IMG/VR virus record: IMGVR_UViG_2778261256_000006 | Location: 1 to 55,611 of that record | Strand: one strand, 5' to 3' | Length of the DNA: 55,611 nucleotides | From: a virus | Lineage: Duplodnaviria > Heunggongvirae > Uroviricota > Caudoviricetes | In this document: positions 1 through 55,611 of the stretch, one piece after another | Layout of the letters: the number at the start of each line of letters is the position of its first letter | How positions within the stretch are numbered: the first letter of the stretch is position 1 | Translations under genes and position numbers: made by a program | The notes under the pieces: generated by a model | What the model saw: the letters and a program-made list of their open reading frames with translations, nothing else | What the model was told of the DNA's origin: nothing | The model's database searches: none

Positions 1-1
1 G

Positions 2-910
2 TTACAAACATCGATTGTAGGGATTCGTGAAGGAAAAAACATCAGTTATGAGGAGTTGCAATATTCACTTCTTCCTATTCCGGCTGAAGAAGAACAAACC
101 CGTATCGCCAACTTCCTCGACAAGAAAACCGCTCTAATCGACGAAGCGATTTCGATCAAAGAGCAGCAAATTAGCCTGCTGAAAGAGCGTAAGCAGATCA
201 TCATCCAACAGGCGGTGACCCAAGGGCTTGATCCCAATGTGCCAATGAAAGACTCCGGTGTGGATTGGATTGGAGATATTCCAGAGCATTGGGAAGTTGT
301 GCCTCTAAAAAGGTTGGCGGTCTTGAGCCCTTCTGTGAAAGTTTCAAATAGAAAGTCCAAAGAATTAGTTACTTTCTTAGCGATGGAAAAGGTTTCAACA
401 GATGGATTTATTGATCAAGATACATTAATGCCTATATGTGATGTGAGCCAAGGTTTTACGGTTTTTAACCGGGGGGATGTGATTGTTGCAAAAATTACAC
501 CTTGCTTTGAAAATGGGAAATCTGCTTGGCTTAACAATCTTCAAACTGAGTTTGGATACGGCTCAACCGAGTTTCACGTTTTAAGATGTGGTCAGAGAAT
601 TATAGGAAGTTTTCTCTACTTAATCGTTAGTTCGCCCCTTTTTCTTAATGCCGGTGAGGCTATGATGACTGGTTCAGCTGGTCAGAAGCGCGTGCCTAGT
701 TCATTTATCCAAAACTTTCCTACCGCAATTCCCGGAGTTGCAGAGCAAGAAAAAATAGTATCAAAGGTAAAAGAGCTGTTTTCACAGATTGATGTTGTTG
801 TGGCTTCTACGGTAAATCAAATCGAAAAGCTCAAAGAATACAAAACCACCCTGATCAACAGCGCCGTGACAGGAAAAATAAAAATCACCCCGGAAATGGT
901 TGAGCAATAG
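2..910 (+). CDS. hsdS: Type I restriction-modification specificity subunit HsdS, 3' portion (5' end outside window)
   Basis: Frame is open from the window edge; HsdS-like central conserved region (LPIPAEEEQTRIANFLDKKTALID) followed by a target-recognition domain and C-terminal conserved helix; lies upstream of hsdR. Confidence 0.75.
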   Translation, partial: LQTSIVGIREGKNISYEELQYSLLPIPAEEEQTRIANFLDKKTALIDEAISIKEQQISLLKERKQIIIQQAVTQGLDPNVPMKDSGVDWIGDIPEHWEVVPLKRLAVLSPSVKVSNRKSKELVTFLAMEKVSTDGFIDQDTLMPICDVSQGFTVFNRGDVIVAKITPCFENGKSAWLNNLQTEFGYGSTEFHVLRCGQRIIGSFLYLIVSSPLFLNAGEAMMTGSAGQKRVPSSFIQNFPTAIPGVAEQEKIVSKVKELFSQIDVVVASTVNQIEKLKEYKTTLINSAVTGKIKITPEMVEQ

Positions 911-919
911 GACGCGAAT

Positions 920-2083
920 ATGTTCACGGTAAATCATCAGGCCAATAGGATTAGTCCGGTTAAGACTAAGAGATTCAGTGAGTTGGGCTTTACTGAGCGC
1001 AAAAATCTTCAGGAATGGTTGGCACACGAGCCTTCCGCACTGGGTGAAGAGCTGCTGATTATTCAAAAAGAGTTCGATGGCTTTGATGACACCCGTGAAC
1101 GCTTAGATTTACTGGCACTGGATAAAGATGGCAACTTGGTCATTATTGAAAACAAGCTGGACGACAGTGGCCGCGATGTGGTGTGGCAGGCGCTTAAATA
1201 TGCCTCTTACTGTGCCAGTTTAACCAAAGCGCAAATCGTTGAAATTTACCAGCAGTACTTAGACCGCTATGAGCATGTAACAGGAGAGGTTGACTTGTTT
1301 AATACCCCTGCAAGTGCCTCTGCTAGAATATGTGAGTTTTTGGATGCGCCCGATCTCGATGAGTTAAAGCTCAACCTGGGTAACAGCCAGCGCATTATGT
1401 TAGTTGCGGCAAACTTTCGCAAAGAAGTGACCTGCACCGCGCTGTGGTTATTGGGTCAAGGCATTAGCATTGCCTGCTTCAAAATCACGCCTTATTCACT
1501 GGGTGAACAGCTACTGATTAATATTGACCAGATCATTCCAACGCCAGAAGCGAAAGAGTTGATGATCGGCATTAATGCCAAGGAAGCGGAAGAAAAAACC
1601 ACCGAAGTGGTACTAAAAAACCGCCATACCGTGCGTCGCAAGTACTGGGAGCGTGCCTTAGAGGCGTTTCAGAAAAGCGCTTGCCAACTCTATAACAACA
1701 TTAGCCCAAGCAAAGATCATTGGTTATCAGCAGGCTCAGGGCTAAGTGGATGTCCGTATAACCTGATATTTCTGCAAAAAGAGCTTCGAGTAGAGCTTTG
1801 GATCAGCCGTGGGGTTACCGAAGAGAATAAATACCTTTTTGATTTGTTGAGTCAGTCCAAACAAGACATTGAGCATACTTTTGGTGCAGAACTTGAGTGG
1901 ATGAGGCTGGATGAGAAGAAATCTTGCCGTATCCAGTTTTCGACCAAAGCTGACGGGTTTAACAAAGAGACTTGGCCCCAAGCGGTTGCGTGGCACTTAG
2001 AGCAGATGACAAAGTTAGAAAAAGCCTTGAAAGGACCGCTGCAAAAAGCGGCTGAAGCAATGAAACAGAAGAATTTTGATTAA
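920..2083 (+). CDS. PD-(D/E)xK nuclease-fold protein (DUF4268-like), embedded between hsdS and hsdR
   Basis: 387-aa ORF with D-x(n)-ENK motif (DKDGNLVIIENK); 10-15 bp gaps to flanking hsd genes suggest one operon. Confidence 0.5.
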   Translation: MFTVNHQANRISPVKTKRFSELGFTERKNLQEWLAHEPSALGEELLIIQKEFDGFDDTRERLDLLALDKDGNLVIIENKLDDSGRDVVWQALKYASYCASLTKAQIVEIYQQYLDRYEHVTGEVDLFNTPASASARICEFLDAPDLDELKLNLGNSQRIMLVAANFRKEVTCTALWLLGQGISIACFKITPYSLGEQLLINIDQIIPTPEAKELMIGINAKEAEEKTTEVVLKNRHTVRRKYWERALEAFQKSACQLYNNISPSKDHWLSAGSGLSGCPYNLIFLQKELRVELWISRGVTEENKYLFDLLSQSKQDIEHTFGAELEWMRLDEKKSCRIQFSTKADGFNKETWPQAVAWHLEQMTKLEKALKGPLQKAAEAMKQKNFD

Positions 2084-2097
2084 GGGAATTTACAATT

Positions 2098-5816
<3,719 letters not shown>

Positions 5817-5997
5817 CCACTTCATCTACACTCGCGGCATTGGAAGCAAAGATATGGTCGTCTGGCACCTGATGCACATTGATAAGGCTATCAACCACAC
5901 GCTGGAGAAGTTCTTTCCACCAGCCTGAACACAATGATTGTGCGCCTTATAGCGCCCATTAAGATAGATAAGTACTTACCAACAAGGAGAAAACACA

Positions 5998-6272
5998 TGA
6001 AGACTTTGGTTCGCATTTCATCTAGTACCGACTATGACGTTTACCCGTTGTTCATGATCAAGTGCGACGGGCTGAACGATGAAGAAATTCAAGCGGCAAT
6101 TGAACGCAATCTAGTTGAATACACAGGAATGGATGCGGATTCTATTTATATCGATGATGACGGTGTTTGTTGGCACAACGGTAGCTGCTGGTACGTCGAC
6201 GACACAATGCTGGTAAGCGATGAAGACGCGGCCCATCTTGAGCGCATTTTGGGTATCAGCACTTTTGAGTGA
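5998..6272 (+). CDS. hypothetical protein
   Basis: ATG preceded by AAGGAG-like RBS; 91 aa; acidic C-terminus; no recognisable motif. Confidence 0.4.
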
Positions 6273-6311
6273 TATTTACAGCAAAAATATATAAGTTAGC
6301 ATTTACCTATC

Positions 6312-6491
6312 ATGAAAATTTTATTAGATATCACGTTACTTATTATCTCGATAGCCTTTGTGCTCGACTGCATCTTCACAGGGGCAATCCGTAAAGCGCT
6401 GGCGCCTGTTAATGATGTGATGATCAATGCGCTGGCCGTAGTACTGGTCTTCGACTCAGCATTAGGCGTTTTCAAAGGAGTCGTGGCATGA
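6312..6491 (+). CDS. small hydrophobic (two predicted TM segments) protein, 59 aa, not in ORF track
   Basis: ATG..TGA ORF translating to MKILLDITLLIISIAFVLDCIFTG...; stop overlaps the ATG of the next gene (ATGA coupling). Confidence 0.4.
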   Translation: MKILLDITLLIISIAFVLDCIFTGAIRKALAPVNDVMINALAVVLVFDSALGVFKGVVA

Positions 6492-6823
6492 AGAAAACAG
6501 CCCTGGTACTGGCGCTGCTCACTCTCCCCGTCTTTGCGGACACACATGTCTATGAGTGCGAAATGTTTGTGGTCGAAGCGAAAAACGGCCTGATCCGCAA
6601 CGTCGTTAAAGCTAATTACGGCGCGATGGTTGTGGACCGTGGCGAACAGTTTTATGTGGTACGCGATGATCGCGTCCTGTCTTCCCCGTTTCTCACTAAA
6701 CGTAACGGCGAACTATCTGGCGTAGGTAAAGATAGGTTCGTTTACAACAAATCGGGTGATGTATACGGCGTTCACGCGAAGAACGACAGCTACCTTTTCG
6801 ATGACTGCAAGGAGATTAGTTGA
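6488..6823 (+). CDS. secreted hypothetical protein (N-terminal signal peptide)
   Basis: MKKTALVLALLTLPVFA signal-peptide-like N-terminus; translationally coupled to flanking small genes. Confidence 0.5.
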   Translation: MKKTALVLALLTLPVFADTHVYECEMFVVEAKNGLIRNVVKANYGAMVVDRGEQFYVVRDDRVLSSPFLTKRNGELSGVGKDRFVYNKSGDVYGVHAKNDSYLFDDCKEIS

Positions 6824-7035
6824 TGGCGGTTACACTGACAGGTCTGGAAATCGAAAAAACAAGCGGCTACTGGCGTGCCAAAGGGTTCAAGCAGTCCGGC
6901 GTACTGGAACGACTGGAACGTGAAGATGGGTATATTGTCCACCAGCGACGTGAATGGCACATGTACGATCCGGAAACAGGTAAGCTCGCAACGAAGGCCG
7001 GGACACTCTGGGGTCTGCTGAAGAAAATCCACTGA
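6820..7035 (+). CDS. hypothetical protein
   Basis: 71-aa ORF with start overlapping the upstream stop (ATGA); ends just before the iteron array. Confidence 0.4.
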   Translation: MMAVTLTGLEIEKTSGYWRAKGFKQSGVLERLEREDGYIVHQRREWHMYDPETGKLATKAGTLWGLLKKIH

Positions 7036-7042
7036 TAACACT

Positions 7043-7643
7043 ATCCACTGCGGTGAGTAGCCAGTTCACCGCGTGTGAATCCGGCTCATAACCACTGTAG
7101 CGAGTAGAACACCCTTCAGGTATGCCCCCCAACCACTGTAGTGAGCAAACCCTCTGCCACGATATCAACTATCCACTGTAGTGAGTAAATTGGTGATTAT
7201 CGGGGTCGCTATACACTGTAGTGAGTAAACAGGCGTTCACTGACTACAAACAACCACTATAGAGAGTGATGGAATGCCCCCTCCAGCGGATATCCACTAT
7301 GGAGAGTAAATCTTCGCTGTTTTAAACGGATATCCACTCACTACAGTGGATAGAGGTCAAGTCAGCCAATTCTGCTCTTCACAGTGGATAGTCAACAATG
7401 AGGAGAGCGACGATAACCGCTGTAGAGAGTAGACTTAACAGAGATACCCAGTGACCGCTAACCTCTCAGCCCTTGTTTTATCTATGTTTGCAACCACTAA
7501 CATTTACTTCGCGATTTGTGCGCACTGCCTACAGTGGTTATTCTTCGGTTTCTTTTACTCACTACAGTGGATATTGCATTTCCGATAAACAAAAAGGCTC
7601 ACTACAGTGGATAGTGAGCCTTTTTACTCTCTACAGTGGTTGG
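7043..7643. repeat. iteron array downstream of repA (about 14 copies of CCACTGTAGTGAGTA-like repeats, both orientations)
   Basis: Repeated TATCCACTGTAGTGAGTAA-like units at irregular 30-45 bp spacing, some as inverted pairs (e.g. 7330-7352). Confidence 0.85.
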
Positions 7644-7644
7644 G

Positions 7645-8700
7645 CTATTTGCGAGCCTTTGCCTTGCGCAGCTCTTCGAGAATCGCCAGTTCTTCCTTGC
7701 TCAACATGACCATTTCCCCGTCTTTTTCTTCAGGGGCAACATCGATAATGTCCTCCGGATCATCACCTGGCAAGATATCTTCTGGCTCTTCAGGCGTGGC
7801 CATAGATGGCGGCAGTGCCGAACGTAACTTCGGCCGTCTATAGTGGATGACGAAGTAGACCGAGCTGCCGCGTTTCACTTCAGTGTAATCGAGATAGCCG
7901 ATCTCTCGCAGCTGCTCCATCGCCTTCCTGACTGTCGCATTCTGGGTAATGGTGCGGCTGGTTAAGTTAAGTCTGGCGCGTAAGCGAGCCAATGAGATTG
8001 GCGCCGGGTCTGGTGGCAAACTTTCAATGAAGGTGTAGAGCGCCTGCGCGGATTCTTTTCTGGAGAGTTCGTTGATGGCCCGAAGTTGCAAAAGCACCTT
8101 TTTGTCGAACTGGTAAAGTTCGAAAATCTTAGGATCGGCCTTCAGTTCGACCGTGTCATTCTTGGTACTGTACTTTGCCGTCTGCACAAGGTGCGTAACG
8201 TAATACTCTTCAGAGCCTTTGCTGCGGAATGAGATGGTGTTTGTGGCGATACGACTTAGAGAGCTGTCCAGGCGCTTACGTAACTTCGCGGACGATCTGG
8301 CTGTTGGTATGCCACAAAGTCTGACGAACTCGACGAACGGCAACGTGACGGTGTCACCAACAACCTTGTGCTTGGCGAACGCGTGGATGATGCCCACCCA
8401 TGTTTTGAAATCGTTATCCATATCAAGACGAAGACCAGCAATCCTTATATCCTCGTACCCTTCGGCTTTGGCCAGAGACAGCTGTTTGAGTTCAGCGGAG
8501 GCGTCCATAGAGACCATTTGCCCCTTTCTACCCCTGGATGTCGATTTCAGCGTCGGAACGAAGAGACCAAGACGCATCAGAGCAACAGGCTGAACTGTGT
8601 TGTTGGTGTTAGGAACTAACGTAACAACTTCGCCGGTCTTTTTGTCTGTTTCGGAAAATGCTTCGCTTATCGCAATGTTTTTATTGTCGTTTACGCTCAT
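7645..8700 (-). CDS. repA: Replication initiator RepA (RepFIB / P1 RepA family, iteron-binding)
   Basis: 351 aa; motifs I recall from RepFIB RepA ([61 protein letters not shown]); flanked by iterons. Confidence 0.88.
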
Positions 8701-8738
8701 TCCAAATGTCTCTTTTTATTCGACGGCTTGGGTGCCTT

Positions 8739-8844
8739 TACTGATTACAGTGGATAGTAGCACCCATCACAGTGGTTATCCTACCGCCTACAGCGGTTTT
8801 TCTACTCTCTATAGTGGTTGTTCTTCTCACTATAGTGGATATCG
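8739..8844. repeat. iteron block upstream of repA (about 5 copies)
   Basis: ACAGTGGATAG / ACAGTGGTTAT-like repeats in the orientation opposite to the downstream array. Confidence 0.8.
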
Positions 8845-8883
8845 ATAACCTCTAAAGCCATGTGGCACAACGGTTTGCAGGGG

Positions 8884-8965
8884 CCGGGGATCTCTTTGGG
8901 TCTTTGTGGTTCTCTTTGGTTCTAACAGGGATCTGAATTACTGGATCGGGCCTGTGTATAAAAAT
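8884..8965. promoter_or_regulatory. GATC-rich module with DnaA-box-like site (origin element), copy 1
   Basis: Several GATC within about 80 bp, plus TGTGTATAA (reverse complement of TTATACACA, matching the DnaA-box consensus TTATNCACA). Confidence 0.6.
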
Positions 8966-9120
8966 CAGATAATTACAAAATCAGGCATCACTCCCCTTCT
9001 GGGGATAATGTGTGATCGAAATAAACACGCCGCAACGCAAAATTTACAATATTTCCAAGAATATCAGCCATCTGCCGCAGAAAAACAGGCTCGGAGTTAT
9101 CCAGTTAAAACATTGTCTCC

Positions 9121-9230
9121 TACTCACTACAGTGGATACCGACTACTCTCCAGAGAGGTTGTTTTGCTCTTCATAGCGGTTATTATGCTCTCTACAGTGG
9201 TTATTTTGCTCCCTATAGTGGATAGTAACC
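9121..9230. repeat. second iteron block upstream of repA (about 4 copies)
   Basis: CACTACAGTGGATAC, CTACAGTGGTTAT and TATAGTGGATAG repeats. Confidence 0.8.
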
Positions 9231-9261
9231 CCTTCTCAAGCCAGTAACCGCAAGCGCTGGA

Positions 9262-9340
9262 GACGATCGGGGATCTCTTTTGATCTTCTGTAGGATCTCT
9301 CTGGGGATCTAAATATTGGATCGGGCCTGTGAATAAAGTG
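9262..9340. promoter_or_regulatory. GATC-rich module with DnaA-box-like site, copy 2
   Basis: About 7 GATC sites in 60 bp followed by TGTGAATAA (reverse complement of TTATTCACA); near-duplicate of the 8884-8965 module. Confidence 0.6.
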
Positions 9341-9421
9341 AATAAGTAAACAGGCATTTGCAAACTCCGGTGCGCCTTATCCGTTATCGTTGCCCCGGAC
9401 AAAATTATTTGAACAAGAATT

Positions 9422-10066
9422 ATGGATCTTAAACGCACGCGCTGGGTTCGCCGTCTTGAAGATGGCTCCTACACCATTGAATCAAACACTAGTCTGAACA
9501 AACAGAAGTTGCTCTGCGACCTTTGCGGCATTGCTTCGAAATGCCCGATTAACGAAACCCGGCTTAAACTCCACGACGCCGGTGCGCATTTCCACCTAAA
9601 CAGCTGCATACGTTACGTGCCACTACTAGCATTTCGTAAACCGATCATCGGATTGGATGCTCCCTACTTCAACACACTGCGCTCTGGTGTCACTTGGCGA
9701 GATCGTGTCGAACCTGGCAAACTCGTTTGTCTGGTTGAAGCTGATACCGGAAATGTCATCCGGTTCGGGAGAGTTGATAAGGTCTACTCAGGCCCAGTGG
9801 ATGAAATGCTGCGGAAACACAGCCGATTTAACCATCTCTGCATGGGCGGAGAGAAGATTGAGAAGGTTGGCGAAGTAATTCGCAAATCTTACGGACACTT
9901 TCTGAATGATAACAGCCTTCTGACAGCCATTTACATTCGCCATGTCGATCGGGAGTTCGACACGGAGTATCACAGTGCTGAAGAGTTGAATCTTGTAGAC
10001 CCTCGTCCAAAAGCTGGGGTAATAGACATCAGCAGAGCGCGTCAGAAGCCCTCAGAGACGTTTTAA
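9422..10066 (+). CDS. hypothetical protein (possible ASCH/PUA-like beta-barrel; weak)
   Basis: 214-aa ORF adjacent to the origin region; no strong motif. Confidence 0.45.
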   Translation: MDLKRTRWVRRLEDGSYTIESNTSLNKQKLLCDLCGIASKCPINETRLKLHDAGAHFHLNSCIRYVPLLAFRKPIIGLDAPYFNTLRSGVTWRDRVEPGKLVCLVEADTGNVIRFGRVDKVYSGPVDEMLRKHSRFNHLCMGGEKIEKVGEVIRKSYGHFLNDNSLLTAIYIRHVDREFDTEYHSAEELNLVDPRPKAGVIDISRARQKPSETF

Positions 10067-10462
10067 AGGCAAACTCATGCTTTTTACCGGGCATAAAATA
10101 TGGTGTCTTAGAAAGACACTGAGAGCTTTAGGGATTAATGCATGAGTGAATTTTATTCAAGAGCAGAAACTGTGGCCGACGGATGCGTTTGAAGACGACG
10201 CACGCAAACGCCGTAGATGTCATCTCACAACTTCACCGTCCGTTCTCCTTTTTCATTTCTTGTCATCAGTAAATGACTGCTCTCATAAAATTGCTTGTGA
10301 CGTTTAGAAATCGTTGCTGCCCTATCTGATAGGTATTTACTTACTTATTTTTTTGTCATTATCATGTGCCTTTATATTCTTTTGTGTGCCGTGTTGTCTG
10401 GGTTGTACGCCTCTTATGCACGCTTAGAATTTGTATCAAAATAACCACAAAGGAAAAGACAC

Positions 10463-11548
10463 ATGACATTGCCATACGGGGTAATATCAGATCCCCATTA
10501 TCATCGTTGGGATGCTTTTGCGACAACAAACGCTGACGGGCTTAACTCTCGGCTGGAGATCCAACTGGACGCTACGAAGGAGGCGGCCAAAGCGATGAAA
10601 GCTGCTGGCTGTAAGCACATGCTGGTAGCTGGTGATACCTTCCATGTTCGCGGTGCTATATCACCTTCCGTTCTGCATTTCGTGACCGAAACTTACGAGT
10701 GGATCATCAAAGAGTTGGGTCTCAAGGTGGTAATGCTGGCTGGCAACCACGACCTCGAAACCAACGATTCCGTATACAGCGCCAATGCAGCAGCCTCTCT
10801 GCGCTCAATCGGTGTGGAAATCGTCTGCGGCAAACGTCCTCATTCCATCAAAATGGGCGACGTAACCGTCCATCTGATTAGCTGGCGTAATAACCACGCA
10901 GAACTTATCAGCGATCTCAAAACGCTGCGTTCCGGGCTGGATGGTGACAACCATGATGTTGTTGTACATACCTCAATCAACAAAGCGATCCCCACCATGC
11001 CCGATGTCGGCATCGACGCACAGGAACTGAAAGATATCGGCTTCCGTTTATTGTTGTCCGGGCACTACCACAACCACAAAGAAGTGCTGCCTGGAGTGGT
11101 AAGTATCGGGGCGCTGACACACCAGAATTGGGGGGATGTTGGTTCACTGGCCGGCTTCATGATCGTCAAACCGGACGGCTCATTCACTCACCACGAAACC
11201 TCGGCACCTAAATTCGTGAACCTTGAGGACGATGTAGATGACGATCAGATTCGCGGCAACTACGTGCGCTTCCGTGCCGTTGTTGAGAGCGATGAAGAAG
11301 GCATCAAACTTCAGAACGTCCTGAAAACAATGGGCGCGAAGGGTGTCGTCTGCAACTTCATTCGCAAGGCATCGATGATGGAAGGCGCTGCCAGTACTGC
11401 GGAAACCAGCAAAATTGACAGCCTGGGAGAGTCCGTTGCGGCGTACTGCAAGATCGTTCACGACACTGACGGTGGCTTCGACCTGAGCAAACTGGACATA
11501 CTGTGTCAGGAGATCTTGACCGAAGCAGAGAGTGCGGAGGCTGTGTGA
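10463..11548 (+). CDS. SbcD/Mre11-family metallophosphoesterase nuclease (phage recombination nuclease)
   Basis: Calcineurin-like phosphoesterase motifs (DPHY, GDTFH, GNHD, GHYH); upstream of an SbcC/Rad50-like ATPase. Confidence 0.85.
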   Translation: MTLPYGVISDPHYHRWDAFATTNADGLNSRLEIQLDATKEAAKAMKAAGCKHMLVAGDTFHVRGAISPSVLHFVTETYEWIIKELGLKVVMLAGNHDLETNDSVYSANAAASLRSIGVEIVCGKRPHSIKMGDVTVHLISWRNNHAELISDLKTLRSGLDGDNHDVVVHTSINKAIPTMPDVGIDAQELKDIGFRLLLSGHYHNHKEVLPGVVSIGALTHQNWGDVGSLAGFMIVKPDGSFTHHETSAPKFVNLEDDVDDDQIRGNYVRFRAVVESDEEGIKLQNVLKTMGAKGVVCNFIRKASMMEGAASTAETSKIDSLGESVAAYCKIVHDTDGGFDLSKLDILCQEILTEAESAEAV

Positions 11549-11589
11549 GGCAACGTTATTATGGGAGCTTTCGAGATTTTGCCATCGTG

Positions 11590-11781
11590 ATGAAAAAACT
11601 TCAAAAAGGCCAGACGGTTATGTTTCACAAGCCATACCCTTCAGGAGGAAATCCCGTAGCGTTTTATCTTGGAAGGCTAACCAGAAAAGGCTTATTGAAT
11701 CGCAGATCCTTCCCCGCGCATACGGAGTTCAGATTGAAAGATGGTCAAAAGTTAACACACGATATCAGAGGTGTTATATGA
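11590..11781 (+). CDS. small protein between the sbcD-like and sbcC-like genes
   Basis: 63-aa ORF; its stop overlaps the ATG of the SbcC-like gene (ATATGA), suggesting translational coupling. Confidence 0.35.
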   Translation: MKKLQKGQTVMFHKPYPSGGNPVAFYLGRLTRKGLLNRRSFPAHTEFRLKDGQKLTHDIRGVI

Positions 11782-13694
11782 AGTTTTTAAAGCTCCAGGT
11801 TGAAAATTTTATGGCAATCGCCAGCGCAGAAGTCGAGTTAGACCAGCGTGGACTGGTGCTGATCCAGGGTGTGAACAGTGGCGATACGTCTGCTGCCAGC
11901 AATGGCGCCGGGAAATCCACTCTGATGAATAGCTTAATGTGGTGTCTGTATGGTGAGACTGCACATGGCGTCAAAGGCGATGACGTGCTGTCGACGGGCC
12001 ATGAGAAGAACTGCCGTGTGATGGTTACAGTTGAAGACGAAGGTAAGAAATACGCGATCATTCGCCATCGTAAACACAAAGAGTTCAAGAACCGACTAAT
12101 CGTCCGTGGTGAAGACGGTGATATGACCAAAGGCAAGGACACGCTGACACAGACGTTCGTAGAACGTCTGATTGGGGCATCGAAAGAGGTGTTCATGGCG
12201 TCCATCTACGCCAGTCAGGAAGCGATGCCAGATCTGCCCGGTATGTCCGACAAGAGCCTCAAAACCATCGTTGAAGAAGCTGCTGGCGTCGACCGATTGA
12301 CGCGAGCCTATGCCATTGCCCGCGAGCGTGCTAATGCAGCTGCCGCACGTATGGACGTTACCAAATCCAAAATGGACGCCTGTCTCACGCTTATCGAGAC
12401 TGCACAGTCAGAGATTGAGGCGGCCAAAGCGTCCTCTGAAAGCTGGGAGCGCGATCGCGGCGAGCGTCTGGACAAGGCCCGAGCCGATTTGGCTGGCGCG
12501 GAGGTAACACTGTCTGAAGTCGAGATGGAAATTCGCTCGCTGCCGGAACAGATCCGTGATACGGAAAACGCGATTGCTGGCGAACGCAGCAAGCTGGCCT
12601 CCAAAGAAGAGCATGACGCCAAACTGCTGAAGGTGCGCAGTGCTATTACTGAGATCCGCTCAAGCATCCGTACTTCAGAAGCGGCACAGAACGAGTCGAT
12701 AAACCGTGCTCGCTCGTTTAAAACCAAAGCTGAAGAGGTCAGCACAAAGATCGGGGCACCCTGCATTACGTGCGGAAAGCCCTACTGCGAAGAAGATTTA
12801 TCCACGGTGAAGGAGAGCTTCATTGAACAAGCGCGCAATGAGATCGGCCTTGCGCAGACATCAGCAGCGGCAGTGGCTCAACACAAGGCTCGTCTTGAGA
12901 AAGCGCTCGGTATCGAGTCTGCACTGGTCGCAGCCACACCCGACGTCTCAGAAATCATCTCCACAATAGAACGCCTGACCAATGAGCTAAGTGCGCTGCG
13001 TCATCGCGAACGTGAAGTTGTGGCCGTCGAAGCGATGGTTGCGCGGGCGCGTACTGAAGTGAATCGCATCATGGCGGAAGCAAACCCATTTCTGGCCGTT
13101 ATTAAGCGCCATGAAGACAACCTGGCTGCCAATAAATCTAATCATGCAGTACTTAAAAATGAGTTAAAGAGCATTCAGGAACAGGCTCTGTTGCTGGAGA
13201 AGGCCCGCCAGGTTTACTCCCCAGCAGGCGTGCGTTCACACATCCTGACCTCCGTTACGCCTTTCCTGAACATCAGGACTGCGGAGTATCTCAACACGCT
13301 GTCGGACGGCAATATCGTTGCCGAATGGTCGACAATGGAGACAACGAAGAAAGGTGAGTATCGCGACAAATTCAATATCAGCGTAATCAAAACAGGCTCC
13401 AGCAAATCCTTCCAGACTTTGTCTGGTGGTGAGAAGCGTAAGGTACGTATTGCGTGCTCTCTGGCTTTGCAGGATCTGGTTGCCAGTCGCGCCAGTAAGA
13501 ATATCGAGCTATTTATCGGTGATGAAATTGACGACGCGCTCGACACAGCCGGTCTGGAGCGTCTCATGGGGATTCTGGAAGCCAAAGCGCGTGAACGTGG
13601 CACAGTGATGATCATCTCCCACAAAGAGATGAAATCGTGGTTCCGGGAAATTATCACTGTCGAAGTTAAAGAGGGGCGCAGCTATGTCGTTTAA
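11778..13694 (+). CDS. SbcC/Rad50-family ATPase (recombination nuclease ATPase subunit)
   Basis: Walker A (NGAGKST), long coiled-coil, CxxC zinc hook (CITCGKPYC), signature (LSGGEKRKV), Walker B (GDEIDDALD). Confidence 0.85.
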   Translation: MKFLKLQVENFMAIASAEVELDQRGLVLIQGVNSGDTSAASNGAGKSTLMNSLMWCLYGETAHGVKGDDVLSTGHEKNCRVMVTVEDEGKKYAIIRHRKHKEFKNRLIVRGEDGDMTKGKDTLTQTFVERLIGASKEVFMASIYASQEAMPDLPGMSDKSLKTIVEEAAGVDRLTRAYAIARERANAAAARMDVTKSKMDACLTLIETAQSEIEAAKASSESWERDRGERLDKARADLAGAEVTLSEVEMEIRSLPEQIRDTENAIAGERSKLASKEEHDAKLLKVRSAITEIRSSIRTSEAAQNESINRARSFKTKAEEVSTKIGAPCITCGKPYCEEDLSTVKESFIEQARNEIGLAQTSAAAVAQHKARLEKALGIESALVAATPDVSEIISTIERLTNELSALRHREREVVAVEAMVARARTEVNRIMAEANPFLAVIKRHEDNLAANKSNHAVLKNELKSIQEQALLLEKARQVYSPAGVRSHILTSVTPFLNIRTAEYLNTLSDGNIVAEWSTMETTKKGEYRDKFNISVIKTGSSKSFQTLSGGEKRKVRIACSLALQDLVASRASKNIELFIGDEIDDALDTAGLERLMGILEAKARERGTVMIISHKEMKSWFREIITVEVKEGRSYVV

Positions 13695-14430
13695 CTTGAG
13701 CCGCACGCAGTTTTTGCAGATGTTTGCCGTGATGCAGTCTATAAAGCTGATAAACAACCATACAGCAAAAGTAACTCCGCCTGCACTTTTGTGGAAAAAC
13801 GTAAACATCAGCGACAACCAGTTCTCGGTATTAACCAATCTATTGTCATCGACTCCTTTGATGCCGAGCTTGGCTAATCTGCCGTCAGGAAGCACTGCGC
13901 CGATCCTTATTAATCCATTTACGGAAGGTGGATATCTCCCACATTCTGGGCCGGGGTTCGTTGTGATTCCTGAAACCGGAACGCTGAACATCCAAGAAAA
14001 TGCACTCTTCAATGCAATGGAGACGCACATCAGCACCGCATTCACTAATCTGATTCGACACGCTAACGCACGCGCGGATCACGTTGCAATGCCGGGTGCT
14101 GCCTTCGCCAGCTTCTCTGTTGACTATGACCGGCACGCGCCAATTTCAAAGCGGGCGAAACTCTGCTTTTACGAGAAGGGATGTGAAGTAGCGATTATTG
14201 AAGTTCTCCTCCCCCACGTATTCAACGCGAATGAAAAGGCTGCGTGCCAACTTATTGACATCATGCGGCATTTCATCGGCCAGAGCATGATTGATGCAGA
14301 TATTGCTGCAGGCGTTCTGATCAACGATGGCATTCACGTAGTTAACGACATTCCGAAGCCGCCAACTCGCGAGCCGGAGAAGACACTTGAACAGAAACTA
14401 ATGGAATGCCCAACCTGGGCTACGTGGTAA
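13684..14430 (+). CDS. hypothetical protein
   Basis: 248-aa ORF overlapping the sbcC-like stop; no recognised motif. Confidence 0.5.
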   Translation: MSFNLSRTQFLQMFAVMQSIKLINNHTAKVTPPALLWKNVNISDNQFSVLTNLLSSTPLMPSLANLPSGSTAPILINPFTEGGYLPHSGPGFVVIPETGTLNIQENALFNAMETHISTAFTNLIRHANARADHVAMPGAAFASFSVDYDRHAPISKRAKLCFYEKGCEVAIIEVLLPHVFNANEKAACQLIDIMRHFIGQSMIDADIAAGVLINDGIHVVNDIPKPPTREPEKTLEQKLMECPTWATW

Positions 14431-14441
14431 GGAGACCAAAA

Positions 14442-15181
14442 GTGAGAGGAAGAGCGACAAAATTAAGAAAAGATGCGAAACCTATCAATCCCGACGATTT
14501 CGACGGAAATTTCATTAGAGAGTTGGAGCCAATATTTGATTCAAGGGGGCGTAAGCGCCGAATTGTTGAGCTTGAATGCTTTATCTGCGGTCATCGATTC
14601 TCTGCAACCTTGAGAATGCGAAGCGAGTCAGACAGAAGACCTGCTCAAACAAATGTGCCGGAATATATCGCCAGAACGCAGAATATAAAGTCATGGAAAA
14701 CCCTCTGTACTGGACTTGGGCAAGTATGAAGGCGCGTTGTAACAATCCAAATCGGGCAAGATACGAAAAGTATGGAGGACGGGGAATATCTTACGCCACC
14801 GGGTTCGAGGATTTTGATAATTTTTACAGGTATGTTTCCGTACTTGAGGGCTATCCGTTTTCCGATACGGAGAGAGTTGTAGAGGGGGTTACGCTTGATC
14901 GCATCGACTCCAGCAAGGGATATGAACCAGGGAATCTGAGGTGGGCTGACAAGCACGTCCAGAGTGCAAATAAACAAGGGAAAGTGGATGGTAGTACGTC
15001 GAAGTTTACTGGCGTTCATTACTGCAAAACGAACAAGGTTTGGGTTGCTAGAGTTGTGTGGAAAGGAGAGTGTGTCTTCTTGTATCAATGTCACGATGAA
15101 TTGGAGGCTTACTTAGCGCGTAAGCGATTTATCGAAGAGCACAATCTACCGCATTTTGTTGAAATGGAGGTCACAGAGTGA
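14442..15181 (+). CDS. HNH homing-endonuclease-like protein with AP2 domain; apparent frameshift near 14600
   Basis: RBS AAGGAG then GTG at 14442; N-terminal CFICGHRF in frame 0; TCSNKCAG, YGGRGI, HNH-like (GYEPGNLRWAD) and AP2-like (KFTGVHYCKTNKVWVARV) segments in frame 2. Confidence 0.6.
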
Positions 15182-15747
15182 AAAAAGTAATCAAAGTTGC
15201 AGGTCTCGATCCATCTCTGTCAAATTTTGGCGTTGCCATCGGAGAAATAGAACTGGATTCAGGTGCATTGCAGGTCAATAAGTTGCATCTCATTGAGACG
15301 AAAGCTGGTGATACGAAAAAGCAAGTTCGCGTTAACAGTGACGATATGCGGCGGTTGAACGAGATTTGGCGTGGTATTAAGCCACTGATTGACCAAGTTC
15401 ATTTAGTGTTCTGCGAACTGCCAGTAGGCAGTCAATCTGCTAGAGCGATGGTTTCTTATGGTGGTTGTCTTGGCGTACTGGCGTGTGTGGATAAGCCACT
15501 GATACAGGTCACGCCAAACGAGATTAAGTACTATGTCGGGAATAAGCTGACTACGTCGAAAGAAGAGATCATTCAGTGGGCTACGCAGAAGCAGCCAAAC
15601 GCCCCGTGGTTGCGCCGGAAGCAATCGGGCAAGGAAGTGCTGGTGAATAAAAACGAGCACCTTGCGGACGCTGTCGCATCGATTTACACCGGTATGCAAA
15701 CTGATCAATTCCGTCAGGTTCGCGATGTTCTTGCTGGAATTTTATAA
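15178..15747 (+). CDS. RuvC-like Holliday junction resolvase
   Basis: RuvC motif I (VAGLDPSLSNFGVAIG), conserved acidic residues (CELP, HLADAVA); start overlaps the upstream stop. Confidence 0.7.
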   Translation: MKKVIKVAGLDPSLSNFGVAIGEIELDSGALQVNKLHLIETKAGDTKKQVRVNSDDMRRLNEIWRGIKPLIDQVHLVFCELPVGSQSARAMVSYGGCLGVLACVDKPLIQVTPNEIKYYVGNKLTTSKEEIIQWATQKQPNAPWLRRKQSGKEVLVNKNEHLADAVASIYTGMQTDQFRQVRDVLAGIL

Positions 15748-15784
15748 GTTGATAATTGATAGGTAAGTGCTTATCTATTACCAT

Positions 15785-15812
15785 GAGACCACTATATATA
15801 GTGGTCTTTTTA
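15785..15812 (+). terminator. rho-independent terminator
   Basis: Hairpin AGACCACT-ATATAT-AGTGGTCT followed by TTTTTA. Confidence 0.6.
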
Positions 15813-16273
15813 ATTGGGCTACACATAATAAGCATCGTAAAACGTAACGCCCACCGAGCCGCTGCCAGCTGCATGAAGCGCTGACAAAGTTCGCTGTCGA
15901 TTGCACTGGCCCGAGCCAGTTCGAATACCTCTAAGCCGAGTTTAACCACTTTGTGGCCTGGCGCTGCTGGGTCAAAATTGGCGTATCAAAAGAAGTCTAA
16001 AGGAAAGAAAACATGAAATTTACGAAACTGACCGATCATCTGAAACTTGCCGCAGACAAACTCGTGGGGTTTAAACCAGAGCCTTACGAGTTGAATCCCG
16101 GTTTTCCGCACGCCTTGCGGAACTGGAAGAACGAGTGTTTGAACTGGAGAAGCGCATTAATGCGCAAGCTACCGCCATAGCTAATCTGGGCACGACAGTA
16201 GGCATGGAGAAGGTGCGTAATAGCGTTGCTTCTCGTGTTTTGCGTGAAACCCGGATACACAAGGACAGTTCTC

Positions 16274-16531
16274 ATGGAAAATTTTCAACGAAATCGACTG
16301 AAGCCAATGGCCTACGGAGTGATTTTGGCAACTCTGGCAGCGGTTACCGTACCAGCCGGTCAGAGCCTTTTGATGCCGGGCACAACTACTTCCACTGCCA
16401 CCACAGCCTTGCAGATGACACCCCTGCCCGAACGACCTCCTGTCTCTCTGGATGGGATGCTGATGGACACGATTCCAGCTCGACCTGCGACTCCGGATCT
16501 TCCTTCTGCTGTGACTGAGGCTATTGTATGA
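16274..16531 (+). CDS. small hypothetical protein with hydrophobic N-terminal segment
   Basis: ATG with AAGGA RBS; hydrophobic MAYGVILATLAAVTVPAG segment; stop overlaps the next start. Confidence 0.35.
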   Translation: MENFQRNRLKPMAYGVILATLAAVTVPAGQSLLMPGTTTSTATTALQMTPLPERPPVSLDGMLMDTIPARPATPDLPSAVTEAIV

Positions 16532-16716
16532 AATGGAACTTCCAGAAATTCACCTTGATGATTGTTGGCTTTACCGTTTTTTTGTTTAGCGGCTGGATCA
16601 TGAATCTGGTGAAACTTGTGAACGATGGCGATCTTCAGTTTGATGCCGGAGTGACACTTGCGCGTGTCGTGGGAGTTTTCATTGTTCCAGTGGGCGGCAT
16701 CCTCGGGTTCTTTTGA
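16528..16716 (+). CDS. small membrane protein (62 aa)
   Basis: Two hydrophobic segments (LMIVGFTVFLFSGWIM; VVGVFIVPVGGILGFF). Confidence 0.4.
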   Translation: MKWNFQKFTLMIVGFTVFLFSGWIMNLVKLVNDGDLQFDAGVTLARVVGVFIVPVGGILGFF

Positions 16717-16785
16717 TGCTGAATGCTTTTCTGCATTGTTAAAACAAATTGTTTAGACAAATGATTAATGAGAGTTAACAACAAG

Positions 16786-16806
16786 GGCCGCTGACGGCCC
16801 TTTTGT
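16786..16806 (+). terminator. hairpin plus T-tract in the leader of the Rha-like gene (possible attenuator)
   Basis: GGGCCG-CTGA-CGGCCC followed by TTTTG, between the operator-like motif (16741) and the gene start. Confidence 0.45.
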
Positions 16807-16822
16807 ACTGAATGGAAAACGT

Positions 16823-17638
16823 ATGTTTGAGGTAACTGCACACGCTCCCAGCACCACAGGCTTACATGCCAGGCCATCGATGACCAGTCAGGAGATCGCC
16901 GAAATGGTCGGCAGTCGCCATGACAGCGTAAAACGCACCATTGAAAGACTCGCTAAATCCGGCGTTATTACTTTTCCACCAATGGTGGAAAAGCCCACTG
17001 CCGGGCGTCCGGCTACGTTTTACTTGTTCGAAGCCGAACAGGGTAAGCGCGACAGTATCGTTGTCGTGGCACAGCTTTCTCCTGAATTTACCGCACGCCT
17101 TGTTGATCGGTGGAGAGAGCTTGAGTCCATGTTTGCCGACCGCGGAACGCCTGCTATTCCACGTACCTATAAAGAGGCTCTGGTTCATTTGTTACACCAG
17201 GTCGAGGAAAACGAGCGTCTGGAGAAAGAGAACGAAGCGTTAGGCGTTGCACTATCTAACGCAAAACCAAAAGCCATTCTCATGGACACCATTTGCGGCA
17301 CTGCTGATGAGCTTTATGGGCTGAATGAAGCTGGTCGCATTCTCGGCACGTCCGGGGCTGTTCTGGGTTCGCTGATGGACTCGCTGGGTGATGTGTACGT
17401 TAAGCGCAAATACACCACTGTTAACCGCCAGTTCCTCAAGATCTTCATTGACCGCGGATATGGCAAAAACGTTGTCATCGGAAACGGTCGCAACCAGGCC
17501 AAGTTCACCTTTAAAGGGCTTTGCTTTGCAGCTGTGAAACTAATTGCAGCCGGGTTGATTGCCTCCAGCGCCATTGAATATGAGCCGTGTCGTGAGCATG
17601 TCGAACGTGCAATGAAGGAATCCAAACGTCTTCATTGA
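16823..17638 (+). CDS. Rha-family phage regulatory protein / antirepressor-like
   Basis: N-terminal Rha-like segment (SMTSQEIAEMVGSRHDSVKRTIERL), C-terminal antirepressor-like region; true start may be ATG 16880. Confidence 0.65.
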   Translation: MFEVTAHAPSTTGLHARPSMTSQEIAEMVGSRHDSVKRTIERLAKSGVITFPPMVEKPTAGRPATFYLFEAEQGKRDSIVVVAQLSPEFTARLVDRWRELESMFADRGTPAIPRTYKEALVHLLHQVEENERLEKENEALGVALSNAKPKAILMDTICGTADELYGLNEAGRILGTSGAVLGSLMDSLGDVYVKRKYTTVNRQFLKIFIDRGYGKNVVIGNGRNQAKFTFKGLCFAAVKLIAAGLIASSAIEYEPCREHVERAMKESKRLH

Positions 17639-17747
17639 CCGTCAGTATGGACGTCCACCTTTATGTAGCGTTTGGCCACCTTTTCAGTCACGTCACAATA
17701 ACACAATTGAGAAAACAACTTGTTTAAAAACATAAGAAAAAAAACAC

Positions 17748-18320
17748 ATGTGCGAAAAATGCAAAAAAACTAATGCCAAAGTTGAAAGCGTGATTAAAAA
17801 AGTTGGTGCGGCCGAACTGGTTGAGATCATGGGTCTTGTGGTTGGTCACGAAGACGACGCCTCCCCTATTGACCGCCTTTTCAGCGTTCTCAAGTTCTCA
17901 AGCATGATTGATGATCCGATTGAAATTGTGATGCTGGCGCGTCATTTCGGCGAAGCGTATCTGGAAGAGAAAGAACGCGCCGACAAACTTCAGGCAACTC
18001 TGGAAATGGTAAGCAAGCCGAAGTGCTCACCGGATTCAGTCAAGGCAGATGAAACCAACGCCAGCAAAGATCGTGAAATCGCCGGGTTGAAGTCTTCTCT
18101 GGCGATGTTGCTGGCCGCCTTCAAACTGATGTCTTCCCAGGCTGGATTCAAAATGCCTGAGCTGAACAGCGACGATCCGATGGCCGTTCGCCAGCTGCTG
18201 GGGGCAATGGCCGACCAGCTTGACGACACCAAGAGCCGTCTTGAAGACATGATGCGCGAGCTGACCCATCGCCACGACCTGAACAAACAGCCGCAAAAGA
18301 TGCAGCCTTTACATCATTAA
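17748..18320 (+). CDS. hypothetical protein
   Basis: 190-aa ORF preceded by the operator-like motif; no recognised domain. Confidence 0.5.
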   Translation: MCEKCKKTNAKVESVIKKVGAAELVEIMGLVVGHEDDASPIDRLFSVLKFSSMIDDPIEIVMLARHFGEAYLEEKERADKLQATLEMVSKPKCSPDSVKADETNASKDREIAGLKSSLAMLLAAFKLMSSQAGFKMPELNSDDPMAVRQLLGAMADQLDDTKSRLEDMMRELTHRHDLNKQPQKMQPLHH

Positions 18321-18324
18321 TATA

Positions 18325-18345
18325 TAGGGGGCAAAGCCCCCTACT
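18325..18345. terminator. bidirectional hairpin between convergent genes
   Basis: AGGGGGC-AAA-GCCCCCT between the 17748-18320 (+) and 18346-18765 (-) genes. Confidence 0.5.
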
Positions 18346-18765
18346 CTACTTTGCGGCGTCTAACAATAAGCCGCAATTTTCGCTCATGTATGCCGCAGTT
18401 GCCGGATTGCCTCTGTCATTATTCGAATTGTTCATTTCAGGGTGAGCGTCCCAGGCCACTGATTCCTGAGATGATAGATAGACGGCAAAGTCGACGATTT
18501 CATCATCTCCGGTTTTAACGTTGCCAAGCAATTCATTTGCCTTTCTCCAGTGCTTCAGCGCGAGAATTCTGAACTGTTTTGCATTTTCAGCAGGCACTGC
18601 ACTGGATTTGTCTGTGTAGATATTCGATATGTCGGCATAAAGAGCGCATTTAACATAGCTGGTTGCCCTGCCGGTCTCTTTAAAACCTTGCTCTGTGTTG
18701 TTGGCGTAGACATTCACAGCAAAAGCGCTGGCAATTCCCAGCAATATAATTTTCTTCATCATCAT
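18346..18765 (-). CDS. secreted hypothetical protein (signal peptide)
   Basis: MMMKKIILLGIASAFAVNVYA signal peptide; 139 aa. Confidence 0.55.
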   Translation of the reverse strand: MMMKKIILLGIASAFAVNVYANNTEQGFKETGRATSYVKCALYADISNIYTDKSSAVPAENAKQFRILALKHWRKANELLGNVKTGDDEIVDFAVYLSSQESVAWDAHPEMNNSNNDRGNPATAAYMSENCGLLLDAAK

Positions 18766-18936
18766 TACTCAATAAGGAGGCGACAAATATCTTACGTGTA
18801 GTTGTCAGTTGAGTATTAAGTAAACTCAATAAACTTATAAGTATCTCCCTGTGCAGCCTGTGAATCCTTATTTATTACCTACTCAATTTTGAAATAATAA
18901 CACCAACAAAAAAACAATTTGTTTAATGGTGCAATC

Positions 18937-20622
18937 ATGAATACAGCCCTTTCCATCATTGACGCTATCACTCCAAACACTGATATCGACTACCGGCAGG
19001 AAATGAACGTTATCCACGAAATTGTGGCCGAGTGCGAGAAAGAGATCGCATTCATGCATCAGGTTCACGACTTCGTTTATGGCGACGAACGCCACAGCAT
19101 GATTAACCGTCTGCTGCGACTCAACCACCGGCCGGATGACGAGCGCACACGCTTTAACAGAGCCTGGTTGGACAAAGTCGACCTGGAATGGGTGAAACAG
19201 AACATCTGGGCTGAATACTGGAAGAAGGTCACGGATATGACCAACGTTCTGCTGATCATGCCAGCATCCCGCCGCGACGAGTGGCGTGAACAGTTTATCG
19301 AGGGCAAGCAGGAAACGATCAAGACTGACAGAACTGGCTATCAAATGAAGGTTAAAGAGTTCGTTGGTGTACCTGAGTTCAAAGCAGAAACGGTCATACC
19401 AACGATGCTTAATTTGCTGAATGACAGGCACAAATATCTCTCTGAGCGCGTGTATGGCTTGTTTAAGGCGTTGAGTCCTGCTCACAAGACCAATAAGACG
19501 AACGGCTTCAGCGAGCGTCTGATCATCGCCGACTGCATTTCCGATTTCTGGCGGGACAGCGTCAGCGTTAACTACCGGAAAGAGGATTACATAGACGACC
19601 TGCGCGTCATGTTGCATTTCTTTGCACACAAAGAATTTATCACCATCAACCGCACGGCCGAGATGCTGTCAGCTGCGTATCGAGCAAATGACTGCCAGAC
19701 CGGCGACTGGATGAATGTCGACGGAAACCTGATGCGTGTGAAGATGTTTAAGAACGGCAACGTTCACTTTGAAATACATCCTGACGTAGCCTGGAAGCTG
19801 AATGAGGTGCTGGCTTACAGTATGCCTGCAGCAATCCCGGCGCCATGCCGTACTGCACCCAAAACACGGGCACCAAAAGAGTTCGGGTTAATCCAGAAGA
19901 CGATCTCCGAGCCGGTTCGTACCGCGCTGCGCGACGGGCGATTCAGCAAAGATAAAGGCGTCTGGTACTTCTCTGATTCCAACCTCCAGAAGTCGCAGGT
20001 GGAAGAGCTTGAGCGCACACTGAACTTCATTGGCGGCGTGCAGGAGAAAAAGCACTGGCAGTTCCCGTATGAGATCGGCCATACGCTCAATACGATTGTG
20101 GCCACCGGCTTAATACCGGATACAAAATCACACCAGTTCTACCCTACCCCGCGTTTGATAGCGGAGTACGTTGCCAGAGCCATCGAGCTGAAGCAAGGTG
20201 AGAAGCTGCTGGAGCCTGAAGCCGGGCGCGGAGATCTGCTGGCCTGCATCGACGCCAATCCGGAAGACGTTACCTGCATAGAAGTCGCACCTCTCTTCGC
20301 TGATATCCTGCTTGGCAAGGGGTACACAAATACGGTCTGCTGCGACTTCATGAAGTGGTCTGAGGACAACGCAGGTTATCAGTTCGACAAAATCGTTATG
20401 AACCCGCCCTACTCTCTTGGCCGTCACAGAGAGCATACGCTGGCCGCGCTGGAGCATCTTAAAGTCGGCGGGCGACTGGTGGCTGTATTGCCTGGTGATG
20501 CGCCAGTTCTGAACTGGATGTCGCTGGATAATTACGTTTATGCCAAAGGGAAGTCGTTTACTGACGAGTTTGAAGACACCGGGATTACTGTCAGCGTATA
20601 CGTTTTTAAACGCGTTAAATGA
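18937..20622 (+). CDS. DNA N6-adenine methyltransferase (orphan) with large N-terminal domain of unknown function
   Basis: C-terminal SAM-binding motif I (LEPEAGRGDLL) and catalytic NPPY (VMNPPYS); about 380-aa N-terminal extension; no cognate endonuclease adjacent. Confidence 0.75.
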   Translation: MNTALSIIDAITPNTDIDYRQEMNVIHEIVAECEKEIAFMHQVHDFVYGDERHSMINRLLRLNHRPDDERTRFNRAWLDKVDLEWVKQNIWAEYWKKVTDMTNVLLIMPASRRDEWREQFIEGKQETIKTDRTGYQMKVKEFVGVPEFKAETVIPTMLNLLNDRHKYLSERVYGLFKALSPAHKTNKTNGFSERLIIADCISDFWRDSVSVNYRKEDYIDDLRVMLHFFAHKEFITINRTAEMLSAAYRANDCQTGDWMNVDGNLMRVKMFKNGNVHFEIHPDVAWKLNEVLAYSMPAAIPAPCRTAPKTRAPKEFGLIQKTISEPVRTALRDGRFSKDKGVWYFSDSNLQKSQVEELERTLNFIGGVQEKKHWQFPYEIGHTLNTIVATGLIPDTKSHQFYPTPRLIAEYVARAIELKQGEKLLEPEAGRGDLLACIDANPEDVTCIEVAPLFADILLGKGYTNTVCCDFMKWSEDNAGYQFDKIVMNPPYSLGRHREHTLAALEHLKVGGRLVAVLPGDAPVLNWMSLDNYVYAKGKSFTDEFEDTGITVSVYVFKRVK

Positions 20623-20684
20623 TAGGTAAATACTTACCTAATCTAGGTAAGAATATAGTGACTATATGATAAGAGAAAAAACAC

Positions 20685-21374
20685 ATGAGCAATCTTCCGT
20701 TAGAGCGTTTTAACGTCAAAAGCCATGCCGACTTTCCTTTCAAATTTGTAATGAGAGGTTATGCAGAGGAAGCAGTAGGCCAGATCATCATTGACAAAGG
20801 CATTGTTAAGTTTGAAGGGGATTATGATGAATCCGCGAAAACATTCATAGACTTCGTTGCTAAACGTTGGAGCGAGCAATGGAGAGACCTGGAAAAACGT
20901 GCTCGTGAATTTGATACATTCATGTCTGCAATTGATACAGCAAAAACGGCTCTGGCTGCGGGTACTCCGTTAGATTTGGAGTCTCTGTTTAAAGGTGAAA
21001 TGGCCTCTGCGATGTTCGCAACCATGTTTGCCGGTGAGTTTGTTCGTAGCGGGGCCAGAAACTACCTGGAGCTGGGGTACGACGTTCCTGAAATGGGTGA
21101 GTTTACCGTCACCATTCAACGCAAAGAAGGTAAGGCTCCTGGCGAACGTATCGCTGAACTTGAGGCCGTTGTGGATCAGCGTAATGGAGAATGTGATCGT
21201 TTGGTCAACGAACTTGATGCTCTCCGGGAAGAGAAAATATGCACGGGTAGCAACACACGCAATGCAGCGGATATCTACTTCCAGTTAGTTGAGGAATGCC
21301 AGATCCCGCCAGGCGGCTCTTTGGTTGAGTATGTTCGCGAATTGCAGGAGAAAGGAGAGAGGTGCGCGGCATGA
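20685..21374 (+). CDS. hypothetical protein
   Basis: 229-aa ORF; coiled-coil-like C-terminal region. Confidence 0.5.
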   Translation: MSNLPLERFNVKSHADFPFKFVMRGYAEEAVGQIIIDKGIVKFEGDYDESAKTFIDFVAKRWSEQWRDLEKRAREFDTFMSAIDTAKTALAAGTPLDLESLFKGEMASAMFATMFAGEFVRSGARNYLELGYDVPEMGEFTVTIQRKEGKAPGERIAELEAVVDQRNGECDRLVNELDALREEKICTGSNTRNAADIYFQLVEECQIPPGGSLVEYVRELQEKGERCAA

Positions 21375-21652
21375 ATGACCTGCTTGTCGAGCGAGCCTCC
21401 GCTTTTGTTAAGTCCTCGCTGGACAATCCCCTCACCCGCGGTGAGCAGATGGAGCTGGCAAGGTGGTTTCTGCATATCCATGAGCAGATGGAAGTTTTTA
21501 AACAGTTGCCGGATCTGCCCATTACAGACGGCCATGTTCAGCAAGTGATTAACAGCCACGAAAAAGGCTGGGCGATGATTGTGCCGTGCAAAATTACCTA
21601 CGAGCTGGCTAAGGAAGTGCAGGCTAACAGAGCAAGGAGTAAGGAAGAGTAA
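21371..21652 (+). CDS. hypothetical protein
   Basis: 94-aa ORF overlapping the upstream stop. Confidence 0.45.
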   Translation: MNDLLVERASAFVKSSLDNPLTRGEQMELARWFLHIHEQMEVFKQLPDLPITDGHVQQVINSHEKGWAMIVPCKITYELAKEVQANRARSKEE

Positions 21653-21654
21653 CT

Positions 21655-22371
21655 ATGAAGTTGGGTAATGCCGTTTCGCTGTTTTTTACAGCATTACTGG
21701 AAGGTTTCAATTATCGCTTTTGTCCGGTCTGGGATAAGGCGCTGGATACGCTTATTGAGGTGCGAAATGGGATCGCGCTGTTTGAGCGCGACGCCCAGCT
21801 ATATGAAGTGTTCGTCGGGGCTGGCTTCAACCACTTCGGGCATCTTATTAGCTTGAATAGTGGAACCGTAGAGATGCAGATCGCGGCGCTTCTGCATGAT
21901 GTGGTTGAAGACACCCATGTCACCATAGAGATGGTTCGTGAGCACTTCGGTGAGCGCGTAGCCGAAATGGTTCTGGCTCTGACCAACATTGCCAGACCAG
22001 AAGACGGCAATCGAATACAGCGTTTCATCATCAACGTCCGGGAGCTGCAGCAAAGCCTCGACATGCAGACGCGCATGATCAAGCTGGCTGACCTGCTGGA
22101 CAATACCTCTTCTATTGTGAGTCGCGACCCTGAGTTTTCAGCCATCTATCTCGCAGAGAAAGAGCTGATGCTGGCCGTACTCTTTGACGGCAAGGAGATT
22201 GGTGCCGATGCCGGCGTTGTCGAGTACCTGGAGAAAAAAGGTATAGAGCATTCGTTGCTGATAAACGCCCGGGCGATGGTGACGAAAGGCATTGCCAGTC
22301 TGCAACCGGTACACACCAAACGTTATGAAAAACACAAAGCGCTGATCTGGAACGCGTGGGAGGCTGCATGA
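21655..22371 (+). CDS. HD-domain (p)ppGpp hydrolase-like protein (small alarmone hydrolase, SpoT/Mesh1-type HD domain)
   Basis: HD motifs HFGHLISL, AALLHDVVEDT, FGERVAEMVLALT, IKLADLLDN match the RelA/SpoT hydrolase-domain signature; no synthetase domain. Confidence 0.7.
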   Translation: MKLGNAVSLFFTALLEGFNYRFCPVWDKALDTLIEVRNGIALFERDAQLYEVFVGAGFNHFGHLISLNSGTVEMQIAALLHDVVEDTHVTIEMVREHFGERVAEMVLALTNIARPEDGNRIQRFIINVRELQQSLDMQTRMIKLADLLDNTSSIVSRDPEFSAIYLAEKELMLAVLFDGKEIGADAGVVEYLEKKGIEHSLLINARAMVTKGIASLQPVHTKRYEKHKALIWNAWEAA

Positions 22372-22919
22372 AGGTCGAGAAATTAGATGTTCTTTCCTTT
22401 GTGCTGACGGATCTGGAACGTCTCGACCCGGTACGCGTAATGATTGAAAACTACGAGCCGGGCAAGGGAAGAGTCACCATCACCTGCTATGGGAAAGCGT
22501 GGACTGCTGCCTGGTTCGCGATGGGCGGTGACGATGTGCAGACGTTTATTAAGCGAATGAGCAACGATTATTTGATTGGTTGCCTCGACCCTCAACTGCG
22601 AAGCACGGTCGACGATGACAACGACGCAAATCTGCTTTTCGTGAAATCCGAAATCATAAAGTTACGCAGGGAGAGAGAAATCGACGCGGAACAGGCCCGC
22701 AATATGTGGGACGAGGCAGAAAACGCTGATGACGTAAAAGAAAGTTGCTGCTGTTTCGGTGTCGGTAACGAACTGCTGAGTCTGTTTGGTGACGATCCGT
22801 GGTATGCCGGTTGGCCAACGGTGCCAAACCCCAAATACCAATACCTGGAGCGTATCTTGAACGCGGTACGTGATGGGCTGAAAGAGCTTCACGATCAGGC
22901 GAGAGAAGCAATCGGTTAA
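22368..22919 (+). CDS. hypothetical protein
   Basis: 184-aa ORF overlapping the upstream stop; acidic. Confidence 0.45.
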   Translation: MKVEKLDVLSFVLTDLERLDPVRVMIENYEPGKGRVTITCYGKAWTAAWFAMGGDDVQTFIKRMSNDYLIGCLDPQLRSTVDDDNDANLLFVKSEIIKLRREREIDAEQARNMWDEAENADDVKESCCCFGVGNELLSLFGDDPWYAGWPTVPNPKYQYLERILNAVRDGLKELHDQAREAIG

Positions 22920-22957
22920 GTGCTATAGTCAGGCGCTTTTATATTTATGGAGTGAAT

Positions 22958-23656
22958 ATGAAAAATATCCTACTGGCATCATTGTTGGTGGCATCGCCGG
23001 CTGCTTTTGCAGCTAGCTTTGACTGCCAAAAGGCTTCGACAGAAATCGAACACAAAATCTGCGATAACGAACGCTTGTCAAAATTAGACGAACAACTTAG
23101 CTCTACCTATTCCAACGCACTCAAAGCAAACCCGGGGGACGCAGACACCTTAAAGACGGTTCAGCGTCAGTGGGTAAGTATGCGTGGAAAACTCACTGGT
23201 GATAAGGCTCTGGAGCTGGCTTATCTAATCCAAATTAATGGCCTCAAGAGTTTGGATGGTTCGGCCAGCACAGCGGTGGTCAATGAGACACCGAAGCCGG
23301 TGCAGAAACAGCCTGAAGTTCAAGAAAAGACAAGTAAGGCAGACACAAAGCCGGCTAAGAGCGGTAATGAGCTAACTCTGGAGTCATTCCGAGCTAAGTA
23401 TATTGAGATTGATGGTGAGTACTACAGCACAACATCTCTTCCTAGAGGGAGTTCGTTCTTATTCACCTGCGCCAGTCGCATTGCCGATGACCAAGTTAAT
23501 GTCTGGAAGAAGCACGCGGCAAAAGAGGGCAAGATCGACCTTTTCTTTGAGCTTGAGAGCCGAATACACACCGCGATGCTGAATGCCAATTTTCAGAAGC
23601 TGAATAGTGATTTAACTAAAACAGGCATTTGCGATCTGATTACCGCTGTTCCGTAA
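22958..23656 (+). CDS. secreted DUF1311/LprI-like (lysozyme-inhibitor-like) domain protein
   Basis: Signal peptide (MKNILLASLLVASPAAFA) followed by FDCQKASTEIEHKICDNERLSKLDEQL..RQWVSMR, typical of DUF1311. Confidence 0.6.
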   Translation: MKNILLASLLVASPAAFAASFDCQKASTEIEHKICDNERLSKLDEQLSSTYSNALKANPGDADTLKTVQRQWVSMRGKLTGDKALELAYLIQINGLKSLDGSASTAVVNETPKPVQKQPEVQEKTSKADTKPAKSGNELTLESFRAKYIEIDGEYYSTTSLPRGSSFLFTCASRIADDQVNVWKKHAAKEGKIDLFFELESRIHTAMLNANFQKLNSDLTKTGICDLITAVP

Positions 23657-23663
23657 GCCAGAT

Positions 23664-23684
23664 AAGGCCACTATTTGTGGCCTT
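23664..23684 (+). other. hairpin AAGGCCAC..GTGGCCTT (repeated element, copy 1)
   Basis: Inverted repeat after the stop; related copies at 29538 and 30009. Confidence 0.5.
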
Positions 23685-24102
23685 AAACAATTTGTTTAAT
23701 TAGTGGTGTAATTATTGGAATCCCAGGCGAACTAAATCCATTGGGCAGAACAGATCTTCCACACCTTCGATAGACACGCAGTCAGAGCGGCGTAATTGTT
23801 CTTCTGATTTGCCTTCCCCACTGATTTCTCTGATTACTCCCGTTGCGCCATTCATTGCCACCATGACATGGCTGCCGATAGTGATAGCATTACGGTTTCG
23901 ATCATACGTCTTTATCGTTTCCTCCTTTCACATGGGGCAAATCAGGTTTCAAAAATTGCCGTTTTCCATGTATATGCGATTTGCAAAATATCAATTTCCT
24001 AAACAAATTGTTTTCACCCGCTAGTTATTACACACAGGCGAAGTTGACCGCGCTTCATATAAATATCACTGTCTATACATACAGTGTATAAGGGGAAAAA
24101 AA

Positions 24103-24369
24103 ATGGGCGGAAAAGACTCAAGCTATCAGATCGTTTACAGAGGTGAGACGCTCGAAAACTTTAAACCGGGGCAGTATGTCTTCTTTCAACGAGCGAAGGA
24201 GTATGGCGGCGGATATTGGTTGGGCAGGACTCATGAAGATGGGTTCGAGTTTTTGCTGGAGGAGCCAACCTCGCTGGGAAGAGGTTTTGAGTTTCTGATA
24301 ACTCACTCGAGCGTGGAGGCCAGATTTATGGAGTTCGTCGACGATGCGGACGACTTCAAACTCACCTAA
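24103..24369 (+). CDS. hypothetical protein
   Basis: 88-aa ORF with upstream operator-like motif. Confidence 0.45.
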   Translation: MGGKDSSYQIVYRGETLENFKPGQYVFFQRAKEYGGGYWLGRTHEDGFEFLLEEPTSLGRGFEFLITHSSVEARFMEFVDDADDFKLT

Positions 24370-24454
24370 TCATCCCTTAAATATCTTGTTTTCTGCCTTT
24401 TGTTATTTGAGATAATAACACCAATTAGAAAACAAGTTGTTTAAGGAATCATCC

Positions 24455-24691
24455 ATGTTTGGAACCGCAAAAGAGCTTATCGAAAAGCTGGAGAACTACC
24501 CAGAAGACGAGCCGCTGCTGATGGTTGTGTGGCATAAGGAAGACGTAGGCGAAGTACGCCCAGACCTTACTGACTATCAGTGCGCCCAGGTCTTGCGCAG
24601 AATCAAAGAGTGCCATGATGCCAATATCGGCGTGAATTGGGACGTTATCTCTGACACGGCCGACATCCTGTTTCCGAAGGAGAAGGCATGA
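24455..24691 (+). CDS. hypothetical protein
   Basis: ATG 8 nt after an AAGGA RBS that follows the operator-like motif; 78 aa. Confidence 0.5.
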   Translation: MFGTAKELIEKLENYPEDEPLLMVVWHKEDVGEVRPDLTDYQCAQVLRRIKECHDANIGVNWDVISDTADILFPKEKA

Positions 24692-25008
24692 TGCTGACAT
24701 TGAAAGAATCCTATAAGACCGCAGTGATCAGCACCGCCCATGTCACGGCCAAAGACTCCGAGCAGCTGCCTGTCGTGTGCTTTGACCCGTTGACCGATCG
24801 CGGGTTGAATTGGGTACATGGTACACAGTACGGCTGGATTGTTCGTGCTGGAATGCGAGGGAATGACTGGAAAGAAGAGCTGCGTGAGTATGGCATTTCC
24901 GAAGAGACGATCTCCAACATACAGACCATAGTGGATGCCGGGTATGATTCGGTACAATTTGACTGTGATGCGGAGCTGGTGGATGGGATGCCAGCATGGA
25001 ATTGGTAG
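24688..25008 (+). CDS. hypothetical protein
   Basis: 106-aa ORF overlapping the upstream stop. Confidence 0.5.
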   Translation: MMLTLKESYKTAVISTAHVTAKDSEQLPVVCFDPLTDRGLNWVHGTQYGWIVRAGMRGNDWKEELREYGISEETISNIQTIVDAGYDSVQFDCDAELVDGMPAWNW

Positions 25009-25023
25009 ATATAACTACTAGCA

Positions 25024-25650
25024 ATGGCGGGAATAATTACCTGGAAAGTTGATATCATATACCCGCTTGTATTTCAAAATGGAATGGATGTAATGGAAAT
25101 CGATACTTTAGAAAAAAAATCAGTTAAAAACCTCTACGCGTGGCTTATAGCAATACTGCCGTTTGTTGTCAGCGTCCCCCCTGCTGAGTACGACAATTAC
25201 GTTATGGTGATTTCGTTCGTCATTGGGCTTGGACTGCTGGTCGCCGATCGCATGAATTTGACTGAGGCAGGCTATGAGCCACCATCATTCTTATGTGGGT
25301 TCTTTATCCCCCCTGTGTATCTCTGGAAACGAGCGACGGTTCTTGGAAGTAACCGACTGCTGTTTATCGTATGGATTGTTGCCTTTGCTGCATCATTTTT
25401 CGTGTATAGCTTCAACGCAGATTCAGCGCTTGAAGAAGCTGCTTGCCCTATAGTTACCACTATTCTGAAAGAAAATAACGGTTCAGAAGCATCTAAATGC
25501 ATGAAGGTAACAATTCAGGACAAAGTGACGGACAAGTTCTACAAAGCCACGGCTACACTGGATAACGGTAATGACATTAACATCACTATCGAAATGATCG
25601 GTGACGAGAATTTCTACGTTCGCGTGCCTAATTACTACCTAAACGACTAA
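25024..25650 (+). CDS. membrane protein (multiple TM segments)
   Basis: Hydrophobic segments (LIAILPFVVSV, MVISFVIGLGLLVA, LLFIVWIVAFAASFFVY). Confidence 0.5.
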   Translation: MAGIITWKVDIIYPLVFQNGMDVMEIDTLEKKSVKNLYAWLIAILPFVVSVPPAEYDNYVMVISFVIGLGLLVADRMNLTEAGYEPPSFLCGFFIPPVYLWKRATVLGSNRLLFIVWIVAFAASFFVYSFNADSALEEAACPIVTTILKENNGSEASKCMKVTIQDKVTDKFYKATATLDNGNDINITIEMIGDENFYVRVPNYYLND

Positions 25651-27150
25651 CGGCTGCAACTCGTTGACATTGGCGGTCACAAATTGAGGATTTCTATAAG
25701 AGTCCGTTGATCGCCACTTCCCCCACCTCTCCAACCTACCCCAGCCCAGGGGTGACAAGGCATTTAAGCCAATTACACCCATAAGAAAACAAATAAATAA
25801 CACGTCAACGAAAAGTCAACGCTTTCCTCTGATTTGGTCTAAAAAGTTGACGTTTTCGCAAGCCATCTCTTATACCCAAAATCCTGCGCACCAGAATCCA
25901 TCTCCCTGCGACCAAAACGTCAAAAACGACTCGTGATATCACTCAAAAACAGAAGCGCTCAGAAGCGCTCCCGTTGCGTTATATTGGGCATCTAAACAAG
26001 TTGTTTTCAGGAATAAGAAAACAAGTTAACAACCCCCACAGGAAACCCAGAGACGCCATTACCCACAATCCCGGAAACACCCACCTCTTCCTGTCAGACT
26101 ACCGAAAAGACCCACCTCATTGCCCCAGGCTACAGACCACCCACCTAATATTCCCAGGCAACCGAGAACGCGGTTCGCACGCGCAAACCCCGATACGTCA
26201 TTACCCAATACACGGAGAAGAACAGCCAGAACGAAACCCCGGACAAACCCAGACAAGAACAGGAGCCGTCACAATCTCGTTTACCCACCATTACCCCGAA
26301 AGAGAGCGCAAATTCCTGAATAGCAGGGAACGCCATTACTTCATATGCGGAGAACAACTAAAGCGCCCTACTGCCATTACCCACACTTTCATCATTTCAC
26401 GTAAACGAAGAGAAAAGTGCACCTGCCATTACTCCATACACGGAGAAGAACACTCACCAAAACGACGAGAACAACCCAGACGAAAACACAGAGAAGAACC
26501 ACCTCAAGAAGAACGAAACCACATATGCCGGTAGAAAGAACAAACCACCCATTTCACCCAAAGGAATACTCGCCGTATAGAGCGTTATCAGAGGGAAGGT
26601 TTGTGCCCACATAAGAGAGAAAATTCGTGGGAGGTATAAGTGGGAAGGGAAGGAGGGGTATCGCTACTTTCTCCGTATAAATTCAAGCCATAGTTTTCGT
26701 CCCCCGTAACGTCCCTTTCCACCCCTTCGGTCAGCCTTCGGGCCATCCAGGGAAAAGGCTGGAGGTTTTCAGGGAAACGGTGGGAATCCCGCTATACGAA
26801 CCGGGAAAAGCTGGCTGCCGGTCGGGAAACGGGTACATCCCGGTACAGAGCGAGGGACGACTGCGGGAGCGGTGCGGGAAATCTTCGGGAGTGCGCCTTG
26901 CTCTTCGCTCGCCTGAAAATCGCGAGGGAGTGTCGTTCCCTCTCGTGCAGCTGCTGAACTCCATTCTGCCAGACCATCCTCGGGTCTCAAGCGATTTCAG
27001 TAGGTTTTCGGGGAGAAGAAAATTCTGCCCACCAGCCCTGCGGCGCGCGTAGAGCAGAATATCGTAAATACTGGTTCCCGTGTCGTTCCCGGATATTCAC
27101 TGCCCAGCCTGGCTTTCACGACATAAAATCCTTTTTCGCCTTTGTCTTAT
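25650..27150. repeat. 1.5-kb non-coding stretch rich in degenerate short direct repeats
   Basis: No convincing ORF (only low-complexity frames); repeated CGTCAACG/CGTTGAC, CCATTAC..ACGGAGAAGAACA (x3), CCACC-rich and GGGAAAHGG units. Confidence 0.55.
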
Positions 27151-27217
27151 TGCGACAATAACACCAACAAGTAAACAACATGTTTAGACGTTATATAAAC
27201 GAAGTGAGGATGAAGGG

Positions 27218-27436
27218 ATGATTAAGATGCCTGTGACGGTTGAGGTGTGGGGCGTGGATTCCCTGGCTGAGTGTCTGGATGCAGTGGGGCCGGAGTTGTA
27301 CCGCAAGTTGTGGTCGTTCGTCCCGGCAGAAGGGGAATCGCCCAAAGGGAAGGATATCTGGCACCTGCTTAGTGAAGATGAAAAGCGGGAGCTGGTGGAC
27401 GCGGTACACAGCGAGTTCCCGGACGACGAAGATTAA
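27218..27436 (+). CDS. small acidic hypothetical protein
   Basis: 72 aa; preceded by GATAAT plus operator-like palindrome. Confidence 0.5.
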   Translation: MIKMPVTVEVWGVDSLAECLDAVGPELYRKLWSFVPAEGESPKGKDIWHLLSEDEKRELVDAVHSEFPDDED

Positions 27437-27575
27437 GAGTGAGACCACCAGCACGGTGGCTTTTGTCGCTATTAACCTCCGGGGCAGCGCAGCACCGTAA
27501 CGATATACTTTGTGGCCGTTTTCTTACTGGTATTGTTTACGCAATTCAGAAAACAACATGTTTAAGGATTGCTTT

Positions 27576-27905
27576 ATGTTTGCAAATATCGACATCAACC
27601 AAATCAAGAAAATGACTCAAAAAGAGTTTGACCAGTTTTATGAGTTAGAAGGTTGGTCTTCCACGCTGATCAATTCGCGCTGGGTGCTTGAGCTGATGAC
27701 TCGTGATGATGCTCCTGCTTTGATTATTTGCGACATGGGTGAAGATGCTGACTTTATGGATATGAGCGAATTTTGTGTGGACACATACAACCGCAGCCAG
27801 AAGTACTACTTCACATGCGATAGCGAGAATGACGTGATTTCTAAGCTCTATCTTCACCTTGTCCAGCATTGGGACGTGCAGGAATTCCTTGAGTTATTCG
27901 CGTAA
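27576..27905 (+). CDS. small acidic hypothetical protein
   Basis: 109 aa; AAGGA RBS directly after the operator-like palindrome. Confidence 0.5.
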   Translation: MFANIDINQIKKMTQKEFDQFYELEGWSSTLINSRWVLELMTRDDAPALIICDMGEDADFMDMSEFCVDTYNRSQKYYFTCDSENDVISKLYLHLVQHWDVQEFLELFA

Positions 27906-28065
27906 GCCCAACCAAAGCCAGCACCGCCTGCTGGCTTAACTTCTCTGTAGCCGCAGGGCTGAACCACCTTTAGATAATTCATGTGCCTGAGCAATATGCT
28001 TTGTAGCCGTTTTTACACTGGTATTATTTACGCCATTGAGAAAACAATTTGTTTACGGAGTGGTG

Positions 28066-28377
28066 ATGAATACTTCATTGGTGCTGGGTCTTGCTGAAGG
28101 CCAGGAGAGAAAAGAAAAACCAACCTTAATGGGGCATCTCACATTGCTGGATATCGTAGCGAATGGGACTTCTATCCGTCTGTTTCGTGAAAAAGCCATT
28201 ACCTTCGACGCGGGCAATTTTACGCGCTATGTGATGGTAGTTCGTCGCCAGCGTGGAAGAGGGTGGATGTCGGTCCAGAAAATGTGGCCAGAGGACCAGC
28301 TTGAACTGGCGCTGATGGAAGCCAACCGTGTCGCCCAACAAGAGATCCAACGAGCGTCTGTTCAGGCGGTAGCTTAA
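28066..28377 (+). CDS. small hypothetical protein
   Basis: 103 aa; operator-like motif then RBS; followed by a terminator. Confidence 0.5.
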   Translation: MNTSLVLGLAEGQERKEKPTLMGHLTLLDIVANGTSIRLFREKAITFDAGNFTRYVMVVRRQRGRGWMSVQKMWPEDQLELALMEANRVAQQEIQRASVQAVA

Positions 28378-28411
28378 ACATGTGCAAGCAGTAGTTAGTC
28401 GACCCTACGAC

Positions 28412-28440
28412 AGCCCCGTCCATCCTTCGGGGCTTTTTTG
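28412..28440 (+). terminator. rho-independent terminator
   Basis: AGCCCCG..CGGGGCT hairpin followed by TTTTTT. Confidence 0.65.
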
Positions 28441-28498
28441 TATTGTAAGTACTTACTTATGATAATAAAATTAAAAATTAAACACTAAGGAGAGTGAA

Positions 28499-28894
28499 AT
28501 GACCGTTAAACGCGAAAATCTGACCCTGGATATGTATTATGCATCAGAGACGGAAAATGGAGACAAAGTTGCAAAAATTACAATTGTGCTACGCGATAAT
28601 GCCTCCGGCGAAGAAGTTCACACCAGTACCTTAACTCGCACCGGCGAGGCGACAAAGGGGAAATATTCGGTGCGTTACCAAAGCATCAGTAATGCTTCTG
28701 ACCCTTTACTGATAAAACTGGAAACTCATTTCCGTGGCGCGGATCAGACGTTGTTTGAAAATTTGATGAAAAAGGTCGATACGGTTTATACATCGAGTTT
28801 AAATACCAATAGTACCTGGATGGGACAACACGGTCTGCGAATAATCTCCGGCGAAAAGATCGACACCATTGTCCCTGAAAGCGTATTCGCTTAA
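28499..28894 (+). CDS. hypothetical protein
   Basis: 131 aa; preceded by the GTAAGTACTTAC palindrome and AAGGAG RBS. Confidence 0.5.
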   Translation: MTVKRENLTLDMYYASETENGDKVAKITIVLRDNASGEEVHTSTLTRTGEATKGKYSVRYQSISNASDPLLIKLETHFRGADQTLFENLMKKVDTVYTSSLNTNSTWMGQHGLRIISGEKIDTIVPESVFA

Positions 28895-28903
28895 TCCTCT
28901 TTG

Positions 28904-28930
28904 AATGGCGCGTATCCCGCGCCATTTTCT
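28904..28930 (+). terminator. rho-independent terminator
   Basis: AATGGCGCG-TATCC-CGCGCCATT followed by TTCTT. Confidence 0.6.
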
Positions 28931-29011
28931 TATCCCCGATAACAAAATGTTTTCTGCCTTATCTGATTTGTGAAAATGATTTCACTGAAGCAACTTAATA
29001 AGGAAACCATC

Positions 29012-29386
29012 ATGGGACTTGATATCTATATCGAGACGCAGCCTAAAAACGATCTGAATAACGAGGCATCCAGAAAGCAGGTTGCTTACTTCCGTAAGTT
29101 CAATGCGCTCGTTGGGTGGATGGAGCGCAACGTAGGTGAAGTCGAAAATTGTGAGCTTTTAGAATTAACGATGAATGACATTTGTTTTCTGAAGGCTCAT
29201 TTGATGCACATAAACGAAAGTAATTGCGAAGAGTACTTGCCTACCCAGGAAGGTTTTTTCTTCGGCAGTCAGGAGTACGATGAAGGTTACTGGCATGATG
29301 TGGGGGAGTTGAAAGAGATTGTGGAAGATCTGATTAAGAACCACGACTTTCACAATAATAGACTGACCTTCTGCGCCTGGTGGTAA
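29012..29386 (+). CDS. hypothetical protein
   Basis: ORF 28970-29386; ATG 29012 (MGLDIYIE) is the more likely start. Confidence 0.45.
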   Translation: MGLDIYIETQPKNDLNNEASRKQVAYFRKFNALVGWMERNVGEVENCELLELTMNDICFLKAHLMHINESNCEEYLPTQEGFFFGSQEYDEGYWHDVGELKEIVEDLIKNHDFHNNRLTFCAWW

Positions 29387-29722
29387 ATATGGGCGATTTC
29401 AAGAAACGCCTGAAGGAGAGAGCCGAGATGGTCAGAAAGCGAAACGCCTCTTCTGTCATAAGATACGCAAGGCAGTTTAGTCGCAACAACAAATCAGTTG
29501 AGGAAAAGATCCTTAGCGTAATCGGGCGATAATTATTAAGGCCACCAGCATTGGTGGTCTTAAATGACTTTTAATAACCGAAGGTTAGTTTAAAACCTGG
29601 CTATCAACTTCCAGAACCTTTCTTGTGTATTCAGCCTGTATTAACTTCTTTTATGCCTTATCTACACTGCGATAATTACACCAACAAGAAAACAATATGT
29701 TTACGCAGTGAGGATATGCTCA

Positions 29723-30003
29723 TGACTGATTTCACCATTACCCCTAAAGCACAAAATGTATTCCTTGAATCATGGCTGGACTTGCCGGAAACAGAACAGC
29801 AAGAAATGGATCATGTGGAATATGACGAGCAGGTAAGCACGCGATTCTTCCACTTTGAGGGCTGCGTTTACGACATTGCCGACTTCATGCGAGATGACCG
29901 CTTCCCTGAATGGCACGCAAGCTATCCACTAAACGCCTTCGCCATGCTGATGATCCGTGTGGATGATTCAGGGGATACCATCGACATCGGTCTGCTCCAC
30001 TAA
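29723..30003 (+). CDS. small acidic hypothetical protein
   Basis: 93 aa; GATAAT plus operator-like palindrome upstream; followed by a hairpin. Confidence 0.5.
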
Positions 30004-30207
30004 AGAGTAAGGCCACCAATGCTGGTGGCCTTAAATGACCATCCTGTTTCCCGCAGGCTAAAAACACCAACCTCTTACCTCTAGGCAACCGACAAACCCA
30101 CCTGTTCCCGTCCGGCTACCGCAACTTTCCACTTTGACGCCTTATTCGTACAACGATAATTAACACCAACAAGAAAACAATTTGTTATTTACGATAAGGA
30201 ATTAATC

Positions 30208-30690
30208 ATGAATTTTATCGCTACTGTAAACGCACCCGCACATGGCAATATCGCTGTAACGTTCTCTGACATTGAAAAACGAGTACTTGGTGCATGGCGC
30301 GACAATGAGACGGTAGAACTGTCAGCACAAGAAAAATGCATTATTGCACGCGACATCATTGGCAATCGTCGTTACTCGCGGGTATTTGAGAAAGCATATG
30401 TGGTAAATTCTGGATTCGGAACGTTCGTCTTTCCGGTGCGCTCCGGGCGATTCTGCCAGTCCAAGCTGATTGAGTTCGCTACGCAGATTTCTGTCTGGAT
30501 TAAAACTCAATCGTCGTTCAAATTTTCCGACGATGAAGCAGTATCGCAGGGGATGCGGATCGCCAACAATGCAATAAAATACAAAAACATTACGTATGCC
30601 GCTGGCGTTGACACATGGAAACTGTTTTGCGCTAACTTTATGCTGAATGTATACGCAAGCAACCGCATCCACATCCTTGATGGCGTGTAA
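30208..30690 (+). CDS. hypothetical protein
   Basis: 160 aa; GATAAT plus operator-like palindrome upstream; followed by a terminator. Confidence 0.5.
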   Translation: MNFIATVNAPAHGNIAVTFSDIEKRVLGAWRDNETVELSAQEKCIIARDIIGNRRYSRVFEKAYVVNSGFGTFVFPVRSGRFCQSKLIEFATQISVWIKTQSSFKFSDDEAVSQGMRIANNAIKYKNITYAAGVDTWKLFCANFMLNVYASNRIHILDGV

Positions 30691-30696
30691 CTGAGA

Positions 30697-30722
30697 AGAG
30701 GGCCAGAAACGGCCCTTTCTCT
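30697..30722 (+). terminator. rho-independent terminator
   Basis: AGAGGGCC-AGAAAC-GGCCCT followed by TTCT. Confidence 0.55.
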
Positions 30723-31313
30723 ATAGCCACCAGCTGCCGCAGGGAAATTTTCAGAAACGGCGAGGAACGCATTCATGAGCCGACGGGAAACGGCCAAGAT
30801 TTTTTCGGGAAACGGCGGGGGTCGCCTTTATGTAGAAAACTGAGCGGGAGAAACCCGGAATCGCGCCAGAAATTGCGTAGCGGCGCTGGGGTAGCGCTGG
30901 TGGGGTTTCAGCCCCTGGGCCATCCAGATAGCTTTCGCTATGTGATTATGTGAATCCGTGGGTAAATCACTGTAAGCGCGTACACGTTGCCCAACGTGGC
31001 GATCATATGCGAGCGGATACAAAACAACACAAAGAGCCGATCCGCGCCGACAAATAAACGCGGATCACATAGCAAGACTAAAAGCCAATGATTAACCATA
31101 CTCTATAGCGCAATATAACGCGTTTTAAGCGCGTTAATGTGTTAAGTAATGGGTATGTACTGACAAGGATATAAAAGCGCGTCTATGGCGTTATTTTGGT
31201 GCTTATTTTTATGTTGTTGGAGTGAGTTAAAGACAATAAAAAACGCGCCAATGATGGCGCGTTATGGTGGGAGTATTGGAAACGAAAAAAGCGCCCATAG
31301 TGGGCGCTCGATT

Positions 31314-31544
31314 TTATTTGTGTAAACTAATTTTGAATCCCATTTCTACAAACGCTTTTAACATTAAAAATATATCAGCGTCGTTCACGTCTGCTTTTTT
31401 TCGCTCCTGGTCGTTCAATAAGTCAATTTTGCGCGTTGTTTCATTTATAAACTCGACTGCGCGCCCAGCGATCCCAGCGATCCCAGCGATGCGATTAACA
31501 TAATATTCATTATGGACGTTAACGCCAGCGATAAGAACAAACAT
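31314..31544 (-). CDS. small hypothetical protein containing a 9-bp triple tandem repeat (IAGIAGIAG)
   Basis: 76-aa ORF in the AT-rich islet, bracketed by two copies of the hairpin GCGCCCATAGTGGGCGC (31288-31315, 31563-31585). Confidence 0.35.
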   Translation of the reverse strand: MFVLIAGVNVHNEYYVNRIAGIAGIAGRAVEFINETTRKIDLLNDQERKKADVNDADIFLMLKAFVEMGFKISLHK

Positions 31545-31594
31545 GATTAAGCTCCTTAAAACTAGCGCCCATAGTGGGCGCTATATCCATCTAA

Positions 31595-32245
31595 TTACGC
31601 TTTGAAAGCATCAGCCAGATAGTTATAAAAATCATTTTTAACGAAGCGATATTGCTGTGATCCGTTTTTCGCTGCACCCATTCCTTTGATTTTTTCGACC
31701 AGTCCCAGACGTTCGCAAAGATTGATAAGCTGGTTGGCTTGAGTGTATCCTGCGTCTAATTTTATTTCGTTGGCTTTTTTCGCTTCATTCATTAAATCGA
31801 AAACAGCGCCATTGGTGAACGTGTCGATCTCGTCGTTAATCATATCGATTAATGCGAATACACGAGATCCGGACATATCAGCGACGGAATAAACACACTT
31901 TCCAGCTTTAATAGATTTAACCAGATAAACCAGTTTTTCGAGTGAATAGCTATTGGTCATAGCTTCACGGAAAAACGCTTCAGGTGCTTGTTTGCTTGCT
32001 TTAATCGCGTAGTAAAAGACACCAGCTAATTTCTCATCATTAACAGCGTTTAAAACGTTGTTGGTGAAGTATGCTAGTTTGGTAGACGCTGCAAGCATGT
32101 TGGCTTTATCCGCTTTTGTGTGCGTACCATTCTGATAATGATTGTTATAAGTCTGAGTAGCGTTGTTGGCTGCAACTTGCAATTCATTAGCGATAACTAC
32201 AGCAGCGTCGATGATGGATTTTTTAGAAATGGTAACGTTAGACAT
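31595..32245 (-). CDS. hypothetical protein (AT-rich islet)
   Basis: 216-aa ORF with strongly AT-rich upstream region (32250-32560); no recognisable motif. Confidence 0.5.
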   Translation of the reverse strand: MSNVTISKKSIIDAAVVIANELQVAANNATQTYNNHYQNGTHTKADKANMLAASTKLAYFTNNVLNAVNDEKLAGVFYYAIKASKQAPEAFFREAMTNSYSLEKLVYLVKSIKAGKCVYSVADMSGSRVFALIDMINDEIDTFTNGAVFDLMNEAKKANEIKLDAGYTQANQLINLCERLGLVEKIKGMGAAKNGSQQYRFVKNDFYNYLADAFKA

Positions 32246-32566
32246 GATGTTAATCCTTATGTAATGTTGATAACTTAATTTGTTATTTATTTATCGTTAG
32301 CGCGTTCGCTTTCGATGTGATTAATTATCGACATACAGAAAATAAAATCAAGAGTTTTTTTGTTCGGGAATGAAAAATTTTATTAAATAAAAATCAAAGT
32401 CTTAGAAATAAAATGCATTTTCTCGAAGGTGTTGCCTAAATAAATTCTCTATTCAGCCAATCACCCTTATATATTTAAATTGGAATCGAGTTTGTGGGAA
32501 ATAAATATAACGGGAAGTGACGAATAAAATAATAACCGGACTTAGCCGGTTATTACCCTTATAGAT

Positions 32567-33094
32567 TTAAAACGGTAAAATTCGTTCGACCCAATCGAAC
32601 ATGGCGACTGTCTTCCTACCGTCCCCCATGTTGAGTGTGACCTGACAAGCGTCAACGCCTCTTGACACCCCTTCTATTTCACGACCGTCCGCCATGTAGA
32701 CCCTTATAGACTTCTGCATCTCATGAGCCTGGCGACAAATTTTGAAGAAATCACGGCGAGATGGCCGATTGTCCACATAGTCTGGGTGTACCGTTGTCCG
32801 ACCCGTGAAGTCGTGCGCAATGCCTTCTGTCACACCTGATTCAATCGTGCTGATTCGCTCAAGTGGGAGCCTTATACGATTTTCTTTGTCGAACGGGGCA
32901 GGGCAAAGGTCGACTTTGTTGCGAGACGACATGAGACCCTGAACGTACATGCAGAACACCTGACCATCTTCCATCGTGACCCTTACAGGAATGAGATACT
33001 TACGCCAGAACATCAGCGCCTTCTCCACGTTGGTGTAATCGCGCGGCCAGACTTCTGCAGGAATCCCGTAGGTGATGTCAGTAATATTCGTCAT
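32567..33094 (-). CDS. hypothetical protein with two similar internal segments
   Basis: Last gene of the helicase operon; start may be 33136 or 33094. Confidence 0.45.
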   Translation of the reverse strand: MTNITDITYGIPAEVWPRDYTNVEKALMFWRKYLIPVRVTMEDGQVFCMYVQGLMSSRNKVDLCPAPFDKENRIRLPLERISTIESGVTEGIAHDFTGRTTVHPDYVDNRPSRRDFFKICRQAHEMQKSIRVYMADGREIEGVSRGVDACQVTLNMGDGRKTVAMFDWVERILPF

Positions 33095-33098
33095 ATCG

Positions 33099-33521
33099 TC
33101 ACAGTGTCGTTGGTAAGATATCGATGTCACCAGCATTACTGGTGAACACCCGGAAGACTTTCGTCTCGCCAGCTTTGGTAATCGTCTCGCGTTCCTGACG
33201 AGCAGGATTCAGTGCGCACAGCCCAGCGTCTTCGAGTGAGGCGCCAACAATCCATTCTCCGGCATCCAGATGAAAAGTGACTTTTTCACCTGTTTCCAGT
33301 TTTGCAACGGTTTCGCCATTGATGAAGATCGATGCGTCGCAACCGGCGCCCACCATGCTTTTATCTCTCATAACCACCAGCGTCGATGCCGCCGGAGATT
33401 GGTATTTGAATATTCTGGTCTGCGGTGCTGGCTTTGCCTCAGAGACAGGAATAGGACGAGATTGACATGCAGTGATAAGTAACGCGGAGGCAGCAACCAG
33501 AGGAAGTAATACGTGTTTCAT
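33099..33521 (-). CDS. lipoprotein (signal peptide with lipobox)
   Basis: MKHVLLPLVAASALLITAC: lipobox LITAC. Confidence 0.55.
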   Translation of the reverse strand: MKHVLLPLVAASALLITACQSRPIPVSEAKPAPQTRIFKYQSPAASTLVVMRDKSMVGAGCDASIFINGETVAKLETGEKVTFHLDAGEWIVGASLEDAGLCALNPARQERETITKAGETKVFRVFTSNAGDIDILPTTL

Positions 33522-33580
33522 TGTACCGAACAAAATCCTTATCTTTACGAAAATCATGGCGCCTCAAGGCGCCATAATGC

Positions 33581-33859
33581 TCAATCGAGGCGTTTTAGAA
33601 TATCGGCCAGATCTTCTTTGGTCATACCCGAGTTTTCGTAAATCTTCATGACCTTTTCACGAGCCTTTGCAGTAGTCTCTAATGACGTAGCTATCTTATC
33701 AAAATCACCCATCGTCATATTGGACAGCACCAGATTGATGATGTCTGCCTTTGACAGTTTTATGCTGCGTTCACGCAGTCGATTCTGAAAGGTCTCTAGT
33801 TTATCGTTTGCTTTTTCGGTTAACTTAACCTGGCAGTTAATAGCGCGTTTCTCGCTCAT
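33581..33859 (-). CDS. small hypothetical protein
   Basis: 92-aa ORF immediately downstream of the helicase gene. Confidence 0.45.
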   Translation of the reverse strand: MSEKRAINCQVKLTEKANDKLETFQNRLRERSIKLSKADIINLVLSNMTMGDFDKIATSLETTAKAREKVMKIYENSGMTKEDLADILKRLD

Positions 33860-33861
33860 GC

Positions 33862-35421
33862 TTACTCTCTATCCAAAACAGTGAAATCGAATGTGCTGCC
33901 AACCGGCAAGACCCCCTCGGCAAACCCAGGCGTCGTGTCGATAATGTGTTTCCGCTCATATGAATGCGACATGAGGTATTTGTTGCTCACGTCGATGAAG
34001 TCGGTAATAAAGCACACGTTAGCCTGATTTTTCTTGGCTCGTAAGCCACGACCGACACGCTGTCTCATTTCAACTTCTGCTTTCCCGCCACCACCCAGAA
34101 TCACCGCGCCTACGCTTGGAACGTCGACACCAACATCCAGAATGGTTGAACCAATGAGAACATCTATCTTGCCTGCCGCCAGACTATTAAGTTTTGCTTG
34201 TCGGGTAGTCTGGTTTGATTCTCCGTAGATGAAATCGACCTTGAGGCCACTCTCTTTCATCATTTCCATCAAGATCTGACCATGACGCCTCAGACGAACC
34301 AATGTCATACAGTTCAGACCGTGACTCTTGTACATTAGCGCTTCACGCACAATAGCTTCGTTGCGGCCCAGATTATAGACGATGCCTAACTGATAGGCTT
34401 TCTGGTAAGCCGTGCTCATTCCAACCCTAAAATTCAGGTGTTTTGAAGCAAGTTCGGCTCTAATCCGCGTCTCATCTGGAGTGTACGCGATTTTATGATA
34501 TAAAAAGTATGGTTTCGCTAAAATACCTCTGTCGATCAAATATTTCTCCGTTACTTTTATCTCGATGCGACCCGCAACGGCCATGAGACGCATATTTGCT
34601 TCAGTCGAGTCCTTCATGAACGGCGTAGCTGTCAGCGCCAGACGGTAGTCGGCATTGGTACACAACCGGGCTATATCGTAGAAGTTTGAGCCGGATGATT
34701 CGTGCGCTTCTTCCAGAATCAGCAGAGAAACGCTGGACAGGAAGCGCTTAACCAATTCCCGGCGTTTCAGGTGATACTGTTTTTTCTCTGGAGATGCGTC
34801 GCGCGACGGCTCTTCGAGAAAACTAGCAAGGGTCTGAACCGTGGCAACGTTGATATGGCGCGATACCTGAAACTCACCAGATCCAATCACCCCAACTTTC
34901 TGACCTTTCAGCCACGGCTCGCCATTCTTCGCGCGGTAGTCGATGGATTTCTGGAAGTTCTCTGCCATCTGGAACATCAGAACCGAGCGCGTGGTTAAAA
35001 ACAGCGTCATACGACCAATGCGAGCTGCTGCCTTACACGCTACGTTCGATTTACCGCCACCCGTCGCAATCTGGGCAATCATCATCCCTTCGCGCACCAG
35101 TGTTTCCACTGTCTGATCCTGATACGCGTAGTCCGGGTTATACGGGAATGGATTAACCACCGGATTCGGCTTACCCAGCGCGGGAGCTTTTTCCTTGCGA
35201 ACATGCACGCATTTGATGCCAGCTTTCAGAAGATTGGTCGCAACTGGCTTCGCAAACCCAGCCGGGAACGCGTTTTTACTCCAGTTGAACATCGTGCTGG
35301 TCCCTTTCCAGTCACCAGCCTCCACTTCATAGCTCAACATCTCCTGAACAAGCCGTTTCACGTTGTCATCAGCGCCAGAAATCAGCGCATTGACTGCATT
35401 TGATACAATCCGAACAGTCAT
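33862..35421 (-). CDS. DEAD/DEAH-box superfamily 2 helicase
   Basis: Walker A (ATGGGKS), DExH (LILEEAHES), motif III (LTATP), motif VI (QRVGRGLR). Confidence 0.8.
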   Translation of the reverse strand: MTVRIVSNAVNALISGADDNVKRLVQEMLSYEVEAGDWKGTSTMFNWSKNAFPAGFAKPVATNLLKAGIKCVHVRKEKAPALGKPNPVVNPFPYNPDYAYQDQTVETLVREGMMIAQIATGGGKSNVACKAAARIGRMTLFLTTRSVLMFQMAENFQKSIDYRAKNGEPWLKGQKVGVIGSGEFQVSRHINVATVQTLASFLEEPSRDASPEKKQYHLKRRELVKRFLSSVSLLILEEAHESSGSNFYDIARLCTNADYRLALTATPFMKDSTEANMRLMAVAGRIEIKVTEKYLIDRGILAKPYFLYHKIAYTPDETRIRAELASKHLNFRVGMSTAYQKAYQLGIVYNLGRNEAIVREALMYKSHGLNCMTLVRLRRHGQILMEMMKESGLKVDFIYGESNQTTRQAKLNSLAAGKIDVLIGSTILDVGVDVPSVGAVILGGGGKAEVEMRQRVGRGLRAKKNQANVCFITDFIDVSNKYLMSHSYERKHIIDTTPGFAEGVLPVGSTFDFTVLDRE

Positions 35422-35485
35422 AAACCTCTTTCCTTCGTGCCTTTTGTATGGTAATTGGCTATTATGTTAAGTAAGTACTTACACA

Positions 35486-36184
35486 ATGGATTGTATCAAA
35501 AATATGGATGTGAAAATTACGATTCTACAGGTGGAAGTCGCGAACCTGCGTCCGAACCCCTGGAATACCAACTCCGTTGGGGCGCAAAACTTCGAAAAAC
35601 TGAAAGGTTCCATCGAAAAGTTGGGCTTTTTTAAGCCAATTCTGGCGCGAGAGCTGGACGGCGGCATTTTTGAGATTCTCGGTGGCGAACATCGCTGGCG
35701 TGCCGCGATGGAGCAGGGCATTTCAACGGTTCCCGTAATGTCGGTGGGAAAAATTAACGACCTGGTGGCCAAACAGATGTCTCTCGTCGATAACGAGCGC
35801 TACGGCGAAGACGATCAGATCGCTTTGCAACGCTTAATCGAAGAAATTCAGTCTGAAATTGACTACCGGTTGTCTGATATCGCCCCGTATGACGACGAAA
35901 TGGCGGCAACGCTCGCCAAAGCATCCGTTATCGATCTTGAAGCGCTGGAAGCGCTCTCCCGCGGCGATGACGAGCCGGTCGGTGAGGACAAACGCGAGAA
36001 AATCGAGCGAGTCGGTGCTGAACACCAGACGATGCGCTTCAAGGTGACGTTCGATGCGTCAGATCGCGTCGCCGATACCATCAAAACCATCATCAAAGAG
36101 CAGGGAATCAATACCGGTAACGAAATGGAGAACGCCGGGGAAGCCTTGGTGTGGCTGGTCGACTACTACAAGGAGCGTATGTAA
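35486..36184 (+). CDS. ParB/Srx-type N-terminal domain protein (ParB-like nuclease domain) 1
   Basis: ParB box-II-like motif (ILGGEHRWRAA); 232 aa. Confidence 0.65.
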   Translation: MDCIKNMDVKITILQVEVANLRPNPWNTNSVGAQNFEKLKGSIEKLGFFKPILARELDGGIFEILGGEHRWRAAMEQGISTVPVMSVGKINDLVAKQMSLVDNERYGEDDQIALQRLIEEIQSEIDYRLSDIAPYDDEMAATLAKASVIDLEALEALSRGDDEPVGEDKREKIERVGAEHQTMRFKVTFDASDRVADTIKTIIKEQGINTGNEMENAGEALVWLVDYYKERM

Positions 36185-36852
36185 TGACCAAGAACTTTGA
36201 AATCGTATATCGAAACCCGGCAGAACTTATCCCGTATGAGATGAACGCCAAAAAACATGACGAACAGCAGATCCACGACCTGGCGGCTGCCATCAAAAAG
36301 CGCGGTTTTGACCAGCCGATCACGGTCGACAAGCACGACGTCATCATTACTGGTCACGGTCGTCGCGAGGCGGCACTTCTGGCTGGTCTGGAGCGTGTGC
36401 CTGTCATCGTTCGCGACGATCTGAGCGAAGAAGAAGTGAAGGCGAAGCGTCTTGAAGACAACCGCCTGGCCAGTATTGACTACGACGCCATCAAATTGCA
36501 GCAGGAACTGGAGTCCCTGGTGCTGGGTGACGTTGAGGTCTTTGGTTTTGAAGAGCGAGAGCTGAACGTGCTTGTTGGCAGCATGACCGAAGAGATGGAA
36601 ACAGGCTCTCTGGTGCTCGATCTGGGTGAAGAGACGGAACGCCAGAAAGAAGAGCACACCGAGATCAGTCGCGAAGTGGCCTCTGAAGAAGTCCGAGTCA
36701 TCGACGTATTGGGCTTTAAAACGCTCCCTGCTGGCTCTGCCATTGTGGTTGGGGATTTGCTTGCCCACATGGAAGAAATTACGGGAGAAAGCGGGGTAGA
36801 CGCTTTCGTGGCGTATGCGGAGAAAGTTTCCTCTGGGGAGCTGGCTGCATGA
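36185..36852 (+). CDS. ParB/Srx-type N-terminal domain protein 2
   Basis: ParB box-II-like motif (IITGHGRREAA); acidic C-terminal half. Confidence 0.6.
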
Positions 36853-37487
36853 GCAAATACACCATCAACGTATCGTTTCAGACCCGCGTGAACAAAACCA
36901 CGCGCACGCTGGAGATTGCCGAATCGTTCGGTCTTGGCCTGGACGAAAAAGAGTGGACGCTTTACGACAATCTGGAGCTGGAAGTGAAGCAGGGCGATGT
37001 GGTGTACATCACCGGCCAATCCGGTTCCGGTAAATCCGTTGTGCTGCGCGAGCTGCAACGCCAGATGAAGGATGAAGGGCTTTCTGTAGCCTCCATCGAT
37101 GACTTTGCCTTCGACAATGAGGTTAACGTCATTGACCAGCTGGGCAAAACCACCAGCGAAGCGCTGGGGCTGCTGTCTATGGCCGGATTGAATGACGCCT
37201 ATCTCTTTGTGCGTAAGCCATCCGAGATGTCTGACGGCCAGAAATACCGTCTCAAGATCGCCAAGCTGATCGAGTCCGGCGCGAAAGTCTGGGCTGCCGA
37301 CGAATTTGGCGCTGTTCTCGACCGTGTAACCGCCCAGGTTGTGGCGTCGAACCTCCAGCGTGCCGCCCGTAAGGTTGGTGCGACGGTAATGGTGGCGACG
37401 ACCCACGAAGACCTGAAGAACGCGCTGCGCCCGGATATGCAGATCACCAAGCACTACAAAGAACGCGTGAAGGTGGAATATGCCTGA
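36849..37487 (+). CDS. minimal ABC-type ATPase
   Basis: Walker A (GQSGSGKS), signature-like (SDGQKYR), Walker B (VWAADEFG), H-loop-like (TTHE); 212 aa. Confidence 0.65.
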   Translation: MSKYTINVSFQTRVNKTTRTLEIAESFGLGLDEKEWTLYDNLELEVKQGDVVYITGQSGSGKSVVLRELQRQMKDEGLSVASIDDFAFDNEVNVIDQLGKTTSEALGLLSMAGLNDAYLFVRKPSEMSDGQKYRLKIAKLIESGAKVWAADEFGAVLDRVTAQVVASNLQRAARKVGATVMVATTHEDLKNALRPDMQITKHYKERVKVEYA

Positions 37488-37734
37488 TTTGAAGATCGTA
37501 GAGCTGAAGCCATCGAAAGAGGCTGACAACAACAACGTTGAAGTCATCCGCCTGCTGGAAGAAGCACTCCAGTACGCCAGAGAAGGCAAAAGCCAGAGCC
37601 TGGCACTGCTGATGATCAACAACGACGGCAGTGTGCTGGATTGCTGGCATAACGGTGGGCGTCCATACGTCATGGTTGGGGCGATGGAATCGCTTCGCCT
37701 GGACTTCATCAATGCCAATATCGAGCGTAGGTGA
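37480..37734 (+). CDS. small hypothetical protein
   Basis: 84-aa ORF overlapping both neighbours. Confidence 0.4.
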   Translation: MPDLKIVELKPSKEADNNNVEVIRLLEEALQYAREGKSQSLALLMINNDGSVLDCWHNGGRPYVMVGAMESLRLDFINANIERR

Positions 37735-38630
37735 TCGACATGACAGGCATCATCATCAAACGCTACCGCCCGGAAGAGTTCCCGCGTCATCTGGACTTTC
37801 TGGAGCGTATGACCGTTACCAAAGGCACGGTTGAAGACTGGCACGCGCTGAAGTCGCTGCACTACAAGACGGATGGTAAGCCGTTTGCGCCAACGTATTA
37901 TCGCTGCGAACTGGACGACCGGCTGGTGGGCGTCGTGGTTATGGCTTACCCGAAACTGCTGCTGGCGCCTCGCCATCGCATGTTTCCTAAGCTGAAGCCA
38001 ACCACCAATACCACCGTGGCCAACCAGTATTGGGGGCGGTACGTGAACAACAACTTTGCGGTGATCAGCCGTTCCGTTGTGGACACTCAGTACCGCGGTG
38101 TCGGCGTCTCCTATCGAATGATTAACCTGGTTAGCAGGATGCACGACCGGCCAATCATCGAGATCCAGTCGTCGATGAGCAAATACAACCCGTTCGCCAT
38201 GAAAGCAGGGTTCCAGTTCATCCGTCCGGAGCGTCCGAAGAGCTATGAGAGTGCGTTGCGCGTCTTCCAGCGTCATTTCCGTTCCGACCCTGGCGACAAC
38301 GAAGCGATCGTCAAAGAGCTGTTTGCCATGAGTGAGTCTCGCCGTCGTCGTGCGCTGCGTGATCTGGTCGCTGACTACCACAAGAACAGTTCCCTGGCCA
38401 AAGCCGGGCGTAATCGTGGCACGACGATTCAGGACATTGCCGACAGCCTGGTGGACGAGGCCAGCATCGTGAAGCTGCTCAAGGACATTCACAACCTGAG
38501 CTTCACGTCTCCGCTGTATGGCGTGTACCGAAACCCGGACTTTGGTCGTCAGCTGCCGGACACGCTGCCACTGCTGGCATTCGACAAACAGCCTTTGAAT
38601 AAACCTCTTGAAATTGCATTACCGGCATAA
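37731..38630 (+). CDS. GNAT-like acyltransferase-fold protein (tentative)
   Basis: Motif-A-like segment (VVDTQYRGVGVSYRMINLV) typical of GNAT acetyl-CoA binding; 299 aa. Confidence 0.45.
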   Translation: MIDMTGIIIKRYRPEEFPRHLDFLERMTVTKGTVEDWHALKSLHYKTDGKPFAPTYYRCELDDRLVGVVVMAYPKLLLAPRHRMFPKLKPTTNTTVANQYWGRYVNNNFAVISRSVVDTQYRGVGVSYRMINLVSRMHDRPIIEIQSSMSKYNPFAMKAGFQFIRPERPKSYESALRVFQRHFRSDPGDNEAIVKELFAMSESRRRRALRDLVADYHKNSSLAKAGRNRGTTIQDIADSLVDEASIVKLLKDIHNLSFTSPLYGVYRNPDFGRQLPDTLPLLAFDKQPLNKPLEIALPA

Positions 38631-38639
38631 GGATTTGCC

Positions 38640-38906
38640 ATGACGTTGACCGACAAACAAAAAGACATCATCAAAACCATCAATTTAGGCCATGAGCGTG
38701 GGCATCTGCTCGATCTGGACGAGCTGCTTGAAGTGCTGCCGTACAAAACGACCAAACAGAGTATGCAGTTCTCTATCCGCGCACTGGTGAAAAAGGGGCT
38801 GGTGGAGAAAGGAATGTGCCGCCAGCGCGGTGATTCCGGCTACCACCGTCGCACGCTGGGACTGACCACTTTAGGTCGTGCCAGAGCCAAATTACTGGTG
38901 ATGTAA
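38640..38906 (+). CDS. small probable winged-helix DNA-binding protein
   Basis: 88 aa; basic C-terminus (RRTLGLTTLGRARAKL). Confidence 0.4.
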   Translation: MTLTDKQKDIIKTINLGHERGHLLDLDELLEVLPYKTTKQSMQFSIRALVKKGLVEKGMCRQRGDSGYHRRTLGLTTLGRARAKLLVM

Positions 38907-38928
38907 GTCGGTCTGGGAGCCAGTTTGA

Positions 38929-38989
38929 GAGCCTGCTTCCGTATATATAAATACTAAGTGACTTATTAAATATATACGGAAGCAGGCTC
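38929..38989. repeat. 61-bp palindromic element (19-bp arms), copy A of a two-copy repeat
   Basis: GAGCCTGCTTCCGTATATA..TATATACGGAAGCAGGCTC; about 85% identical to the element at 51046-51100. Confidence 0.6.
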
Positions 38990-39020
38990 TGAATACTCCC
39001 CAGCCCGGTTTTAAACACCC

Positions 39021-39064
39021 AGAAAACAAATTGGTTAGGCACTGAATTAAACAAGTTGTTTAGG
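39021..39064. promoter_or_regulatory. tandem pair of operator-like palindromes upstream of terS
   Basis: AGAAAACAAATTGGTTAGG and TAAACAAGTTGTTTAGG. Confidence 0.5.
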
Positions 39065-39101
39065 AGCGCAAGGATGCGCTCTGAGTGTTTTAGAGGGATC
39101 T

Positions 39102-39743
39102 ATGACTATAGAAAAAGACGAGAGCAAAACTCGCCTGACACCAGCTGAGTGGGCAGAAGCCGAAGCGAAGTGGACTTCCGGCGAATACACACTCTCCAAG
39201 CTGGAGGAAGAGTACGGCATTCGTCGTGAAACGCTCTCCAGACATTTCAAAAAGCGTGGATTAGAGAAAGGCGCGGACTCCGTTGGGAAGATGGTGCGCG
39301 AGTCGCTCAAATCCGACGCAGAGCTGCGTGCGAAGGCGCGTGCAGAGAAAATCGAAGAGCGCCGGACTCGTTACGACGATTGGGCGTTCGCACTCGGTCG
39401 TATGGTGATGCATGAGGTGGCCATAGCCAAGAAGGACGGCAGGCCACTGGCAGCCATCGAAGATGACCTGAAGAGTCTCCAGCGTGCCAGCGGCACACTC
39501 GCTAAGTGCTTCGAAATATCGTCGAAAGCGCTCGGTATGGATCGCGTGGAGAACGAGGACGACGAAATCCCGAACCTGGTATTTGGCGAACTTACGCCTT
39601 CCCAGGTGGCGCAGCTGCGTAAGGAAGATGATGAGCCGGATCTGATTGATGACGATCTGCTTGAGTCACTCGAAGAGGAAGCACTGAGCGAAGCTGAGGG
39701 CGATTCTGAAGCGTCTGGTGATGAAAGTGATGGGAGCGTCTGA
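39102..39743 (+). CDS. Terminase small subunit (TerS)-like
   Basis: 213 aa, N-terminal helix-turn-helix-like region, highly acidic C-terminus; immediately precedes TerL. Confidence 0.6.
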   Translation: MTIEKDESKTRLTPAEWAEAEAKWTSGEYTLSKLEEEYGIRRETLSRHFKKRGLEKGADSVGKMVRESLKSDAELRAKARAEKIEERRTRYDDWAFALGRMVMHEVAIAKKDGRPLAAIEDDLKSLQRASGTLAKCFEISSKALGMDRVENEDDEIPNLVFGELTPSQVAQLRKEDDEPDLIDDDLLESLEEEALSEAEGDSEASGDESDGSV

Positions 39744-39745
39744 CT

Positions 39746-40999
39746 ATGACCATCCCGTCGTCTCTGAGTCTCGTACAGCTGCATTCTGGGCAGATGCAAG
39801 TCTTCCAGTCGCCACATCGTTTCAAAGTGGTGTGTGCGGGTCGACGCTGGGGTAAATCCCGGTTGTCGATCTCCACCATCATCCGCGCGGCAGCCAAAGA
39901 GAAGAAGCAACGTGTCTGGTATGTCGCACCGACTTACCAGATGGCTCGCCAGATCTTGTGGGATGACCTGCAGGAAGTTCTGCCGCGCAAATGGGTTCGT
40001 AAGAAAAACGACACCACGATGACCATCGTGCTGAAGAACGGCTCTGAAATCGCGCTGAAAGGTGCGGATAAGCCCGATACGCTTCGTGGTGTGGCACTGC
40101 ACTTTGTGGTGCTCGATGAATTTCAGGATATGAAGCCTGACACCTGGTACAAGGTACTGCGTCCGACACTGTCCTCCACCCGTGGCGGTGCGCTGATCAT
40201 CGGTACGCCAAAAGGCTTCTCCGAGTTCCACAAGCTGTGGACTATCGGTCAGAACAAAGATTTGCAACGCAAGGGGCAGTGGAAGAGCTGGCAGTTCGTT
40301 ACGGCCGATTCTCCGTTCGTACCGAGCGCGGAAATCGAAGCAGCGAAGAACGATATGGACCCTAAATCGTTCGCACAGGAATACCTGGCCAGCTTCGAAA
40401 ACATGTCCGGACGCGTTTACTACCCGTTCGACCGCAATGTGCATGTGAAGCCACTCCAGTTCAATCCGAAACTGCCGATCTGGGTTGGTCAGGACTTCAA
40501 CATCGACCCTATGTCATCGGTCATCCTGCAACCGCAGCCAAATGGTGAACTGTGGGCTGTGGACGAATTGGTGTTGTTCTCTTCTAACACGGCTGAAGTG
40601 TGTGACGAGCTGGAGCGTCGATACTGGCGCTGGAAATCTCAGGTCACTATCTTTCCTGACCCGGCAGGTGCGTATCGCCAGCACGCACGCGGCGAATCTG
40701 ACGTCGACATCTTCAAAGAGAAAGGTTTCCTTCGAGTCGATTATCCGAAGAAGCACCCGCCGATCGCAGACCGTGTTAACGCAGTGAACCGCATGTTGAT
40801 GAGTGCCTCGGGCGAAACCCGGTTGTACATCGATCCGAAGTGCAAACACCTCATCGACTCGCTGGAGAAGGTGATCTACAAGCCAGGCTCACGCGATATG
40901 GATAAGACTGGCGGCATCGAACACAGTGCGGATGCGTTGGGTTATCCAGCGTGCATCGTCGCTGGGGACTGCGTGGGCGCCTTGGGCATCTGGAAGTAG
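39746..40999 (+). CDS. Terminase large subunit (TerL)
   Basis: Walker A (VCAGRRWGKS), Walker B (HFVVLDEFQD), C-terminal RNaseH-like nuclease region. Confidence 0.85.
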   Translation: MTIPSSLSLVQLHSGQMQVFQSPHRFKVVCAGRRWGKSRLSISTIIRAAAKEKKQRVWYVAPTYQMARQILWDDLQEVLPRKWVRKKNDTTMTIVLKNGSEIALKGADKPDTLRGVALHFVVLDEFQDMKPDTWYKVLRPTLSSTRGGALIIGTPKGFSEFHKLWTIGQNKDLQRKGQWKSWQFVTADSPFVPSAEIEAAKNDMDPKSFAQEYLASFENMSGRVYYPFDRNVHVKPLQFNPKLPIWVGQDFNIDPMSSVILQPQPNGELWAVDELVLFSSNTAEVCDELERRYWRWKSQVTIFPDPAGAYRQHARGESDVDIFKEKGFLRVDYPKKHPPIADRVNAVNRMLMSASGETRLYIDPKCKHLIDSLEKVIYKPGSRDMDKTGGIEHSADALGYPACIVAGDCVGALGIWK

Positions 41000-41009
41000 G
41001 GGCAAACAT

Positions 41010-41483
41010 ATGGGTCTGAAGTACGACGCGCATCAGTTTAAGCGTGCTGGCGACAGGCTCAATAACAGCCAGAAAGCCTTTAAGCGTTATCTCATTCGTG
41101 ACATGGAGAAGCTGGCGCGTCTGGTTGAGCGTCTGGCGCGGGCAATGGCTCCGCTGGAGACTGGCTCACTCGAAAGCGCGATTTTCGCGAGAGTTGTCAA
41201 AGAGGGCTATACGGGGCTGCGTATTGAGTTATCGGTGTCTGGGGCTAAACCGCGCGAAGGGAACCCTGGTGTTGAGGTTGGTGATTATGCGGAGTACATG
41301 GAGTTGGGCAAGTATCGTCTCGGCTATCTCTCCCGCATGAAGAGCGTCACCAACCCGCCAGTTGCTGGTGTGAAGCCACGCGTTGGGCCTTTGTTCCTTG
41401 AAAGAGCGGCACAGGTCAGTGAGAAACAGTTCGCTCAGACGATAGCTGAAGCAGCAAGGAAAGCAGGTTTTACGAGAAGTTGA
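41010..41483 (+). CDS. virion morphogenesis protein (HK97 gp10-like; tentative)
   Basis: 158 aa; position and composition resemble head-tail joining proteins; motif-level support is weak. Confidence 0.4.
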   Translation: MGLKYDAHQFKRAGDRLNNSQKAFKRYLIRDMEKLARLVERLARAMAPLETGSLESAIFARVVKEGYTGLRIELSVSGAKPREGNPGVEVGDYAEYMELGKYRLGYLSRMKSVTNPPVAGVKPRVGPLFLERAAQVSEKQFAQTIAEAARKAGFTRS

Positions 41484-41484
41484 T

Positions 41485-41868
41485 GTGTTTATTGAAGCAT
41501 TTGCGAGCCTGATGCAGAAGGCGAAGATCGGCACACTCGGCACTGACATTTTCTGTCACTACATGCCAGCCAATGTGAAGTCCGGCGTCCTGTTGGTTAC
41601 TCCCAATACGGGGATCGCCATTGACCATGAGTTAAAAGGCTTTTATCACGACTCTTTTACCGTCATCGTGCGTAATGCGACGATCACAAAGGCGGTGGCG
41701 AAAGCCAATAAGATCATGGACATGTTTCCCGTCGAGGAAACCGTGTCAGATGGCGTTTACTTCCGGTTGGTACGACCAATGTCGATGCCGATAACTTATC
41801 CAAAAAACGAAGGCTCGTTGATTGAAGCGGGCATCCCGATTGAATTTGCGGGCTATTTGTTGAATTAA
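41485..41868 (+). CDS. tail terminator-like protein (tentative)
   Basis: 127-aa ORF immediately upstream of the major tail gene. Confidence 0.4.
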   Translation: MFIEAFASLMQKAKIGTLGTDIFCHYMPANVKSGVLLVTPNTGIAIDHELKGFYHDSFTVIVRNATITKAVAKANKIMDMFPVEETVSDGVYFRLVRPMSMPITYPKNEGSLIEAGIPIEFAGYLLN

Positions 41869-41942
41869 CAAAATAAGTAAGTATATACTTACTATTGGCG
41901 CCATGAAGGTGCTGATTTAACGGAAAAAGGAGTTTTCCAACA

Positions 41943-42689
41943 ATGTCCAATACCCATGTAAAAAACATCAAACTTGGCGCCTGCAAAGTGTCGTTTGGTG
42001 GTGTTGATCTGGGTTACACCAAAGGCGGTGTTCAGGTTGAGGTTGCGACCGAAACTCTGAAAGTTACCGTAGACCAGCTAGGGCAAACCACCATCTCCGA
42101 GCTGGTACAGGGCCGTAACATCACTATCACTGCGCCGCTGGCCGAGTCTGTGTTGCAGAATATGGTCGATCTGATGCCGGGTTCTACCCTGAGTGAAGAA
42201 GATAACTCTGTGACCATCACTTCCGCACAGGGCGTCAATCTGATCGACGTAGCTAAAGAGCTGGTTCTGACCCCGCAGGATACCACCGACTACGTTCTGA
42301 CCATCCCGAAAGCTGCGACCGCAGGTAACTTCACTATGACCTACCAGTCTGATGATGTTCGCGTGTTCTCGGTTCAGTTCACCGCTTACCCGGATGACGA
42401 CGGTATTCTGGGGAAAATGAGCGGCCCAAAGCCGGTTAAATCCGTCTCTATCTCTCCGGATTCTCCGGAAGTTAAAGCCGGTGAGAGCGTGCAGCTGGCA
42501 GCCCAGATCACACCTGCAGATGCCGGCGACAAAACCGGTGTGTGGGAGTCCGACAATCAGGAGAAGGCTACCGTTGATCAGACTGGTCTGGTTCGCGGAG
42601 TAGCTGAAGGTTCGGCAAATATCTCCTTCACCAGCAATAGCGGCGGCAAGAAAGCGACCAAAGCTGTAACGGTTAATTCTGCCGAATAA
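41943..42689 (+). CDS. Major tail protein with C-terminal Ig-like (Big_2-type) domain
   Basis: 248 aa; C-terminal about 80 aa Ig-like (VKSVSISPDSPEVKAGESVQLAAQITPADA..TVN); followed by a terminator and the G/GT chaperone genes. Confidence 0.7.
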   Translation: MSNTHVKNIKLGACKVSFGGVDLGYTKGGVQVEVATETLKVTVDQLGQTTISELVQGRNITITAPLAESVLQNMVDLMPGSTLSEEDNSVTITSAQGVNLIDVAKELVLTPQDTTDYVLTIPKAATAGNFTMTYQSDDVRVFSVQFTAYPDDDGILGKMSGPKPVKSVSISPDSPEVKAGESVQLAAQITPADAGDKTGVWESDNQEKATVDQTGLVRGVAEGSANISFTSNSGGKKATKAVTVNSAE

Positions 42690-42705
42690 TCGTGACGTGA
42701 CTAAG

Positions 42706-42734
42706 CAGAGGCTCAGGAAGAGCCTCTCTTTTAA
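42706..42734 (+). terminator. terminator/attenuator after the major tail gene
   Basis: GAGAGGCTC-AGGAAG-AGCCTCTC followed by TTTTAAAA. Confidence 0.6.
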
Positions 42735-42748
42735 AAGGATTTTAACCA

Positions 42749-43066
42749 ATGACCAAATTACTCGATCTCGACTCCATTCTACCTCCGAAGAAAAGTATCA
42801 AGTTCGGCGGTCAGGAATACCCCATCGTTGAAATGACAGTTGGTCTGTTCGTCTCCATCAAGCAGATGGAAGGCAAAGATCTTCAGAACATGTCTCCTGT
42901 AGAGCAGGTTACTGCTTACGCCGACCTGGTTCGCAAGGTCATCCCATCCGTGCCGGACGCTGTACTGGAAAAACTGACTGTTCCGCAGCTTCAGCAAATC
43001 TTCACCTTCGCTATGGAAGTGATTGATGAAGAGAACGAAAAAGCGGCTGGTGAAGGGGCAAAGTAA
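42749..43066 (+). CDS. Tail assembly chaperone (gpG-like)
   Basis: 105 aa, acidic C-terminus; directly upstream of an overlapping -1 frame ORF and the tape measure gene. Confidence 0.65.
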   Translation: MTKLLDLDSILPPKKSIKFGGQEYPIVEMTVGLFVSIKQMEGKDLQNMSPVEQVTAYADLVRKVIPSVPDAVLEKLTVPQLQQIFTFAMEVIDEENEKAAGEGAK

Positions 43067-43146
43067 TTTCCCGCGATGAATCCGGGGTAAAGACCGTATC
43101 GATAGATCTCGGATTCTATTTCAGTCGTGTAGTTGCTCACTACGCC

Positions 43147-43416
43147 GTGTCGCCATTAGAGCTGCTGGGCGTCCCTCTAACGATGTTCTGGATGCTCAGT
43201 CGCAACATCGACCGTCTACGTGCGGAAGAGGATGTCCGCAACCTGCAAGTCGCTCGCGCTGCCCAGGCAGATGGCGAGGGCGTGAAGGCGTTCATGGAGG
43301 GTTTGCAACTCAGGATTGGAAGACCAGTCGTAACCGATAAAGTCTACGATCCGCGCAAGGATAAGGCAGACCCTGACGCCAAAGAGCAACTGATGCAAAT
43401 TTTTGGCAGAGGATGA
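43147..43416 (+). CDS. Tail assembly chaperone extension (gpT-like), probably expressed as a G-T fusion by -1 frameshift
   Basis: -1 frame is open from 43054 and overlaps the last codons of the gpG-like gene; lacks its own RBS. Confidence 0.5.
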
Positions 43417-46400
43417 CAAGGGAATGTCACAAAACGTAGAGTTTGTCCTGTCGCTGGAAGACAAGCAGTTTACAGCGTCAATCGACCGGGCGGGTAAGCT
43501 ACTTACCAGATTCGGGGAGCAGGCCACAAAACCAGCTCAGAAAATTAACAATCTGGAACGCTCGTTGGGTTCGGTCTCCCGCATCATCGGCGTTCTGGAG
43601 TCCAAGCTCGATGCCACGGCAGACAAACTACAGGATGTAGCTGCCGGCTTCGAACTTGTGTCTGATGTTTCGCGCAAGACGCGAGGCAACATTACCAGCC
43701 TCAATTCAGGTCTCAAAACCCTGATTGAGCGCGTCGACACAACCACCTCTTCCGTTAATAAGCTCACCACATCGTTGCGCAAGGTTCAGTCTGAACTCAA
43801 TGAGTTTTCCGATTGGGCAACGTTCGCTGGTAAGAGCGCCAGCCGCTTCGGTACGGAGGTAAAAGAAGCCTCTACATCTGTGAGTGGTATGAATACGCGC
43901 CTTAACACCACGACGAAGCGTCTCAGTAATTGGGGCGTCACAACGAACCAGGCTGCCGAGGGGCTGAAGAAAGTCCGCGATCAGATGGATGCGGTGATTG
44001 GCCGCCAGCAGCTGATCAGCAAGCCGGTGCGTGTGCGCACCAGCGGCTACGGTGAGGGCGGTGGTAATGGCGGTGGCGGTCGACACAGCGGTTCCTATGG
44101 CCACGGCGGGCGCGGTGCTGAAAATGGCGTGTTCTCTGGTCTGCGCGGCAATATTTTCCTGCTGGGCGAGATTGGTGATGCGGCAAGAACGGTAACTGAC
44201 ATCCTGTTCGGCTGGCAGAAGCCAATCGTCGAAGCTGCCTCCAAAATGGAGCGTATGCGCGTCATGTTGCGCGGGCTGAACAAGGACAAGGCCAACCCTG
44301 GCAAAGCAGCCGCAGAGGATATGCAGTACATCGTGGATATGGCGCAAAACGCCCCGTTTGCGATGCAGGCGCTGACCGATTCCTTCGTTAAATTCCGCTC
44401 GGCAGGTCTCGATCCTACTGACGGTTCGCTGAAAGCATTGGTGGACTCTGTTGCACGCTTCGGCGGCGATAGTGAACTGCTAAAACGCGCAGCAGTGGCC
44501 GTCCAGCAGATGTCCGGTAAGGGCGTCGTTTCGATGGAAGAACTGCGTCAGCAATTAGGTGAAGCCGTTCCTAACGCGATGAAAGCGATGGCAGACGCTG
44601 CCGGCATTACTATGGGGGAACTGACCAAAGCAGTCTCCAGCGGTACTGTGGAAGCGAAACAGGCGTTATCGCTGATGTTCGTTGGTCTGCGTGCAGAGAA
44701 CGAAAACGCCGCCAAAGACATGATGCAAACCTACACCGGTGCGCTGGCGCAACTACAAACCTCCTTTACGTTGTTCGCCGATCGTGTCGGTCAGACGGGC
44801 TATCTGGATTCTCTCTCTAAGGGAATGAAAGAACTAGCCTCCATCATGAATAGCGCAGAAGGGATTTCGTTTGCTAATTCTTTAGGTTCGGGGTTAACGA
44901 CGGCAATCGATGGGTTGCGTCAGCTTGCTCAATGGTTAGCAAAGAACCAAGAGCTGGTAATTAATCTTGGTAAGGTCGTGGCCGCGATGGTTGCGTTCAA
45001 ACTGATGCGAGCAGGGATCATGGGGGTAGTTGGCGCTGGGAGCCAGATGGTTAGCACCTTTGCCACGATGGCGACCGCCATACAGACTCCATTTAACCTC
45101 GGCGCTACAGCAGTAACTCGATTCAATCGTGCGGCACGTATGGGGCTGGCTCCGATCCCCTCTCTTATTTTCGCCATCCGTGGGGCGATTACGGGGCTTA
45201 AAGGCGCTTTTGCTGGATTAACGGCGTTCATTGCAGCAAATCCAATTGGCGCTGCGTTTACCGTGGCAACCGTGGCCGGGTTGATCACGTATATGACCAT
45301 GCTTCGCAGCGAAACGTCAAAAGTCGTTGACGAGATTAGGAAAATACCAGAGGCGATGACGGCGGCCAAACGTGCACAAATGGCGGAGTATAAAGCGCGT
45401 CTTGAGCAACAAATCACGCAAAAGGAACAAGAGTTAAAATCTGGCGAAAAGGTGGTTTATGGGCCGGGTATGGCCGGAACTACAGTAAAGATTAATCAGG
45501 ATGAACGTAAACGTATAGAAAATGAGCTAAATGACCTTCGTGAGAAACGCGATAAAACTACTGGGGCAATTGAACGCGGAGACACTGCTGTAGCCAAACG
45601 TCTTGCAAAAGATGCGGCAGAATCACAGATAGAGAAAATACGGGAAGAGAATAGAGACTTTGCGGCAACATTCGCTAAAGCTCGTCAAGAGGCTCTGGAG
45701 AAGATCCAAAAAATCAATGATGACGATTCACTTTCTGATGACGAAAAGAACAAACTATTGGCACCGTTACGTGAAACGGTAAACAAAAGCTATCTGGAGC
45801 CTGCGCAAAAACTGGTTGATTCACTTTCTTCTCGTAAGAATGCGACCGAGAAGCAAATCGCGACTCTTAATGATCAGCTTGAAAAAGCCAAAAAAGATGG
45901 CAATACCGAGCAGATCCAGAAACTGCAAGGCAGTATTCGTGGTTATCAGGAGCATTTGGAAGCCGTTGCTCAGGAGCTGACTCAGGCAGAGTTCGAGAGA
46001 GATAATGCGGCCAAAACTGGTAAGGGCGTAATGTCAAACCAGGGGACTGTTCTTGGGTTAGGTACAACTGATAAAGCTGCTCAGAAGGCGCTGGCGCAAT
46101 ATATGCGAAACCAGATGGATTCTGCGACTTATCAGCGTACTTTGCCTGACGGCACTCCGATGATGGACTTCGAAGGTAAGCCGATTATTGGGCCTAAACA
46201 ACTCAAGACGCAGCTTAATTTGCAGAAAGCATCCAGTGCCAGCTCTCTGGAGAAAATGAGCGATGCGGAACGCGCCGCAGCCATTGCAGCGCTGACCAAA
46301 GCGCGCGAACAGGATGCCGCAGCAGCGGAAAAAGCCGGGCGACGTACAGCCAATGCTTCTCAGCGTGCGGCCAAGAAAGAACAGGCAGCGCAACAGAAAC

Positions 46401-46912
46401 TGGCGGCCGGATATCCAACAGCGTATGGAAATATCATTCACCTGAAAGGGATGACAGCCGTTGGCGAAGGTGAGTTACTCATCGGCTGGAGTGGTACAAG
46501 CGGTGCTCATGCTCCGGCATTTATTCGTTCACGACGGGATACGACCGACGCAAACTGGTCGCCGTGGGCGCAGCTTTACACCTCGGCTCATCCTCCTGCA
46601 GAGTTTTATCCAGTCGGTGCACCAATCCCGTGGCCATCAGATACCGTTCCGTCTGGCTATGCCCTGATGCAGGGGCAGACTTTTGACAAATCTGCATACC
46701 CGAAACTTGCAGTTGCTTATCCGTCAGGCGTGATCCCTGATATGCGTGGCTGGACGATTAAGGGCAAGCCCGCCAGTGGTCGGGCCGTATTATCTCAGGA
46801 ACAGGACGGCATTAAATCGCACACCCACAGCGCCAGCGCATCCAGTACGGATTTGGGGACGAAAACCACATCGTCGTTTGATTACGGCACTAAATCTGGA
46901 CAAACTTCTTAA
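43403..46912 (+). CDS. Tail tape measure protein, C-terminally fused in frame to a tail-fibre collar-like fragment
   Basis: 1169 aa; coiled-coil-rich, Gly-rich stretch ([18 protein letters not shown]); final about 150 aa carry a tail-collar-like motif ([49 protein letters not shown]). Confidence 0.75.
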
Positions 46913-47046
46913 CCGGCTCGACACCATCTCCAGTGGGTTCTTTGGCGGCATTGTTTCGAAAATAACGTCGTTCATTATTACCGTACTGCTTTTAGGATTG
47001 GCCGCGTATGGCGTAAAAAATGGATTGCAATAACAGGAGATCAAGG

Positions 47047-47739
47047 ATGAAAACTCCGAGAGGCATTCGTAATAACAACCCCGGTAATCTTGATAAAGGA
47101 GCGCCGTGGCAGGGCTTAGTCAACAACTCTTCAGAACCGCGCTTCTGCACGTTTAAAGACCCCGTGTGGGGGATTCGGGCATTGGCAGTGACACTCATTA
47201 CTTACCACGACAAGCGCCGCGCAAAAGATGGCTCCAGCATTGATACGATCCGCGAAGTCATCGAACGCTGGGCGCCTCCACATGAGAACAACACTTTGGC
47301 TTATGTGAACGAGGTATCCAAAGCCGTTGGAGTAGCACCAGATATGATTATCGATCTGCATGACTACGAGACCTTAAGGCCGCTGGTAGAGGCGATCATT
47401 AGACATGAAAATGGCCGAGGTCCGCTGAAAACTCCCAATAGCTGGTATACACCAGAACTTATCGAAGAAGGTCTGCGGCGTGCCGGCATTGTCAAACCGG
47501 TAAAGGCTGTAAAAGCCGTTCCTGTAACAAAAGAAACCGCAGGTGCTACAGTCACTGCAGGTATTGGCCTTGCACAAATTGCTGACGTTATGCCTCAAGT
47601 TTCTGCCGCAATGGATAAAGCGCAAGGCAATATCTCCAGTGGAGATACGGTACGCATCATCTTTGGCGTAGCTACCATTCTTGTGGCAGCATTCATTGCC
47701 TGGTCACAGGTGCGCAAACACCAGAACGGGATGGTCTGA
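47047..47739 (+). CDS. endolysin-like / cell-wall-hydrolase-like protein with C-terminal TM segment (tentative)
   Basis: AGGAGA RBS; directly upstream of Rz/Rz1; C-terminal hydrophobic helix (IIFGVATILVAAFIAW); enzymatic family not recognised. Confidence 0.4.
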   Translation: MKTPRGIRNNNPGNLDKGAPWQGLVNNSSEPRFCTFKDPVWGIRALAVTLITYHDKRRAKDGSSIDTIREVIERWAPPHENNTLAYVNEVSKAVGVAPDMIIDLHDYETLRPLVEAIIRHENGRGPLKTPNSWYTPELIEEGLRRAGIVKPVKAVKAVPVTKETAGATVTAGIGLAQIADVMPQVSAAMDKAQGNISSGDTVRIIFGVATILVAAFIAWSQVRKHQNGMV

Positions 47740-47740
47740 T

Positions 47741-47992
47741 ATGACCGGCAGCCTATTTTCAAAACTGAAGTTTGCTTTGATGACTCTGGCTGCCGTTCTT
47801 TTCGTGCTTGTCGGCGCTTATACGATGGGAGGTCGTGCGGCCCGGCAAGCAATAGAAGAGAAGGCAAGGCAGGAGGACAGGAAAAGGCTTCAAGGCACAG
47901 TGGACGTCAAAAATGAGATACTTAATGAAGTGCGGCGGAAAGATGCTTCTGCTGTTCATCGCGAGCTGCATGACAAGTGGCTGCGTGATTAA
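47741..47992 (+). CDS. i-spanin (Rz-like)
   Basis: N-terminal TM (LKFALMTLAAVLFVLVGAY) then charged coiled-coil; contains the start of an overlapping +1 frame lipoprotein gene. Confidence 0.7.
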   Translation: MTGSLFSKLKFALMTLAAVLFVLVGAYTMGGRAARQAIEEKARQEDRKRLQGTVDVKNEILNEVRRKDASAVHRELHDKWLRD

Positions 47993-48155
47993 GACACAGA
48001 CTTCTGGCGTGCTGTTTTGTGATGCAGCAAACCCTATTTATGTCAGTAACGACGACTTTATGACCGAAGAGACGGAACGCGAGATCCTCTTCCATAACAC
48101 GATGGGAGAGCGATTGTGCAATTGGCAACCGTCATTGTCGCCAAATAACATTTGA
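47913..48155 (+). CDS. o-spanin (Rz1-like lipoprotein), overlapping Rz in a different frame
   Basis: Lipobox (LLLFIASC / MTSGC); starts inside the Rz ORF and extends past it. Confidence 0.65.
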   Translation: MRYLMKCGGKMLLLFIASCMTSGCVIKTQTSGVLFCDAANPIYVSNDDFMTEETEREILFHNTMGERLCNWQPSLSPNNI

Positions 48156-48208
48156 ATGTGATTTAGGCGAAAGGCACTCTTTTTTACAGATCGAGTGCCT
48201 TCTTCAAT

Positions 48209-48760
48209 TTACAGATCTGAATCGTCGTACCAGTTACGGTCTACATCTGACTTTACAGAGAGGAAAGTGAGGCTATCGTCCACAAGGCTCCACTCATAAC
48301 TGCGGAAGAGCAGCTCCATTTCGGCTTCAACAGAAAAAGACGTGCCAGAGTAAGCTCTATCTGGATCTTGGTCTCCCTGATACTCGAAAGTAACAGTCAC
48401 AGACAAAATACCTTTATCTTGATTGTAACTAACTTTCGTAGCCTCAGGGTCTTCCATGGTAAATCCATTAGCGTTCGTTTCTGCAATATCGCCAGAAAGC
48501 TGTTCCTCAACTTCGCGCTCAAGGGCGCTAAAAACGCCCTCATGGAAGATTACTTCTTTGAGGGAGGTTTCGCCTAATGCTGCAAAGACGAGACGTGAAT
48601 CCATAGGGTCGCGTTTGGCAACTTCCGAAAGCTCATGATAGCTGGGGAACTGTGCTTCTTTAGCGACAATTTCCAACGCTTCGGTTCGCTTGATCCCTTT
48701 AACGCTGGACAATTCTTTTGCTTTGGATTTAAGAATGCTAAGGCAAGAGTAGTCAGACAT
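48209..48760 (-). CDS. hypothetical protein
   Basis: 183-aa acidic ORF convergent with the lysis genes. Confidence 0.5.
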   Translation of the reverse strand: MSDYSCLSILKSKAKELSSVKGIKRTEALEIVAKEAQFPSYHELSEVAKRDPMDSRLVFAALGETSLKEVIFHEGVFSALEREVEEQLSGDIAETNANGFTMEDPEATKVSYNQDKGILSVTVTFEYQGDQDPDRAYSGTSFSVEAEMELLFRSYEWSLVDDSLTFLSVKSDVDRNWYDDSDL

Positions 48761-49038
48761 GGCGTCATCTCCAAAAGTAAGTTTATGAATGCTACCGATA
48801 GCCTGCTAACCGGACGCGTCAAAACTACTTTGGCGAGCCAAGTTTAAATAAAACGTTGTTTAACGATGGGCTATTGCTTTGCGAGACAGGCGCCAGGTGA
48901 CCATCACCACCTGTCTTCATACTAACCAGGGAGCTTTTTCGAGTCAAATTTACATTCGGCTAATTTGTTAACTACCTATAAGTGCCTGACATTTCACCTT
49001 TACACCGCAGCTGTAGGCATTTAGGCTATATCGCATAT

Positions 49039-49057
49039 AAGAAAACAAGTTGTTTCA
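49039..49057. promoter_or_regulatory. operator-like palindrome upstream of parA
   Basis: AAGAAAACAAGTTGTTTCA. Confidence 0.5.
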
Positions 49058-49090
49058 TACGACAATAATTCACGCAAAGGAAACTCACCA

Positions 49091-49756
49091 ATGACCAAGA
49101 TCATTGTGGTTGGCGGCACAAAAGGCGGCCCAGGCAAATCTACCGTTGCCCAGCAAATTGCGGTATGTCTCAAAGTTAAAAAGAAAAAGAAGGTTCACGT
49201 CACCGATATCGATATCCAGCGCACCACGACCAGCTGGTGTGAAGACCGTCGCCAGAACGAAGATCTTGAACTGATCCCGTTCGCTTATGTGCAGGACGAC
49301 ATCGTCAAACATCTTAAATCGCTTCAGGGGCGAACTGATTATGTAGTGGTAGATGCTGGTGGCTTTGACTCCGAAATTCAGCGTCTGGCGATGCTTATGG
49401 CTGATGTAATCATCATCCCGCTGCGCCCTAAACGTCGTGATTTGAAATCTCTGCGTGATATCGACCCGATTATCGACAACGTTCGCAATGTGAACGAGAA
49501 AGTTAAGATCCGCGCGGTAATAAACCAGTGTCCGTCATTGCCTTCCCAGGTATCACGTATTCTGGCCGCGAAGGAAATTGTCGAAACTTTCGGCATCGAG
49601 GCTGCGCCGGTCAATCTGTACAACCGTAACGTTTATGACGATGCAGAAGAGGCTGGACGTTCTATCTTTGAAATGTCAGGCGCTGAACGCGATAAGAAAG
49701 CAGAAGCCGAATTTGGAGAGTTAGTAGATTACATCTTGAGTCTGGAGGAAGAATAA
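49091..49756 (+). CDS. parA: ParA-family partition ATPase
   Basis: Deviant Walker A (GGTKGGPGKST); 221 aa; followed by an overlapping small DNA-binding protein gene. Confidence 0.85.
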   Translation: MTKIIVVGGTKGGPGKSTVAQQIAVCLKVKKKKKVHVTDIDIQRTTTSWCEDRRQNEDLELIPFAYVQDDIVKHLKSLQGRTDYVVVDAGGFDSEIQRLAMLMADVIIIPLRPKRRDLKSLRDIDPIIDNVRNVNEKVKIRAVINQCPSLPSQVSRILAAKEIVETFGIEAAPVNLYNRNVYDDAEEAGRSIFEMSGAERDKKAEAEFGELVDYILSLEEE

Positions 49757-50115
49757 TGTCCATGAGAATGGGAGACCTTGCAAAGCGCAATGAGCCTAAA
49801 GAACCGGCCAAAAGCAGCACTCCACTGCGCCAGCCAGTCAGACCGCAGGGGCGTCCGACTCGTGGCAAAGAGAAGATTAAAAGCCGCACAATGTCGCTGG
49901 AAGACGAGTACTTCGAACTGTTGGAGATGATGAAGTTTATCCCTCGTTTTGAGAAGTTCACCCGTTCTGATGTGATTCGTGCAGCCATTTTCCATCTGGC
50001 AGAGAAGTCACCGCAGGAAATCGAAGACATCGTGAAACTGAACGAGGCGATCACTGCTGCCGACGTCACGATGCGTACCGACGAAATCAAACGAGAGTTG
50101 ATGAAGAAAGGTTAA
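49756..50115 (+). CDS. small partition protein (ParG/ParB-like centromere-binding protein)
   Basis: 119 aa, basic N-terminal tail; start overlaps the parA stop (TAATG). Confidence 0.6.
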   Translation: MSMRMGDLAKRNEPKEPAKSSTPLRQPVRPQGRPTRGKEKIKSRTMSLEDEYFELLEMMKFIPRFEKFTRSDVIRAAIFHLAEKSPQEIEDIVKLNEAITAADVTMRTDEIKRELMKKG

Positions 50116-50118
50116 AAA

Positions 50119-50150
50119 TTATGCATTGGCGCAATGTACGCGCCAATGCA
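50119..50150. other. perfect 12-bp-arm palindrome immediately after the partition operon
   Basis: ATGCATTGGCGC-AATGTA-CGCGCCAATGCAT; no following T-tract. Confidence 0.5.
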
Positions 50151-50167
50151 TAAGTACAGTGTCAGCT

Positions 50168-50935
50168 TTATGCCGCGCTAACACTATGTTCATTCCTAAC
50201 CACCCCAACCTTCACAAAAGGGCTGCCGTAGCTTGGTGGCTTCTTGATTAATTTGCCTACATACAGTTTTCTAATATGCTCATCGGCTATTCTGCCAACA
50301 AATTCATAACGTTTTGTGTCGGGGCCAAGAGCTATATCCCTTGTAAAGTACTGCTGAGAACCGGCTTTGACCCAGCATTCAATCTGATAAACTTCCATTA
50401 TCAGGCCCCCATATGTAGCGTAGGCATATTTGAGATTCTCGTCTCTTGGAACCTTTGCCCATACGCCACGCGTAGCTTCATATAATGCCAGAGCGGACAT
50501 TCCTGACTTGTAGGTGCTGTTTAGCAGGAAGGCAAGACCGGCGTGCTCAGGAGCAATTTCAGTTTCCTCTTGCAGCACTAAGTGATGGTAGGCGTCCAGT
50601 GATATTCTGCCCATCATGGAACCACTTCCTCGTACCTTATTCGTAAGCTCTCCGACCCCCATAAGGTCGATGCATGTCGCCTCAACAAGTTTGGCTGTGG
50701 TTTCATCCATACCATGACGAAGAATATCTATGCCTAATTTTTTATTAGCCAAAAGTTCTTTGATCCGCATGGATTTGGGAGAGTCATCGGGATACTTGAT
50801 GTGATCGAGACAACGAGTCGATTTGCCTTTTCCTATGTAAAACGGTCTTTTCATCTTGTCTTCTGTATCATAGAGACAGTAAACATAGTATTTAGCCTTA
50901 TCCAATGATCTCGCGTATACCGATAAATCGTCCAT
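50168..50935 (-). CDS. GIY-YIG nuclease-domain protein (homing-endonuclease-like)
   Basis: N-terminal GIY-YIG-like motif (YYVYCLYD..PFYIGKGKSTRCLDH); flanked by AT-rich sequence. Confidence 0.6.
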   Translation of the reverse strand: MDDLSVYARSLDKAKYYVYCLYDTEDKMKRPFYIGKGKSTRCLDHIKYPDDSPKSMRIKELLANKKLGIDILRHGMDETTAKLVEATCIDLMGVGELTNKVRGSGSMMGRISLDAYHHLVLQEETEIAPEHAGLAFLLNSTYKSGMSALALYEATRGVWAKVPRDENLKYAYATYGGLIMEVYQIECWVKAGSQQYFTRDIALGPDTKRYEFVGRIADEHIRKLYVGKLIKKPPSYGSPFVKVGVVRNEHSVSAA

Positions 50936-51045
50936 TATTGCATCTCTTAGCTACTGACTAATGCGTTCTATTTTACACATAAGTTTTTAATCAATTTTAC
51001 AGGCTCAAAGTGTAGAGCTTCTGGGTGTCTAAGACGACAAGTTAT

Positions 51046-51100
51046 GCCTGTTTCTGTATATAAATAATAAGTAACTTATTAAATATATACGGAAGCAGGT
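51046..51100. repeat. palindromic element copy B, followed by T-tract
   Basis: GCCTGTTTCTGTATATA..TATATACGGAAGCAGGTC followed by TTTTAAAAG; near-identical right arm to 38929-38989. Confidence 0.6.
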
Positions 51101-51217
51101 CTTTTAAAAGACACCCACCAGAACAACTCCCTTCCGTTTCCACTTCCCAAAAATATCTCCAGTCGCTATGATTCGTTCACTTAGATAAGTAAGTACATAC
51201 CTATTAAAGGGAATCAT

Positions 51218-51943
51218 GTGAGCCAGATCTTCTTCAACACTATCGACAATGACCAGTACGATTTCATGACAGAGTGGAACACCGCAGTCATGGATAAGTG
51301 GGTAGCGGAGAACATTGGCCTGTCACGTTGCAAGGACGAGGCGGAACTGTTCGAAACCAAATGGTTTGACTATCGCGATATGCACCCGCTCATGGCCACA
51401 TGCCTTTTCACTGAGGCATACAAGCGCCAGTACTCATACATCATGCTGTCGCATGGTCGTGAACACTATGAGACGGCTCCATTCACAACCGGTCTGAAGC
51501 GTGTGCCATATCAGGAGTTGTCGACTGCCAATAAAACGTCTCTATGGAAAGCACGCCAGTTTGCTGACCGCTATTGCTGCTCATACGACTACTTTATCTC
51601 CACCGTTCTTTCCGCAGCTGCACGACGGCTGTGGGACAAATTACCGCGCCCCCAGCATCTCTGGCAGCCCGAGTTGATCGAGATATTCGAAGAGAAGTTA
51701 GCCAAACGCGCTGTAACCCGTCTGGATGACTCTCTGGTGAGTTTTAAGCATCTTGGAGACATGCAGCGTGACCCGATTCAGGAACGCTATTTTGAGTGGA
51801 TTCTGGAGCGTCTGCGTGGCATTACCCGAGATAAACGCATCCGTATCATCTTCTCCGCTGTCTGGTTGATGGAAATCGTGCCTGAGCGTGTGATTTACGC
51901 GCACTTCCCGGAAGAACTGGAAGAAGCACGGCGATTCTGTTGA
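51218..51943 (+). CDS. hypothetical protein
   Basis: 241-aa ORF preceded by the GTAAGTAC palindrome. Confidence 0.5.
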   Translation: MSQIFFNTIDNDQYDFMTEWNTAVMDKWVAENIGLSRCKDEAELFETKWFDYRDMHPLMATCLFTEAYKRQYSYIMLSHGREHYETAPFTTGLKRVPYQELSTANKTSLWKARQFADRYCCSYDYFISTVLSAAARRLWDKLPRPQHLWQPELIEIFEEKLAKRAVTRLDDSLVSFKHLGDMQRDPIQERYFEWILERLRGITRDKRIRIIFSAVWLMEIVPERVIYAHFPEELEEARRFC

Positions 51944-51968
51944 TCCCCTATCTGGCTTTTTTAGTATT

Positions 51969-51988
51969 AGAAAACAAATTGTTTAAGC
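51969..51988. promoter_or_regulatory. operator-like palindrome upstream of the DnaB-like helicase gene
   Basis: AGAAAACAAATTGTTTAAGC. Confidence 0.5.
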
Positions 51989-52003
51989 ACCAAAGGAAAG
52001 CAC

Positions 52004-53344
52004 ATGACCGAACTTTGCCACACAGGACGAGGGTTGTCTGAAGAGTTCGACGACGACTTCCAGAATCGACTCGCAGCCTACTTCTGTCGCGACCATGAAT
52101 TTCTGACTCGCGCCGGTGATCTGGTTGCGCCAAACCAGTTCTCCAATGCGGCCAACGCCATTCTGGTGAACATGGTGTCGGGCTACTACAGAATGTATAA
52201 GAGCGCACCATCATCATCAGCCATCCTCGACATGCTCAAACGCGCCAAACGCGATAAGACGATCCGCGAAGAGCTGTTCCCTGACGTTGTTGAGGCGTTT
52301 AAGCGCATTCTCGCTGAGAAGCTGTCAGATACGGCGTACATGGTCGACCAGGTCGCGACATTTGCTAAAAGCGTAGCGTTCGACGATGCGCTAATTAAAG
52401 CGGCTGAGATGAAAGAGAAGGGCGATTTCCAGGGCGCGATGGCAATCATGGCTAAGGTCCAGCAAATTGGCTCTAACGAAGCGACCGGCATTTACGATTA
52501 CTTCGCAGAATCAGCGGAGCGTTACAAGGCCCGTGAGTACGAAGCGTCCGACGATTACGTGCCAAACAGCATCACTACCGGCCTCCCGCTGCTCGACAAA
52601 CTGCTTTACCAGAAAGGCTGGGCAAAGCGTGAAATGGTGCTGTTTATGGGCTTCGCTAAGTCTGGTAAATCGACGGCGATGGGGGAGTTTTCCATCAACG
52701 CCACGCTTGCCGGTTACAACGTCCTGTATCTGTCGCTGGAAGTTCACACCTCCATTCTGTCAGATCGCTTTGACGCCCGTCTGTCTGAGACCGAAATGTC
52801 CAGGCTGGTGGAACGTCGCGATGACGTCCATCGCAAACTGGCGGAGCTGGGTGCGACGAAAGGCGTGGGAAGTTTGTGGATTGTTGAACGACCGTCCGGA
52901 AGCATGTCGCCCGCAGATCTGGATCGTATGTTGGGCAGCATGAAAGCCAACGGCATGGTCCCCGATATGGTTGTGGTCGACTACGCTGACCTGATGCGTG
53001 CCAGCTACGACCTCCGCGACGACCGCGCTAACATTCGCAGCATCTACACTGACCTGCGTGCGCTGTACGACAAACACAACGTTGCCGGCATCACGGCATC
53101 GCAGACTAACAGAGAAGGTGGCGCTTCTGAGGTGGCTACAATGATGCACGCAGCGGACAACATCGAGAAGGTGCGTATCGCTGACCTCGTTATCACTATC
53201 AACAAAACGGAAGAAGAAGAAGCGAAAGGCGAAGCGCGTCTTTACTTCGCTGGTTCACGTAACCAGAAAGGCGGCGTAAGCATCCGCGTTAAGCAGAACC
53301 TCGAACAAATGCGATTCATCGAACGCATTATGGACGTCCTCTAA
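52004..53344 (+). CDS. DnaB-like replicative helicase (RecA-fold C-terminal domain)
   Basis: Walker A (GFAKSGKST), Walker B (VVVDYADLM), N-terminal helical domain; 446 aa. Confidence 0.75.
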   Translation: MTELCHTGRGLSEEFDDDFQNRLAAYFCRDHEFLTRAGDLVAPNQFSNAANAILVNMVSGYYRMYKSAPSSSAILDMLKRAKRDKTIREELFPDVVEAFKRILAEKLSDTAYMVDQVATFAKSVAFDDALIKAAEMKEKGDFQGAMAIMAKVQQIGSNEATGIYDYFAESAERYKAREYEASDDYVPNSITTGLPLLDKLLYQKGWAKREMVLFMGFAKSGKSTAMGEFSINATLAGYNVLYLSLEVHTSILSDRFDARLSETEMSRLVERRDDVHRKLAELGATKGVGSLWIVERPSGSMSPADLDRMLGSMKANGMVPDMVVVDYADLMRASYDLRDDRANIRSIYTDLRALYDKHNVAGITASQTNREGGASEVATMMHAADNIEKVRIADLVITINKTEEEEAKGEARLYFAGSRNQKGGVSIRVKQNLEQMRFIERIMDVL

Positions 53345-53431
53345 AAAAGAAGGCGTGGGGAAACACTCTCCACGCCTGTCTCCAGAAGAGAACAAATTTC
53401 TCTTTTGCCAAAACCACAAAAGAAAAAACAC

Positions 53432-54616
53432 ATGAGCCTTTATGGTATTCAAATACCGAGGATTATCAAGATATTACCTGCAAAAAATAGGGGTAAGAAC
53501 GTGAGCGACTTGAAAGAATTACTGACCGAGCTGGATTTTGAGCAATGGCTCGATATGGAAGGGATCATCTACCGTCGTGGTGGAGTCAGTACTCGCGGAC
53601 GAGAGGTCAACATTAAAGAGTGTCCGGTATGCGGCAGCTCAAACTGGAAGGTTTATTTCAACCTGACCAGTGGTGTCGGCAAATGCTTTGCAGGTGATCA
53701 TCCCGAAGAGATTCAGTTCAACAAGCTGGTCTTCCTAAAGCATTACAGCGGCAAATCTCGTCGCGATTTTGAAGAGTACGTCCAGAACGCGCTGATCTCA
53801 CAAGGATGGGCACCGAAGAAGGAAGAGATCGTACTGGCCAGCAAGGTTGAACTAGAAGGACCGGTAGCTCTCCCGCGCCATTACGAACTCCCCATTGACG
53901 GTCGTCTTCCTGATTATCTGGTGGAGCGCCAGATTTCCCCGGAGCTGGCCAAATACTTTGATCTGCGTTACTGCGTCGAAGGCAAGCACGCATACGTCGA
54001 TCCGTACACAGACCAGGTCAAAGGACAGGTATTCGATATGCGAATACTGATACCGGTTTACGATCTGGATGGCGTGATGAAGACCTTCCAGGGCCGTGAC
54101 ATTACCGGTGCAGCAGAACGCCGGTATCTGTTCCCCATGCAGCTGCCAGCATCGGGTAAATTTCTATACAACGGCCACAATGCAGTCGGCAAACAGACTG
54201 TAGTTGTCTGTGAGGGGGCGTTCGATGTTATGGGGGTTAAACGAGCTATTTTTGATGAAGAAACATTACGCGATTACGTGGAACCGATAGGAACGTTCGG
54301 GATGCATCTATCTGGTAACACCACTCAGGATGCAGAAGATCAGTTGGGCGCGTTCCTGACGCTCAAGGCGCGTGGATTACGTAATGTGATTATGATGTGG
54401 GATAGTGAAAAGCAAGCTATACGCAACACGATGGCCGCAGCCAGGCGACTGACCAGTATCGGTCTTAATGTCAAAGTAGCGTGTTTGGGCGAGGAAGGAC
54501 TCGACCCCGGCGATGCGACACCGGGGCAGATTATCAAAGCCTACTATTGCGCAAAACCTTACTCACGACAGCTTGAACTTTTAAGCAAGGTAAAAGGCAT
54601 AGCAGCATTAGTTTGA
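53432..54616 (+). CDS. DNA primase (Zn-ribbon plus TOPRIM)
   Basis: Zinc ribbon (CPVCGSSNW..GKCFAGDH), TOPRIM-like acidic motifs (VVVCEGAFDVMG, MMWDSE). Confidence 0.7.
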   Translation: MSLYGIQIPRIIKILPAKNRGKNVSDLKELLTELDFEQWLDMEGIIYRRGGVSTRGREVNIKECPVCGSSNWKVYFNLTSGVGKCFAGDHPEEIQFNKLVFLKHYSGKSRRDFEEYVQNALISQGWAPKKEEIVLASKVELEGPVALPRHYELPIDGRLPDYLVERQISPELAKYFDLRYCVEGKHAYVDPYTDQVKGQVFDMRILIPVYDLDGVMKTFQGRDITGAAERRYLFPMQLPASGKFLYNGHNAVGKQTVVVCEGAFDVMGVKRAIFDEETLRDYVEPIGTFGMHLSGNTTQDAEDQLGAFLTLKARGLRNVIMMWDSEKQAIRNTMAAARRLTSIGLNVKVACLGEEGLDPGDATPGQIIKAYYCAKPYSRQLELLSKVKGIAALV

Positions 54617-55534
54617 ACCAGTATTAGTCACATACACATTGACCGAAAATGATTTAACTTCAGTGTTGAAGTTGTCAGTCATTACCGCGAGGTAGGCATT
54701 CTTGGTATCTCTGAATTGCTTCAGGATGATTTGAACGTTATCGGTGCAAACAAACGAGGTAGCCAGATTGCCTCCTTTCTCTGAAAAATCCTTCAGGAAG
54801 GTGCAGTCAACTTTGCCATCATTAGCGGTGAAGGTAGCATCATCACCCTGCCAGGTAAATGTAGCGTTAACGCCCTTATCAATGGATTTAGCAATAAGTC
54901 GCTGGGTGGCGGATTTTGTTTTGGCTTTGGAAGCCGGCGCTCGATATTTGCCGCTTTCTTTCAGTTCAGCAATGTATTTACAGCCGCTTTTATCTCCTTT
55001 ATCGCAAGCGGCCTGATAAAAATCGGCTGCTTTTTTATAATCCTTTTTAACACCCTCGCCATTCTCATACATAATGCCAAGATTTGTCATGGCATCGACG
55101 TTTCCGAGTTCAGCAGCTTTTTTATACCACTTAATTGCTTCGGCATCGTTTCGTTTAACACCTAAACCATCATCGTATAAGGTGCCTAATGCGAACATAC
55201 CATCTGAACTACCTTGATCCGCCGCTTTTTTGTAATAAGCAAAAGCCTTTTTATAATTCTTTTTAACGCCTTCACCATATTGGTAATACGCCCCAAGAAC
55301 TGAAGTTGCTTTAACATACCCGGCATCAGAGGCTAGTTTGAAGTATTTAATGGCGAGTGCATGATCTACTTTACCAAGCATCCCCTTTTGATAAATAGCA
55401 CCAAGATTGTTGTAGGCTCTACCTTCACGAGCATCCCCCGCAAGTTTGTAGTACTCAACAGCTTTATTTAGGTCTTTATCTACACCCTCGCCAAATGTGT
55501 ACATAACTCCAAGTGCATAATATGCTACTTTATC
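54608..55534 (-). CDS. Sel1-repeat protein, 5' end interrupted by IS10
   Basis: Tandem Sel1-like repeats (A..YYK.AA..G...A...LG.MY..G.GV); the frame runs into the IS10 end and stops 12 nt inside it. Confidence 0.7.
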   Translation of the reverse strand, partial: DKVAYYALGVMYTFGEGVDKDLNKAVEYYKLAGDAREGRAYNNLGAIYQKGMLGKVDHALAIKYFKLASDAGYVKATSVLGAYYQYGEGVKKNYKKAFAYYKKAADQGSSDGMFALGTLYDDGLGVKRNDAEAIKWYKKAAELGNVDAMTNLGIMYENGEGVKKDYKKAADFYQAACDKGDKSGCKYIAELKESGKYRAPASKAKTKSATQRLIAKSIDKGVNATFTWQGDDATFTANDGKVDCTFLKDFSEKGGNLATSFVCTDNVQIILKQFRDTKNAYLAVMTDNFNTEVKSFSVNVYVTNTGSN

Positions 55535-55611
55535 CTGATGAATCCCCTAATGATTTTGGTAAAAATCATTAAGTTAAGGTGGATACACATCTTGTCATAT
55601 GATCAAATGGT
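55535..55611 (+). mobile_element. IS10 (Tn10-type) outside end, extends beyond window
   Basis: Terminal 77 bp CTGATGAATCCCCTAATGATTTTGGTAAAAATCATTAAGTTAAGGTGGATACACATCTTGTCATATGATCAAATGGT matches the IS10 terminus as I recall it. Confidence 0.8.

What the first reader, a model, noticed from the sequence alone, without database searches (positions are those of the whole stretch)
25650..27150. 1.5-kb non-coding region packed with degenerate direct repeats
No credible ORF (only low-complexity His/Pro/Arg-rich frames). Repeat families: CGTCAACG/CGTTGAC (25660-25932), a tandem CAGAAGCGCT x2 (about 25950-25970), CCATTAC(C/T)C..ACGGAGAAGAACA x3 (about 26195, 26330, 26425), CCACC-rich units (26060-26160) and GGGAAAHGG units (26748-26887). 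The region lies between a membrane-protein gene and the small-gene array and ends at an operator-bearing promoter. Candidate roles are a secondary (lytic) replication origin, a protein-binding array (centromere or packaging recognition), or a structured non-coding RNA locus.
Basis: seen in the sequence. Interest (0 to 1): 0.55.

Follow-up and report, generated by a model that had tools for sequence, protein, structure and literature searches.

The report
Conserved non-coding control region, phage-plasmid
A 1.5-kb stretch with no protein-coding gene, full of real repeats and with a very lopsided strand composition, is conserved in hundreds of SSU5/pHCM2-type phage-plasmids of gut bacteria; it has not been described in the literature I could search, and it most likely works as a repressor-gated transcription barrier or as the phage's lytic replication start site, not as a folded RNA.

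Summary
Repeated 8-, 10- and 12-mers number 89, 23 and 9, against about 26, 2 and 0.2 in shuffles. No reading frame is conserved across clades.

The window is an SSU5/pHCM2-type phage-plasmid. The region is present, about 1.5 kb long, in 859 PLSDB plasmids and 211 of 5426 complete E. coli genomes, always on plasmids and never annotated as a feature.

It is modular:
- a conserved left block;
- a likely rightward promoter carrying the family's palindromic operator;
- three 31-nt units;
- a 0.55-kb stretch that is 70% A+C on the top strand, the most extreme composition in the window;
- a G-rich block with GGGAAAMGG units phased at 22, 31 or 43 bp;
- a conserved leftward promoter.

Two of the repeat families recur 4 kb downstream.

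It is not the RepA origin, and Yersinia pMT1 lacks it, so plasmid maintenance does not need it. No conserved RNA structure, Rfam match, DnaA box or IHF site was found.

Best reading (0.3): a repressor-gated non-coding transcription unit whose unstructured, C-rich, G-poor RNA loads Rho, insulating the early genes from upstream cargo. Main rival (0.25): the lytic origin. A 32-aa ORF on the minus strand is inconclusive.

The parts
25655..25716 (.). Left boundary block: TTGACATTGG, then the inverted repeat TGGCGGTCA (25671-25679) / TGATCGCCA (25708-25716) around TTTCTATAAGA. It contains the region's only GATC. Homology among clades starts here, right after whatever cargo gene lies upstream.
   Evidence: Invariant or nearly so in 63 sequences. 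The 8-bp helix is found by RNAalifold but never varies, so it says nothing for or against RNA structure. Upstream genes differ between lineages. GATC count.
25783..25877 (.). AT-rich conserved block (about 37% G+C) with GTCAACG x2 on one strand (25804-25810, 25815-25821) and GTTGACG on the other (25846-25852). It includes a promoter-like TTGACG-N18-TATACC (25847-25876, + strand) whose hexamers are conserved while the spacer varies.
   Evidence: Conservation of 0.85-0.95; alignment; composition; inverted repeats I10/I11. The promoter reading is an inference; the consensus scanner did not call it.
25950..25969 (+). Tandem CAGAAGCGCT x2. Other clades have CAGACACGCTCAGAAKSGCTC at this place.
   Evidence: TRF, 2.1 copies at 100%; specific to the window's clade.
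25974..26027 (+). Likely rightward promoter: TTGCGT, then a -10-like TATATT at 25980-25985. The family's palindromic operator AAACAAGTTGTTT follows at 25994-26006, and a half-site GAAAACAAGTT at 26017-26027 completes an 11-bp inverted repeat.
   Evidence: AAACANNNTGTTT occurs 14 times in the window against 0.19 expected. In most of the 14 sites it lies 10-65 nt upstream of a likely start codon, and in about half it lies 13-14 nt after an extended -10 element of the TGnGATAAT or TGGTATTRT type. The site is conserved in all clades, with one mismatch in the LF82 clade. Inverted repeat I12.
26078..26168 (+). Three tandem 31/29-nt units, ACCNACCT-N10-12-CAGGCWACCG. Relatives carry 2 or 3 copies, differing by 31-nt indels.
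   Evidence: Family D1; 31-nt deletions in L011 and L012. A second array at 30040-30130 matches at E = 6.6e-4 and is present in every clade examined, including pMT1.
26030..26565 (+). Block rich in A and C: top strand A 0.37, C 0.34, G 0.17, T 0.13. As RNA it would be untranslated and unstructured. It holds six CATTAC motifs and three CATTAC..ACGGAGAAGAAC units (26199-26224, 26334-26359, 26427-26452). The most conserved core is 26413-26590.
   Evidence: Composition is kept in all clades even where identity falls to 34-56%. The A+C fraction of 0.70 is the extreme of the window; elsewhere it is 0.50 +/- 0.025 with a maximum of 0.58. MFE is only -22 to -24 kcal per 200 nt in two of the windows, with z near 0. 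The core is the part still found by megablast in distant E. coli lineages.
26454..26552 (-). Candidate 32-codon ORF, MGGLFFLPAYVVSFFLRWFFSVFSSGLFSSFW, on the G+T-rich strand. Status inconclusive.
   Evidence: The frame is kept in most clades, including across an in-frame 12-nt deletion. The synonymous fraction is 0.36 against 0.12 and 0.29 in the other frames; variation by codon position is 22/29/39, p = 0.09. Against: ATG is ACG in SSU5, 8 of 63 sequences carry in-frame stops or frameshifts, and there is no Pfam or NCBIfam match.
26633..26710 (+). Conserved G-rich block GTATAAGTGGGAAGGGAAGGAGGGGTATCGCTACTTTCTCCGTAT..ATTCAAG. It includes the only hairpin with some compensatory changes (26652-26674) and an inverted copy of the ACGGAGAA motif (26669-26679).
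   Evidence: Conservation of 0.81-0.85. The hairpin has 9 pairs, 4 with changes on both sides, but also several broken pairs. Inverted repeats I13-I15.
26748..26890 (+). Array of GGGAAAMGG units (26750, 26772, 26803, 26824, degenerate from 26853) spaced 21-22, 31 or 43-45 bp. That is 2, 3 or 4 helical turns in every clade. The number of units varies.
   Evidence: The window lacks one 44-bp unit that an otherwise identical plasmid carries. GGGA occurs 14 times against 2.8 expected. A second array lies at 30730-30870.
26963..26990 (-). Leftward sigma-70-type promoter, TTGAGA - 16 nt - TGgCAGAAT (extended -10). The start site is expected near 26955.
   Evidence: Called by the scanner. In five clades the hexamers and the TG are kept while the 16-nt spacer differs in sequence but not in length. 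In the SSU5 and Enterobacter subtypes a minus-strand gene, SSU5_110 (phrog_23830), takes its place.
27029..27036 (-). Chi site (GCTGGTGG on the minus strand).
   Evidence: conserved in most clades.
27151..27185 (+). Promoter of the first small gene: an extended -10 TGcGACAAT (27151-27159), with the operator AAACAACATGTTT (27173-27185) 13 nt downstream. This marks the right border of the region.

Best explanation
The region is a conserved, modular, non-coding control element of SSU5/pHCM2-type phage-plasmids. It sits between the hot spot for variable cargo genes and the repressor-controlled array of small early genes.

Proposed mechanism:
1. Rightward transcription enters from the cargo genes, none of which has an intrinsic terminator before the element. 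It also starts at the element's own operator-bearing promoter at 25974-26006.
2. Either way it produces about 0.55-0.9 kb of untranslated, unstructured RNA that is rich in C and poor in G.
3. By established knowledge of Rho, such RNA is an ideal loading (rut) substrate. These transcripts should therefore be released before or within the G-rich block and should not reach the early genes.
4. In the lysogen, the family's repressor adds a roadblock at the operator. The repressor is probably the FljA-like protein encoded at 32567-33136.
5. A conserved facing promoter (26990-26963) sends non-coding transcription leftward into the same stretch.
6. The phased ACC units and GGGAAAMGG units bind an unidentified protein. 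They recur at the far end of the early array, so together they mark its two borders.

Shown here: non-coding status, the repeats, conservation, composition, lack of RNA structure, the conservation signature of the promoter and operator, and dispensability for plasmid maintenance.

Inferred: that the promoters fire, that Rho acts here, that the arrays bind protein, and that insulation is the selected function.
For: - The top-strand composition (A+C 0.70; C/G about 2-2.7) is the extreme of the 55.6-kb window. It is kept in every clade even where the sequence is close to saturation. This is the pattern expected if strand composition rather than exact sequence is under selection.
- A distant Acinetobacter relative (TerL 61% identical) has an unannotated 2.2-kb gap at the syntenic place. 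It shows the same layout, A+C-rich then G-rich, with no detectable sequence similarity.
- The RNA would be unstructured and untranslated.
- No intrinsic terminator was found on the + strand, either between the upstream stop codon and the element or inside the element.
- The operator palindrome occurs 14 times against 0.19 expected. In most cases it lies shortly upstream of a likely start codon, and in about half just downstream of an extended -10 element. One copy sits inside the region in a similar arrangement.
- The facing promoter has conserved hexamers and a variable spacer of fixed length in five clades.
- The left edge of homology coincides with the end of whatever cargo gene lies upstream: a membrane protein, IS1, a restriction-modification system, the metG block or others.
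- pMT1 lacks the region, so it is not needed for plasmid replication or partition.
Against: - No transcript, Rho or repressor data exist for this element.
- The LF82/Cyrano expression table does not list the two ORFs called inside the region among lysogen-expressed genes.
- One intrinsic terminator would insulate far more cheaply than 1.5 kb of conserved sequence.
- Insulation does not explain the helical phasing of the arrays, their second copies, the conserved sequence islands (26413-26590, 26633-26710), or why a promoter should fire straight into a terminator.
- The -35 region of the internal promoter is poor and the consensus scan did not call it.
- The leftward transcript is only moderately C-rich (C 0.32, G 0.23) and is G+C-rich enough to fold, so the barrier may work in one direction only.
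- The region is equally conserved where the upstream neighbours point away from it (L011, L009).
Confidence: 0.3

Rival explanations
1. The region is the lytic replication origin (oriLyt) of the phage-plasmid. A phage-encoded origin-binding protein occupies the phased iteron arrays. Once the repressor is lost, transcription from the two facing promoters activates the region. DNA opens at the AT-rich left block, or at the point near 26565 where strand composition flips, and the phage's own replisome is loaded there (DnaB-like helicase, primase, Pol III alpha). The second array set 4 kb away would be an auxiliary cis site, as crr is to ori in satellite phage P4.
For: - The region is non-coding and its length is conserved in hundreds of elements.
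- Two iteron-like families keep a spacing of 2, 3 or 4 helical turns in every clade. Their copy number varies.
- A conserved AT-rich block lies next to them.
- Repressor-gated promoters fire into the region.
- GC skew flips from negative to positive at about 26565. This is the polarity seen at bidirectional origins.
- The plasmid origin is elsewhere, and the element encodes its own replisome, so a separate lytic origin is expected somewhere.
- pMT1, which I know of no evidence forms phage (my own knowledge, not tested here), has lost the region.
- The arrays occur only at these two loci in a complete relative.
Against: - No initiator or replication gene adjoins it. The helicase and primase genes lie about 25 kb away in the window.
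- There are no DnaA or IHF boxes, and GATC is depleted rather than clustered.
- The gene flanked by the second arrays (phrog_1641) has a confident model with no DNA-binding fold and no PDB match.
- An origin does not need 0.9 kb of extreme strand composition, which is conserved even in Acinetobacter.
- There are no replication data.
Confidence: 0.25
2. The core of the region is a small-protein gene on the minus strand. The conserved leftward promoter would drive a roughly 500-nt mRNA with a long leader and a 32-36-aa hydrophobic peptide (26552-26454). The rightward operator-bearing promoter would supply a long antisense RNA. This layout resembles a type I toxin-antitoxin pair or a small membrane effector.
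For: - The ORF frame is kept in most clades, including across an in-frame 12-nt deletion. Start codons are ATG, TTG or an upstream ATG.
- The synonymous fraction is 0.36 against 0.12 and 0.29 in the other frames, and third codon positions vary most (22/29/39).
- A conserved promoter lies 400 nt upstream.
- A weak terminator-like hairpin lies at the ORF's end, 26469-26453.
- The ORF lies in the most conserved core of the region.
Against: - A G+T-rich strand yields Phe/Ser/Gly/Val/Leu/Trp peptides in any frame.
- The coding signals are weak (p = 0.09), and the pairs counted are not independent.
- ATG is ACG in SSU5. Eight of 63 sequences have in-frame stops or frameshifts, and the stop codon is lost in several others.
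- The most conserved motif (GCCATTACTCCATACACGGAGAAGAAC) lies outside the ORF.
- There is no Pfam or NCBIfam match.
- No comparable peptide occurs in the Acinetobacter analogue.
- The ORF accounts for 99 of 1500 nt.
Confidence: 0.12
3. The long A+C-rich transcript acts in trans as a decoy that sequesters an RNA-binding protein such as CsrA, Hfq, Rho or the FljA-like repressor.
For: - The RNA would be long, unstructured and untranslated, and would come from a regulated promoter.
- GGA occurs 26 times against 15.8 expected over 25990-26960 (z = 3.1), and 10 of the 15 GG dinucleotides in the A+C block are followed by A.
- The Acinetobacter relative encodes an Hfq homologue.
Against: - By my own recollection, not checked here, the GGA density of about 1 per 37 nt is roughly half that of the CsrB-type RNAs.
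- The enrichment lies mostly in GGGA in the G-rich block, where the units keep DNA helical phase.
- (ARN)n tracts and AANAANAA motifs are no more frequent than composition predicts, and they are missing in the LF82 clade.
- There is no expression evidence.
Confidence: 0.08
4. The region is a structured non-coding RNA, or a plasmid-maintenance site (RepA origin, incompatibility array, centromere) or a packaging site.
For: Repeats, non-coding status and conservation.
Against: - Rfam gives nothing.
- Folding z-scores are near 0.
- There is no covariation-supported consensus structure on either strand.
- The RepA iterons (ACTCACTACAGTGGATA) are unrelated and 17 kb away.
- The terminase genes are 12 kb away.
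- pMT1 is maintained as a plasmid without the region.
Confidence: 0.05
5. The region is functionless remains of duplicated gene cassettes that drift and recombine.
For: - Two of the repeat families flank a real gene 4 kb downstream, which suggests an old cassette duplication.
- Parts of the region are close to saturation between clades.
- The neighbourhood is mosaic.
Against: - Length is held at about 1500-1570 bp across clades.
- Islands of 72-98% identity persist against a saturated background.
- Composition is maintained.
- Promoter hexamers are conserved while the spacers vary.
- No residual similarity to the flanked gene is detectable.
Confidence: 0.08

Closest known systems
Rho-dependent terminators and rut sites (for example lambda tR1), and Rho-mediated polarity in untranslated RNA
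   Same: Long, untranslated, unstructured RNA that is C-rich and G-poor, lying downstream of genes or promoters and followed by a G+C-richer zone.
   Different: It is about ten times longer than characterised rut regions. It contains conserved sequence islands and arrays in helical phase. Rho dependence has not been tested.
Transcription-activated phage origins: P1 oriL under the C1-controlled promoter P53, lambda ori activated by pR, and the T4 and T7 promoter-plus-unwinding-element origins
   Same: A repressor-gated promoter fires into a cis-acting region that carries repeats and an AT-rich segment. It belongs to a phage-plasmid whose plasmid origin is separate.
   Different: Those origins lie inside or beside the initiator gene and are a few hundred bp long. 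Here no initiator gene adjoins the region, and it is 1.5 kb long with extreme strand composition.
Satellite phage P4 ori1 plus crr (a two-part cis replication region)
   Same: The same short repeat families appear at two non-coding loci about 4 kb apart.
   Different: In P4 both sites carry one octamer that is bound by the alpha primase-helicase. Here there are two different repeat families, no known binding protein, and no sequence similarity to P4.
Dispersed C1 operators of phage-plasmid P1
   Same: One short operator motif is scattered in front of many operons, including non-coding or replication-related units.
   Different: The motif here is a 13-bp palindrome, AAACAA-N-TTGTTT, whereas the P1 operator is asymmetric. 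The candidate repressor belongs to the FljA family (PF03614) rather than being C1-like. Binding has not been tested.
The non-coding, repeat-rich 'injection stop' region of phage T5, next to its pre-early genes
   Same: A kilobase-scale non-coding region full of repeats lies next to an array of small early genes, each with its own promoter.
   Different: This comparison rests on my recollection of T5 biology. No sequence similarity was tested, and no fixed genome ends are known for SSU5-type phages.

Membership tests
Iteron-type plasmid origin or incompatibility array of the resident Rep3-family RepA | Carries the same iterons as those flanking repA | tested here: not met
   About 25 RepA iterons (ACTCACTACAGTGGATA) lie at 7041-7650 and 8730-9230. 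None of the region's motifs resembles them.
Iteron-type plasmid origin or incompatibility array of the resident Rep3-family RepA | Required for, or always accompanying, plasmid maintenance | tested here: not met
   Yersinia pMT1 has the family backbone (TerL 99% identical) and gene 1641 but lacks 25650-29650.
Enterobacterial theta origin | DnaA boxes, IHF site and GATC cluster beside an AT-rich unwinding element | tested here: not met
   There is no TTWTNCACA and no WATCAANNNNTTR. One GATC occurs in 1.5 kb, against 4.1 per kb in the window. Only an AT-rich block (37% G+C) is present.
Phage lytic origin | Arrays of repeated binding sites in helical phase | tested here: met
   GGGAAAMGG units are spaced 21-22, 31 or 43-45 bp, and the ACC units 29-31 bp, in all clades.
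Phage lytic origin | Lies within or next to the initiator or replication genes | tested here: not met
   All neighbours are small genes of unknown function. The DnaB-like helicase and primase genes lie at 52-54.6 kb.
Phage lytic origin | Replication starts here after induction | not testable with these tools
   This needs marker-frequency sequencing or 2D gels.
Structured non-coding RNA (Rfam families, large ornate RNAs) | Match to a curated covariance model | tested here: not met
   No hits at gathering threshold over the whole window. The only hit up to E = 5 is a chance eukaryotic lncRNA match at E = 2.5.
Structured non-coding RNA (Rfam families, large ornate RNAs) | Conserved secondary structure supported by covariation and by stability beyond shuffles | tested here: not met
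   RNAalifold consensus energies range from 0 to -10 kcal, with compensatory pairs only in one 9-bp hairpin and a few scattered pairs. MFE z-scores run from -2.6 to +2.1 and are mostly near 0.
Rho-dependent terminator (rut region) | At least 80 nt of untranslated, unstructured RNA with C well above G | tested here: met
   C is 0.32-0.35 and G 0.12-0.19 over about 535 nt in all clades. No frame is conserved. MFE is about -22 kcal per 200 nt.
Rho-dependent terminator (rut region) | Transcript 3' ends that depend on Rho | not testable with these tools
   This needs 3'-end mapping with and without bicyclomycin.
Partition centromere | Repeats adjoining a par operon and needed for stability | tested here: not met
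   No par genes adjoin the region, and pMT1 lacks it.
Packaging site (pac or cos) | Lies in or next to the small terminase gene | tested here: not met
   TerL is at 39746-40999, 12 kb away.
CsrB- or CrcZ-type protein-sponge RNA | High density of GGA motifs (CsrA) or A-R-N / AANAANAA motifs (Hfq) beyond what composition predicts | tested here: not met
   GGA occurs 26 times against 15.8 expected, about 1 per 37 nt. ARN3-5 and AANAANAA are at or near expectation and are absent in the LF82 clade.
Type I toxin-antitoxin locus | Small hydrophobic ORF under purifying selection and intact across members | tested here: inconclusive
   The frame is kept in about 52 of 63 sequences. The synonymous fraction is 0.36 against 0.12 and 0.29; codon-position variation gives p = 0.09. 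The ATG is lost in SSU5, and 8 sequences carry stops or frameshifts.
Type I toxin-antitoxin locus | Similarity to a known toxin family | tested here: not met
   No Pfam or NCBIfam family matches at E up to 10, apart from one chance hit.

The most novel reading that the evidence does not exclude
The region is a bidirectional lytic origin primed by R-loops. When the repressor is lost, the two facing promoters (near 25980 and 26965) each make a transcript that is C-rich until it crosses the centre near 26565 and G-rich beyond it. Each RNA therefore forms a stable hybrid with its C-rich template only on the far side of the centre. That would give two outward-pointing primers for the phage's own Pol III-type replisome. 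The phased arrays would hold an origin-organising protein. The mirror-image strand composition, kept even in Acinetobacter relatives, would be the signature of this mechanism.
Probability: 0.1. Interest if true: 0.8.

Novelty: new variant of a known kind. Interest (0 to 1): 0.5.

Why it matters
SSU5/pHCM2-type phage-plasmids are common in clinical Enterobacteriaceae. Here they account for 859 PLSDB plasmids and about 4% of complete E. coli genomes, and they carry resistance and toxin cargo.

How they switch from plasmid to phage, and where lytic replication starts, is not described in the literature I could search. This element is one of their best-conserved non-coding parts, and it lies exactly at the border between swappable cargo and the early lytic genes.

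- If it is an insulator, it explains how very different cargo can be inserted upstream without triggering the phage.
- If it is the lytic origin, it is the missing cis element for copy-number bursts and for engineering these elements.

Either way, the 13-bp operator map and the two promoters give concrete handles for experiments.

Tried and rejected
1. RepA origin or incompatibility array. The RepA iterons are different and 17 kb away.
2. Known RNA families. Rfam gave nothing at either threshold.
3. Large structured RNA. RNAalifold on 42-43 representatives, in blocks and on both strands, and MFE z-scores showed no signal apart from one small hairpin. The long-range pairing of TACACGGAGAA with TTCTCCGTATA is not kept by compensating changes in Klebsiella.
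4. Protein coding. Substitutions show no 3-base periodicity, no frame is conserved, and indel lengths are not multiples of three. The His/Pro/Arg-rich 186-aa frame is a by-product of composition.
5. Hfq sponge. ARN and AANAANAA motifs are not enriched.
6. CsrA sponge. GGA is only weakly enriched.
7. Decayed copy of the phrog_1641 gene cassette. No residual similarity was found at protein or DNA level.
8. phrog_1641 as the protein that binds the arrays. The model is confident (pLDDT 90), but no PDB fold match or DNA-binding fold was seen.
9. Sequence homology to the syntenic Acinetobacter gap. nhmmer with a profile and Smith-Waterman alignment against shuffles were both non-significant, so only layout and composition are shared.
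10. Host-factor sites (DnaA, IHF, CRP). None was found.
11. Literature. Four full-text searches and two papers read (LF82/Cyrano; Klebsiella p2) yielded no description of this region. One relevant 2026 preprint could not be opened.


Full report
**What the window is**

The query region matches Salmonella phage SSU5 at 94% identity and 412 PLSDB plasmids by megablast. With blastn it matches 859 plasmids down to about 68% identity. These come from Klebsiella, Escherichia, Enterobacter, Salmonella, Citrobacter, Cronobacter and others, and nearly all are non-mobilizable IncFIB plasmids of about 110 kb.

The window therefore comes from an SSU5/pHCM2-type phage-plasmid. It encodes the following:
- a Rep3-family RepA (7645-8700, minus strand) flanked by about 25 iterons of its own;
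- a terminase, a tape-measure protein, a DnaB-like helicase and a primase;
- an FljA-family repressor-like protein (32567-33136, minus strand).

In RefSeq, 211 of 5426 complete E. coli genomes carry the region. It is always on a plasmid. Nothing is annotated under it except occasional short 'hypothetical protein' calls that differ from record to record.

**Checking the observation**

Taken together they are far beyond chance. Repeated 8/10/12-mers number 89/23/9. Five hundred dinucleotide-preserving shuffles, made within 100-, 300- or 1501-nt blocks, give about 26/2/0.2, and none reaches the observed values.

The region is non-coding in the ordinary sense:
- substitutions across 63 aligned homologues show no 3-base periodicity in any sub-block;
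- no frame stays open across clades;
- clades differ by indels of 10, 16, 31 and 44 nt.

The window itself lacks one 44-bp GGGAAA unit that an otherwise identical plasmid carries. So the number of repeat units is polymorphic.

**Anatomy**

Sixty-six further loci came from IMG/VR. The 63 full-length copies form 9-12 clades. The distance from the left motif to the right promoter is held at about 1500-1570 bp, except in the SSU5 and Enterobacter subtypes, where the right 280 bp is replaced by a small minus-strand gene.

Conservation comes in islands. The parts, from left to right:

1. *25655-25716.* An invariant inverted repeat, TGGCGGTCA/TGATCGCCA. Homology between clades begins here, immediately after whatever cargo gene lies upstream: a membrane protein, IS1, restriction-modification genes, the metG block or others.
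2. *25783-25877.* An AT-rich block with GTCAACG/GTTGACG sites in both orientations, and a promoter-like TTGACG-N18-TATACC.
3. *25974-26027.* A -10-like TATATT followed by the palindrome AAACAAGTTGTTT.
   - The 13-bp motif AAACANNNTGTTT occurs 14 times in the window against 0.19 expected.
   - In most of the 14 sites it lies 10-65 nt upstream of a likely start codon. In about half it lies 13-14 nt downstream of an extended -10 element of the TGnGATAAT or TGGTATTRT type.
   - I read it as the operator of the family's repressor. That is an inference.
4. *26078-26168.* Three 31/29-nt units. Relatives have two or three.
5. *26030-26565.* A stretch whose top strand is 37% A, 34% C, 17% G and 13% T.
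6. *26633-26710.* A conserved G-rich block.
7. *26748-26890.* GGGAAAMGG units spaced 21-22, 31 or 43-45 bp in every clade, which is whole numbers of helical turns.
8. *26990-26963, minus strand.* TTGAGA-16-TGgCAGAAT. Its hexamers and the TG are kept in five clades, while the spacer differs in sequence but not in length. That is the classical signature of a real promoter.
9. *27029-27036.* A Chi site.
10. *27151-27185.* The promoter and operator of the first small gene.

**Strand composition**

In 500-nt windows the A+C fraction reaches 0.70. The rest of the window averages 0.50 with a standard deviation of 0.025 and a maximum of 0.58. The most negative GC skew of the window also lies here.

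The composition is the same in all clades, even in blocks where identity is only 34-56%.

A distant relative from Acinetobacter (TerL 61% identical) has an unannotated 2.2-kb gap at the syntenic place, between an ardA-containing cargo block and the small-gene array. On the equivalent strand it shows the same order: about 1 kb rich in A and C, then a G-rich part. A profile search and a local alignment with a shuffle control found no significant sequence similarity. What is shared is therefore layout and composition, which points to a strand-specific role.

**Second copies of two repeat families**

The 31-nt units recur at 30040-30130, and the GGGAAAMGG units, again 22 and 43 bp apart, recur at 30730-30870. 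They lie on either side of gene 30208-30690 (phrog_1641) at the far end of the small-gene array.

Both second arrays are present in every clade examined and in pMT1. They are absent from the other half of a complete relative.

The second GGGAAA array sits between convergent terminators, where little transcription is expected. Together with the helical phasing, this argues that these arrays act as double-stranded DNA sites for a protein.

The flanked gene gives a confident model (pLDDT 90) with no similar solved structure and no obvious DNA-binding fold. It cannot be named as that protein.

**What the region is not**

- It is not the plasmid origin, an incompatibility array or a centromere. The RepA iterons are unrelated and 17 kb away. 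Yersinia pestis pMT1 shares the backbone (TerL 99% identical) and keeps window positions 29649-31369. It lacks 25650-29650 and is still a stable plasmid.
- It is not a typical enterobacterial origin. There are no DnaA or IHF boxes and only one GATC.
- It is not a packaging site by position.
- It is not a known or evidently structured RNA. Rfam finds nothing. Folding energies match shuffles on both strands. RNAalifold on 42-43 representatives finds almost no consensus pairs. The exceptions are helices that never vary and one 9-bp hairpin at 26652-26674, which has some compensatory changes and some broken pairs.
- The tests for Hfq-type and CsrA-type sponge motifs were negative or weak.

**A possible small gene**

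The most conserved core (26413-26590) contains a 32-codon ORF on the G+T-rich minus strand (26552-26454, MGGLFFLPAYVVSFFLRWFFSVFSSGLFSSFW). It lies 400 nt downstream of the conserved leftward promoter.

For a real gene:
- the frame survives in most clades, including across an in-frame 12-nt deletion;
- the synonymous fraction among single-difference codons is 0.36, against 0.12 and 0.29 in the other frames;
- third positions vary most (22/29/39, p = 0.09).

Against a real gene:
- any frame of a G+T-rich strand is hydrophobic;
- SSU5 has ACG for ATG;
- 8 of 63 copies carry in-frame stops or frameshifts;
- the best-conserved motif lies outside the ORF;
- no family matches;
- the Acinetobacter analogue has nothing similar.

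I leave this as inconclusive.

**Mechanism**

Two readings fit most of the evidence.

*Preferred reading (0.3).* The element is a repressor-gated, non-coding transcription unit that acts as a transcription barrier. No + strand intrinsic terminator lies between the cargo gene and the element. Rightward transcripts, whether from the cargo or from the internal promoter, become 0.5-0.9 kb of untranslated, unstructured RNA rich in C and poor in G. From established knowledge of Rho, such RNA is an ideal loading substrate, so the transcripts should end before the early genes. Repressor bound at 25994-26006 would add a roadblock in the lysogen. This accounts for the conserved composition without conserved sequence, for the position at the cargo/early-gene border, and for the Acinetobacter analogue. 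It does not account for the phased arrays, the conserved islands or the facing promoter.

*Main rival (0.25).* The element is the lytic origin. This accounts for the phased arrays, the AT-rich block, the gated promoters, the loss in pMT1 and the need for an origin for the phage's own replisome. It does not account for the composition, and no initiator gene lies nearby.

The two readings are not exclusive.

No expression or replication data for this element were found in the held literature. The one relevant expression table, for LF82/Cyrano, does not list the ORFs called inside the region among lysogen-expressed genes.

**Novelty and score**

I found no description of this element in four full-text searches. 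It belongs to known kinds, either a cis-regulatory or terminator region or a phage origin. Its form is undescribed: kilobase scale, mirror-image strand composition, convergent promoters and two families of phased repeats duplicated 4 kb apart.

It is widespread in clinically relevant elements, and clear experiments are available. The function is unresolved, so I score interest at 0.5.

Noticed in passing
window, whole; for example 27445-27452, 29542-29549, 30021-30028, 30896-30903: Chi (GCTGGTGG) occurs 16 times on both strands against 1.29 expected, and none of 100 shuffles reaches 16. Several copies lie in the stems of the intrinsic terminators of the small-gene array. This suggests selection for protection from RecBCD or for recombination.
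   Followed up: partly
window 16742, 17713, 18912, 23685, 24001, 24430, 25994, 27173, 27551, 28042, 29690, 39049, 49043, 51972: The 13-bp palindrome AAACAA-N-TTGTTT occurs 14 times against 0.19 expected. In most cases it lies 10-65 nt upstream of a likely start codon, including the terminase and helicase operons, and in about half it lies about 13 nt downstream of an extended -10 element. It is a likely dispersed operator, as in P1. The candidate repressor is the FljA-family protein encoded at 32567-33136 (minus strand).
   Followed up: partly
window 30040-30130 and 30730-30870: Second copies of the 31-nt ACCNACCT..GGCWACCG units and of the 22/43-bp-phased GGGAAAMGG units flank gene 30208-30690 (phrog_1641). 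They are conserved in all clades and in pMT1, and are absent from the rest of a complete relative.
   Followed up: yes
window 30208-30690: The phrog_1641 protein (160 aa) is restricted to this phage-plasmid family. Its AlphaFold model is confident (pLDDT 90, pTM 0.79) but has no Foldseek match in the PDB (best E = 0.22). It may be a new fold.
   Followed up: partly
window 26748 (junction): The window lacks one 44-bp repeat unit (CAGGGAAAAGGCCATGTCCCTTTTCAGAAACGGGAGCGTCGCCG) that is present in the otherwise identical plasmid CP057716.1 and in most relatives. This looks like a repeat-mediated deletion.
   Followed up: yes
window 7041-7650 and 8730-9230: About 25 iterons of 21-22 bp (ACTCACTACAGTGGATA), in opposite orientations on the two sides of repA (7645-8700, minus strand). 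This is the plasmid origin and copy-control region.
   Followed up: partly
L082 (Y. pestis pMT1, CP019709.1): pMT1 keeps TerL (99% identical) and window positions 29649-31369, but lacks the finding's region and the small genes at 27.2-29.6 kb.
   Followed up: yes
L084 11317-13549 and L083 35895-36434 (A. baumannii NZ_CP155477.1): A distant SSU5-type phage-plasmid has a 2.2-kb unannotated gap at the syntenic site with the same strand-composition layout. It also encodes an Hfq homologue next to its DnaB-like helicase gene.
   Followed up: partly
window 27200-30700 compared with L001, L014, L015, L043: The histories are mosaic. The region is 94% identical to SSU5 over the 25650-26870 part that aligns, while the neighbouring genes are saturated at 4-fold sites (0.32-0.56 identity). 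The reverse holds against Cyrano: genes 99% identical, region 67%. The region is exchanged as its own recombination module.
   Followed up: partly
L029 (IMG/VR contig), breakpoint at window 26372: One relative is identical up to 26372 and then continues with unrelated sequence. This is an insertion or rearrangement inside the A+C-rich block. The rest of the contig was not available.
   Followed up: no

Follow-up and report, generated by a model that had tools for sequence, protein, structure and literature searches.

An AT-rich stretch of an SSU5-like phage-plasmid as a probable ancestral operon with a variable small-ORF slot

Is the AT-richest stretch of this DNA a recently acquired cargo module, the kind of place where accessory defence or toxin genes reside, or is it a native part of the replicon that carries it? 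A sequence-only reading of the window (the whole analysed stretch of 55.6 kb) favoured the former, and described an AT-rich islet with two minus-strand genes. The composition is as described: positions 31100–32560 have 37.7% GC against 48.6% for the whole window, and in a scan of all 1461-bp windows the minimum lies at 31111, with only 0.17% of windows as low (mean 48.7%, sd 3.4). The 321 bp upstream of the larger gene (32246–32566) have 29.0% GC. Both ORFs lie where they were placed on the minus strand, encoding 216 aa (31595–32245) and 76 aa (31314–31544). The remark that neither protein has a recognisable motif holds at the sequence level, with no Pfam, NCBIfam, PADLOC or PDB-sequence match; PHROG places both proteins in families without a known function, phrog_1513 (216 aa) and phrog_1585 (76 aa). 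We propose that the islet is probably not an insertion, and that it comprises an ancestral core operon of the lytic phase, whose main product is probably a DNA-binding regulator, together with a small accessory cassette array.

By its alignments, the window is an SSU5-like phage-plasmid, 99.7% identical to E. coli phage-plasmids and sharing its gene order with SSU5 and Cyrano at 84–87% identity. A homologue of the 216-aa gene (E 1e-143 to phrog_1513) occupies the same position in ~815 PLSDB plasmids, Y. pestis pMT1 among them. Its genus counts in PLSDB equal those of the adjacent helicase in Klebsiella (346 vs 346), Yersinia (62 vs 62), Salmonella (49 vs 49), and Citrobacter (25 vs 25), and stand at 217 vs 229 in Escherichia; in PLSDB no homologue turned up in the relatives from Acinetobacter and Aeromonas, which do carry the helicase. 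Together with its control region, the gene is syntenic in ~98% or more of related plasmids, plus distant lineages. Homologues are found almost solely on ~100–112 kb contigs, and the family forms only 26 clusters among 1.84 billion representatives. Distant relatives were retrieved by tblastn on PLSDB, and in the Moellerella, Pectobacterium, and Providencia elements synteny is retained with a 216-aa protein that is ~32% identical. Three divergent homologues (P0186, P0188, and P0202) had no match in IMG/VR.

The gene order around the 216-aa gene is shared by SSU5, Cyrano, pMT1, pKP301b, and the Moellerella and Pectobacterium elements; directly upstream, all lineages conserve a FljA-like gene (PF03614, E 1e-94), and a UvsW-like helicase and ParB-like nucleases are encoded nearby. 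Orthologues of the gene pair, in PHROG 1513 and 1585, are SSU5_120/SSU5_119 in Salmonella phage SSU5, CYRAN_113/CYRAN_112 in E. coli LF82 Cyrano, and the pMT1 genes of Yersinia pestis, with position, promoter region and hairpins as in the window and the 216-aa protein 85–96% identical. SSU5 differs in its small ORF, which is of an unrelated type B (67 aa, mis-annotated as 'CorA transporter'), that of the window being of type A. A literature search by accession found no paper on these orthologues.

The dN/dS of the 216-aa gene is 0.01–0.15, and its GC content lies 5–10 points under that of its locus in eight of eight lineages. These comparisons place the gene in the core of SSU5-type phage-plasmids, where virtually every member has it in syntenic position and under purifying selection; its low GC, because it recurs in every lineage, is on the same comparisons ancestral. 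Recent acquisition of the islet as a whole is therefore not supported: gene, control region and low GC are ancestral and syntenic in essentially every enterobacterial/Yersinia SSU5-type phage-plasmid. Such conservation in all relatives is what the sequence-only reading itself named as refuting its view, albeit no housekeeping function is annotated. At this locus, low GC combined with self-contained signals was no sign of recent acquisition.

The features of the locus, in minus-strand order, are as follows.

32530–32555, minus strand: terminator-like hairpin of the FljA-like gene, AATAACCGG-N6-CCGGTTATT with a U-rich tail; putative 5' boundary of the operon
32463–32476, minus strand: block M1, ATATATAAGG core, at about -150 from the inferred start site
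32423–32436, minus strand: block M2, GGCAACACCTTCGA, at about -113; aligned across eight divergent elements
32396–32408, minus strand: block M3, TTTCTAAGACTTT, at about -85
32324–32351, minus strand: predicted sigma-70-type promoter (promoter scan), -35 TTGATT, 16-nt spacer, -10 GATAAT, preceded by an A-tract
32293–32316, minus strand: leader start with a predicted 5' stem-loop, AUCGAAAGCGAACGCGCUAACGAU, an invariant block
31595–32245, minus strand: ORF of the 216-aa protein (SSU5_120 / CYRAN_113 / phrog_1513)
31564–31582, minus strand: hairpin copy 1, AGCGCCCACUAUGGGCGCU on the mRNA, intercistronic, with a weak U-run AGUUUUAAGG and then the AAGGAG Shine-Dalgarno of the small ORF
31314–31544, minus strand: 76-aa small ORF, cassette type A, phrog_1585; its 9-bp repeat at 31464–31490 encodes (IAG)n
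31284–31308, minus strand: hairpin copy 2 with U6, predicted operon-closing intrinsic terminator (terminator scan, nine pairs and TTTTTT)
31236–31263, minus strand: predicted back-up intrinsic terminator (terminator scan), AACGCGCCA-N4-UGGCGCGUU with U6

The inverted repeat at the upstream edge (32530–32555) folds as RNA at -15.3 kcal/mol (z -3.7) and is kept in 49 of 58 distinct upstream sequences. Downstream of it, the M1 10-mer ATATATAAGG is invariant in eight elements, including Moellerella, Pectobacterium, and Providencia, and occurs in 56 of the 58 upstream sequences from IMG/VR. Further M1 copies overlap the FljA-like stop codon (32555–32568) and lie inside the FljA-like ORF (32700–32713), and ACCCTTATAKAYTT has three exact copies in the window against 0.69 expected. 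M2 is unique in the window at up to one mismatch and is present in 47/58 upstream sequences; M3 is likewise unique in the window, with TTTCTA[AG]GACTTT invariant in all eight elements, and occurs in 49/58. All eight elements retain TTGA at -35, the spacer of 16 nt and a hexamer resembling a -10, and the leader block starts 8 nt past the -10 in every one of the eight aligned. The start site of the operon is predicted to lie at about 32316. The leader is ~72 nt long in all, its first 24 nt are nearly invariant, and the remainder after the stem-loop contains an AAGGA Shine-Dalgarno. For the stem-loop, RNAalifold gave seven pairs, a helix resting on one compensatory pair (A-U to G-C), and the single-sequence fold -7.7 kcal/mol (z -2.2). 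As aligned, the promoter, the three upstream blocks and the 5' leader are conserved at the DNA level down to ~32% protein identity.

Other candidate signals in this region were rejected. The sequence GTCGATAA resembles a FliA (sigma-28) -10, but its -35 and CGATAA are not kept in Moellerella, Pectobacterium, and Providencia, whereas the sigma-70 geometry is. A candidate IHF site, AATCAAAGTCTTA (32391–32403), overlaps M3, and its ATCAA half is not kept beyond the SSU5 subgroup; the leader also has a near-match to a DnaA box, TTATCAACA, which relatives do not retain. An Rfam scan of 29500–33500 at E up to 1 returned sub-threshold chance matches only.

The AlphaFold model of the larger protein (pLDDT 86, pTM 0.77) consists of a helical bundle at residues ~8–114 and a probable winged helix at ~124–213, of which ~80–90 residues superpose at 2.5–4 Å on known winged-helix domains. 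The structure-based homology search suggested by the sequence-only reading gave a domain-level match for the C-terminus and no family match, while the 76-aa model was poor (pLDDT 43). The predicted topology of the C-terminal 90 residues would be the winged helix-turn-helix of ArsR/SmtB, MarR, PadR/LmrR, TubR, and RTP. Polar residues are conserved at the start of the predicted recognition helix, where T168, Q169, and Q172 show little or no variation among homologues as distant as 25% identity. In contrast to those families, the 216-aa protein lacks sequence-family membership, and its domain is C-terminal and fused to the ~110-residue helical bundle. It also differs from known winged helices in a long loop between helices 2 and 3 (9 or more residues) and in an acidic domain (pI ~5.0), with one basic residue only in the recognition helix. 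Pfam searches with 13 family members yielded scattered weak single-member matches (FtsK_gamma, linker histone, DUF2250, and coiled-coil families), and the family profile found nothing among PDB sequences. For the putative DNA binding, the sole indirect support is the conservation of T168, Q169, and Q172.

Expression was assessed in Cyrano, a relative ~85% identical in DNA, for which the RNA-seq data cover LB lysogens and macrophages and include no induction time course. In LB lysogens, CYRAN_113 and CYRAN_112 stand at 2.3–2.8 log2 (2.32 = zero), i.e., at the detection floor, while the gene upstream of CYRAN_113 is expressed (PMC9928086). A rise, to ~5.6 and ~4.6, respectively, is seen only in macrophages at 6 h, and it parallels that of the terminase and capsid genes (PMC9928086). 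Transcripts at the floor in lysogens point to transcriptional silence. Morons and toxin-antitoxin genes of Cyrano reach 6- to 700-fold over background, KacT, RelE, and HicAB are expressed in the lysogen, and neither CYRAN_112 nor CYRAN_113 is among the 13 morons of this phage (PMC9928086).

The downstream half of the locus is less uniform. The claim that identical hairpins bracket both genes is half right: two real copies lie inside the claimed ranges, and they bracket the 76-aa ORF alone, the upstream edge of the islet being the different hairpin of the FljA-like gene. GCGCCCATAGTGGGCGC has exactly two copies in the window (31291–31307 and 31565–31581), within an identical 19-mer AGCGCCCATAGTGGGCGCT (31290–31308 and 31564–31582). 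Hairpin copy 1 folds at -18.1 kcal/mol (z -3.4) and is identical in all relatives examined; the terminator scan did not report it (31582–31564, tail AGUUUUAAGG). Copy 2 folds at -15.5 kcal/mol (z -4.4) and the back-up terminator at -15.7 kcal/mol (z -5.7), the stem of the latter being kept and its loop varying among relatives; both qualify as intrinsic terminators (31308–31290 + T6 and 31263–31242 + T6). The threefold 9-bp tandem repeat reported within the 76-aa ORF is real (TRF 31464–31490, unit CCCAGCGAT, period 9, 3.0 copies, 100%), and the position given for it, 31468–31494, is a few bases off because its register, CAGCGATCC, has only two exact copies (31466–31483). Repeat copy number varies among type A homologues of 70, 73, 76, and 79 aa, and the dN/dS of this ORF is 0.2–0.4.

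Relatives among IMG/VR loci and PLSDB plasmids carry from zero to two small ORFs of unrelated types in this slot and one to three hairpin copies, some enclosing no ORF. The type A and type B proteins are unrelated and occur in 414 and 517 plasmids, respectively, and type A is also found in IncX4 conjugative plasmids. One locus (L011) reads hairpin, A', hairpin, A, hairpin, another (L010) hairpin, B, A, hairpin, and a Shine-Dalgarno junction, TAAGGAGCTTAATCATG, is common to all cassette junctions of the two. Across 80 IMG/VR loci there are >30 slot architectures, including hairpin repeats 44–47 bp apart with no ORF between them, which are compatible with excision footprints. In these alignments the segment between the identical hairpins is a variable accessory array, and we infer recombination at the hairpin junctions. 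What survives of the proposed cargo module is therefore this slot with its 76-aa ORF, and not the islet as a whole.

For the locus as a recently acquired island with a defence or toxin pair, one could cite the lowest GC of the window, its own promoter and terminators, two proteins with no assigned function, and a slot that is truly variable and whose type A ORF is shared with IncX4 plasmids. We consider this extremely improbable, and for the 216-aa gene largely refuted, given that the gene and its control region persist at low GC through nearly all related plasmids and distant lineages. No defence or toxin model matched, a PADLOC search of the two proteins plus four neighbours having given 0 families at E up to 0.1, and both genes are silent in the Cyrano lysogen, where prophage defence genes and toxin-antitoxin pairs are well expressed. 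The small partner is moreover exchanged for an unrelated ORF or absent, which misfits a two-gene system. A type II toxin-antitoxin pair was rejected on similar observations: no Pfam/NCBIfam match, a small partner that is replaced, doubled or absent, and silence of both genes in that lysogen. A secondary (lytic) origin of replication in the AT-rich region, with the 216-aa protein as its initiator or origin-binding protein, is quite unlikely. The ~320 bp at 29% GC with conserved blocks directly upstream of a winged-helix gene would suit an origin, as would the UvsW-like helicase and ParB-like nucleases nearby and Foldseek matches that include ORC/Cdc6 winged-helix domains, replication terminator protein, and phage 'replication protein' models. 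Yet the region has no iteron array, its sole repeat being an irregularly spaced TATAAGG motif, the conserved blocks fit promoter geometry (-35, 16-nt spacer, -10, leader 8 nt on) in all lineages, no Rep family matched, and the N-terminal bundle is unlike two-winged-helix Rep proteins.

The fold matches also raise a kleisin-like or SMC-interacting role, in which the 216-aa protein would target MukBEF or Wadjet-type complexes as a partner or mimic and would not read DNA sequence. The sole link to kleisins (MukF/ScpA/JetA) is the fold similarity of the winged-helix domain, at E-values of 0.03–0.06, and TubR, RTP, and LmrR match the same domain about equally. The family profile aligned against E. 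coli MukF by hhalign was negative (probability 0.1%), no SMC gene is adjacent, and a maintenance function is hard to square with silence in the plasmid state, making this role very unlikely. Another possibility concerns the level of control. Salmonella FljA acts on the fliC 5' untranslated region, and the leader could by analogy be the target of the adjacent FljA-like protein, with control of the operon post-transcriptional and not at the promoter. The conservation of the FljA-like gene as upstream neighbour in all lineages, a weak Hfq-like match in its Moellerella homologue and the nearly invariant first 24 nt of the leader would agree with this. However, adjacency carries little weight because gene order is conserved throughout these elements, the E. 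coli fliC leader, compared by eye, is not convincingly similar to this one, and the lysogen transcript levels are themselves at the floor; we regard FljA-type control as quite improbable.

In the core-operon model that we prefer, minus-strand transcription would begin beyond the FljA-like terminator and a ~240-bp AT-rich control region with three blocks, at the sigma-70 promoter, and run through the leader with its 5' stem-loop, the 216-aa gene, and the small-ORF cassettes (one of type A here) to the U6-tailed hairpin and the second terminator. Ahead of each cassette would stand the same GC hairpin, the same Shine-Dalgarno junction, or both. The promoter may be repressed, or activation-dependent, in the plasmid state and fire in lytic or early development. 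Acting through its winged helix, the 216-aa protein would be a sequence-specific DNA-binding regulator or architectural protein, with the N-terminal bundle serving oligomerisation and the co-conserved upstream blocks as candidate targets. Hairpin copy 1 would be an intercistronic stabiliser or attenuator and not a full terminator, so that the small ORF would be co-transcribed at a lower level. The repeated hairpins and Shine-Dalgarno junctions could serve as recombination substrates for gain, loss, duplication and swap of small ORFs.

Clinical Klebsiella, E. coli, Enterobacter, and Salmonella commonly contain SSU5-type phage-plasmids, a group that also takes in most of Y. pestis pMT1 and whose members can carry resistance genes; how they control lysis-lysogeny and their early genes is essentially undescribed so far. 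Being near-universal, strongly constrained and silent in lysogeny, the 216-aa gene makes a good candidate component of such control. The hairpin-delimited slot offers a small tractable case of short accessory-gene exchange among phage-plasmids and with conjugative plasmids.

The small ORFs resemble morons as variably present extras between a core gene and its terminator. An own promoter and expression from the lysogen are parts of the usual moron definition, and the small ORF differs in having no detected promoter of its own and, for CYRAN_112, no expression from the Cyrano lysogen. A further parallel is found in T4-type phages, whose hyperplastic regions contain PeSL (promoter-early stem-loop) cassettes that flank small ORFs and shuffle them (PMC2839356, PMC4122927). 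In both, a repeated stem-loop motif (a 17–19-nt hairpin in the SSU5-type slot) flanks variable small ORFs of unknown function, and comparative patterns indicate insertion, deletion, duplication and replacement at the repeats. PeSL repeats hold an early promoter, whereas the slot repeat consists of a hairpin and a Shine-Dalgarno junction; scanning the slot junction found no promoter-like site, only the common TAAGGAGCTTAATCATG ribosome-binding junction. The slot also differs as a tiny array (0–2 ORFs) at one locus, downstream of a core gene in a temperate phage-plasmid, with recombination deduced from sequence. In a bolder version, which we hold doubtful, the junction would be a dedicated PeSL-like recombination module shuffling small host-takeover or anti-defence ORFs behind a lysogeny-silent promoter, whose new-family winged-helix product would be a master early/lytic regulator binding the upstream blocks. 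If true, it would expose the developmental switch of a clinically widespread phage-plasmid family. Some of the ORFs that such a module would shuffle are common to IncX4 conjugative plasmids.

The best-supported reading of the AT-rich islet is that of a core, lysogeny-silent operon for a winged-helix protein whose family is confined to SSU5-type elements; at the 3' end the operon closes with a small array of recombining cassettes. Positions 31100-32560 have a GC content of 37.7% versus 48.6% for the window; 0.17% of all 1461-bp windows are as low (mean 48.7%, sd 3.4; minimum at 31111), and the 321 bp 5' of the 216-aa gene reach 29%. Elsewhere in the window, 300-bp GC falls below 36% only at 18681-19020 and 50701-51250. 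The features are as follows.

32567-33136, minus: FljA-like gene (PF03614 Flag1_repress, E 1e-94, full-length)
32530-32555: hairpin ending the FljA-like gene, different from the repeated 19-mer
32351-32324, minus: promoter TTGATT / GATAAT (promoter scan and eight-element alignment)
31595-32245, minus: 216-aa ORF
31564-31582: hairpin copy 1, between the genes
31314-31544, minus: 76-aa ORF (type A)
31464-31490: 9-bp tandem repeat CCCAGCGAT, 3.0 copies
31290-31308: hairpin copy 2, coding strand followed by U6, called as an intrinsic terminator
31263-31242, minus: further hairpin with U6, called as an intrinsic terminator

The islet and its two minus-strand ORFs, as picked out by the sequence-only reading, are therefore real. 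The 9-bp repeat is perfect in the CCCAGCGAT register, although the register and coordinates first noted were a few bases off. Likewise, the hairpin seen at two places is an exact 19-mer, AGCGCCCATAGTGGGCGCT, with exactly two copies in 55.6 kb, but the pair flanks the small ORF only and not both genes.

E. coli plasmids of about 70-113 kb share 99.7% identity with the region, and DNA-level matches comprise 785 PLSDB plasmids and the phages SSU5 and Cyrano (84-87%), which identifies the window as an SSU5-type phage-plasmid. Orthologues of the two genes are SSU5_120 and the SSU5_119 slot, CYRAN_113 and CYRAN_112, and phrog_1513 and phrog_1585; both genes also occur in Y. pestis pMT1. A tblastn search located homologues of the 216-aa protein in 815 plasmids, and their counts per genus nearly equal those of the flanking helicase (Klebsiella 346 and 346, Yersinia 62 and 62, Salmonella 49 and 49, Citrobacter 25 and 25, Enterobacter 91 and 92, Escherichia 217 and 229, respectively), a distribution that argues against recent arrival. 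Among helicase-bearing relatives it was undetectable only in the distant ones of Acinetobacter and Aeromonas.

Protein searches placed the family almost exclusively on contigs of ~100-112 kb, and when 1.84 billion representatives were searched exhaustively with an HMM, only 26 clusters were recovered. Relatives of ~32% identity reside on elements of Xenorhabdus, Moellerella, Pectobacterium, and Providencia that measure about 103-108 kb. The annotated Moellerella record has the same gene order (ABC ATPase, two ParB-like genes, helicase, FljA-like gene, 216-aa gene), as does that of Pectobacterium for the genes it shows; the comparison rests on these two, the Providencia record being without annotation. 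GC of the 216-aa gene lies 5-10 points under its surroundings in 8/8 lineages, and its dN/dS is 0.01-0.15, so the composition is old and maintained and does not signal recent transfer. The proposal of recently acquired defence or toxin cargo is thus contradicted for the islet as a whole by the 815 plasmids, the synteny, and the low GC in all eight lineages; it survives only for the slot of ~270 bp between the hairpins, whose contents are accessory.

SSU5, Cyrano, pMT1, and pKP301b all carry the two hairpin copies in identical form, even though two of the four have unrelated DNA in between. The slot of SSU5 and pKP301b holds a basic 67-aa ORF (type B, phrog_6145) with no similarity to type A. 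GenBank and PHROGs (moron / auxiliary metabolic gene) label type B 'MIT family metal ion transporter CorA'; this name is almost certainly a propagated error, as the product is short, basic, and soluble-looking and has no Pfam support for it (SSU5_119 and its homologues, e.g., at 6428-6631 of the fetched stretch L001). Plasmids with type A number 414 and those with type B 517, and since these together exceed the 815 carriers, some plasmids carry both. In pNT1F34-108k the order is gene, hairpin, A', hairpin, A, hairpin, with three identical hairpins, and in pWP4-S18-ESBL-07_2 it is gene, hairpin, B, A, hairpin; cassettes in these example plasmids always start with TAAGGAGCTTAATCATG.

An exact search of IMG/VR for the hairpin returned 93 DNA stretches, and the analysis covered the 80 that were listed (L015-L094). 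The 216-aa gene is present in 76/80, and three of the four other loci have the hairpin at the margin of the stretch that was fetched. Downstream architectures number more than 30 among these 80 of 93, some with ORFs (hairpin-A-hairpin, hairpin-B-hairpin, A' + A, B + A, B-hairpin-A) and some without (a lone terminator, or two or three hairpins 44-47 bp apart with nothing between). On the simplest reading, the hairpin would originally have been the terminator of the operon, and small ORFs would have been repeatedly inserted, duplicated, exchanged, and lost via recombination at hairpin and Shine-Dalgarno junctions. Such shuffling is comparable in principle to the promoter-early stem-loop (PeSL) cassettes of T4-type phages (PMC2839356, PMC4122927), except that the repeat here is without a promoter.

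The hairpin loop is usually CUA and sometimes its inverse, UAG. Between the two hairpin copies, loops are inverted (CTA versus TAG) on identical palindromic stems in L018, L021, L023, L026, L030, L040, L054, L067, L068, L072, L089, and L093; the loops differ at all three bases, which point mutation explains less easily than an inversion or a template switch at the palindrome. The 17-nt hairpin with a T-run is also found in a 32-kb viral contig that is unrelated (L016 12916-12932), where it follows a small gene as an apparent terminator adjoining baseplate-like genes, so its sequence is not exclusive to SSU5-type elements. Type-A homologues of about 35-43% identity occur in IncX4 and IncX4-cointegrate conjugative plasmids (L012 3001-3225, L013 2902-3144), inside a series of small hypothetical ORFs that has the replication gene on one side and a hicAB toxin-antitoxin pair on the other. 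In Moellerella, a different single terminator follows the 216-aa gene, without an annotated small ORF.

Upstream sequences of eight elements, including the distant Moellerella, Pectobacterium, and Providencia, were aligned. All eight keep a -35 TTGA, a 16-nt spacer, a -10-like hexamer, an A-tract directly 5' of the -35, and three upstream blocks: TTTCTA[AG]GACTTT at about -85, AACACCT[TA]C at about -113, and ATATATAAGG at about -150. A near-invariant leader start, ATCGAAAGC..GC.AACGA, lies exactly 8 nt past the -10 in 8/8, which would place the transcription start near 32316. Within the window these motifs are found at this locus alone, and they are present in 47-56 of 58 distinct IMG/VR upstream sequences. 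The leader start is predicted to form a 5'-terminal stem-loop (pairs AUCG/CGAU and AGC/GCU). In Cyrano one of its A-U pairs is replaced by G-C, a compensatory change, and the folding energy of the single sequence is modest (-7.7 kcal/mol, z -2.2). Stem-loops at 5' ends are known stabilisers of mRNA.

Expression values came from the sole dataset found, that of Cyrano in E. coli LF82 (PMC9928086, S1 Table), and thus from a relative ~85% identical in DNA rather than from the window's element. In overnight LB lysogens CYRAN_113 and CYRAN_112 stand at 2.32-2.78 log2(5+FPKM), where 2.32 is zero, which is under the Cyrano background level; both stay low in two other culture conditions and in 1 h macrophages, and neither is among Cyrano's 13 morons (PMC9928086). 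At 6 h in macrophages they reach ~5.6 and ~4.6, respectively, like terminase and other virion genes (PMC9928086). The FljA-like gene is moderately expressed in every condition (PMC9928086); with the two genes at the floor, the 32530-32555 terminator therefore works, and in the plasmid state the operon's own promoter is off. Expression of the small ORF is roughly half that of the 216-aa gene, a ratio consistent with a shared transcript that is partly attenuated at hairpin copy 1, which the scan did not call as an intrinsic terminator and which is followed only by AGUUUUAAGG.

As the sequence-only reading had it, the 216-aa protein lacks a recognisable motif: neither the single sequence nor its profile matched Pfam, NCBIfam, PADLOC, or PDB sequences. 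Its AlphaFold model (23-sequence alignment; pLDDT 86, pTM 0.77) has five N-terminal helices (8-114), a long hairpin first, and then a winged helix (H129-137, strand 142-144, H145-158, H168-179, strands 183-185 and 198-201, H205-213). Foldseek against BFVD and PDB gave no whole-protein match and returned winged-helix domains only (MukF, TubR, RTP, ORC/Cdc6, LmrR) over ~90 columns at E above 0.03; the family profile, compared with MukF of E. coli, gave a negative result. Conservation within the family peaks at the predicted recognition helix and the residues leading to it, with D164, T168, Q169, Q172, and G181 kept down to 25% identity. This conservation supports a conserved ligand, most simply a DNA site, although the winged helix might conceivably bind protein instead, as the acidity of the domain (pI about 5) would suit. 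The protein probably acts in early or lytic development, a timing taken from one relative, Cyrano, and would do so as a DNA-binding regulator or architectural factor.

The 76-aa protein gave a poor model (pLDDT 43), and its gene is under relaxed constraint (dN/dS 0.2-0.4). Its 9-bp repeat encodes IAG units, and homologues of 70, 73, 76, and 79 aa differ solely in carrying one to four of them, that is, by in-frame copy-number variation.

Several smaller observations concern the flanks. A same-orientation cluster of TATAAGG[GC]T motifs spans 32463-32987 (minus), running from the interior of the FljA-like ORF past the stop codon and as far as the promoter region of the 216-aa gene, with exact copies at 32471, 32563, and 32708, near matches at 32876 and 32987, and no exact copy elsewhere in the window; two copies also lie 5' of the 216-aa gene in Moellerella, Pectobacterium, and Providencia. 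Some relatives (L004 5018-5317, L010 2952-3203) have one more small ORF, of 83-99 aa, inserted ahead of the operon's upstream terminator/TATAAGG element and after the FljA-like gene, which marks a second small variable spot at the 5' edge of the operon. The Moellerella FljA-like homologue (L005 6039-6566) has a sub-threshold Hfq/Sm-like match (E 4e-4), a hint that this family may bind RNA. Downstream, the non-coding stretch 30691-31240 (~550 bp) contains three direct repeats, GAAACGGC(G/C) / GGGAAACGGC, at 30750-30830, which look like a candidate protein-binding array, iteron- or centromere-like, and a related repeat, GTTTCCCGAAAC, occupies the equivalent place in Moellerella (L005 8240-8320).

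Follow-up and report, generated by a model that had tools for sequence, protein, structure and literature searches.

An operon of two ParB-like proteins, an ATPase and a GNAT-fold protein precedes the terminase genes

The window (the whole stretch of DNA that was analysed, 55,611 nucleotides) belongs to an SSU5-like phage-plasmid with 97.5% identity to Salmonella phage SSU5, and matches were found in 783 plasmid records. A six-gene operon had been predicted at 35486-38906 from the sequence alone. The operon proved to be real: six co-oriented, tightly coupled ORFs on the + strand were found exactly there, the motifs quoted in the original prediction were all present in their translations, and the genes co-occurred across genomes. 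The genes and the features flanking them are as follows.

33862..35421, - strand: DEAD/ResIII superfamily-2 helicase (Pfam DEAD, ResIII and Helicase_C; phrog_16), divergent left neighbour (context)
35486..36184, + strand: ParB1 (ParB_N; phrog_723)
36184..36852, + strand: ParB2 (ParB_N; phrog_930; phrog_498)
36849..37487, + strand: minimal ABC-type ATPase, 212 aa (ABC_tran)
37480..37734, + strand: 84-aa protein (phrog_796)
37731..38630, + strand: GNAT-fold acyltransferase, 299 aa (GNAT fold at residues about 20-165)
38640..38906, + strand: 88-aa basic protein, putative winged-helix (phrog_900)
38925..38993, unstranded: inverted repeat, 24-nt arms and 21-nt loop
39063..39082, + strand: terminator-like hairpin with T-run, 20 nt upstream of the TerS start
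39102..39743, + strand: probable TerS (phrog_867), invariant right neighbour (context)
39746..40999, + strand: TerL (Terminase_6N; context)

Successive genes of the operon overlap by 1, 4, 8 and 4 nt, and the last is reached after a 9-nt gap. All the proteins matched populated PHROG families with E-values of 1e-47 to 1e-166, placing the assignments of the operon proteins far beyond chance. An antisense ORF (36480-38492), previously judged to be non-coding, is present in the window. It was kept in neither of two relatives, the longest stop-free antisense run being 133 aa in a Klebsiella phage (85% identical) and 230 aa in Cyrano, which supports the non-coding call.

Five of the six genes form a conserved core, encoding two paralogous ParB/Srx proteins, the minimal ABC ATPase, the GNAT-fold protein and the small basic protein. 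To this extent the predicted composition stood, whereas the sixth member, the 84-aa gene, turned out to be the occupant of a variable slot and lies outside the core: it is missing from Cyrano, and a 183-aa gene takes its place in Klebsiella phage ST13-OXA48phi12.3. Insertion slots of relatives held ORFs that were judged by eye to be DUF2829-like, thioredoxin-like, membrane (holin-like) and HNH-like, of which database annotation backed DUF2829 only (in RHEph10).

The two ParB-like proteins lack a recognizable helix-turn-helix

Both ParB-like proteins passed the Pfam gathering threshold for ParB_N (51.5 bits for ParB1 and 35.8 bits for ParB2; cut-off 26.3 bits). ParB1 (phrog_723, E 1e-84; pI 4.6) has an acidic linker that joins a ParB/Srx domain at the N-terminus to a small domain at the C-terminus, and its nearest solved relatives were Spo0J, ParB and Noc. 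Its version of the GERRxRA box reads GEHRWRA in the window; H69 was the sole invariant position of this box across five lineages, and the CTP-box arginines varied across lineages. In ParB2 (phrog_930, E 9e-115), the box GHGRRxAA was invariant (alignment A4). Residues 28-182 of ParB2 matched phrog_498, ‘DNA methyltransferase’ (E 9e-33), and the protein also matched the N-terminus of PADLOC MTase_II (E 6e-18). Comparison of the two proteins by hhalign gave 98% over 196 columns, identifying ParB2, at the level of sequence, as a paralogue of ParB1. The longest ParB2 ORF begins at GTG 36151; the likelier start is ATG 36184, which overlaps the ParB1 stop by 1 nt and agrees with the annotated starts in Cyrano and the Klebsiella phage.

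Among Pfam and NCBIfam families, no helix-turn-helix (HTH) was detected in ParB1 or ParB2, their scores against the TIGR00180 and Noc models were far under the cut-offs, and the ParB1 segment that aligned with the Spo0J HTH is acidic. No ParA is encoded within the operon. A ParA-type gene (49091-49756) with a deviant Walker A, read by eye as GGTKGGPGKST, and a gene for a 119-aa partner (49756-50115) lie 10 kb away.

The ABC ATPase and the GNAT protein retain catalytic and cofactor motifs

The ATPase scored 50.3 bits against ABC_tran (cut-off 25). In an alignment of five lineages of type A, the bacterial lineage (A2; 54-96% identity), the Walker A motif, Q97, SDGQ, Walker B D151-E152, the D-loop and H186 were invariant, as were R19, E22 and AE.FGLGL, an N-terminal signature specific to the family. 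The Walker B Glu was missing from the two ParB-fused forms in a wider alignment (A6). Judged by these motifs, the ATPase in the window looks active. The ATPase of one relative (P0167) holds an intein with a LAGLIDADG endonuclease after residue 148, a position read, by comparison with related sequences, as at or just beyond the Walker B region; inteins are concentrated in important DNA-metabolism proteins. No membrane partner or permease was found among the five core genes. An ABC transporter would need a cognate transmembrane subunit; the partner of the ATPase here is the GNAT protein, to which it is fused in hundreds of relatives.

The 299-aa protein had been called GNAT-like, and a GNAT fold was indeed found. 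The protein consists of a GNAT domain (residues about 20-165) and a helical C-terminal domain (166-299), with a pI of 9.8. The acetyl-CoA loop Q120-Y-R122-G123-V-G125 fits the pattern R/Q-x-x-G-x-G/A; across 41 homologues, R122 and G125 were invariant, G123 was the majority residue and an NPF.EK.G motif was conserved, while fused archaeal and viral forms carried a matching loop (YRGIG or FRGxG). The match to Acetyltransf_10 reached 13.5 bits, below the Pfam gathering threshold of 23.6, and some fused relatives reached Acetyltransf_1. Polyamine and arylalkylamine acetyltransferases were the top Foldseek matches, with TmcA and NAT10 also among the top. The C-terminal domain gave no significant structural match and had no recognizable nucleic-acid-binding fold. 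From its sequence features, the protein looks active and nucleic-acid friendly. The 88-aa protein (phrog_900, E 5e-49; pI 10.1), the last conserved core gene product and encoded in every type A locus, weakly matched the wHTH tail of a CARF protein (E 3e-4) and is probably a winged-helix DNA binder.

The module is conserved in bacterial viruses, and its enzyme pair in archaeal viruses

The order of a divergent helicase, ParB, ParB, ABC, GNAT, small protein, TerS, TerL and portal was invariant in ~110-kb siphoviruses of Pseudomonas, Rhizobium and Stenotrophomonas and at 26 metagenomic or genomic loci; the Xanthomonas JGB6 locus was frameshifted. Identity of the GNAT protein was ~41%. The helicase was adjacent and divergent in each type A locus with enough flank, and the terminase genes were adjacent in all type A loci (26/26). 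Conservation of the ParB-ParB-ATPase-GNAT order, which the original prediction had left to a gene-neighbourhood analysis, was seen in these siphoviruses and at the 26 loci. The operon is a conserved, uncharacterized module of SSU5-like phage-plasmids.

A profile search of 1.84 billion representatives retrieved 1009 relatives. Many are 450-500 aa long, with the ATPase N-terminal and the GNAT C-terminal. The GNAT profile matched the C-terminal halves of proteins of 450-500 aa or longer, and each of the ten that were scanned had a Pfam ABC_tran domain N-terminal of the GNAT match. The ATPase halves of P0157 and P0190 share 46-48% identity with the ATPase in the window, and phrog_11143 covers both halves. 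Archaeal tailed proviruses (Bathyarchaeota, Nitrososphaeria and Aigarchaeota) encode ATPase and GNAT in one polypeptide. At 51 of 60 informative archaeal genome loci (GTDB), and at 33 of 48 from IMG/VR, TerL was encoded on the same strand no more than 1.5 kb away; at one locus (L099) the TerL stop overlaps the ABC-GNAT start, and in some archaeal proviruses (L238) the gene lies between the major capsid protein (MCP) and tail genes.

Two further kinds of fusion were rarer than plain ABC-GNAT. A ParB-like domain, ABC and GNAT share a single ORF in L227 (ParB HMM E 1e-9) and, with a zinc ribbon, in P0222 and P0191; two DNA methyltransferase genes flank P0222. A 1260-aa protein fuses a family B DNA polymerase (PolB) to ABC-GNAT, and the virus that encodes it has PrimPol and RecA as well; this fusion was read on 24 contigs, and the index lists 35 blocks. 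For most archaeal fusions, no ParB-like gene was detected in the flanks that were fetched (up to 7-8 kb), and ParB is therefore not obligatory for the enzyme. Beyond what had been predicted, these data identify the ABC ATPase and the GNAT protein as one ancient unit, seen in COG2401-type fusions and linked to TerL in archaeal and bacterial tailed viruses.

A repeat and a hairpin lie between the operon and the terminase genes

The inverted repeat at 38925..38993 (DNA fold -25.7 kcal/mol, z -10.4) separates the operon from TerS. It is kept in the Klebsiella phage, a comparable repeat with 34-nt arms occupies the equivalent place in Rhizobium phage RHEph10, and the linear SSU5 and Cyrano records stop where its loop ends. 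The repeat could mark the boundary of the operon, bind a protein or serve in packaging. The terminator-like hairpin downstream is also kept in the Klebsiella phage. The product of 39102..39743 is probably the small terminase subunit, to judge from its phrog_867 match (E 1e-105), its HTH-like N-terminal segment and its position immediately upstream of TerL at each type A locus; it is acidic (pI 4.6). In the window, the 3' end of TerL abuts neck and tail genes, an apparent deletion of ~6 kb by junction analysis. Profile searches for packaging families (TerS, TerL, HNH accessory and portal) gave no match above noise for the six operon proteins.

The module differs from the systems it resembles

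The combination had not been recognized as a described system, a view that held: the literature search found no paper on the module, and no defence, transporter or partition signatures were found in it. Homologues and the 299-aa protein itself carry the database label COG2401/MK0520, ‘ABC-type ATPase fused to a predicted acetyltransferase domain’, for which no described function was found in the literature. Fused relatives show exactly this architecture, whereas in the window the two domains are encoded apart, an insertion slot lying between their genes.

The genes for phage ParB-DNA methyltransferase fusions commonly lie just upstream of terminase genes. The N-terminal ParB domain of such fusions (phrog_498; PADLOC MTase_II PDLC03229) aligns with ParB2, whose own N-terminal domain has its closest likeness there; unlike these fusions, the module has no methyltransferase domain and a separate GNAT with its own ATPase. 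By analogy, the GNAT protein would occupy the place of the methyltransferase. An experimental precedent comes from phage ParB-like proteins that have no DNA-binding domain: 5mYOX, a thymine dioxygenase that modifies DNA after replication, requires them as activators on dsDNA (PNAS 2026, PMC13229309). In that system, the cognate ParB has an NTP-binding-type N-terminal domain and a C-terminal domain without HTH, a reduction shared by ParB1 and ParB2, and its gene adjoins that of the DNA-modifying enzyme, often near terminases; in 19% of contigs, ParB-dioxygenase clusters were found together with terminases (PMC13229309). That system, however, has an Fe/2OG dioxygenase and one ParB, compared with a GNAT, an ABC ATPase and two ParB paralogues in the window, where the DNA activity is putative.

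Among acyltransferases, the GNAT fold is common to the 299-aa protein and Mom of phage Mu (PDB 8bv8), an acyl-modifying enzyme of DNA adenine. Mom is expressed late, modifies phage DNA before packaging and evades restriction, but acts without an ATPase or ParB partner. No Mom-specific relationship was seen at sequence level, Mom being no closer than generic GNATs. TmcA and NAT10, ATP-dependent RNA cytidine N4-acetyltransferases, likewise couple an NTPase to a GNAT acting on a nucleic-acid base; they have a helicase-like ATPase, an RNA substrate and a tRNA-binding domain, in contrast to the ABC ATPase and unmatched C-terminal domain encoded here. Eco1/ESCO acetylates the ABC-type head of SMC3 during replication, and bacterial ParB loads SMC complexes. 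This pairing of a GNAT-related enzyme with an ABC-type ATPase on DNA and the replisome is an analogy only, as the ATPase in the window has no coiled coil and is homologous to SMC3 at superfamily level only.

A ParB-assisted acyltransferase acting on viral DNA is the favoured reading

We tentatively favour a late-expressed, ParB-assisted, ATP-dependent acyltransferase that would act on viral DNA before or during packaging. This reading builds on domain identities, intact catalytic and cofactor motifs, invariant synteny, three fusion types and the linkage to TerL. The fusion partners and neighbours (ParB-like, PolB and TerL) are DNA-handling proteins, and DNA is the one obvious substrate common to them. 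An ancient obligate pair would be formed by the ABC ATPase, which probably works as a dimer driven by ATP, and the GNAT protein, which probably uses acetyl-CoA or another acyl-CoA. The two HTH-less ParB/Srx paralogues would be a heteromeric activator or clamp that engages this pair on double-stranded DNA, with the small basic protein serving in DNA contact or regulation. As the operon opens the late packaging block, right before TerS-TerL, the module is expected to act on replicated viral DNA just before or during packaging. Its most likely action would be transfer of an acyl group to bases, giving a Mom-like outcome by a different route, so that virion DNA would carry its mark, and the protection it gives, into the next host. 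What we infer from these observations is that the proteins form a physical complex, which acyl donor is used, that DNA is the acceptor and that the purpose is protective.

Several points weaken the case for DNA acylation. The top Foldseek matches are polyamine and arylalkylamine acetyltransferases, the C-terminal domain gave no recognizable nucleic-acid-binding fold, the CTP-box arginines of ParB1 vary, and ParB is not obligatory in the archaeal fusions. Genes for anti-restriction modification usually occur sporadically, in contrast to the invariant core set seen here, and the MCP-tail position in some archaeal proviruses (L238) suits a protein of morphogenesis or of the virion no less well. 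The literature searched gave no modification of SSU5-type DNA, and we know of none.

The main rival, which we hold to be rather unlikely, is a protein target in the packaging or head-assembly machinery: the enzyme would acetylate TerL, TerS, portal or capsid proteins, or nucleoid proteins that have to be stripped before packaging. The ATPase would link acetylation to the packaging complex, while the ParBs would tether the enzyme to DNA. The late-module position throughout the lineages (ahead of TerS-TerL in type A, directly beside TerL in most archaeal proviruses, MCP-tail in L238) and the overlapping TerL stop and ABC-GNAT start in L099 would suit such a role, but a fusion to a replicative DNA polymerase and methyltransferase neighbours are hard to fit with head assembly. 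A target common to bacterial and archaeal viruses would also have to be viral, and no co-varying partner was found; to our knowledge, there is no link between known terminases and acetylation. The same place among structural genes would suit a virion-delivered or immediately acting counter-defence effector, with a logic like that of P1 DarB. Its proteins would enter the heads along with the DNA and, in the next host, modify incoming DNA in cis or acetylate a host defence protein. Deployment in the capsid has been suggested for GNATs encoded with late structural genes (PMC5512222), and moron-like small ORFs occur in the relatives' operons (DUF2829-like, annotated in RHEph10; thioredoxin-like by eye). 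This is nevertheless improbable, given that the five core genes are invariant over a divergence that leaves the GNAT protein ~41% identical, unlike typical counter-defence genes, and have no meaningful match to known defence or anti-defence profiles (PADLOC).

The chances of a phage-plasmid-borne defence or superinfection-exclusion system serving the host are slight. Several defence systems contain ABC ATPases and ParB-like proteins, and the ATPase weakly matched mad3, mad8 and PtuA; these matches, however, span generic P-loop regions only, the core has no nuclease or other effector, and the module occurs in lytically isolated phages (the nickie group and Stenotrophomonas phages), fixed within the packaging block and not in a variable island. 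In PADLOC-DB v2, only P-loop-level and MTase_II ParB-domain matches were noted, with none for the GNAT or 84-aa proteins. The defence or anti-defence role offered in the original prediction is thus disfavoured, there being no meaningful PADLOC match and the genes being the invariant core of a deep viral lineage. Just as doubtful is a tRNA or rRNA acetyltransferase functionally analogous to TmcA/NAT10. The structural matches to those enzymes, the shared ATPase-plus-GNAT logic and the tRNA genes, including tRNA-Met, just past the helicase in nickie-type phages speak for it; against it, the ATPase is of the ABC class and not helicase-like, the links with ParB, PolB and TerL suggest DNA, the sole tRNA prediction in the window is doubtful and 10 kb off, and no match was seen between the C-terminal domain and the tRNA-binding domain of TmcA. 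A second plasmid-partition or maintenance system is close to refuted, even though it would account for two ParB-family proteins, of which ParB1 has chromosomal ParB, Spo0J and Noc as its nearest relatives by sequence. As had been supposed, the pair is very unlikely to be the segregation ParB: it has no detectable HTH, no neighbouring ParA and, in ParB1, no conserved CTP-box arginines, a separate ParA cassette lies at 49091-50115, and the module is kept in non-plasmid phages and, as GNAT fusions, in archaeal proviruses.

DNA modification and a packaging accessory, the two remaining roles put forward at the outset, are both compatible with the findings. The module may be a novel means of marking viral DNA chemically or of handling it.

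Organization of the operon and its surroundings

All six plus-strand ORFs of the original prediction were found in place, and each motif quoted for them was seen. The features of the window considered here are listed below.

33581-33859 (-), 92-aa ORF (phrog_1466)
35486-38906 (+), operon encoding ParB1, ParB2, a 212-aa ABC ATPase, an 84-aa protein, a 299-aa GNAT protein, and an 88-aa protein
38925-38993, inverted repeat between the operon and TerS
39102-39743, probable TerS
39746-40999, TerL
40943-40959, junction of the TerL 3′ end with neck/tail genes
49079-49159 (-), predicted tRNA-Lys(UUU)
49091-49756, ParA-like ORF

The operon genes were tightly coupled, with overlaps of 1, 4, 8, and 4 nt and a single 9-nt gap. 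As judged from the sequence and from the annotation of relatives, ParB2 probably starts at the ATG at 36184 rather than at the upstream GTG at 36151. In operon order, the genes fell into PHROG families 723, 930, 293, 796, 886, and 900, all of which are well populated. The six co-oriented genes are thus real, but only five of them form a core (ParB1, ParB2, ABC ATPase, GNAT, and the 88-aa protein), with the 84-aa gene being a variable insert that had no counterpart in Escherichia phage Cyrano and was substituted in a Klebsiella phage; insertion slots in relatives held other small genes.

The window represents an SSU5-type phage-plasmid, and its 3.4-kb operon region was 97.5% identical to Salmonella phage SSU5 and 84 to 86% identical to Cyrano and several Klebsiella phages, and it matched 783 plasmid records from Klebsiella, Escherichia, Enterobacter, Yersinia, Salmonella, and others. 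The 670-aa ORF antisense to the operon, already judged non-coding, was rejected as a gene since close relatives do not conserve a long antisense ORF, and we therefore regard it as a by-product of composition. A sigma-70 promoter scan of positions 35000 to 39800 returned zero sites (2.6 expected), and an Rfam scan of positions 33000 to 40000 returned hairpin-like noise only. The 92-aa ORF, directly downstream of the helicase gene, recurred in this position in the records of Cyrano, Klebsiella phage, and Stenotrophomonas phages and weakly resembled a transcriptional repressor PHROG. The tRNA-Lys(UUU), called by ARAGORN, overlaps the start of the ParA-like ORF and may be a false positive.

The inverted repeat had 24-nt arms, an AT-rich top, and a 21-nt loop, and was very stable (-25.7 kcal/mol, z -10.4). 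It was conserved in a Klebsiella phage, and Rhizobium phage RHEph10 had a comparable repeat in the corresponding position. For SSU5 and Cyrano, the linear GenBank records stop at the final loop base of this inverted repeat; it may mark the physical end of the genome or a site for packaging, or the stop may be no more than a deposition convention. The ends of the Nican01 record were discarded as a guide to the long DTR relative to the operon, since that record was merely re-started at TerL. Compared to Cyrano and other SSU5-type elements, approximately 6 kb was missing from the window, from portal through major capsid protein, and the TerL 3′ end joined neck/tail genes directly (context 39746-43400), with a 17-nt stretch common to both flanks. 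This junction was spanned by none of 250 matching plasmid records, and the element is either a phage-plasmid that is defective or a product of mis-assembly.

The five core genes keep their order next to the terminase genes

In tblastn searches, the GNAT protein matched, at about 41% identity, siphoviruses of about 110 kb from Pseudomonas (nickie group), Rhizobium (RHEph10 group), Stenotrophomonas, and Xanthomonas. Phages of the first three hosts shared one order, with a divergent helicase gene followed by ParB-ParB-ABC-(variable)-GNAT-small protein-TerS-like-TerL-portal, and Xanthomonas JGB6 had the identical layout with fragmented genes. Neighborhoods were then counted by HMM scan of 160 fetched loci, using simple ORF calling and small HMMs from our own alignments; the loci of each scan were the 80 most similar to the first query sequence and not a random sample. 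The order above (type A) was seen in 20 of 20 type A IMG/VR loci and in six bacterial genome loci, including Halomonas, Ectothiorhodospira, Magnetospirillum, and Parasutterella. The question of whether the ParB-ParB-ATPase-GNAT order is conserved, posed with the original prediction, could thus be answered positively for the bacterial-lineage loci examined. Since the order was kept in all of them, the five genes constitute the fixed core of a deep viral lineage, which includes phages isolated through lytic growth. Such a fixed core is not how plasmid-partition genes or sporadic defense genes behave.

The ParB1/ParB2, ParB2/ABC, and ABC/GNAT gaps were insertion hot spots (loci L167, L110, L122, L137, L142, L147, L154, L136, and L141), and the five core genes kept their order despite the inserts. 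By eye, the inserted ORFs were DUF2829-like, thioredoxin-like, small-membrane (holin-like), HNH-like, and lysozyme-like, with annotation support for DUF2829 only (RHEph10).

Proteins of the module

ParB1 and ParB2 each had an N-terminal ParB/Srx domain exceeding the Pfam threshold, were both acidic (pI 4.6), and were paralogues across nearly their full length (hhalign, 98%). No HTH was detectable in either protein using Pfam, NCBIfam, or comparison with solved relatives. ParB1 was most like Spo0J, ParB, and Noc, and its CTP-box arginines were unconserved among orthologues; ParB2, in which GHGRRxAA was invariant, was most like the ParB domain of phage ParB-methyltransferase fusions. The 212-aa protein is a complete soluble ABC ATPase, with all catalytic motifs invariant across five type A lineages (54 to 96% identity) and a family-specific N-terminal signature, R..E.AE.FGLGL. 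The 299-aa GNAT protein was basic (pI 9.8) and kept the acetyl-CoA loop, with R122 and G125 invariant; its helical C-terminal domain matched nothing, and a profile of the GNAT alignment found nothing among PDB sequences at E values up to 10. The 88-aa protein, which was basic and conserved, is probably a winged helix, judging from its sequence. All matches in an NCBIfam scan of the operon proteins were to generic ABC and ParB domains, far under the curated cut-offs, and current annotation of the module genes is limited to "ParB-like," "ABC transporter," and "hypothetical."

ATPase and GNAT form one unit that travels with TerL in archaeal proviruses

When 1.84 billion representative proteins were searched by profile, 1009 relatives of the GNAT protein were returned, many of which were 450 to 500 aa long with the GNAT domain beginning near residue 200 to 230. 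Pfam placed an ABC ATPase in the N-terminal half of these long relatives, and the window ATPase was 46 to 48% identical to the fused ATPase halves, N-terminal signature included. ATPase and GNAT thus represent one ancient functional unit that was split in the bacterial lineage. This fused architecture (ABC-GNAT), known to annotators as COG2401/MK0520, was abundant among genomes of Bathyarchaeota, Nitrososphaeria, and Aigarchaeota, with several copies often found in one genome, and it sat in tailed proviruses that also encoded an integrase, a tail tube protein, and a TerL of the Terminase_6N type. Among the best 80 loci per scan, a same-strand TerL within 1.5 kb of ABC-GNAT was present in 51 of the 60 genome loci that were informative; for IMG/VR loci, with the less sensitive type A TerL model, the count was 33 of 48. 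At one locus (L099), the TerL stop overlapped the ABC-GNAT start, and at another (L238) the ABC-GNAT gene lay between an HK97-type capsid gene and tail genes. Single archaeal genomes carried up to five separate TerL and ABC-GNAT loci (L171-L250; e.g., Bathyarchaeota A05DMB-2, with L209 and L228-L231), implying that such a genome holds several related tailed proviruses or remnants of proviruses.

Rare fusions were also found. A single ORF at locus L227 encoded a ParB-like domain, ABC, and GNAT (ParB HMM E value of 1e-9), and the homologues P0222 and P0191 had a ParB-like domain, zinc ribbon, ABC, and GNAT, with DNA methyltransferase genes flanking P0222 on both sides. In P0222 and P0191, the Walker B catalytic glutamate was replaced (D-R and D-N), and these ATPases may, from their sequences, bind ATP with poor hydrolysis. 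In P0190 (L007-L009, gene 8001-11783), a single 1260-aa ORF joined a family B DNA polymerase (PolB), with exonuclease and polymerase domains, to ABC-GNAT; 24 contigs were read for this protein, for which the index lists 35 blocks. The contig was virus-like, encoding PrimPol, RecA/Rad51, 5′-3′ exonuclease, and RNA ligase, as well as an SMC_N-type ATPase, a peptide deformylase, and an M50 peptidase. The fused homologue P0167 (847 aa) carried an intein (Hint) with a LAGLIDADG homing endonuclease in its ATPase after residue 148, which, by our reading of related sequences, would be at or just after the Walker B region. A further homologue, P0154 (665 aa), had a C-terminal TFIIB cyclin-like repeat, which points to an archaeal origin and possibly to a transcription-factor link.

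Possible functions of the module

The analysis directly shows the identity of the domains, the integrity of their motifs, the conserved gene order, the fusions, and the linkage to terminase. ParB, PolB, TerL, and DNA methyltransferases are the partners that recur by fusion or adjacency. DNA is the only obvious substrate common to these, which favors a DNA-acting role. According to a 2026 study, a post-replicative DNA thymine dioxygenase needs phage ParB-like proteins without a DNA-binding domain as activators for its action on dsDNA, and ParB-dioxygenase clusters frequently adjoin terminases (PMC13229309). ParB1 and ParB2 share the reduced architecture of these activators. On these grounds, we tentatively propose that the module is a late-expressed acyltransferase, in which ParB1 and ParB2 would assist ATP-dependent acyl transfer to viral DNA after its replication and either before or during its packaging. 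The outcome would be protection similar to that given by Mom. The complex, acyl donor, DNA acceptor, and biological purpose are, like all functional statements here, what we infer from sequence, predicted structure, and gene context. A wider proposal, which we consider doubtful, is that ABC-GNAT represents an unrecognized class of ATP-dependent DNA acyltransferases, coinherited with terminase in bacterial and archaeal tailed viruses and assisted in bacteria by HTH-less ParB paralogues, that would acyl-mark genomes at packaging, e.g., by N-acetylated cytosine or adenine. That the module performs a new DNA-modification chemistry is likewise less probable than not, but a serious possibility.

Acetylation of proteins within the packaging or head-assembly machinery would agree with the late-module position and with the fact that most GNATs act on proteins, but it is weakened by the PolB fusions, and we consider it unlikely. 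A counter-defense effector delivered in the virion seems improbable, and TmcA-like RNA acetylation very improbable. We give equally little credence to defense or superinfection exclusion; a PADLOC scan of the operon found no defense system. A transporter was rejected for want of a permease and because the ATPase is partnered by a GNAT. Partition, finally, has next to no credibility and was rejected because the ParB-like pair has no HTH and no adjacent ParA and the module also occurs in non-plasmid phages, in line with the original view that these are probably not the segregation ParB.

The module is common: besides SSU5-type phage-plasmids of Escherichia, Klebsiella, Salmonella, Enterobacter, and Yersinia, siphoviruses from the environment and Bathyarchaeota, Nitrososphaeria, and Aigarchaeota proviruses carry it. 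As a locus it is not new, its genes being present, generically annotated, in many public records. The combination had not been recognized as a described system, and our search of the accessible literature likewise found no description of module function or of the ABC-GNAT/terminase linkage, although an earlier mention may exist. In our classification, it is a phage module of the ParB-assisted DNA-modification type that uses a new enzyme. If DNA is modified, acyl-transfer chemistry, with ATPase and ParB cofactors, would join the few post-replicative phage DNA modifications, and the activation of DNA-modifying enzymes by ParB-fold proteins, a role shown only recently, would be extended. The passage of these clinically relevant phage-plasmids through restriction barriers, and the behavior of their DNA when sequenced or cloned, could also be affected. 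The wider DNA-acyltransferase class, if true, would amount to a natural DNA modification of a new kind, with dedicated loading machinery. If proteins of the packaging machine are the target, the module would be a new, widely conserved packaging cofactor. To our knowledge, COG2401 has until now been without a testable context, and either way it gains one.

Follow-up and report, generated by a model that had tools for sequence, protein, structure and literature searches.

Evidence for deletion of the head module from an SSU5-type phage-plasmid that is very probably defective

The conversion of phage-plasmids into plasmids through gene loss has been documented (PMC10879196, PMC12977533). The P1-type cases share with the element described here the process in which essential phage functions are lost and propagation continues as a plasmid only. 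They belong, however, to the P1 myovirus family, whereas the present element is of the SSU5 siphovirus type, and they form established lineages, often with resistance genes and oriT or mobilisation genes, while the present element looks like a recent event in a single isolate. The founding, experimentally proven phage of the SSU5 group is Salmonella phage SSU5 (NC_018843.1/JQ965645.1), in which the gene order is canonical (terL, portal, scaffold, capsid and onwards to gp10, gp11 and the major tail protein), with gp3–gp9 lying between terL and gp10 and encoding the portal, scaffold, capsid and Ig proteins and three connector-region proteins. An apparently intact SSU5-type phage-plasmid is represented by CP099103.1, an E. 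coli IncFIB plasmid of 112,849 bp. An SSU5-derived E. coli plasmid, pXJW9B263-1 (NZ_CP067400.1; 138.8 kb, IncFIB, MOBP mobilizable), has lost its virion genes and kept the plasmid backbone: nothing of the head and tail module remains, terL is complete, lysis-region genes lie about 1.6 kb downstream of terL, and IS elements and mobilisation genes have been gained.

The stretch of DNA analyzed here (the window, 55,611 nucleotides) is the entire draft-assembly contig NNVY01000030.1. Our literature search returned no publication on the assembly (NNVY01/GCA_002485945). Collinearity places the window within the SSU5 type (SSU5_pHCM2/pSLy3 groups). Its terL is 98.6% identical to that of pHCM2 (NC_003385.1), and nucleotide identity to SSU5 is about 95% from the packaging to the tape-measure region, with the retained genes in the same order but with none of gp3–gp9. 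Window positions 5824–54641 are collinear with CP099103.1, at 97–99.7% identity over most blocks and about 90% in two short stretches, and carry the same repA, partition, packaging, neck, tail and replication genes. CP099103.1 has, and the window lacks, a 5.67 kb head module, the full 1,523-aa tape measure, the tail tip, the full fibre, tfa, the full SSU5 gp26-like (putative holin) gene and an 8.2 kb nucleotide-metabolism block, while positions 1–5823 of the window carry a type I restriction-modification region that is not found in CP099103.1. The plasmid pXJW9B263-1 is 99.8% identical over the TerS/TerL flank, but its loss is larger and has other end points; unlike it, the present element keeps the neck genes, the major tail gene and a portion of the tape measure, and within the one contig that makes up the window no mobilisation genes were seen. 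When these comparisons are considered together, the element is very probably a defective SSU5/pHCM2-type phage-plasmid (IncFIB RepA) that lost its head module in one of several recent deletions.

The region in question runs on the plus strand. The gene at the TerS position (39102..39743) encodes an intact DNA-binding protein homologous to SSU5 gp1 (phrog_867, E 1e-105), located as is SSU5_001. It is followed by a 3'-truncated, chimeric terL (39746..40999; 417 aa; Terminase_6N, phrog_2/phrog_10250) and then by an intact tail completion/Neck1 gene, HK97 gp10-like and homologous to SSU5 gp10 (41010..41483, ATG start at 41010; 157 aa; phrog_927, E 3e-74, with a weak PF04883 match). An intact tail terminator gene, the SSU5 gp11 homologue (41485..41868; 127 aa; PF12691, E 5e-21), precedes the intact major tail gene (41943..42689; 248 aa; phrog_1280, E 9e-165), whose product ends in a C-terminal Big_2 (Ig) domain (PF02368). 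By tblastn, these last three proteins are 99.4%, 100% and 100% identical, respectively, to the reference proteins. A preliminary description had TerL ending at 40999, with two small ORFs and then the major tail gene following, and the ORF layout agrees; of the two sizes it gave, 127 aa is right, while the ORF listed as 158 aa encodes 157 aa.

Between terL and the tail-completion gene, 5,670 bp are missing relative to CP099103.1, and SSU5 also has the module at this place. The junction (J1) lies at 40943..40947 in a TATCC microhomology that is imperfect (GGT[T]ATCC), the crossover having been placed in GGT(T)ATCC by a three-way alignment. With blastn, window positions 36000–40959 correspond to 3001–7958 of the aligned sequence L001 and positions 40943–46415 to 13612–19090, and in the collinear match to CP099103.1 (99% identity) the coordinates jump from 71678 to 66024 at window positions 40943–40959. 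What was lost comprises the last 16 codons of terL, the genes for the portal (phrog_145), scaffold (phrog_206), major capsid protein (major head protein, phrog_212) and Ig-decoration protein (Ig structural protein, phrog_215), two connector-region genes and the SSU5 gp9 homologue except for its last 24 codons, the latter three accounting for phrog_916, phrog_912 and phrog_911. On one side of the junction, terL is native for codons 1–402 of 418, to about 40951 (aa 1–402 of the reference TerL are matched by tblastn at 99.5% identity), after which come 16 foreign codons, ACIVAGDCVGALGIWK, contributed by the gp9-homologue remnant in another reading frame. On the other side, this remnant (40942..41013, plus strand; phrog_911, 114 aa when complete) consists of the last 24 codons only, without a start, and corresponds to hyp115 aa 90–113 at 91.7% identity in tblastn. 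As truncated remnants lie on both sides of J1, they point to loss rather than to a non-canonical gene order, which is unlikely to be native since it would not leave two truncated genes behind.

Three further deletions are found in the same contig, all of them collinear and with short junction homologies, one of which is a perfect 8-bp repeat. At J0 (16103..16104, with a 2-bp overlap), about 8.2 kb of the nucleotide-metabolism block is missing, including the genes for thymidylate synthase, DHFR, a 3'-5' exonuclease, an N6-adenine methyltransferase and others. At J2 (46408..46415, in the 8-bp microhomology CGGATATC), about 11 kb is missing and the coordinates of CP099103.1 jump from 60546 to 49535; the 3' third of the tape-measure gene, the tail-tip genes M, L, K and I, the gene for a 1,524-aa central tail protein and the 5' part of the fibre gene are lost. 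J2 also created an in-frame chimeric tape-measure::fibre ORF (43403..46912, plus strand), in which the N-terminal part covers about two thirds of the tape measure (profile positions 1–1009 of 1523; phrog_1292, residues 8–1016) and the C-terminal part is an internal piece of a side-tail fibre (PF07484 Collar and tail-fibre PHROGs, residues 1000–1168). At J3 (46887..46896, with an imperfect microhomology of at most 10 bp), about 2.2 kb is missing, namely the fibre 3' end, the tail fibre assembly gene (tfa) and the first ~60 codons of the putative holin gene. A remnant of the latter (46892..47033, plus strand; SSU5 gp26 homologue, phrog_5093) retains the C-terminal ~47 residues and has lost the native start; the holin assignment is annotation-based, as the 107-aa protein of the relative is 93% identical to SSU5_026, annotated as 'putative holin'. 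Together, the four deletions amount to about 27 kb relative to close relatives. The truncation of TerL and the broken tail, fibre and holin genes downstream had not been recorded in the preliminary description.

No PLSDB record spans any of the four junctions (for J1, queries of 401 bp and 4.46 kb were used). Complete E. coli genomes likewise lack J1, an exact scan for its 26-mer found it in neither GTDB representatives, IMG/VR nor JGI metagenomes, and when the chimeric TerL was looked up as an exact protein, only contig NNVY01000030.1 was returned. The J1 flanks are present in 789 related PLSDB plasmids and are adjacent in 0/789, and the head module is likewise matched by 789 PLSDB plasmids, 671 of which carry at least 80% of it. 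Junctions found once, in a draft contig of the short-read type whose end lies 77 bp inside IS10, could be assembly artefacts, such that the true plasmid is intact and terL was misjoined to the gp9 homologue. We consider this very improbable. The sequence shared at the junctions is 2–10 bp, much shorter than the k-mer of any assembler, which leaves no repeat that could be collapsed; order and orientation are preserved at four separate junctions; and an intact plasmid would give continuous unique sequence, as it does in hundreds of complete relatives. The retained genes are 99–100% identical to those of intact relatives with almost no other indels, which points to recent events.

The head genes might instead have moved elsewhere on the replicon or onto a co-resident element, leaving a functional phage with a non-canonical order. 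The search for them covered the window, that is, this one contig. When the portal, scaffold, capsid, decoration and connector proteins of CP099103.1 were searched against the whole window with tblastn, the only matches were an Ig-domain cross-match to the major tail protein and the 24-aa remnant at the junction, and the 5.65 kb head module, used as a blastn query, had zero matches in the window. Positions 5824–54641 are collinear with CP099103.1, whose annotation shows no further head genes. We also asked whether window-specific DNA might hide a non-homologous capsid or portal, and rejected this: Pfam and PHROGs found no head family among the window-specific ORFs and the unannotated ORFs of at least 200 aa, which belong only to restriction-modification, IS, HD-domain, Sel1, SbcC-like and unknown families. 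The earlier claim that the head module is absent after TerL and from the rest of the window is thus borne out by tblastn, blastn, collinearity and Pfam/PHROGs. That description had left the head genes either elsewhere, in a non-canonical order, or lost; the truncated remnants, the 789 PLSDB relatives and the SSU5 order favor loss and speak against the non-canonical order. It should be considered that the window is part of a replicon and that the contig ends at an IS element, which would leave room for a relocated module. Relocation is nonetheless very unlikely. The scar cuts both terL and the gp9 homologue, so that a moved block would end in fragments and TerL would still be truncated; the deletions in the tape measure, tail tip, fibre and holin would break the virion pathway regardless; and such an arrangement is found in none of the 789 relatives. 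A second, co-resident SSU5-type plasmid would be expected to be incompatible with this one, with which it would share its IncFIB replicon and its partition genes. The analysis thus supports the reading in which the head genes were lost by deletion and are not natively placed elsewhere.

Loss of the head genes need not mean loss of transmission, if the element has become a helper-dependent, satellite-like hitchhiker that brings its own TerS, TerL and packaging signal and has a superinfecting, intact SSU5-like phage supply the capsids and tails in which it is packaged and spread. A TerS-like gene, nearly all of terL and the neck and major tail genes are indeed retained, and a genome smaller than the wild type would be expected to fit the head of a helper. 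If true, the element would be a phage-plasmid just beginning to turn into a satellite, but we regard this as extremely unlikely. Across the collections searched, all four junctions are unique to contig NNVY01000030.1, so there is no lineage for selection to act on, and the deletions left gene fragments and a nonsensical tape-measure::fibre fusion rather than tidy boundaries. Terminase C-termini contact the portal in other phages, and the replaced C-terminal tail of TerL may be the part that does so here. No genes for interference or capsid redirection were seen, nor were satellite-type helper-exploitation genes among the ORFs checked with Pfam and PHROGs. With junctions confined to one contig and boundaries that cut genes, the element does not resemble phage satellites of the PICI, P4 or PLE kind, whose compact architecture is conserved and recurs across many isolates and which carry dedicated helper-exploitation genes. 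That the relatives acquired the head module by insertion, the short form being the ancestral one, can be dismissed as next to impossible, since the 16 C-terminal residues of native TerL are missing and the junction carries 24 codons of the gp9 homologue without a start, while the proven phage SSU5 has the module here and the module is matched by as many plasmids (789) as are the flanks.

In the history that we propose for a defective phage-plasmid, the head module originally lay in its canonical place, between terL and the tail-completion gene, until a single microhomology-mediated deletion of 5,670 bp excised it. Three more deletions took the nucleotide-metabolism genes, the 3' end of the tape measure with the whole tail tip, and the fibre/tfa/holin 5' end. 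Replication slippage or another route of illegitimate recombination may have been at work, and the events appear to be recent. As a result of the four deletions, capsids and tails could presumably no longer be built, so virions would not be formed, and the ability of the element to lyse the cell is probably lost as well.

We read the missing head genes as an ordinary case of a phage decaying into a plain plasmid and not as a novel gene order, and defective phage-plasmids are already known. Relevance beyond annotation is therefore small: the contig should be labelled as a defective SSU5-type phage-plasmid that is effectively a plasmid, and should neither be labelled a phage with unusual genome organisation nor counted as an inducible phage-plasmid in surveys. 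It does offer a base-resolved example from the SSU5 family of the decay from phage-plasmid to plasmid previously described for P1-like elements, and its four short-homology deletions suggest that such decay can proceed via several independent illegitimate-recombination events in one lineage.

The gene content agrees with this assignment, as the element is close to a functional phage-plasmid, has lost lytic essentials and has kept plasmid functions. A complete virion module is not present: the head genes, tail tip and tfa are absent, TerL is truncated, and the tape measure is truncated and fused. In the lysis cassette, an endolysin-like gene (47020..47739) is present and the region matching the Rz-like spanin gene of relatives (47741..47992; the family match was made on the relative's protein) is kept, next to the SSU5 gp26-like putative holin gene without its first ~60 codons. 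Persistence would depend on the replication and partition genes alone, by which the element would be inherited vertically as a plasmid. A replication initiator and partition genes, as expected for plasmid maintenance in an SSU5-type phage-plasmid, are both found: a ParA-like gene lies at 49091..49756 and ParB-like (ParB_N) genes are also present, while repA (7645..8700, minus strand) is collinear with the annotated repA of CP099103.1 (IncFIB) at 99.7% nucleotide identity and is preceded upstream by a 21-bp iteron-like array.

Megablast with positions 36000-48000 of the window matched 948 plasmid records, mostly non-mobilizable, 105-115 kb in size and derived from Escherichia, Klebsiella, Enterobacter, Yersinia and Salmonella. 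The top matches were E. coli plasmids at 98-99% identity, and identity to Salmonella phage SSU5 was ~95%. The E. coli plasmid CP099103.1 (112,849 bp, IncFIB), an apparently intact relative used here as the reference for lost genes, is collinear in reverse orientation with window positions 5824-54641, its repA corresponding to 7645..8700. Judged by this collinearity and the IncFIB repA, the window is part of an SSU5/pHCM2-type phage-plasmid. By exact-protein look-up, it makes up the whole of contig NNVY01000030.1 in the draft assembly GCA_002485945.1, and its last 77 bases (55535-55611) exactly match the terminus of an IS10/ISVsa5 copy in CP099103.1; as the contig breaks at this repeat, the replicon runs on into other contigs. 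Positions 1-5823 encode a fragment of the type I restriction-modification protein HsdS, a DUF4268 protein, a 1,005-aa HsdR and part of an IS3-family transposase; this block is missing from CP099103.1 but also occurs in NZ_CP110979.1 (a 188 kb plasmid). The contig starts within hsdS, so hsdM lies off the contig. Upstream of repA, 21-bp iteron-like tandem repeats are found at 8788-8838 and 9146-9221, the former array having one 21-bp unit fewer than in CP099103.1.

The gene for the large terminase, TerL (39746..40999; 417 aa; Terminase_6N, phrog_2/phrog_10250), is followed by genes for a 157-aa tail-completion/Neck1 protein (ATG at 41010, end at 41483; phrog_927, E 3e-74, with a weak HK97 gp10 Pfam match), a 127-aa tail terminator (41485..41868; PF12691, E 5e-21) and an Ig-domain major tail protein (41943..42689; phrog_1280). 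The ORF map leaves no space for a head module between TerL and the major tail gene and agrees with the preliminary description of two small ORFs at this position, except that the first encodes 157 and not 158 aa. Synteny with SSU5-like elements shows what belongs there, as both CP099103.1 and SSU5 carry the head module between TerL and tail completion, in the order TerS-like, TerL, portal, scaffold, major capsid, Ig protein, three small proteins, tail completion, tail terminator and major tail protein.

When aligned with L001, the reference locus for this region, window positions 36000-40959 correspond to 3001-7958 and positions 40943-46415 to 13612-19090; this jump in L001 coordinates at window 40943-40959 means that 5,670 bp are missing from the window. 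In a three-way alignment, the crossover lies inside GGT(T)ATCC, with a perfect TATCC at 40943-40947, and we calculate the chance of at least 5 bp of junction identity at a random breakpoint pair as roughly (k+1)/4^k, or ~0.6%. The deleted genes, whose families were typed with PHROGs, encode the portal (524 aa, phrog_145), the head scaffolding protein (298 aa, phrog_206, DUF6651), the major head protein (291 aa, phrog_212), an Ig-domain structural protein (142 aa, phrog_215), two proteins of unknown function (144 aa, phrog_916; 277 aa, phrog_912) and the first ~89 codons of the SSU5 gp9 homologue (phrog_911; 114 aa when full). By tblastn, the window TerL comprises reference residues 1-402 of 418 at 99.5% identity, and its C-terminus consists of 16 unrelated residues translated out of frame from the gp9-homologue remnant, of which the last 24 codons remain, without a start codon, at 40942-41013. 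As truncated remnants of both terL and the gp9 homologue lie at the scar, the short arrangement cannot be a natively non-canonical gene order, and the relatives cannot have gained the head module through insertion. Of the two options first put forward for the head genes, a location elsewhere in non-canonical order or loss, the former is thus unsupported and the latter is borne out.

Searches of the whole window with the lost proteins (tblastn) and the 5.65 kb module (blastn) found none of them, apart from the remnant at the junction and a cross-match between the Ig domain and the major tail protein, and the annotation of CP099103.1 lists no further head genes in the DNA collinear with the window. 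In the stretches specific to the window, the products found are type I restriction-modification components, DUF4268, a fragment of an IS3-family transposase, one HD-domain and one Sel1-repeat protein, and small unknowns. The remaining unannotated ORFs of at least 200 aa fall in non-structural or unknown PHROGs. The claim that the head module is absent both from its canonical position and from the rest of the window therefore holds by tblastn, blastn and family typing. A 258-aa gene at 14406-15181, with HNH-endonuclease-like PHROG matches, is split into overlapping ORFs (14406..14729 and 14576..15181) by a 1-bp deletion at 14608 relative to CP099103.1, which reflects a genuine frameshift or else a sequencing error.

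According to the collinear map and junction alignments, the window carries at least four deletions, that of the head module among them. At 16103-16104 (2-bp overlap), 8.2 kb are lost relative to CP099103.1 and other relatives, including thymidylate synthase, dihydrofolate reductase (DHFR), a 3'-5' exonuclease, an N6-adenine methyltransferase and several hypothetical genes. At 46408-46415, a perfect 8-bp repeat, CGGATATC, marks the loss of ~11 kb with the last third of the tape measure, the whole tail tip, a 1,524-aa central tail protein and the 5' part of the fibre. This junction creates an in-frame tape-measure::fibre chimera (43403..46912), in which the first ~1,000 tape-measure residues are joined to a collar-domain segment from within a lambda-type side tail fibre. 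At 46887-46896, ~2.2 kb are lost with the 3' end of the fibre, tfa (the tail fibre assembly gene) and the first ~60 codons of an SSU5 gp26-like putative holin, of which the C-terminal ~47 residues are left (46887-47033). An endolysin-like gene (47020..47739) and a region that corresponds to the spanin gene of the relatives (47741..47992) are still present.

It is very improbable that the head genes were relocated elsewhere, and such a move would leave TerL, the tape measure, the tail tip and the holin as defective as they are. Mis-assembly at the junctions is unlikely, as their homologies of 2-10 bp are far below any assembler k-mer and order and orientation are preserved at all four. In PLSDB, 789 records matched the head-module query, 671 of them with at least 80% of the module, and the flanks were adjacent in none of the 789 records matching a 4.46 kb junction-spanning query. 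No complete E. coli genome spans the head junction, and a degenerate 26-mer over it, which occurs once in the window, is absent from GTDB representative genomes, IMG/VR and JGI metagenomes. The head deletion thus appears private to this isolate; the other three junctions are likewise spanned by no PLSDB record. Outside the junctions, the retained genes share 99-100% identity with their counterparts in intact relatives and have almost no indels, which suggests that the deletions are recent. It is very improbable that the element is a satellite-like hitchhiker, for which the retained packaging genes are the one argument, as the uniqueness of the junctions speaks against an evolved strategy. The missing head module is best read as a recent deletion, specific to this isolate, in an SSU5-type phage-plasmid undergoing decay.

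In every deletion, collinear sequences are joined at a short direct repeat, a pattern expected of replication slippage or of illegitimate recombination independent of RecA. As the element lacks portal, scaffold and capsid as well as a complete tape measure, tail tip and fibre, virion assembly should be impossible, and lysis is probably also impaired, as the putative holin is truncated. With the replication initiator, iteron-like repeats, ParA-like and ParB-like partition genes, and helicase and primase genes still present, the element should persist as a low-copy plasmid, and in the host, selection would plausibly be neutral towards, or favour, the loss of lethal lytic functions.

The head deletion is a new instance of known phage-plasmid decay. 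Defective SSU5-type plasmids already have precedents, and they share the same kind of conversion with P1-like elements, for which Pfeifer and Rocha showed phage-plasmid-to-plasmid conversion through gene loss (PMC10879196). NZ_CP074043.1, singled out in the tyPPing paper as SSU5-like and below completeness thresholds (PMC12977533), and NZ_AP027577.1 retain only fragments. In the SSU5-derived E. coli plasmid NZ_CP067400.1 (138.8 kb, MOBP mobilizable), terL is intact, the whole head and tail module is missing and the lysis-region genes follow ~1.6 kb later (13107-16761 of its locus, L007), which looks like a phage-plasmid-to-mobilizable-plasmid conversion within the SSU5 family. This plasmid has also gained several IS elements along with MOBP mobilisation functions.

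Follow-up and report, generated by a model that had tools for sequence, protein, structure and literature searches.

The window, by which we mean the whole stretch of DNA analysed here (55,611 nucleotides), corresponds to NNVY01000030.1, a 55.6-kb draft contig of an SSU5/Cyrano-like phage-plasmid. It is a single contig of a short-read-era draft assembly (GCA_002485945.1), and the statements on gene content below cover that contig. The nearest intact relatives are E. coli IncFIB plasmids of 106-113 kb, which are about 99% identical. The contig is colinear with pGS04EC-1, S56 plasmid B and pYUXYEH3934-1 at 97-99.7% DNA identity, and the colinearity is interrupted solely at the junctions listed in Table 1; the region of the repA homologue is colinear with S56 plasmid B. 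Plasmid functions on the contig are represented by ParB_N proteins, a ParA-type ATPase, a DnaB-like helicase and a primase-like ORF beside the helicase. Genes for conjugation or mobilisation were not seen. The tape measure gene is 87% identical to that of Cyrano and 92% identical to that of Salmonella phage SSU5. The same gene is matched by Yersinia plasmids (61 records), and the representative of its protein cluster is a partial Y. pestis tape measure protein. Plasmids pMT1 of Yersinia pestis and pHCM2 of Salmonella Typhi, which are related to SSU5-type phage-plasmids, are long-established lineages with other accessory content.

The ORF of interest lies after two tail chaperone ORFs, as a tape measure gene does; the C-terminal third of the tape measure, however, is replaced in it by fibre sequence. 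From 5' to 3' it comprises the N-terminal two thirds of a tape measure protein, an internal fibre fragment, four out-of-frame holin codons and a stop codon (46910-46912), after which comes the 3' end of the holin gene. The preliminary description of this locus had taken the ORF, at 1169 codons, for a tape measure gene joined to a Collar fragment of a tail fibre, and this is confirmed by Pfam, by PHROGs and by identity to a fibre protein. Pfam places TMP_3 at residues 268-455 of the fusion ORF, and PHROG 1292 (tape measure) is covered at profile positions 1-1009 of 1523, about 65% of the family profile. The break in the tape measure gene was located by comparison with pGS04EC-1 (NZ_CP079773.1), S56 plasmid B (NZ_CP010244.1) and pTB212 (NZ_CP033252.1), which are 97-99.7% identical. 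The tape measure part lacks the C-terminal 527 residues.

Table 1. Features of the analysed contig, its four junctions and the fibre-gene breakpoints. Positions refer to the window, except for S1 to S3, which are given in coordinates of the PhiR42_1 locus L005.
Feature	Position	Strand	Remarks
Junction D	16103..16104	+	2-nt overlap TT; 8,264-bp deletion relative to pYUXYEH3934-1 and S56 plasmid B
Large terminase gene	39746..40999	+	codons 1-402 of 418 native; last 15 read from another gene after junction A
Junction A	40943..40947	+	5-nt microhomology TATCC; 5,668-bp deletion relative to pGS04EC-1
Proximal tail genes	41010..43416	+	neck/tail completion, tail terminator, major tail protein with Big_2, two tail assembly chaperone ORFs
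Longer version of fusion ORF	43403..46912	+	1169 codons from upstream TTG
Fusion ORF	43424..46912	+	1162 aa from ATG, the start used in annotated relatives
Tape-measure-derived part	43424..46415	+	codons 1 to about 996-997 of 1523; 99.4-99.7% DNA identity to pGS04EC-1 and S56 plasmid B
Junction B	46408..46415	+	8-nt microhomology CGGATATC common to the tape measure and fibre genes
Internal side tail fibre fragment	46408..46896	+	native frame; about residues 731-893 of a 1025-aa Stf
Collar domain PF07484	46616..46759	+	Pfam, residues 1065-1112; E = 3e-11, above curated cut-off
Junction C	46893..46896	+	4-nt microhomology AATC; fibre gene to holin codon 62
Holin 3' remnant	46893..47033	+	codons 62-107 of 107; out of frame with the fusion ORF
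Endolysin	47047..47739	+	230 aa, intact; PHROG 873; 97% aa identity to pGS04EC-1 homologue; Cyrano annotation Endolysin
Rz-like spanin gene	47741-47992	+	intact; PHROGs 1026 and 1275 for the spanin pair
Rz1-like spanin gene, overlapping Rz-like	47913-48155	+	intact; PHROGs 1026 and 1275 for the spanin pair
Breakpoint S1	~2431-2438 (L005)		GGGTAACC; used in K-12 Qin
Breakpoint S2	~2480 (L005)		GTTATAC hairpin arm
Breakpoint S3	~2500-2508 (L005)		GGATATCC; used in the window

In the C-terminal part of the fusion ORF (residues 994-1158), several tail fibre families of PHROGs are matched. A fibre origin had been proposed for about 150 codons at this end; the origin stands, while the size becomes 163 codons (46408-46896). 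The collar-type motif and the HTHSASASS segment, which had been read as fibre-type, both lie inside this 163-residue stretch, and the stretch shows 100% amino acid identity to part of the fibre protein of S56 plasmid B, whose gene is unbroken across the breakpoint region. At the DNA level, the fragment is 99.6% identical to the S56 plasmid B fibre gene and 99.8% identical to stf of the lambdoid phage PhiR42_1, i.e., it is as near to a chromosomal lambdoid stf as to a phage-plasmid fibre gene. It lacks the N-terminal 730 residues (shaft and attachment) and the C-terminal 132 residues (tip). Compared with a side tail fibre of the lambdoid Stf type, only about 163 internal residues with the Collar domain are present and the assembly gene is absent.

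The retained proximal tail proteins give Pfam hits and show 99-100% amino acid identity to those of pGS04EC-1, and the small terminase subunit is still present on the contig, whereas the large terminase has lost its native last 16 codons. Downstream, the lysis genes do follow the ORF directly, as had been described, but the cassette is itself truncated, with holin codons 1-61 lost. The holin remnant, identified through the Cyrano annotation (Holin), keeps a single hydrophobic segment and has no start codon of its own. Searching the window by tblastn with all pGS04EC-1 proteins revealed no portal, scaffold, major capsid, M, L, K, I, J or fibre assembly gene. The earlier statement that distal tail, baseplate and complete fibre genes are missing between the tape measure and the lysis genes is upheld: by tblastn, neither distal tail or tail tip genes nor a complete fibre gene turned up in that interval or elsewhere on this one contig of the draft assembly.

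The contig and its intact SSU5-like relatives share RepA, ParA/ParB-like genes, helicase/primase, terminase and proximal tail genes, the N-terminal part of the tape measure, endolysin, spanins and the order of the backbone genes. In contrast to the contig, the intact relatives encode a tape measure protein of 1523-1525 aa, followed by M, L, K, I, J, a complete fibre and a complete holin. The virion-producing Cyrano (OV696614.1), for example, has a full-length tape measure of 1525 aa and then tail tip (M, L, K, I, J), fibre and holin genes at this position. In addition, the intact relatives keep the portal and capsid genes, and a fibre assembly gene that is gone from the contig is carried by three E. 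coli plasmids (pGS04EC-1, S56 plasmid B and pTB212). No functional relative with the same tape measure C-terminus was found; the functional relatives SSU5 and Cyrano match the tape measure part only.

The junctions were placed by comparison with the near-identical intact plasmids, and the chance of the microhomologies was estimated from random breakpoint pairs. The proposed in-frame deletion of the distal tail module is borne out by deletion B, which breaks the tape measure gene at about codon 996 of 1523 and joins it to the native fibre frame. Alignment to the tape measure and fibre genes of relatives locates this joint at 46408-46415. Relative to S56 plasmid B, deletion B covers 11,016 bp from the tape measure gene into the fibre gene and takes the C-terminal third of the tape measure, the M, L, K, I and J homologues and the N-terminal part of the fibre. 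The single deletion first envisaged has to be supplemented by a second one 3' of the fibre piece and by two more elsewhere. Deletion C (1,304 bp) comprises the fibre tip, the tail fibre assembly gene and holin codons 1-61. Deletion A spans the 3' end of the terminase gene to the head-closure gene, with the loss of the portal, a scaffold-like DUF6651 protein, the major capsid protein, an Ig-like decoration protein, an adaptor and most of the head-closure gene. Deletion D, in a nucleotide-metabolism region, costs the contig a further 8.3 kb relative to the intact relatives; it runs from inside a MazG-like pyrophosphohydrolase gene through thymidylate synthase, DHFR, ATPase, exonuclease and methyltransferase genes. 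In sum, 26.3 kb have been lost through four joints mapped to the nucleotide. Microhomologies of at least 8, 5 and 4 nt (B, A and C) are expected by chance with P of about 1e-4, 5e-3 and 2e-2, respectively. Junction B is in frame, while junctions A and C, the other joins between coding genes that were checked, are out of frame.

These joints are private to the contig. None of the four junctions is spanned by a plasmid in PLSDB, nor are B and C spanned in any complete E. coli genome. The exact fusion protein occurs on one contig only among about 15 billion proteins; a search of 5.8 billion proteins gave no match joining this tape measure to a fibre, and among phage records none has the tape measure and fibre matches contiguous. 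Four private deletions are many for one element, and a second, intact copy in the same cell, or genes that have moved, may lie on other contigs of the assembly.

Taken together, the fusion ORF is very probably a non-functional deletion scar in a derivative of an SSU5/Cyrano-type siphoviral phage-plasmid. For its origin we infer the following mechanism and order of events. Short-homology illegitimate recombination, by replication slippage or template switching or by break repair through microhomology, would have joined the tape measure gene, at about codon 996, with the side tail fibre gene of the same element, using the 8-nt match CGGATATC and removing 11 kb of distal tail genes. A second join, at a 4-nt match, would have connected a point 489 bp farther along the fibre gene with the interior of the holin gene. 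Two separate events are possible, as is a single template-switching event in which the 489 bp were copied. The in-frame state of the first join would be a matter of chance, one in three.

Deletions B and C, together with the loss from portal to head closure, would leave the element unable to make heads, tail tips and fibres, and without an intact holin. The backbone and the replication and partition genes of a functional SSU5-like element are present, whereas a complete virion module and a complete lysis cassette are not. Essential phage genes have been lost relative to close intact relatives and the novel joints are identifiable, as in an element defective by deletion. Gene content thus favours the earlier suggestion of a possibly defective element, and we infer a defective phage-plasmid that probably persists only as a plasmid, with RepA, ParA/ParB-like and helicase/primase genes kept.

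Whether the joints are real deserves consideration, because the source is a draft WGS contig, the four junctions are found nowhere else, and the 489-bp fibre block is multi-copy in E. coli (matched in 3810 of 5426 genomes), assemblers being prone to err at repeats. A chimeric contig, arising in assembly or in the library, might thus conceal a real plasmid with an intact region from the tape measure through the distal tail to the fibre. However, the joined sequences share only 2-8 nt, far under any assembler k-mer; therefore, a graph misjoin cannot make these junctions, and reads spanning them must exist. Moreover, the rest of the contig is colinear with relatives at 97-99.7%, and if the sample contained an intact copy, the contig would normally be broken at the junctions and that copy would not be skipped four times. 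We consider such an artefact very unlikely.

The fibre piece may also have come from outside the element. A single deletion from tape measure to holin could have been repaired with a 489-bp copy of the stf of a chromosomal lambdoid prophage, through template switching or microhomology-mediated break-induced replication, rather than with the element's own fibre gene. The fragment is marginally nearer to the PhiR42_1 stf (identical at the GGCACTAAATC end) than to S56 plasmid B, and each of its ends falls on a recurrent boundary of the stf family: the 5' end on S3, the 3' end on the mosaic boundary at L005 2986-2989. However, one or two SNPs cannot tell the two sources apart, SSU5-like plasmids with this fibre allele exist (98-99.6% identity), and the order and orientation of the fragment between tape measure and holin fit two deletions in a colinear ancestor. 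Repair from a prophage is thus unlikely, if somewhat less so than an artefact. A working chimera is the least probable of the alternatives, to the point of being barely credible: here the collar-ended tape measure would function in a phage with tail genes elsewhere, or in a helper-dependent satellite. In its favour, the fusion is in frame, and the contig keeps the tail tube, the chaperones, the small terminase and the greater part of the large one. Nevertheless, the frame has a one-in-three chance and neither junction A nor junction C is in frame; the tape measure is 527 residues short at its C-terminus, and the fibre piece has neither its attachment end nor its receptor-binding end; the contig has no portal, capsid, tail tip or intact holin; the large terminase is short of its last 16 codons; and the protein is confined to a single contig. 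A helper with the same type of replicon would be incompatible with the element in one cell. As to satellites, no satellite-specific genes were seen on the contig, and its gene content is that of a truncated SSU5-type element.

As a deletion scar, the fusion ORF has a precedent in P1-like elements, in which the loss of phage genes is documented to turn phage-plasmids into plain plasmids (PMC10879196). As in those P1-type cases, virion or lysis genes are lost and survival would be as a plasmid only; unlike them, the contig is SSU5-type and a very recent private derivative, with junctions that can still be read to the nucleotide. It provides a nucleotide-resolved example of a phage-plasmid decaying to a plain plasmid, of little significance by itself, and apart from the side result described below the decay is of an ordinary kind. 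Meanwhile, gene callers will name the chimeric ORF a tape measure protein with a Collar domain, which is not to be taken as a new tail architecture.

The side result concerns the fibre side of junction B, which lies inside a stretch of 72 bp with which the distal side-tail-fibre module begins. This stretch is a recurrent right-hand endpoint of deletions in E. coli prophages, including the nohA/stfQ joint of Qin in K-12, with three breakpoints (Table 1). At least 25 to 30 different left partners were found, among them homologues of Nu1, gpA, portal, C, E, Z, V, H and L, non-lambda phage genes, one chromosomal gene and, in the window, the SSU5 tape measure gene. Four chromosomal fusions were inspected, and downstream of each fusion gene lie tfa, pin, a ynaE-like gene and a prophage-adjacent chromosomal gene. 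Deletions that gut lambdoid prophages end at the same few stf nucleotides far more often than chance allows, and the phage-plasmid of the window, though unrelated to them, was broken in that stretch as well. It is possible, and we put it forward tentatively, that the breakpoint is non-random through site-preferential breakage or recombination on the 72-bp stretch.

Several causes of the clustering were considered. A crossover by an invertase of the Pin/Gin/Cin/Hin type was rejected, as no 26-bp crossover site with an AAACC-NN-GGTTT core occurs in or near the stf stretch, no flanking inverted repeat is present, and the sequence that natively continues rightward from the breakpoints of the left partners is unlike the stf site; as a positive control, the pix sites of e14 (AAACCTTGGTTTGGGAGAAGG) were found. 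A Chi-protected end was also rejected, GCTGGTGG being absent from both strands of the stf-tfa-pin locus. The 141-nt stretch folds no better than shuffled sequences (z = -0.48), which gives no indication of strong secondary structure. Small palindromes, among them GGTAACC, GTTATAC and GGATATCC, and a hairpin with a 7-bp stem are the only local structures, and their role as the cause of breakage is a weak idea. No transposase or IS end adjoins S1 in the loci inspected, and an IS element is not supported as the cause. Insertion of a mobile fibre cassette was dismissed as well: in four of four chromosomal fusions the remainder of the interrupted gene does not follow downstream, and these fusions are therefore deletions. 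Common descent of the S1 joints is unlikely, because their left flanks represent different positions on the lambda map, and each flank stays colinear as far as the breakpoint of its own joint.

In the cryptic prophage Qin of K-12 and its variants in other strains, as in the window, a packaging or morphogenesis gene (in Qin, the Nu1 homologue nohA) is fused directly to distal stf by a deletion, with the fibre-side breakpoint in the same 72-bp stretch, at S1 in K-12 and at S3 in the window. Qin, however, is a chromosomal lambdoid prophage in which the distal fibre module and the fibre assembly gene are whole, whereas in the window a second cut follows 489 bp farther along the fibre gene, and an SSU5-type tape measure gene forms the left partner. 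A search of the literature on stfQ and nohQ found nothing relevant. If site preference exists and acts via a specific nuclease, recombinase or DNA structure, it would represent a general and undescribed route of prophage domestication, and a specific mechanism would help to explain the frequent survival, in E. coli cryptic prophages, of the distal fibre, fibre assembly and invertase genes after the other virion genes have gone. The position of the fibre-side breakpoint of the fusion ORF in this recurrently used stretch hints at a more specific process than random slippage.

The exact fusion protein, in which a tape measure protein runs into a side tail fibre (Stf) fragment, is recorded on one contig only, NNVY01000030.1 of assembly GCA_002485945.1, which at 55,611 bp is the whole window. 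The tape measure part of the ORF (nucleotides 1-3013) shows 99.4-99.7% identity to E. coli non-mobilizable IncFIB plasmids of 106-113 kb, 92% to Salmonella phage SSU5 and 87% to phage-plasmids such as Cyrano. The 489 nt that precede the ORF end instead show 98-99.8% identity to stf genes of lambdoid phages and also match some SSU5-like plasmid fibre genes, at no more than 99.6%. The E. coli plasmids pGS04EC-1, S56 plasmid B and pTB212 share with Cyrano a common gene order: small and large terminase, portal, scaffold-like protein, major capsid, Ig-like protein, adaptor, head closure, neck, tail terminator, tail tube, two chaperone ORFs, a 1523-1525-aa tape measure, M, L, K, I, J, fibre (followed in the three plasmids by a fibre assembly gene), a 107-aa holin, endolysin, spanins, a toxin-antitoxin pair and ParA. 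Cyrano is functional, with encapsidated genomes above background and siphovirus particles whose 259-nm tails are as expected for a 1525-aa tape measure (PMC9928086).

The preliminary description proposed that the tape measure ORF ends in a tail-collar-type fibre fragment, and the domain placement confirms this. Pfam places TMP_3 at residues 268-455 and the phage tail Collar domain at residues 1065-1112; in PHROGs, the tape measure family match spans profile positions 1-1009 of 1523, and residues 994-1158 match tail fibre families. Both protein motifs quoted in that description are present in the ORF. Segments of the window were defined by BLAST against the intact relatives, and four deletion joints (junctions A to D) were placed by base-by-base comparison. 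The alignment of the ORF region located the fusion at tape measure codon ~996, where the fibre is joined in frame, so that the protein consists of tape measure residues 1 to ~996, 163 fibre residues and G-Q-T-S before the stop. Since these 163 residues match the fibre of S56 plasmid B at 100% identity, the native fibre frame is read, and G-Q-T-S is an out-of-frame reading of holin codons 63 onwards. The fibre piece corresponds to residues ~731-893 of the 1025-aa Stf of PhiR42_1, and has neither the shaft/attachment end nor the receptor-binding tip. Judged by identity, its source could be the element's own fibre gene (99.6%) or a chromosomal stf (99.8%), neither being proven.

Features of the window, and breakpoint spots S1 to S3 in PhiR42_1 stf
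Feature	Position	Strand	Shared sequence or identity	Remarks
Fusion ORF, TTG start	43403..46912	+		1169 codons
Fusion ORF, ATG start as annotated in relatives	43424..46912	+		1162 aa
Upstream of neck gene to tape measure codon ~997	40943-46415		99.4%	
Inside S56 plasmid B fibre gene	46408-46896		99.6%	
Holin gene second half onwards	46887-48110		about 91%	
Junction A	40943-40947		TATCC	5,668 bp deleted
Junction B	46408-46415		CGGATATC, common to both parents	11,016 bp deleted
Junction C	46893-46896		AATC, common to both parents	1,304 bp deleted
Junction D	16103-16104		TT, 2-nt overlap	8,264 bp deleted
183-aa gene, unrelated, in place of toxin-antitoxin pair	48209-48760	-		PHROG 28020
S1	just before T710			followed by TALTDNTQG; at least 15 different partners
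S2	just before Y724			followed by YEVYNNGYP
S3	just before Y732			followed by YPTAYGN; site of junction B

At junction A, terminase codon 402 (of 418) is fused to the 3' remnant of the head-closure gene, most of which is lost together with the portal, scaffold-like, major capsid, Ig-like and adaptor genes; the last 16 codons of the large terminase are replaced. Junction D removed the 3' part of a MazG-like gene together with the thymidylate synthase, DHFR, ATPase, 3'-5' exonuclease and adenine methyltransferase genes. Of the holin, only codons 62-107 remain, without a start codon; the endolysin and spanins are intact. The reported lack of distal tail and fibre genes was confirmed, as tblastn with every pGS04EC-1 morphogenesis protein found the missing morphogenesis genes nowhere else in the window. 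Between the spanins and parA (48110-48996), the relatives' KacT-type GNAT toxin and DUF1778 antitoxin are replaced. The contig begins within a type I restriction-modification specificity subunit gene (1-910), with DUF4268 and hsdR next, and ends (54608-55611) just past a 298-aa ORF with Sel1-like repeats, seen by eye, where the relatives carry phd/doc. The window lacks about 30 kb of the relatives' sequence, which may be carried on other contigs; hsdM, DNA polymerase III alpha, an integrase, a ligase and a fimbrial operon are part of it.

The window is one contig of a draft assembly, but with no more than 2-8 nt in common between the joined sequences, graph misassembly at the joints is unlikely. 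Among 200,000 random breakpoint pairs in a relative's sequence, microhomology of at least 8, 5 and 4 nt occurred in 1e-4, 5e-3 and 2e-2 of trials, respectively; junctions B, A and C thus carry more homology than chance, which we interpret as a signature of short-homology illegitimate recombination, possibly by slippage, template switching or microhomology-mediated end joining. Junctions B and C, 489 bp apart, might represent two events or a single template-switching event copying 489 bp. Only B is in frame with its downstream gene, A and C being out of frame; this is the one-in-three expectation of chance and gives no hint of selection for the chimera. ATC is present in all three microhomologies, and junction B joins two GATATC (EcoRV-type) palindromes, one from the tape measure and one from the fibre gene; this pattern may be due to chance.

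The chimeric ORF is a scar, not a new tail protein. Judged from the gene content, no head could be assembled without portal and capsid, and a tail lacking the tape measure C-terminus, tail tip, J and fibre could not be completed; the truncated holin would impair lysis. The element keeps its replication and partition genes, and is probably a phage-plasmid decaying into a plasmid, the same kind of decay as described for P1-like elements (PMC10879196). The joints and gene losses relative to the relatives show that the earlier idea, a deletion fusing the tape measure to a fibre gene in a possibly defective element, was right in substance.

A 1-kb probe across B and C was covered to 80% by nothing in a set of 72,556 plasmids and 5,426 complete E. 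coli genomes, and no plasmid in PLSDB spans junction A or D. The other members of the fusion protein's 90%-identity cluster are all partial tape measure proteins, and a 282-aa junction-spanning query against 5.8 billion proteins returned no other tape measure-fibre join of this kind. Since none of these searches of plasmids, genomes and proteins found the same join, the possibility that functional relatives share this C-terminus was not realized. The element is a private, multiply deleted SSU5-type phage-plasmid of an ordinary kind.

The main wider point of interest is the fibre breakpoint, which merits a systematic survey. Where the distal fibre module begins, a 72-bp stretch (2431-2508 of L005, the PhiR42_1 locus) repeatedly forms the right-hand endpoint of large deletions in E. 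coli prophages. It is joined to at least 25 left partners that differ from one another, and one such joint is nohA/stfQ in K-12 Qin; a literature search found no description of this hot spot. The protein search also gave many E. coli proteins of 300-490 aa with the same distal module behind unrelated N-terminal partners (Nu1, gpA, portal, ClpP-like C, capsid E, tail tube V, lambda-type H and others). Aligning the 120 hits to PhiR42_1 Stf showed the joints clustering at S1, S2 and S3. In a less biased sample of 80 IMG/VR loci with the module, 41 have full fibres, about 20 are natural fibre mosaics with long upstream ORFs; in 11, stf homology starts at L005 2431-2438 (S1), behind at least nine different left flanks, and in two it starts at 2500 (S3). 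Among the left flanks at S1 are lambda gpA residues 56 and 79, E 60 and 284, Z 28 and L 181, together with C, genes resembling portal and H, and a Rac-like context. The four chromosomal fusions looked up all map to the Qin prophage locus and have tfa and a Pin-type invertase downstream; they arose by deletion rather than insertion. In K-12, nohA and stfQ meet at S1 (the match begins at L005 position 2437), whereas the joint of the window is at S3. The 3' end of the window's fibre fragment (L005 2989; window 46893-46896 corresponds to L005 2986-2989) lies within 2-3 nt of a natural stf mosaic boundary, homology to PhiR42_1 stopping at 2986-2987 in many stf alleles; both ends of the 489-bp block are thus at recurrent recombination boundaries.

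When lambda is taken as the left parent, homology at the joints is short and in many cases imperfect (lower case, mismatch): GTCGGtTA (L025), GGtTAtCCG (L023), GTAACCG (L014) and a single nucleotide (L075) at S1, and ACGGATA (L097) and CGGATATC (the window) at S3. Breakpoints concentrate on three short sequences, all (quasi)palindromic: GGGTAACC, GTTATAC and GGATATCC. S1 (CGGGTAACC) and S3 (CGGATATCC), each a (quasi)palindrome, match at 7 of 9 positions, and S2 lies within one arm of a hairpin with a 7-bp stem; the stretch has no strong overall fold. A Pin crossover is rejected, there being no crossover site at the breakpoint, and so is Chi, which is absent; an IS origin is not supported, no IS element being seen there. 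Local sequence features do not account for the concentration of first events at this stretch. Left ends at E residue 284, Nu1 residue 178 and portal residue 144 each recur with different fibre sites, S1 in one genome and S2 or S3 in another, which the S1/S3 similarity can explain through secondary small deletions. A Qin-type prophage on a Logan contig (L018, ERR3062002, 3681-5433) carries portal joined to capsid E with a 3-nt overlap and then E residue 284 joined to S3; IMG/VR locus L064 has this E breakpoint attached to S1, suggesting that small deletions between the two similar motifs, S1 and S3, followed as secondary events.
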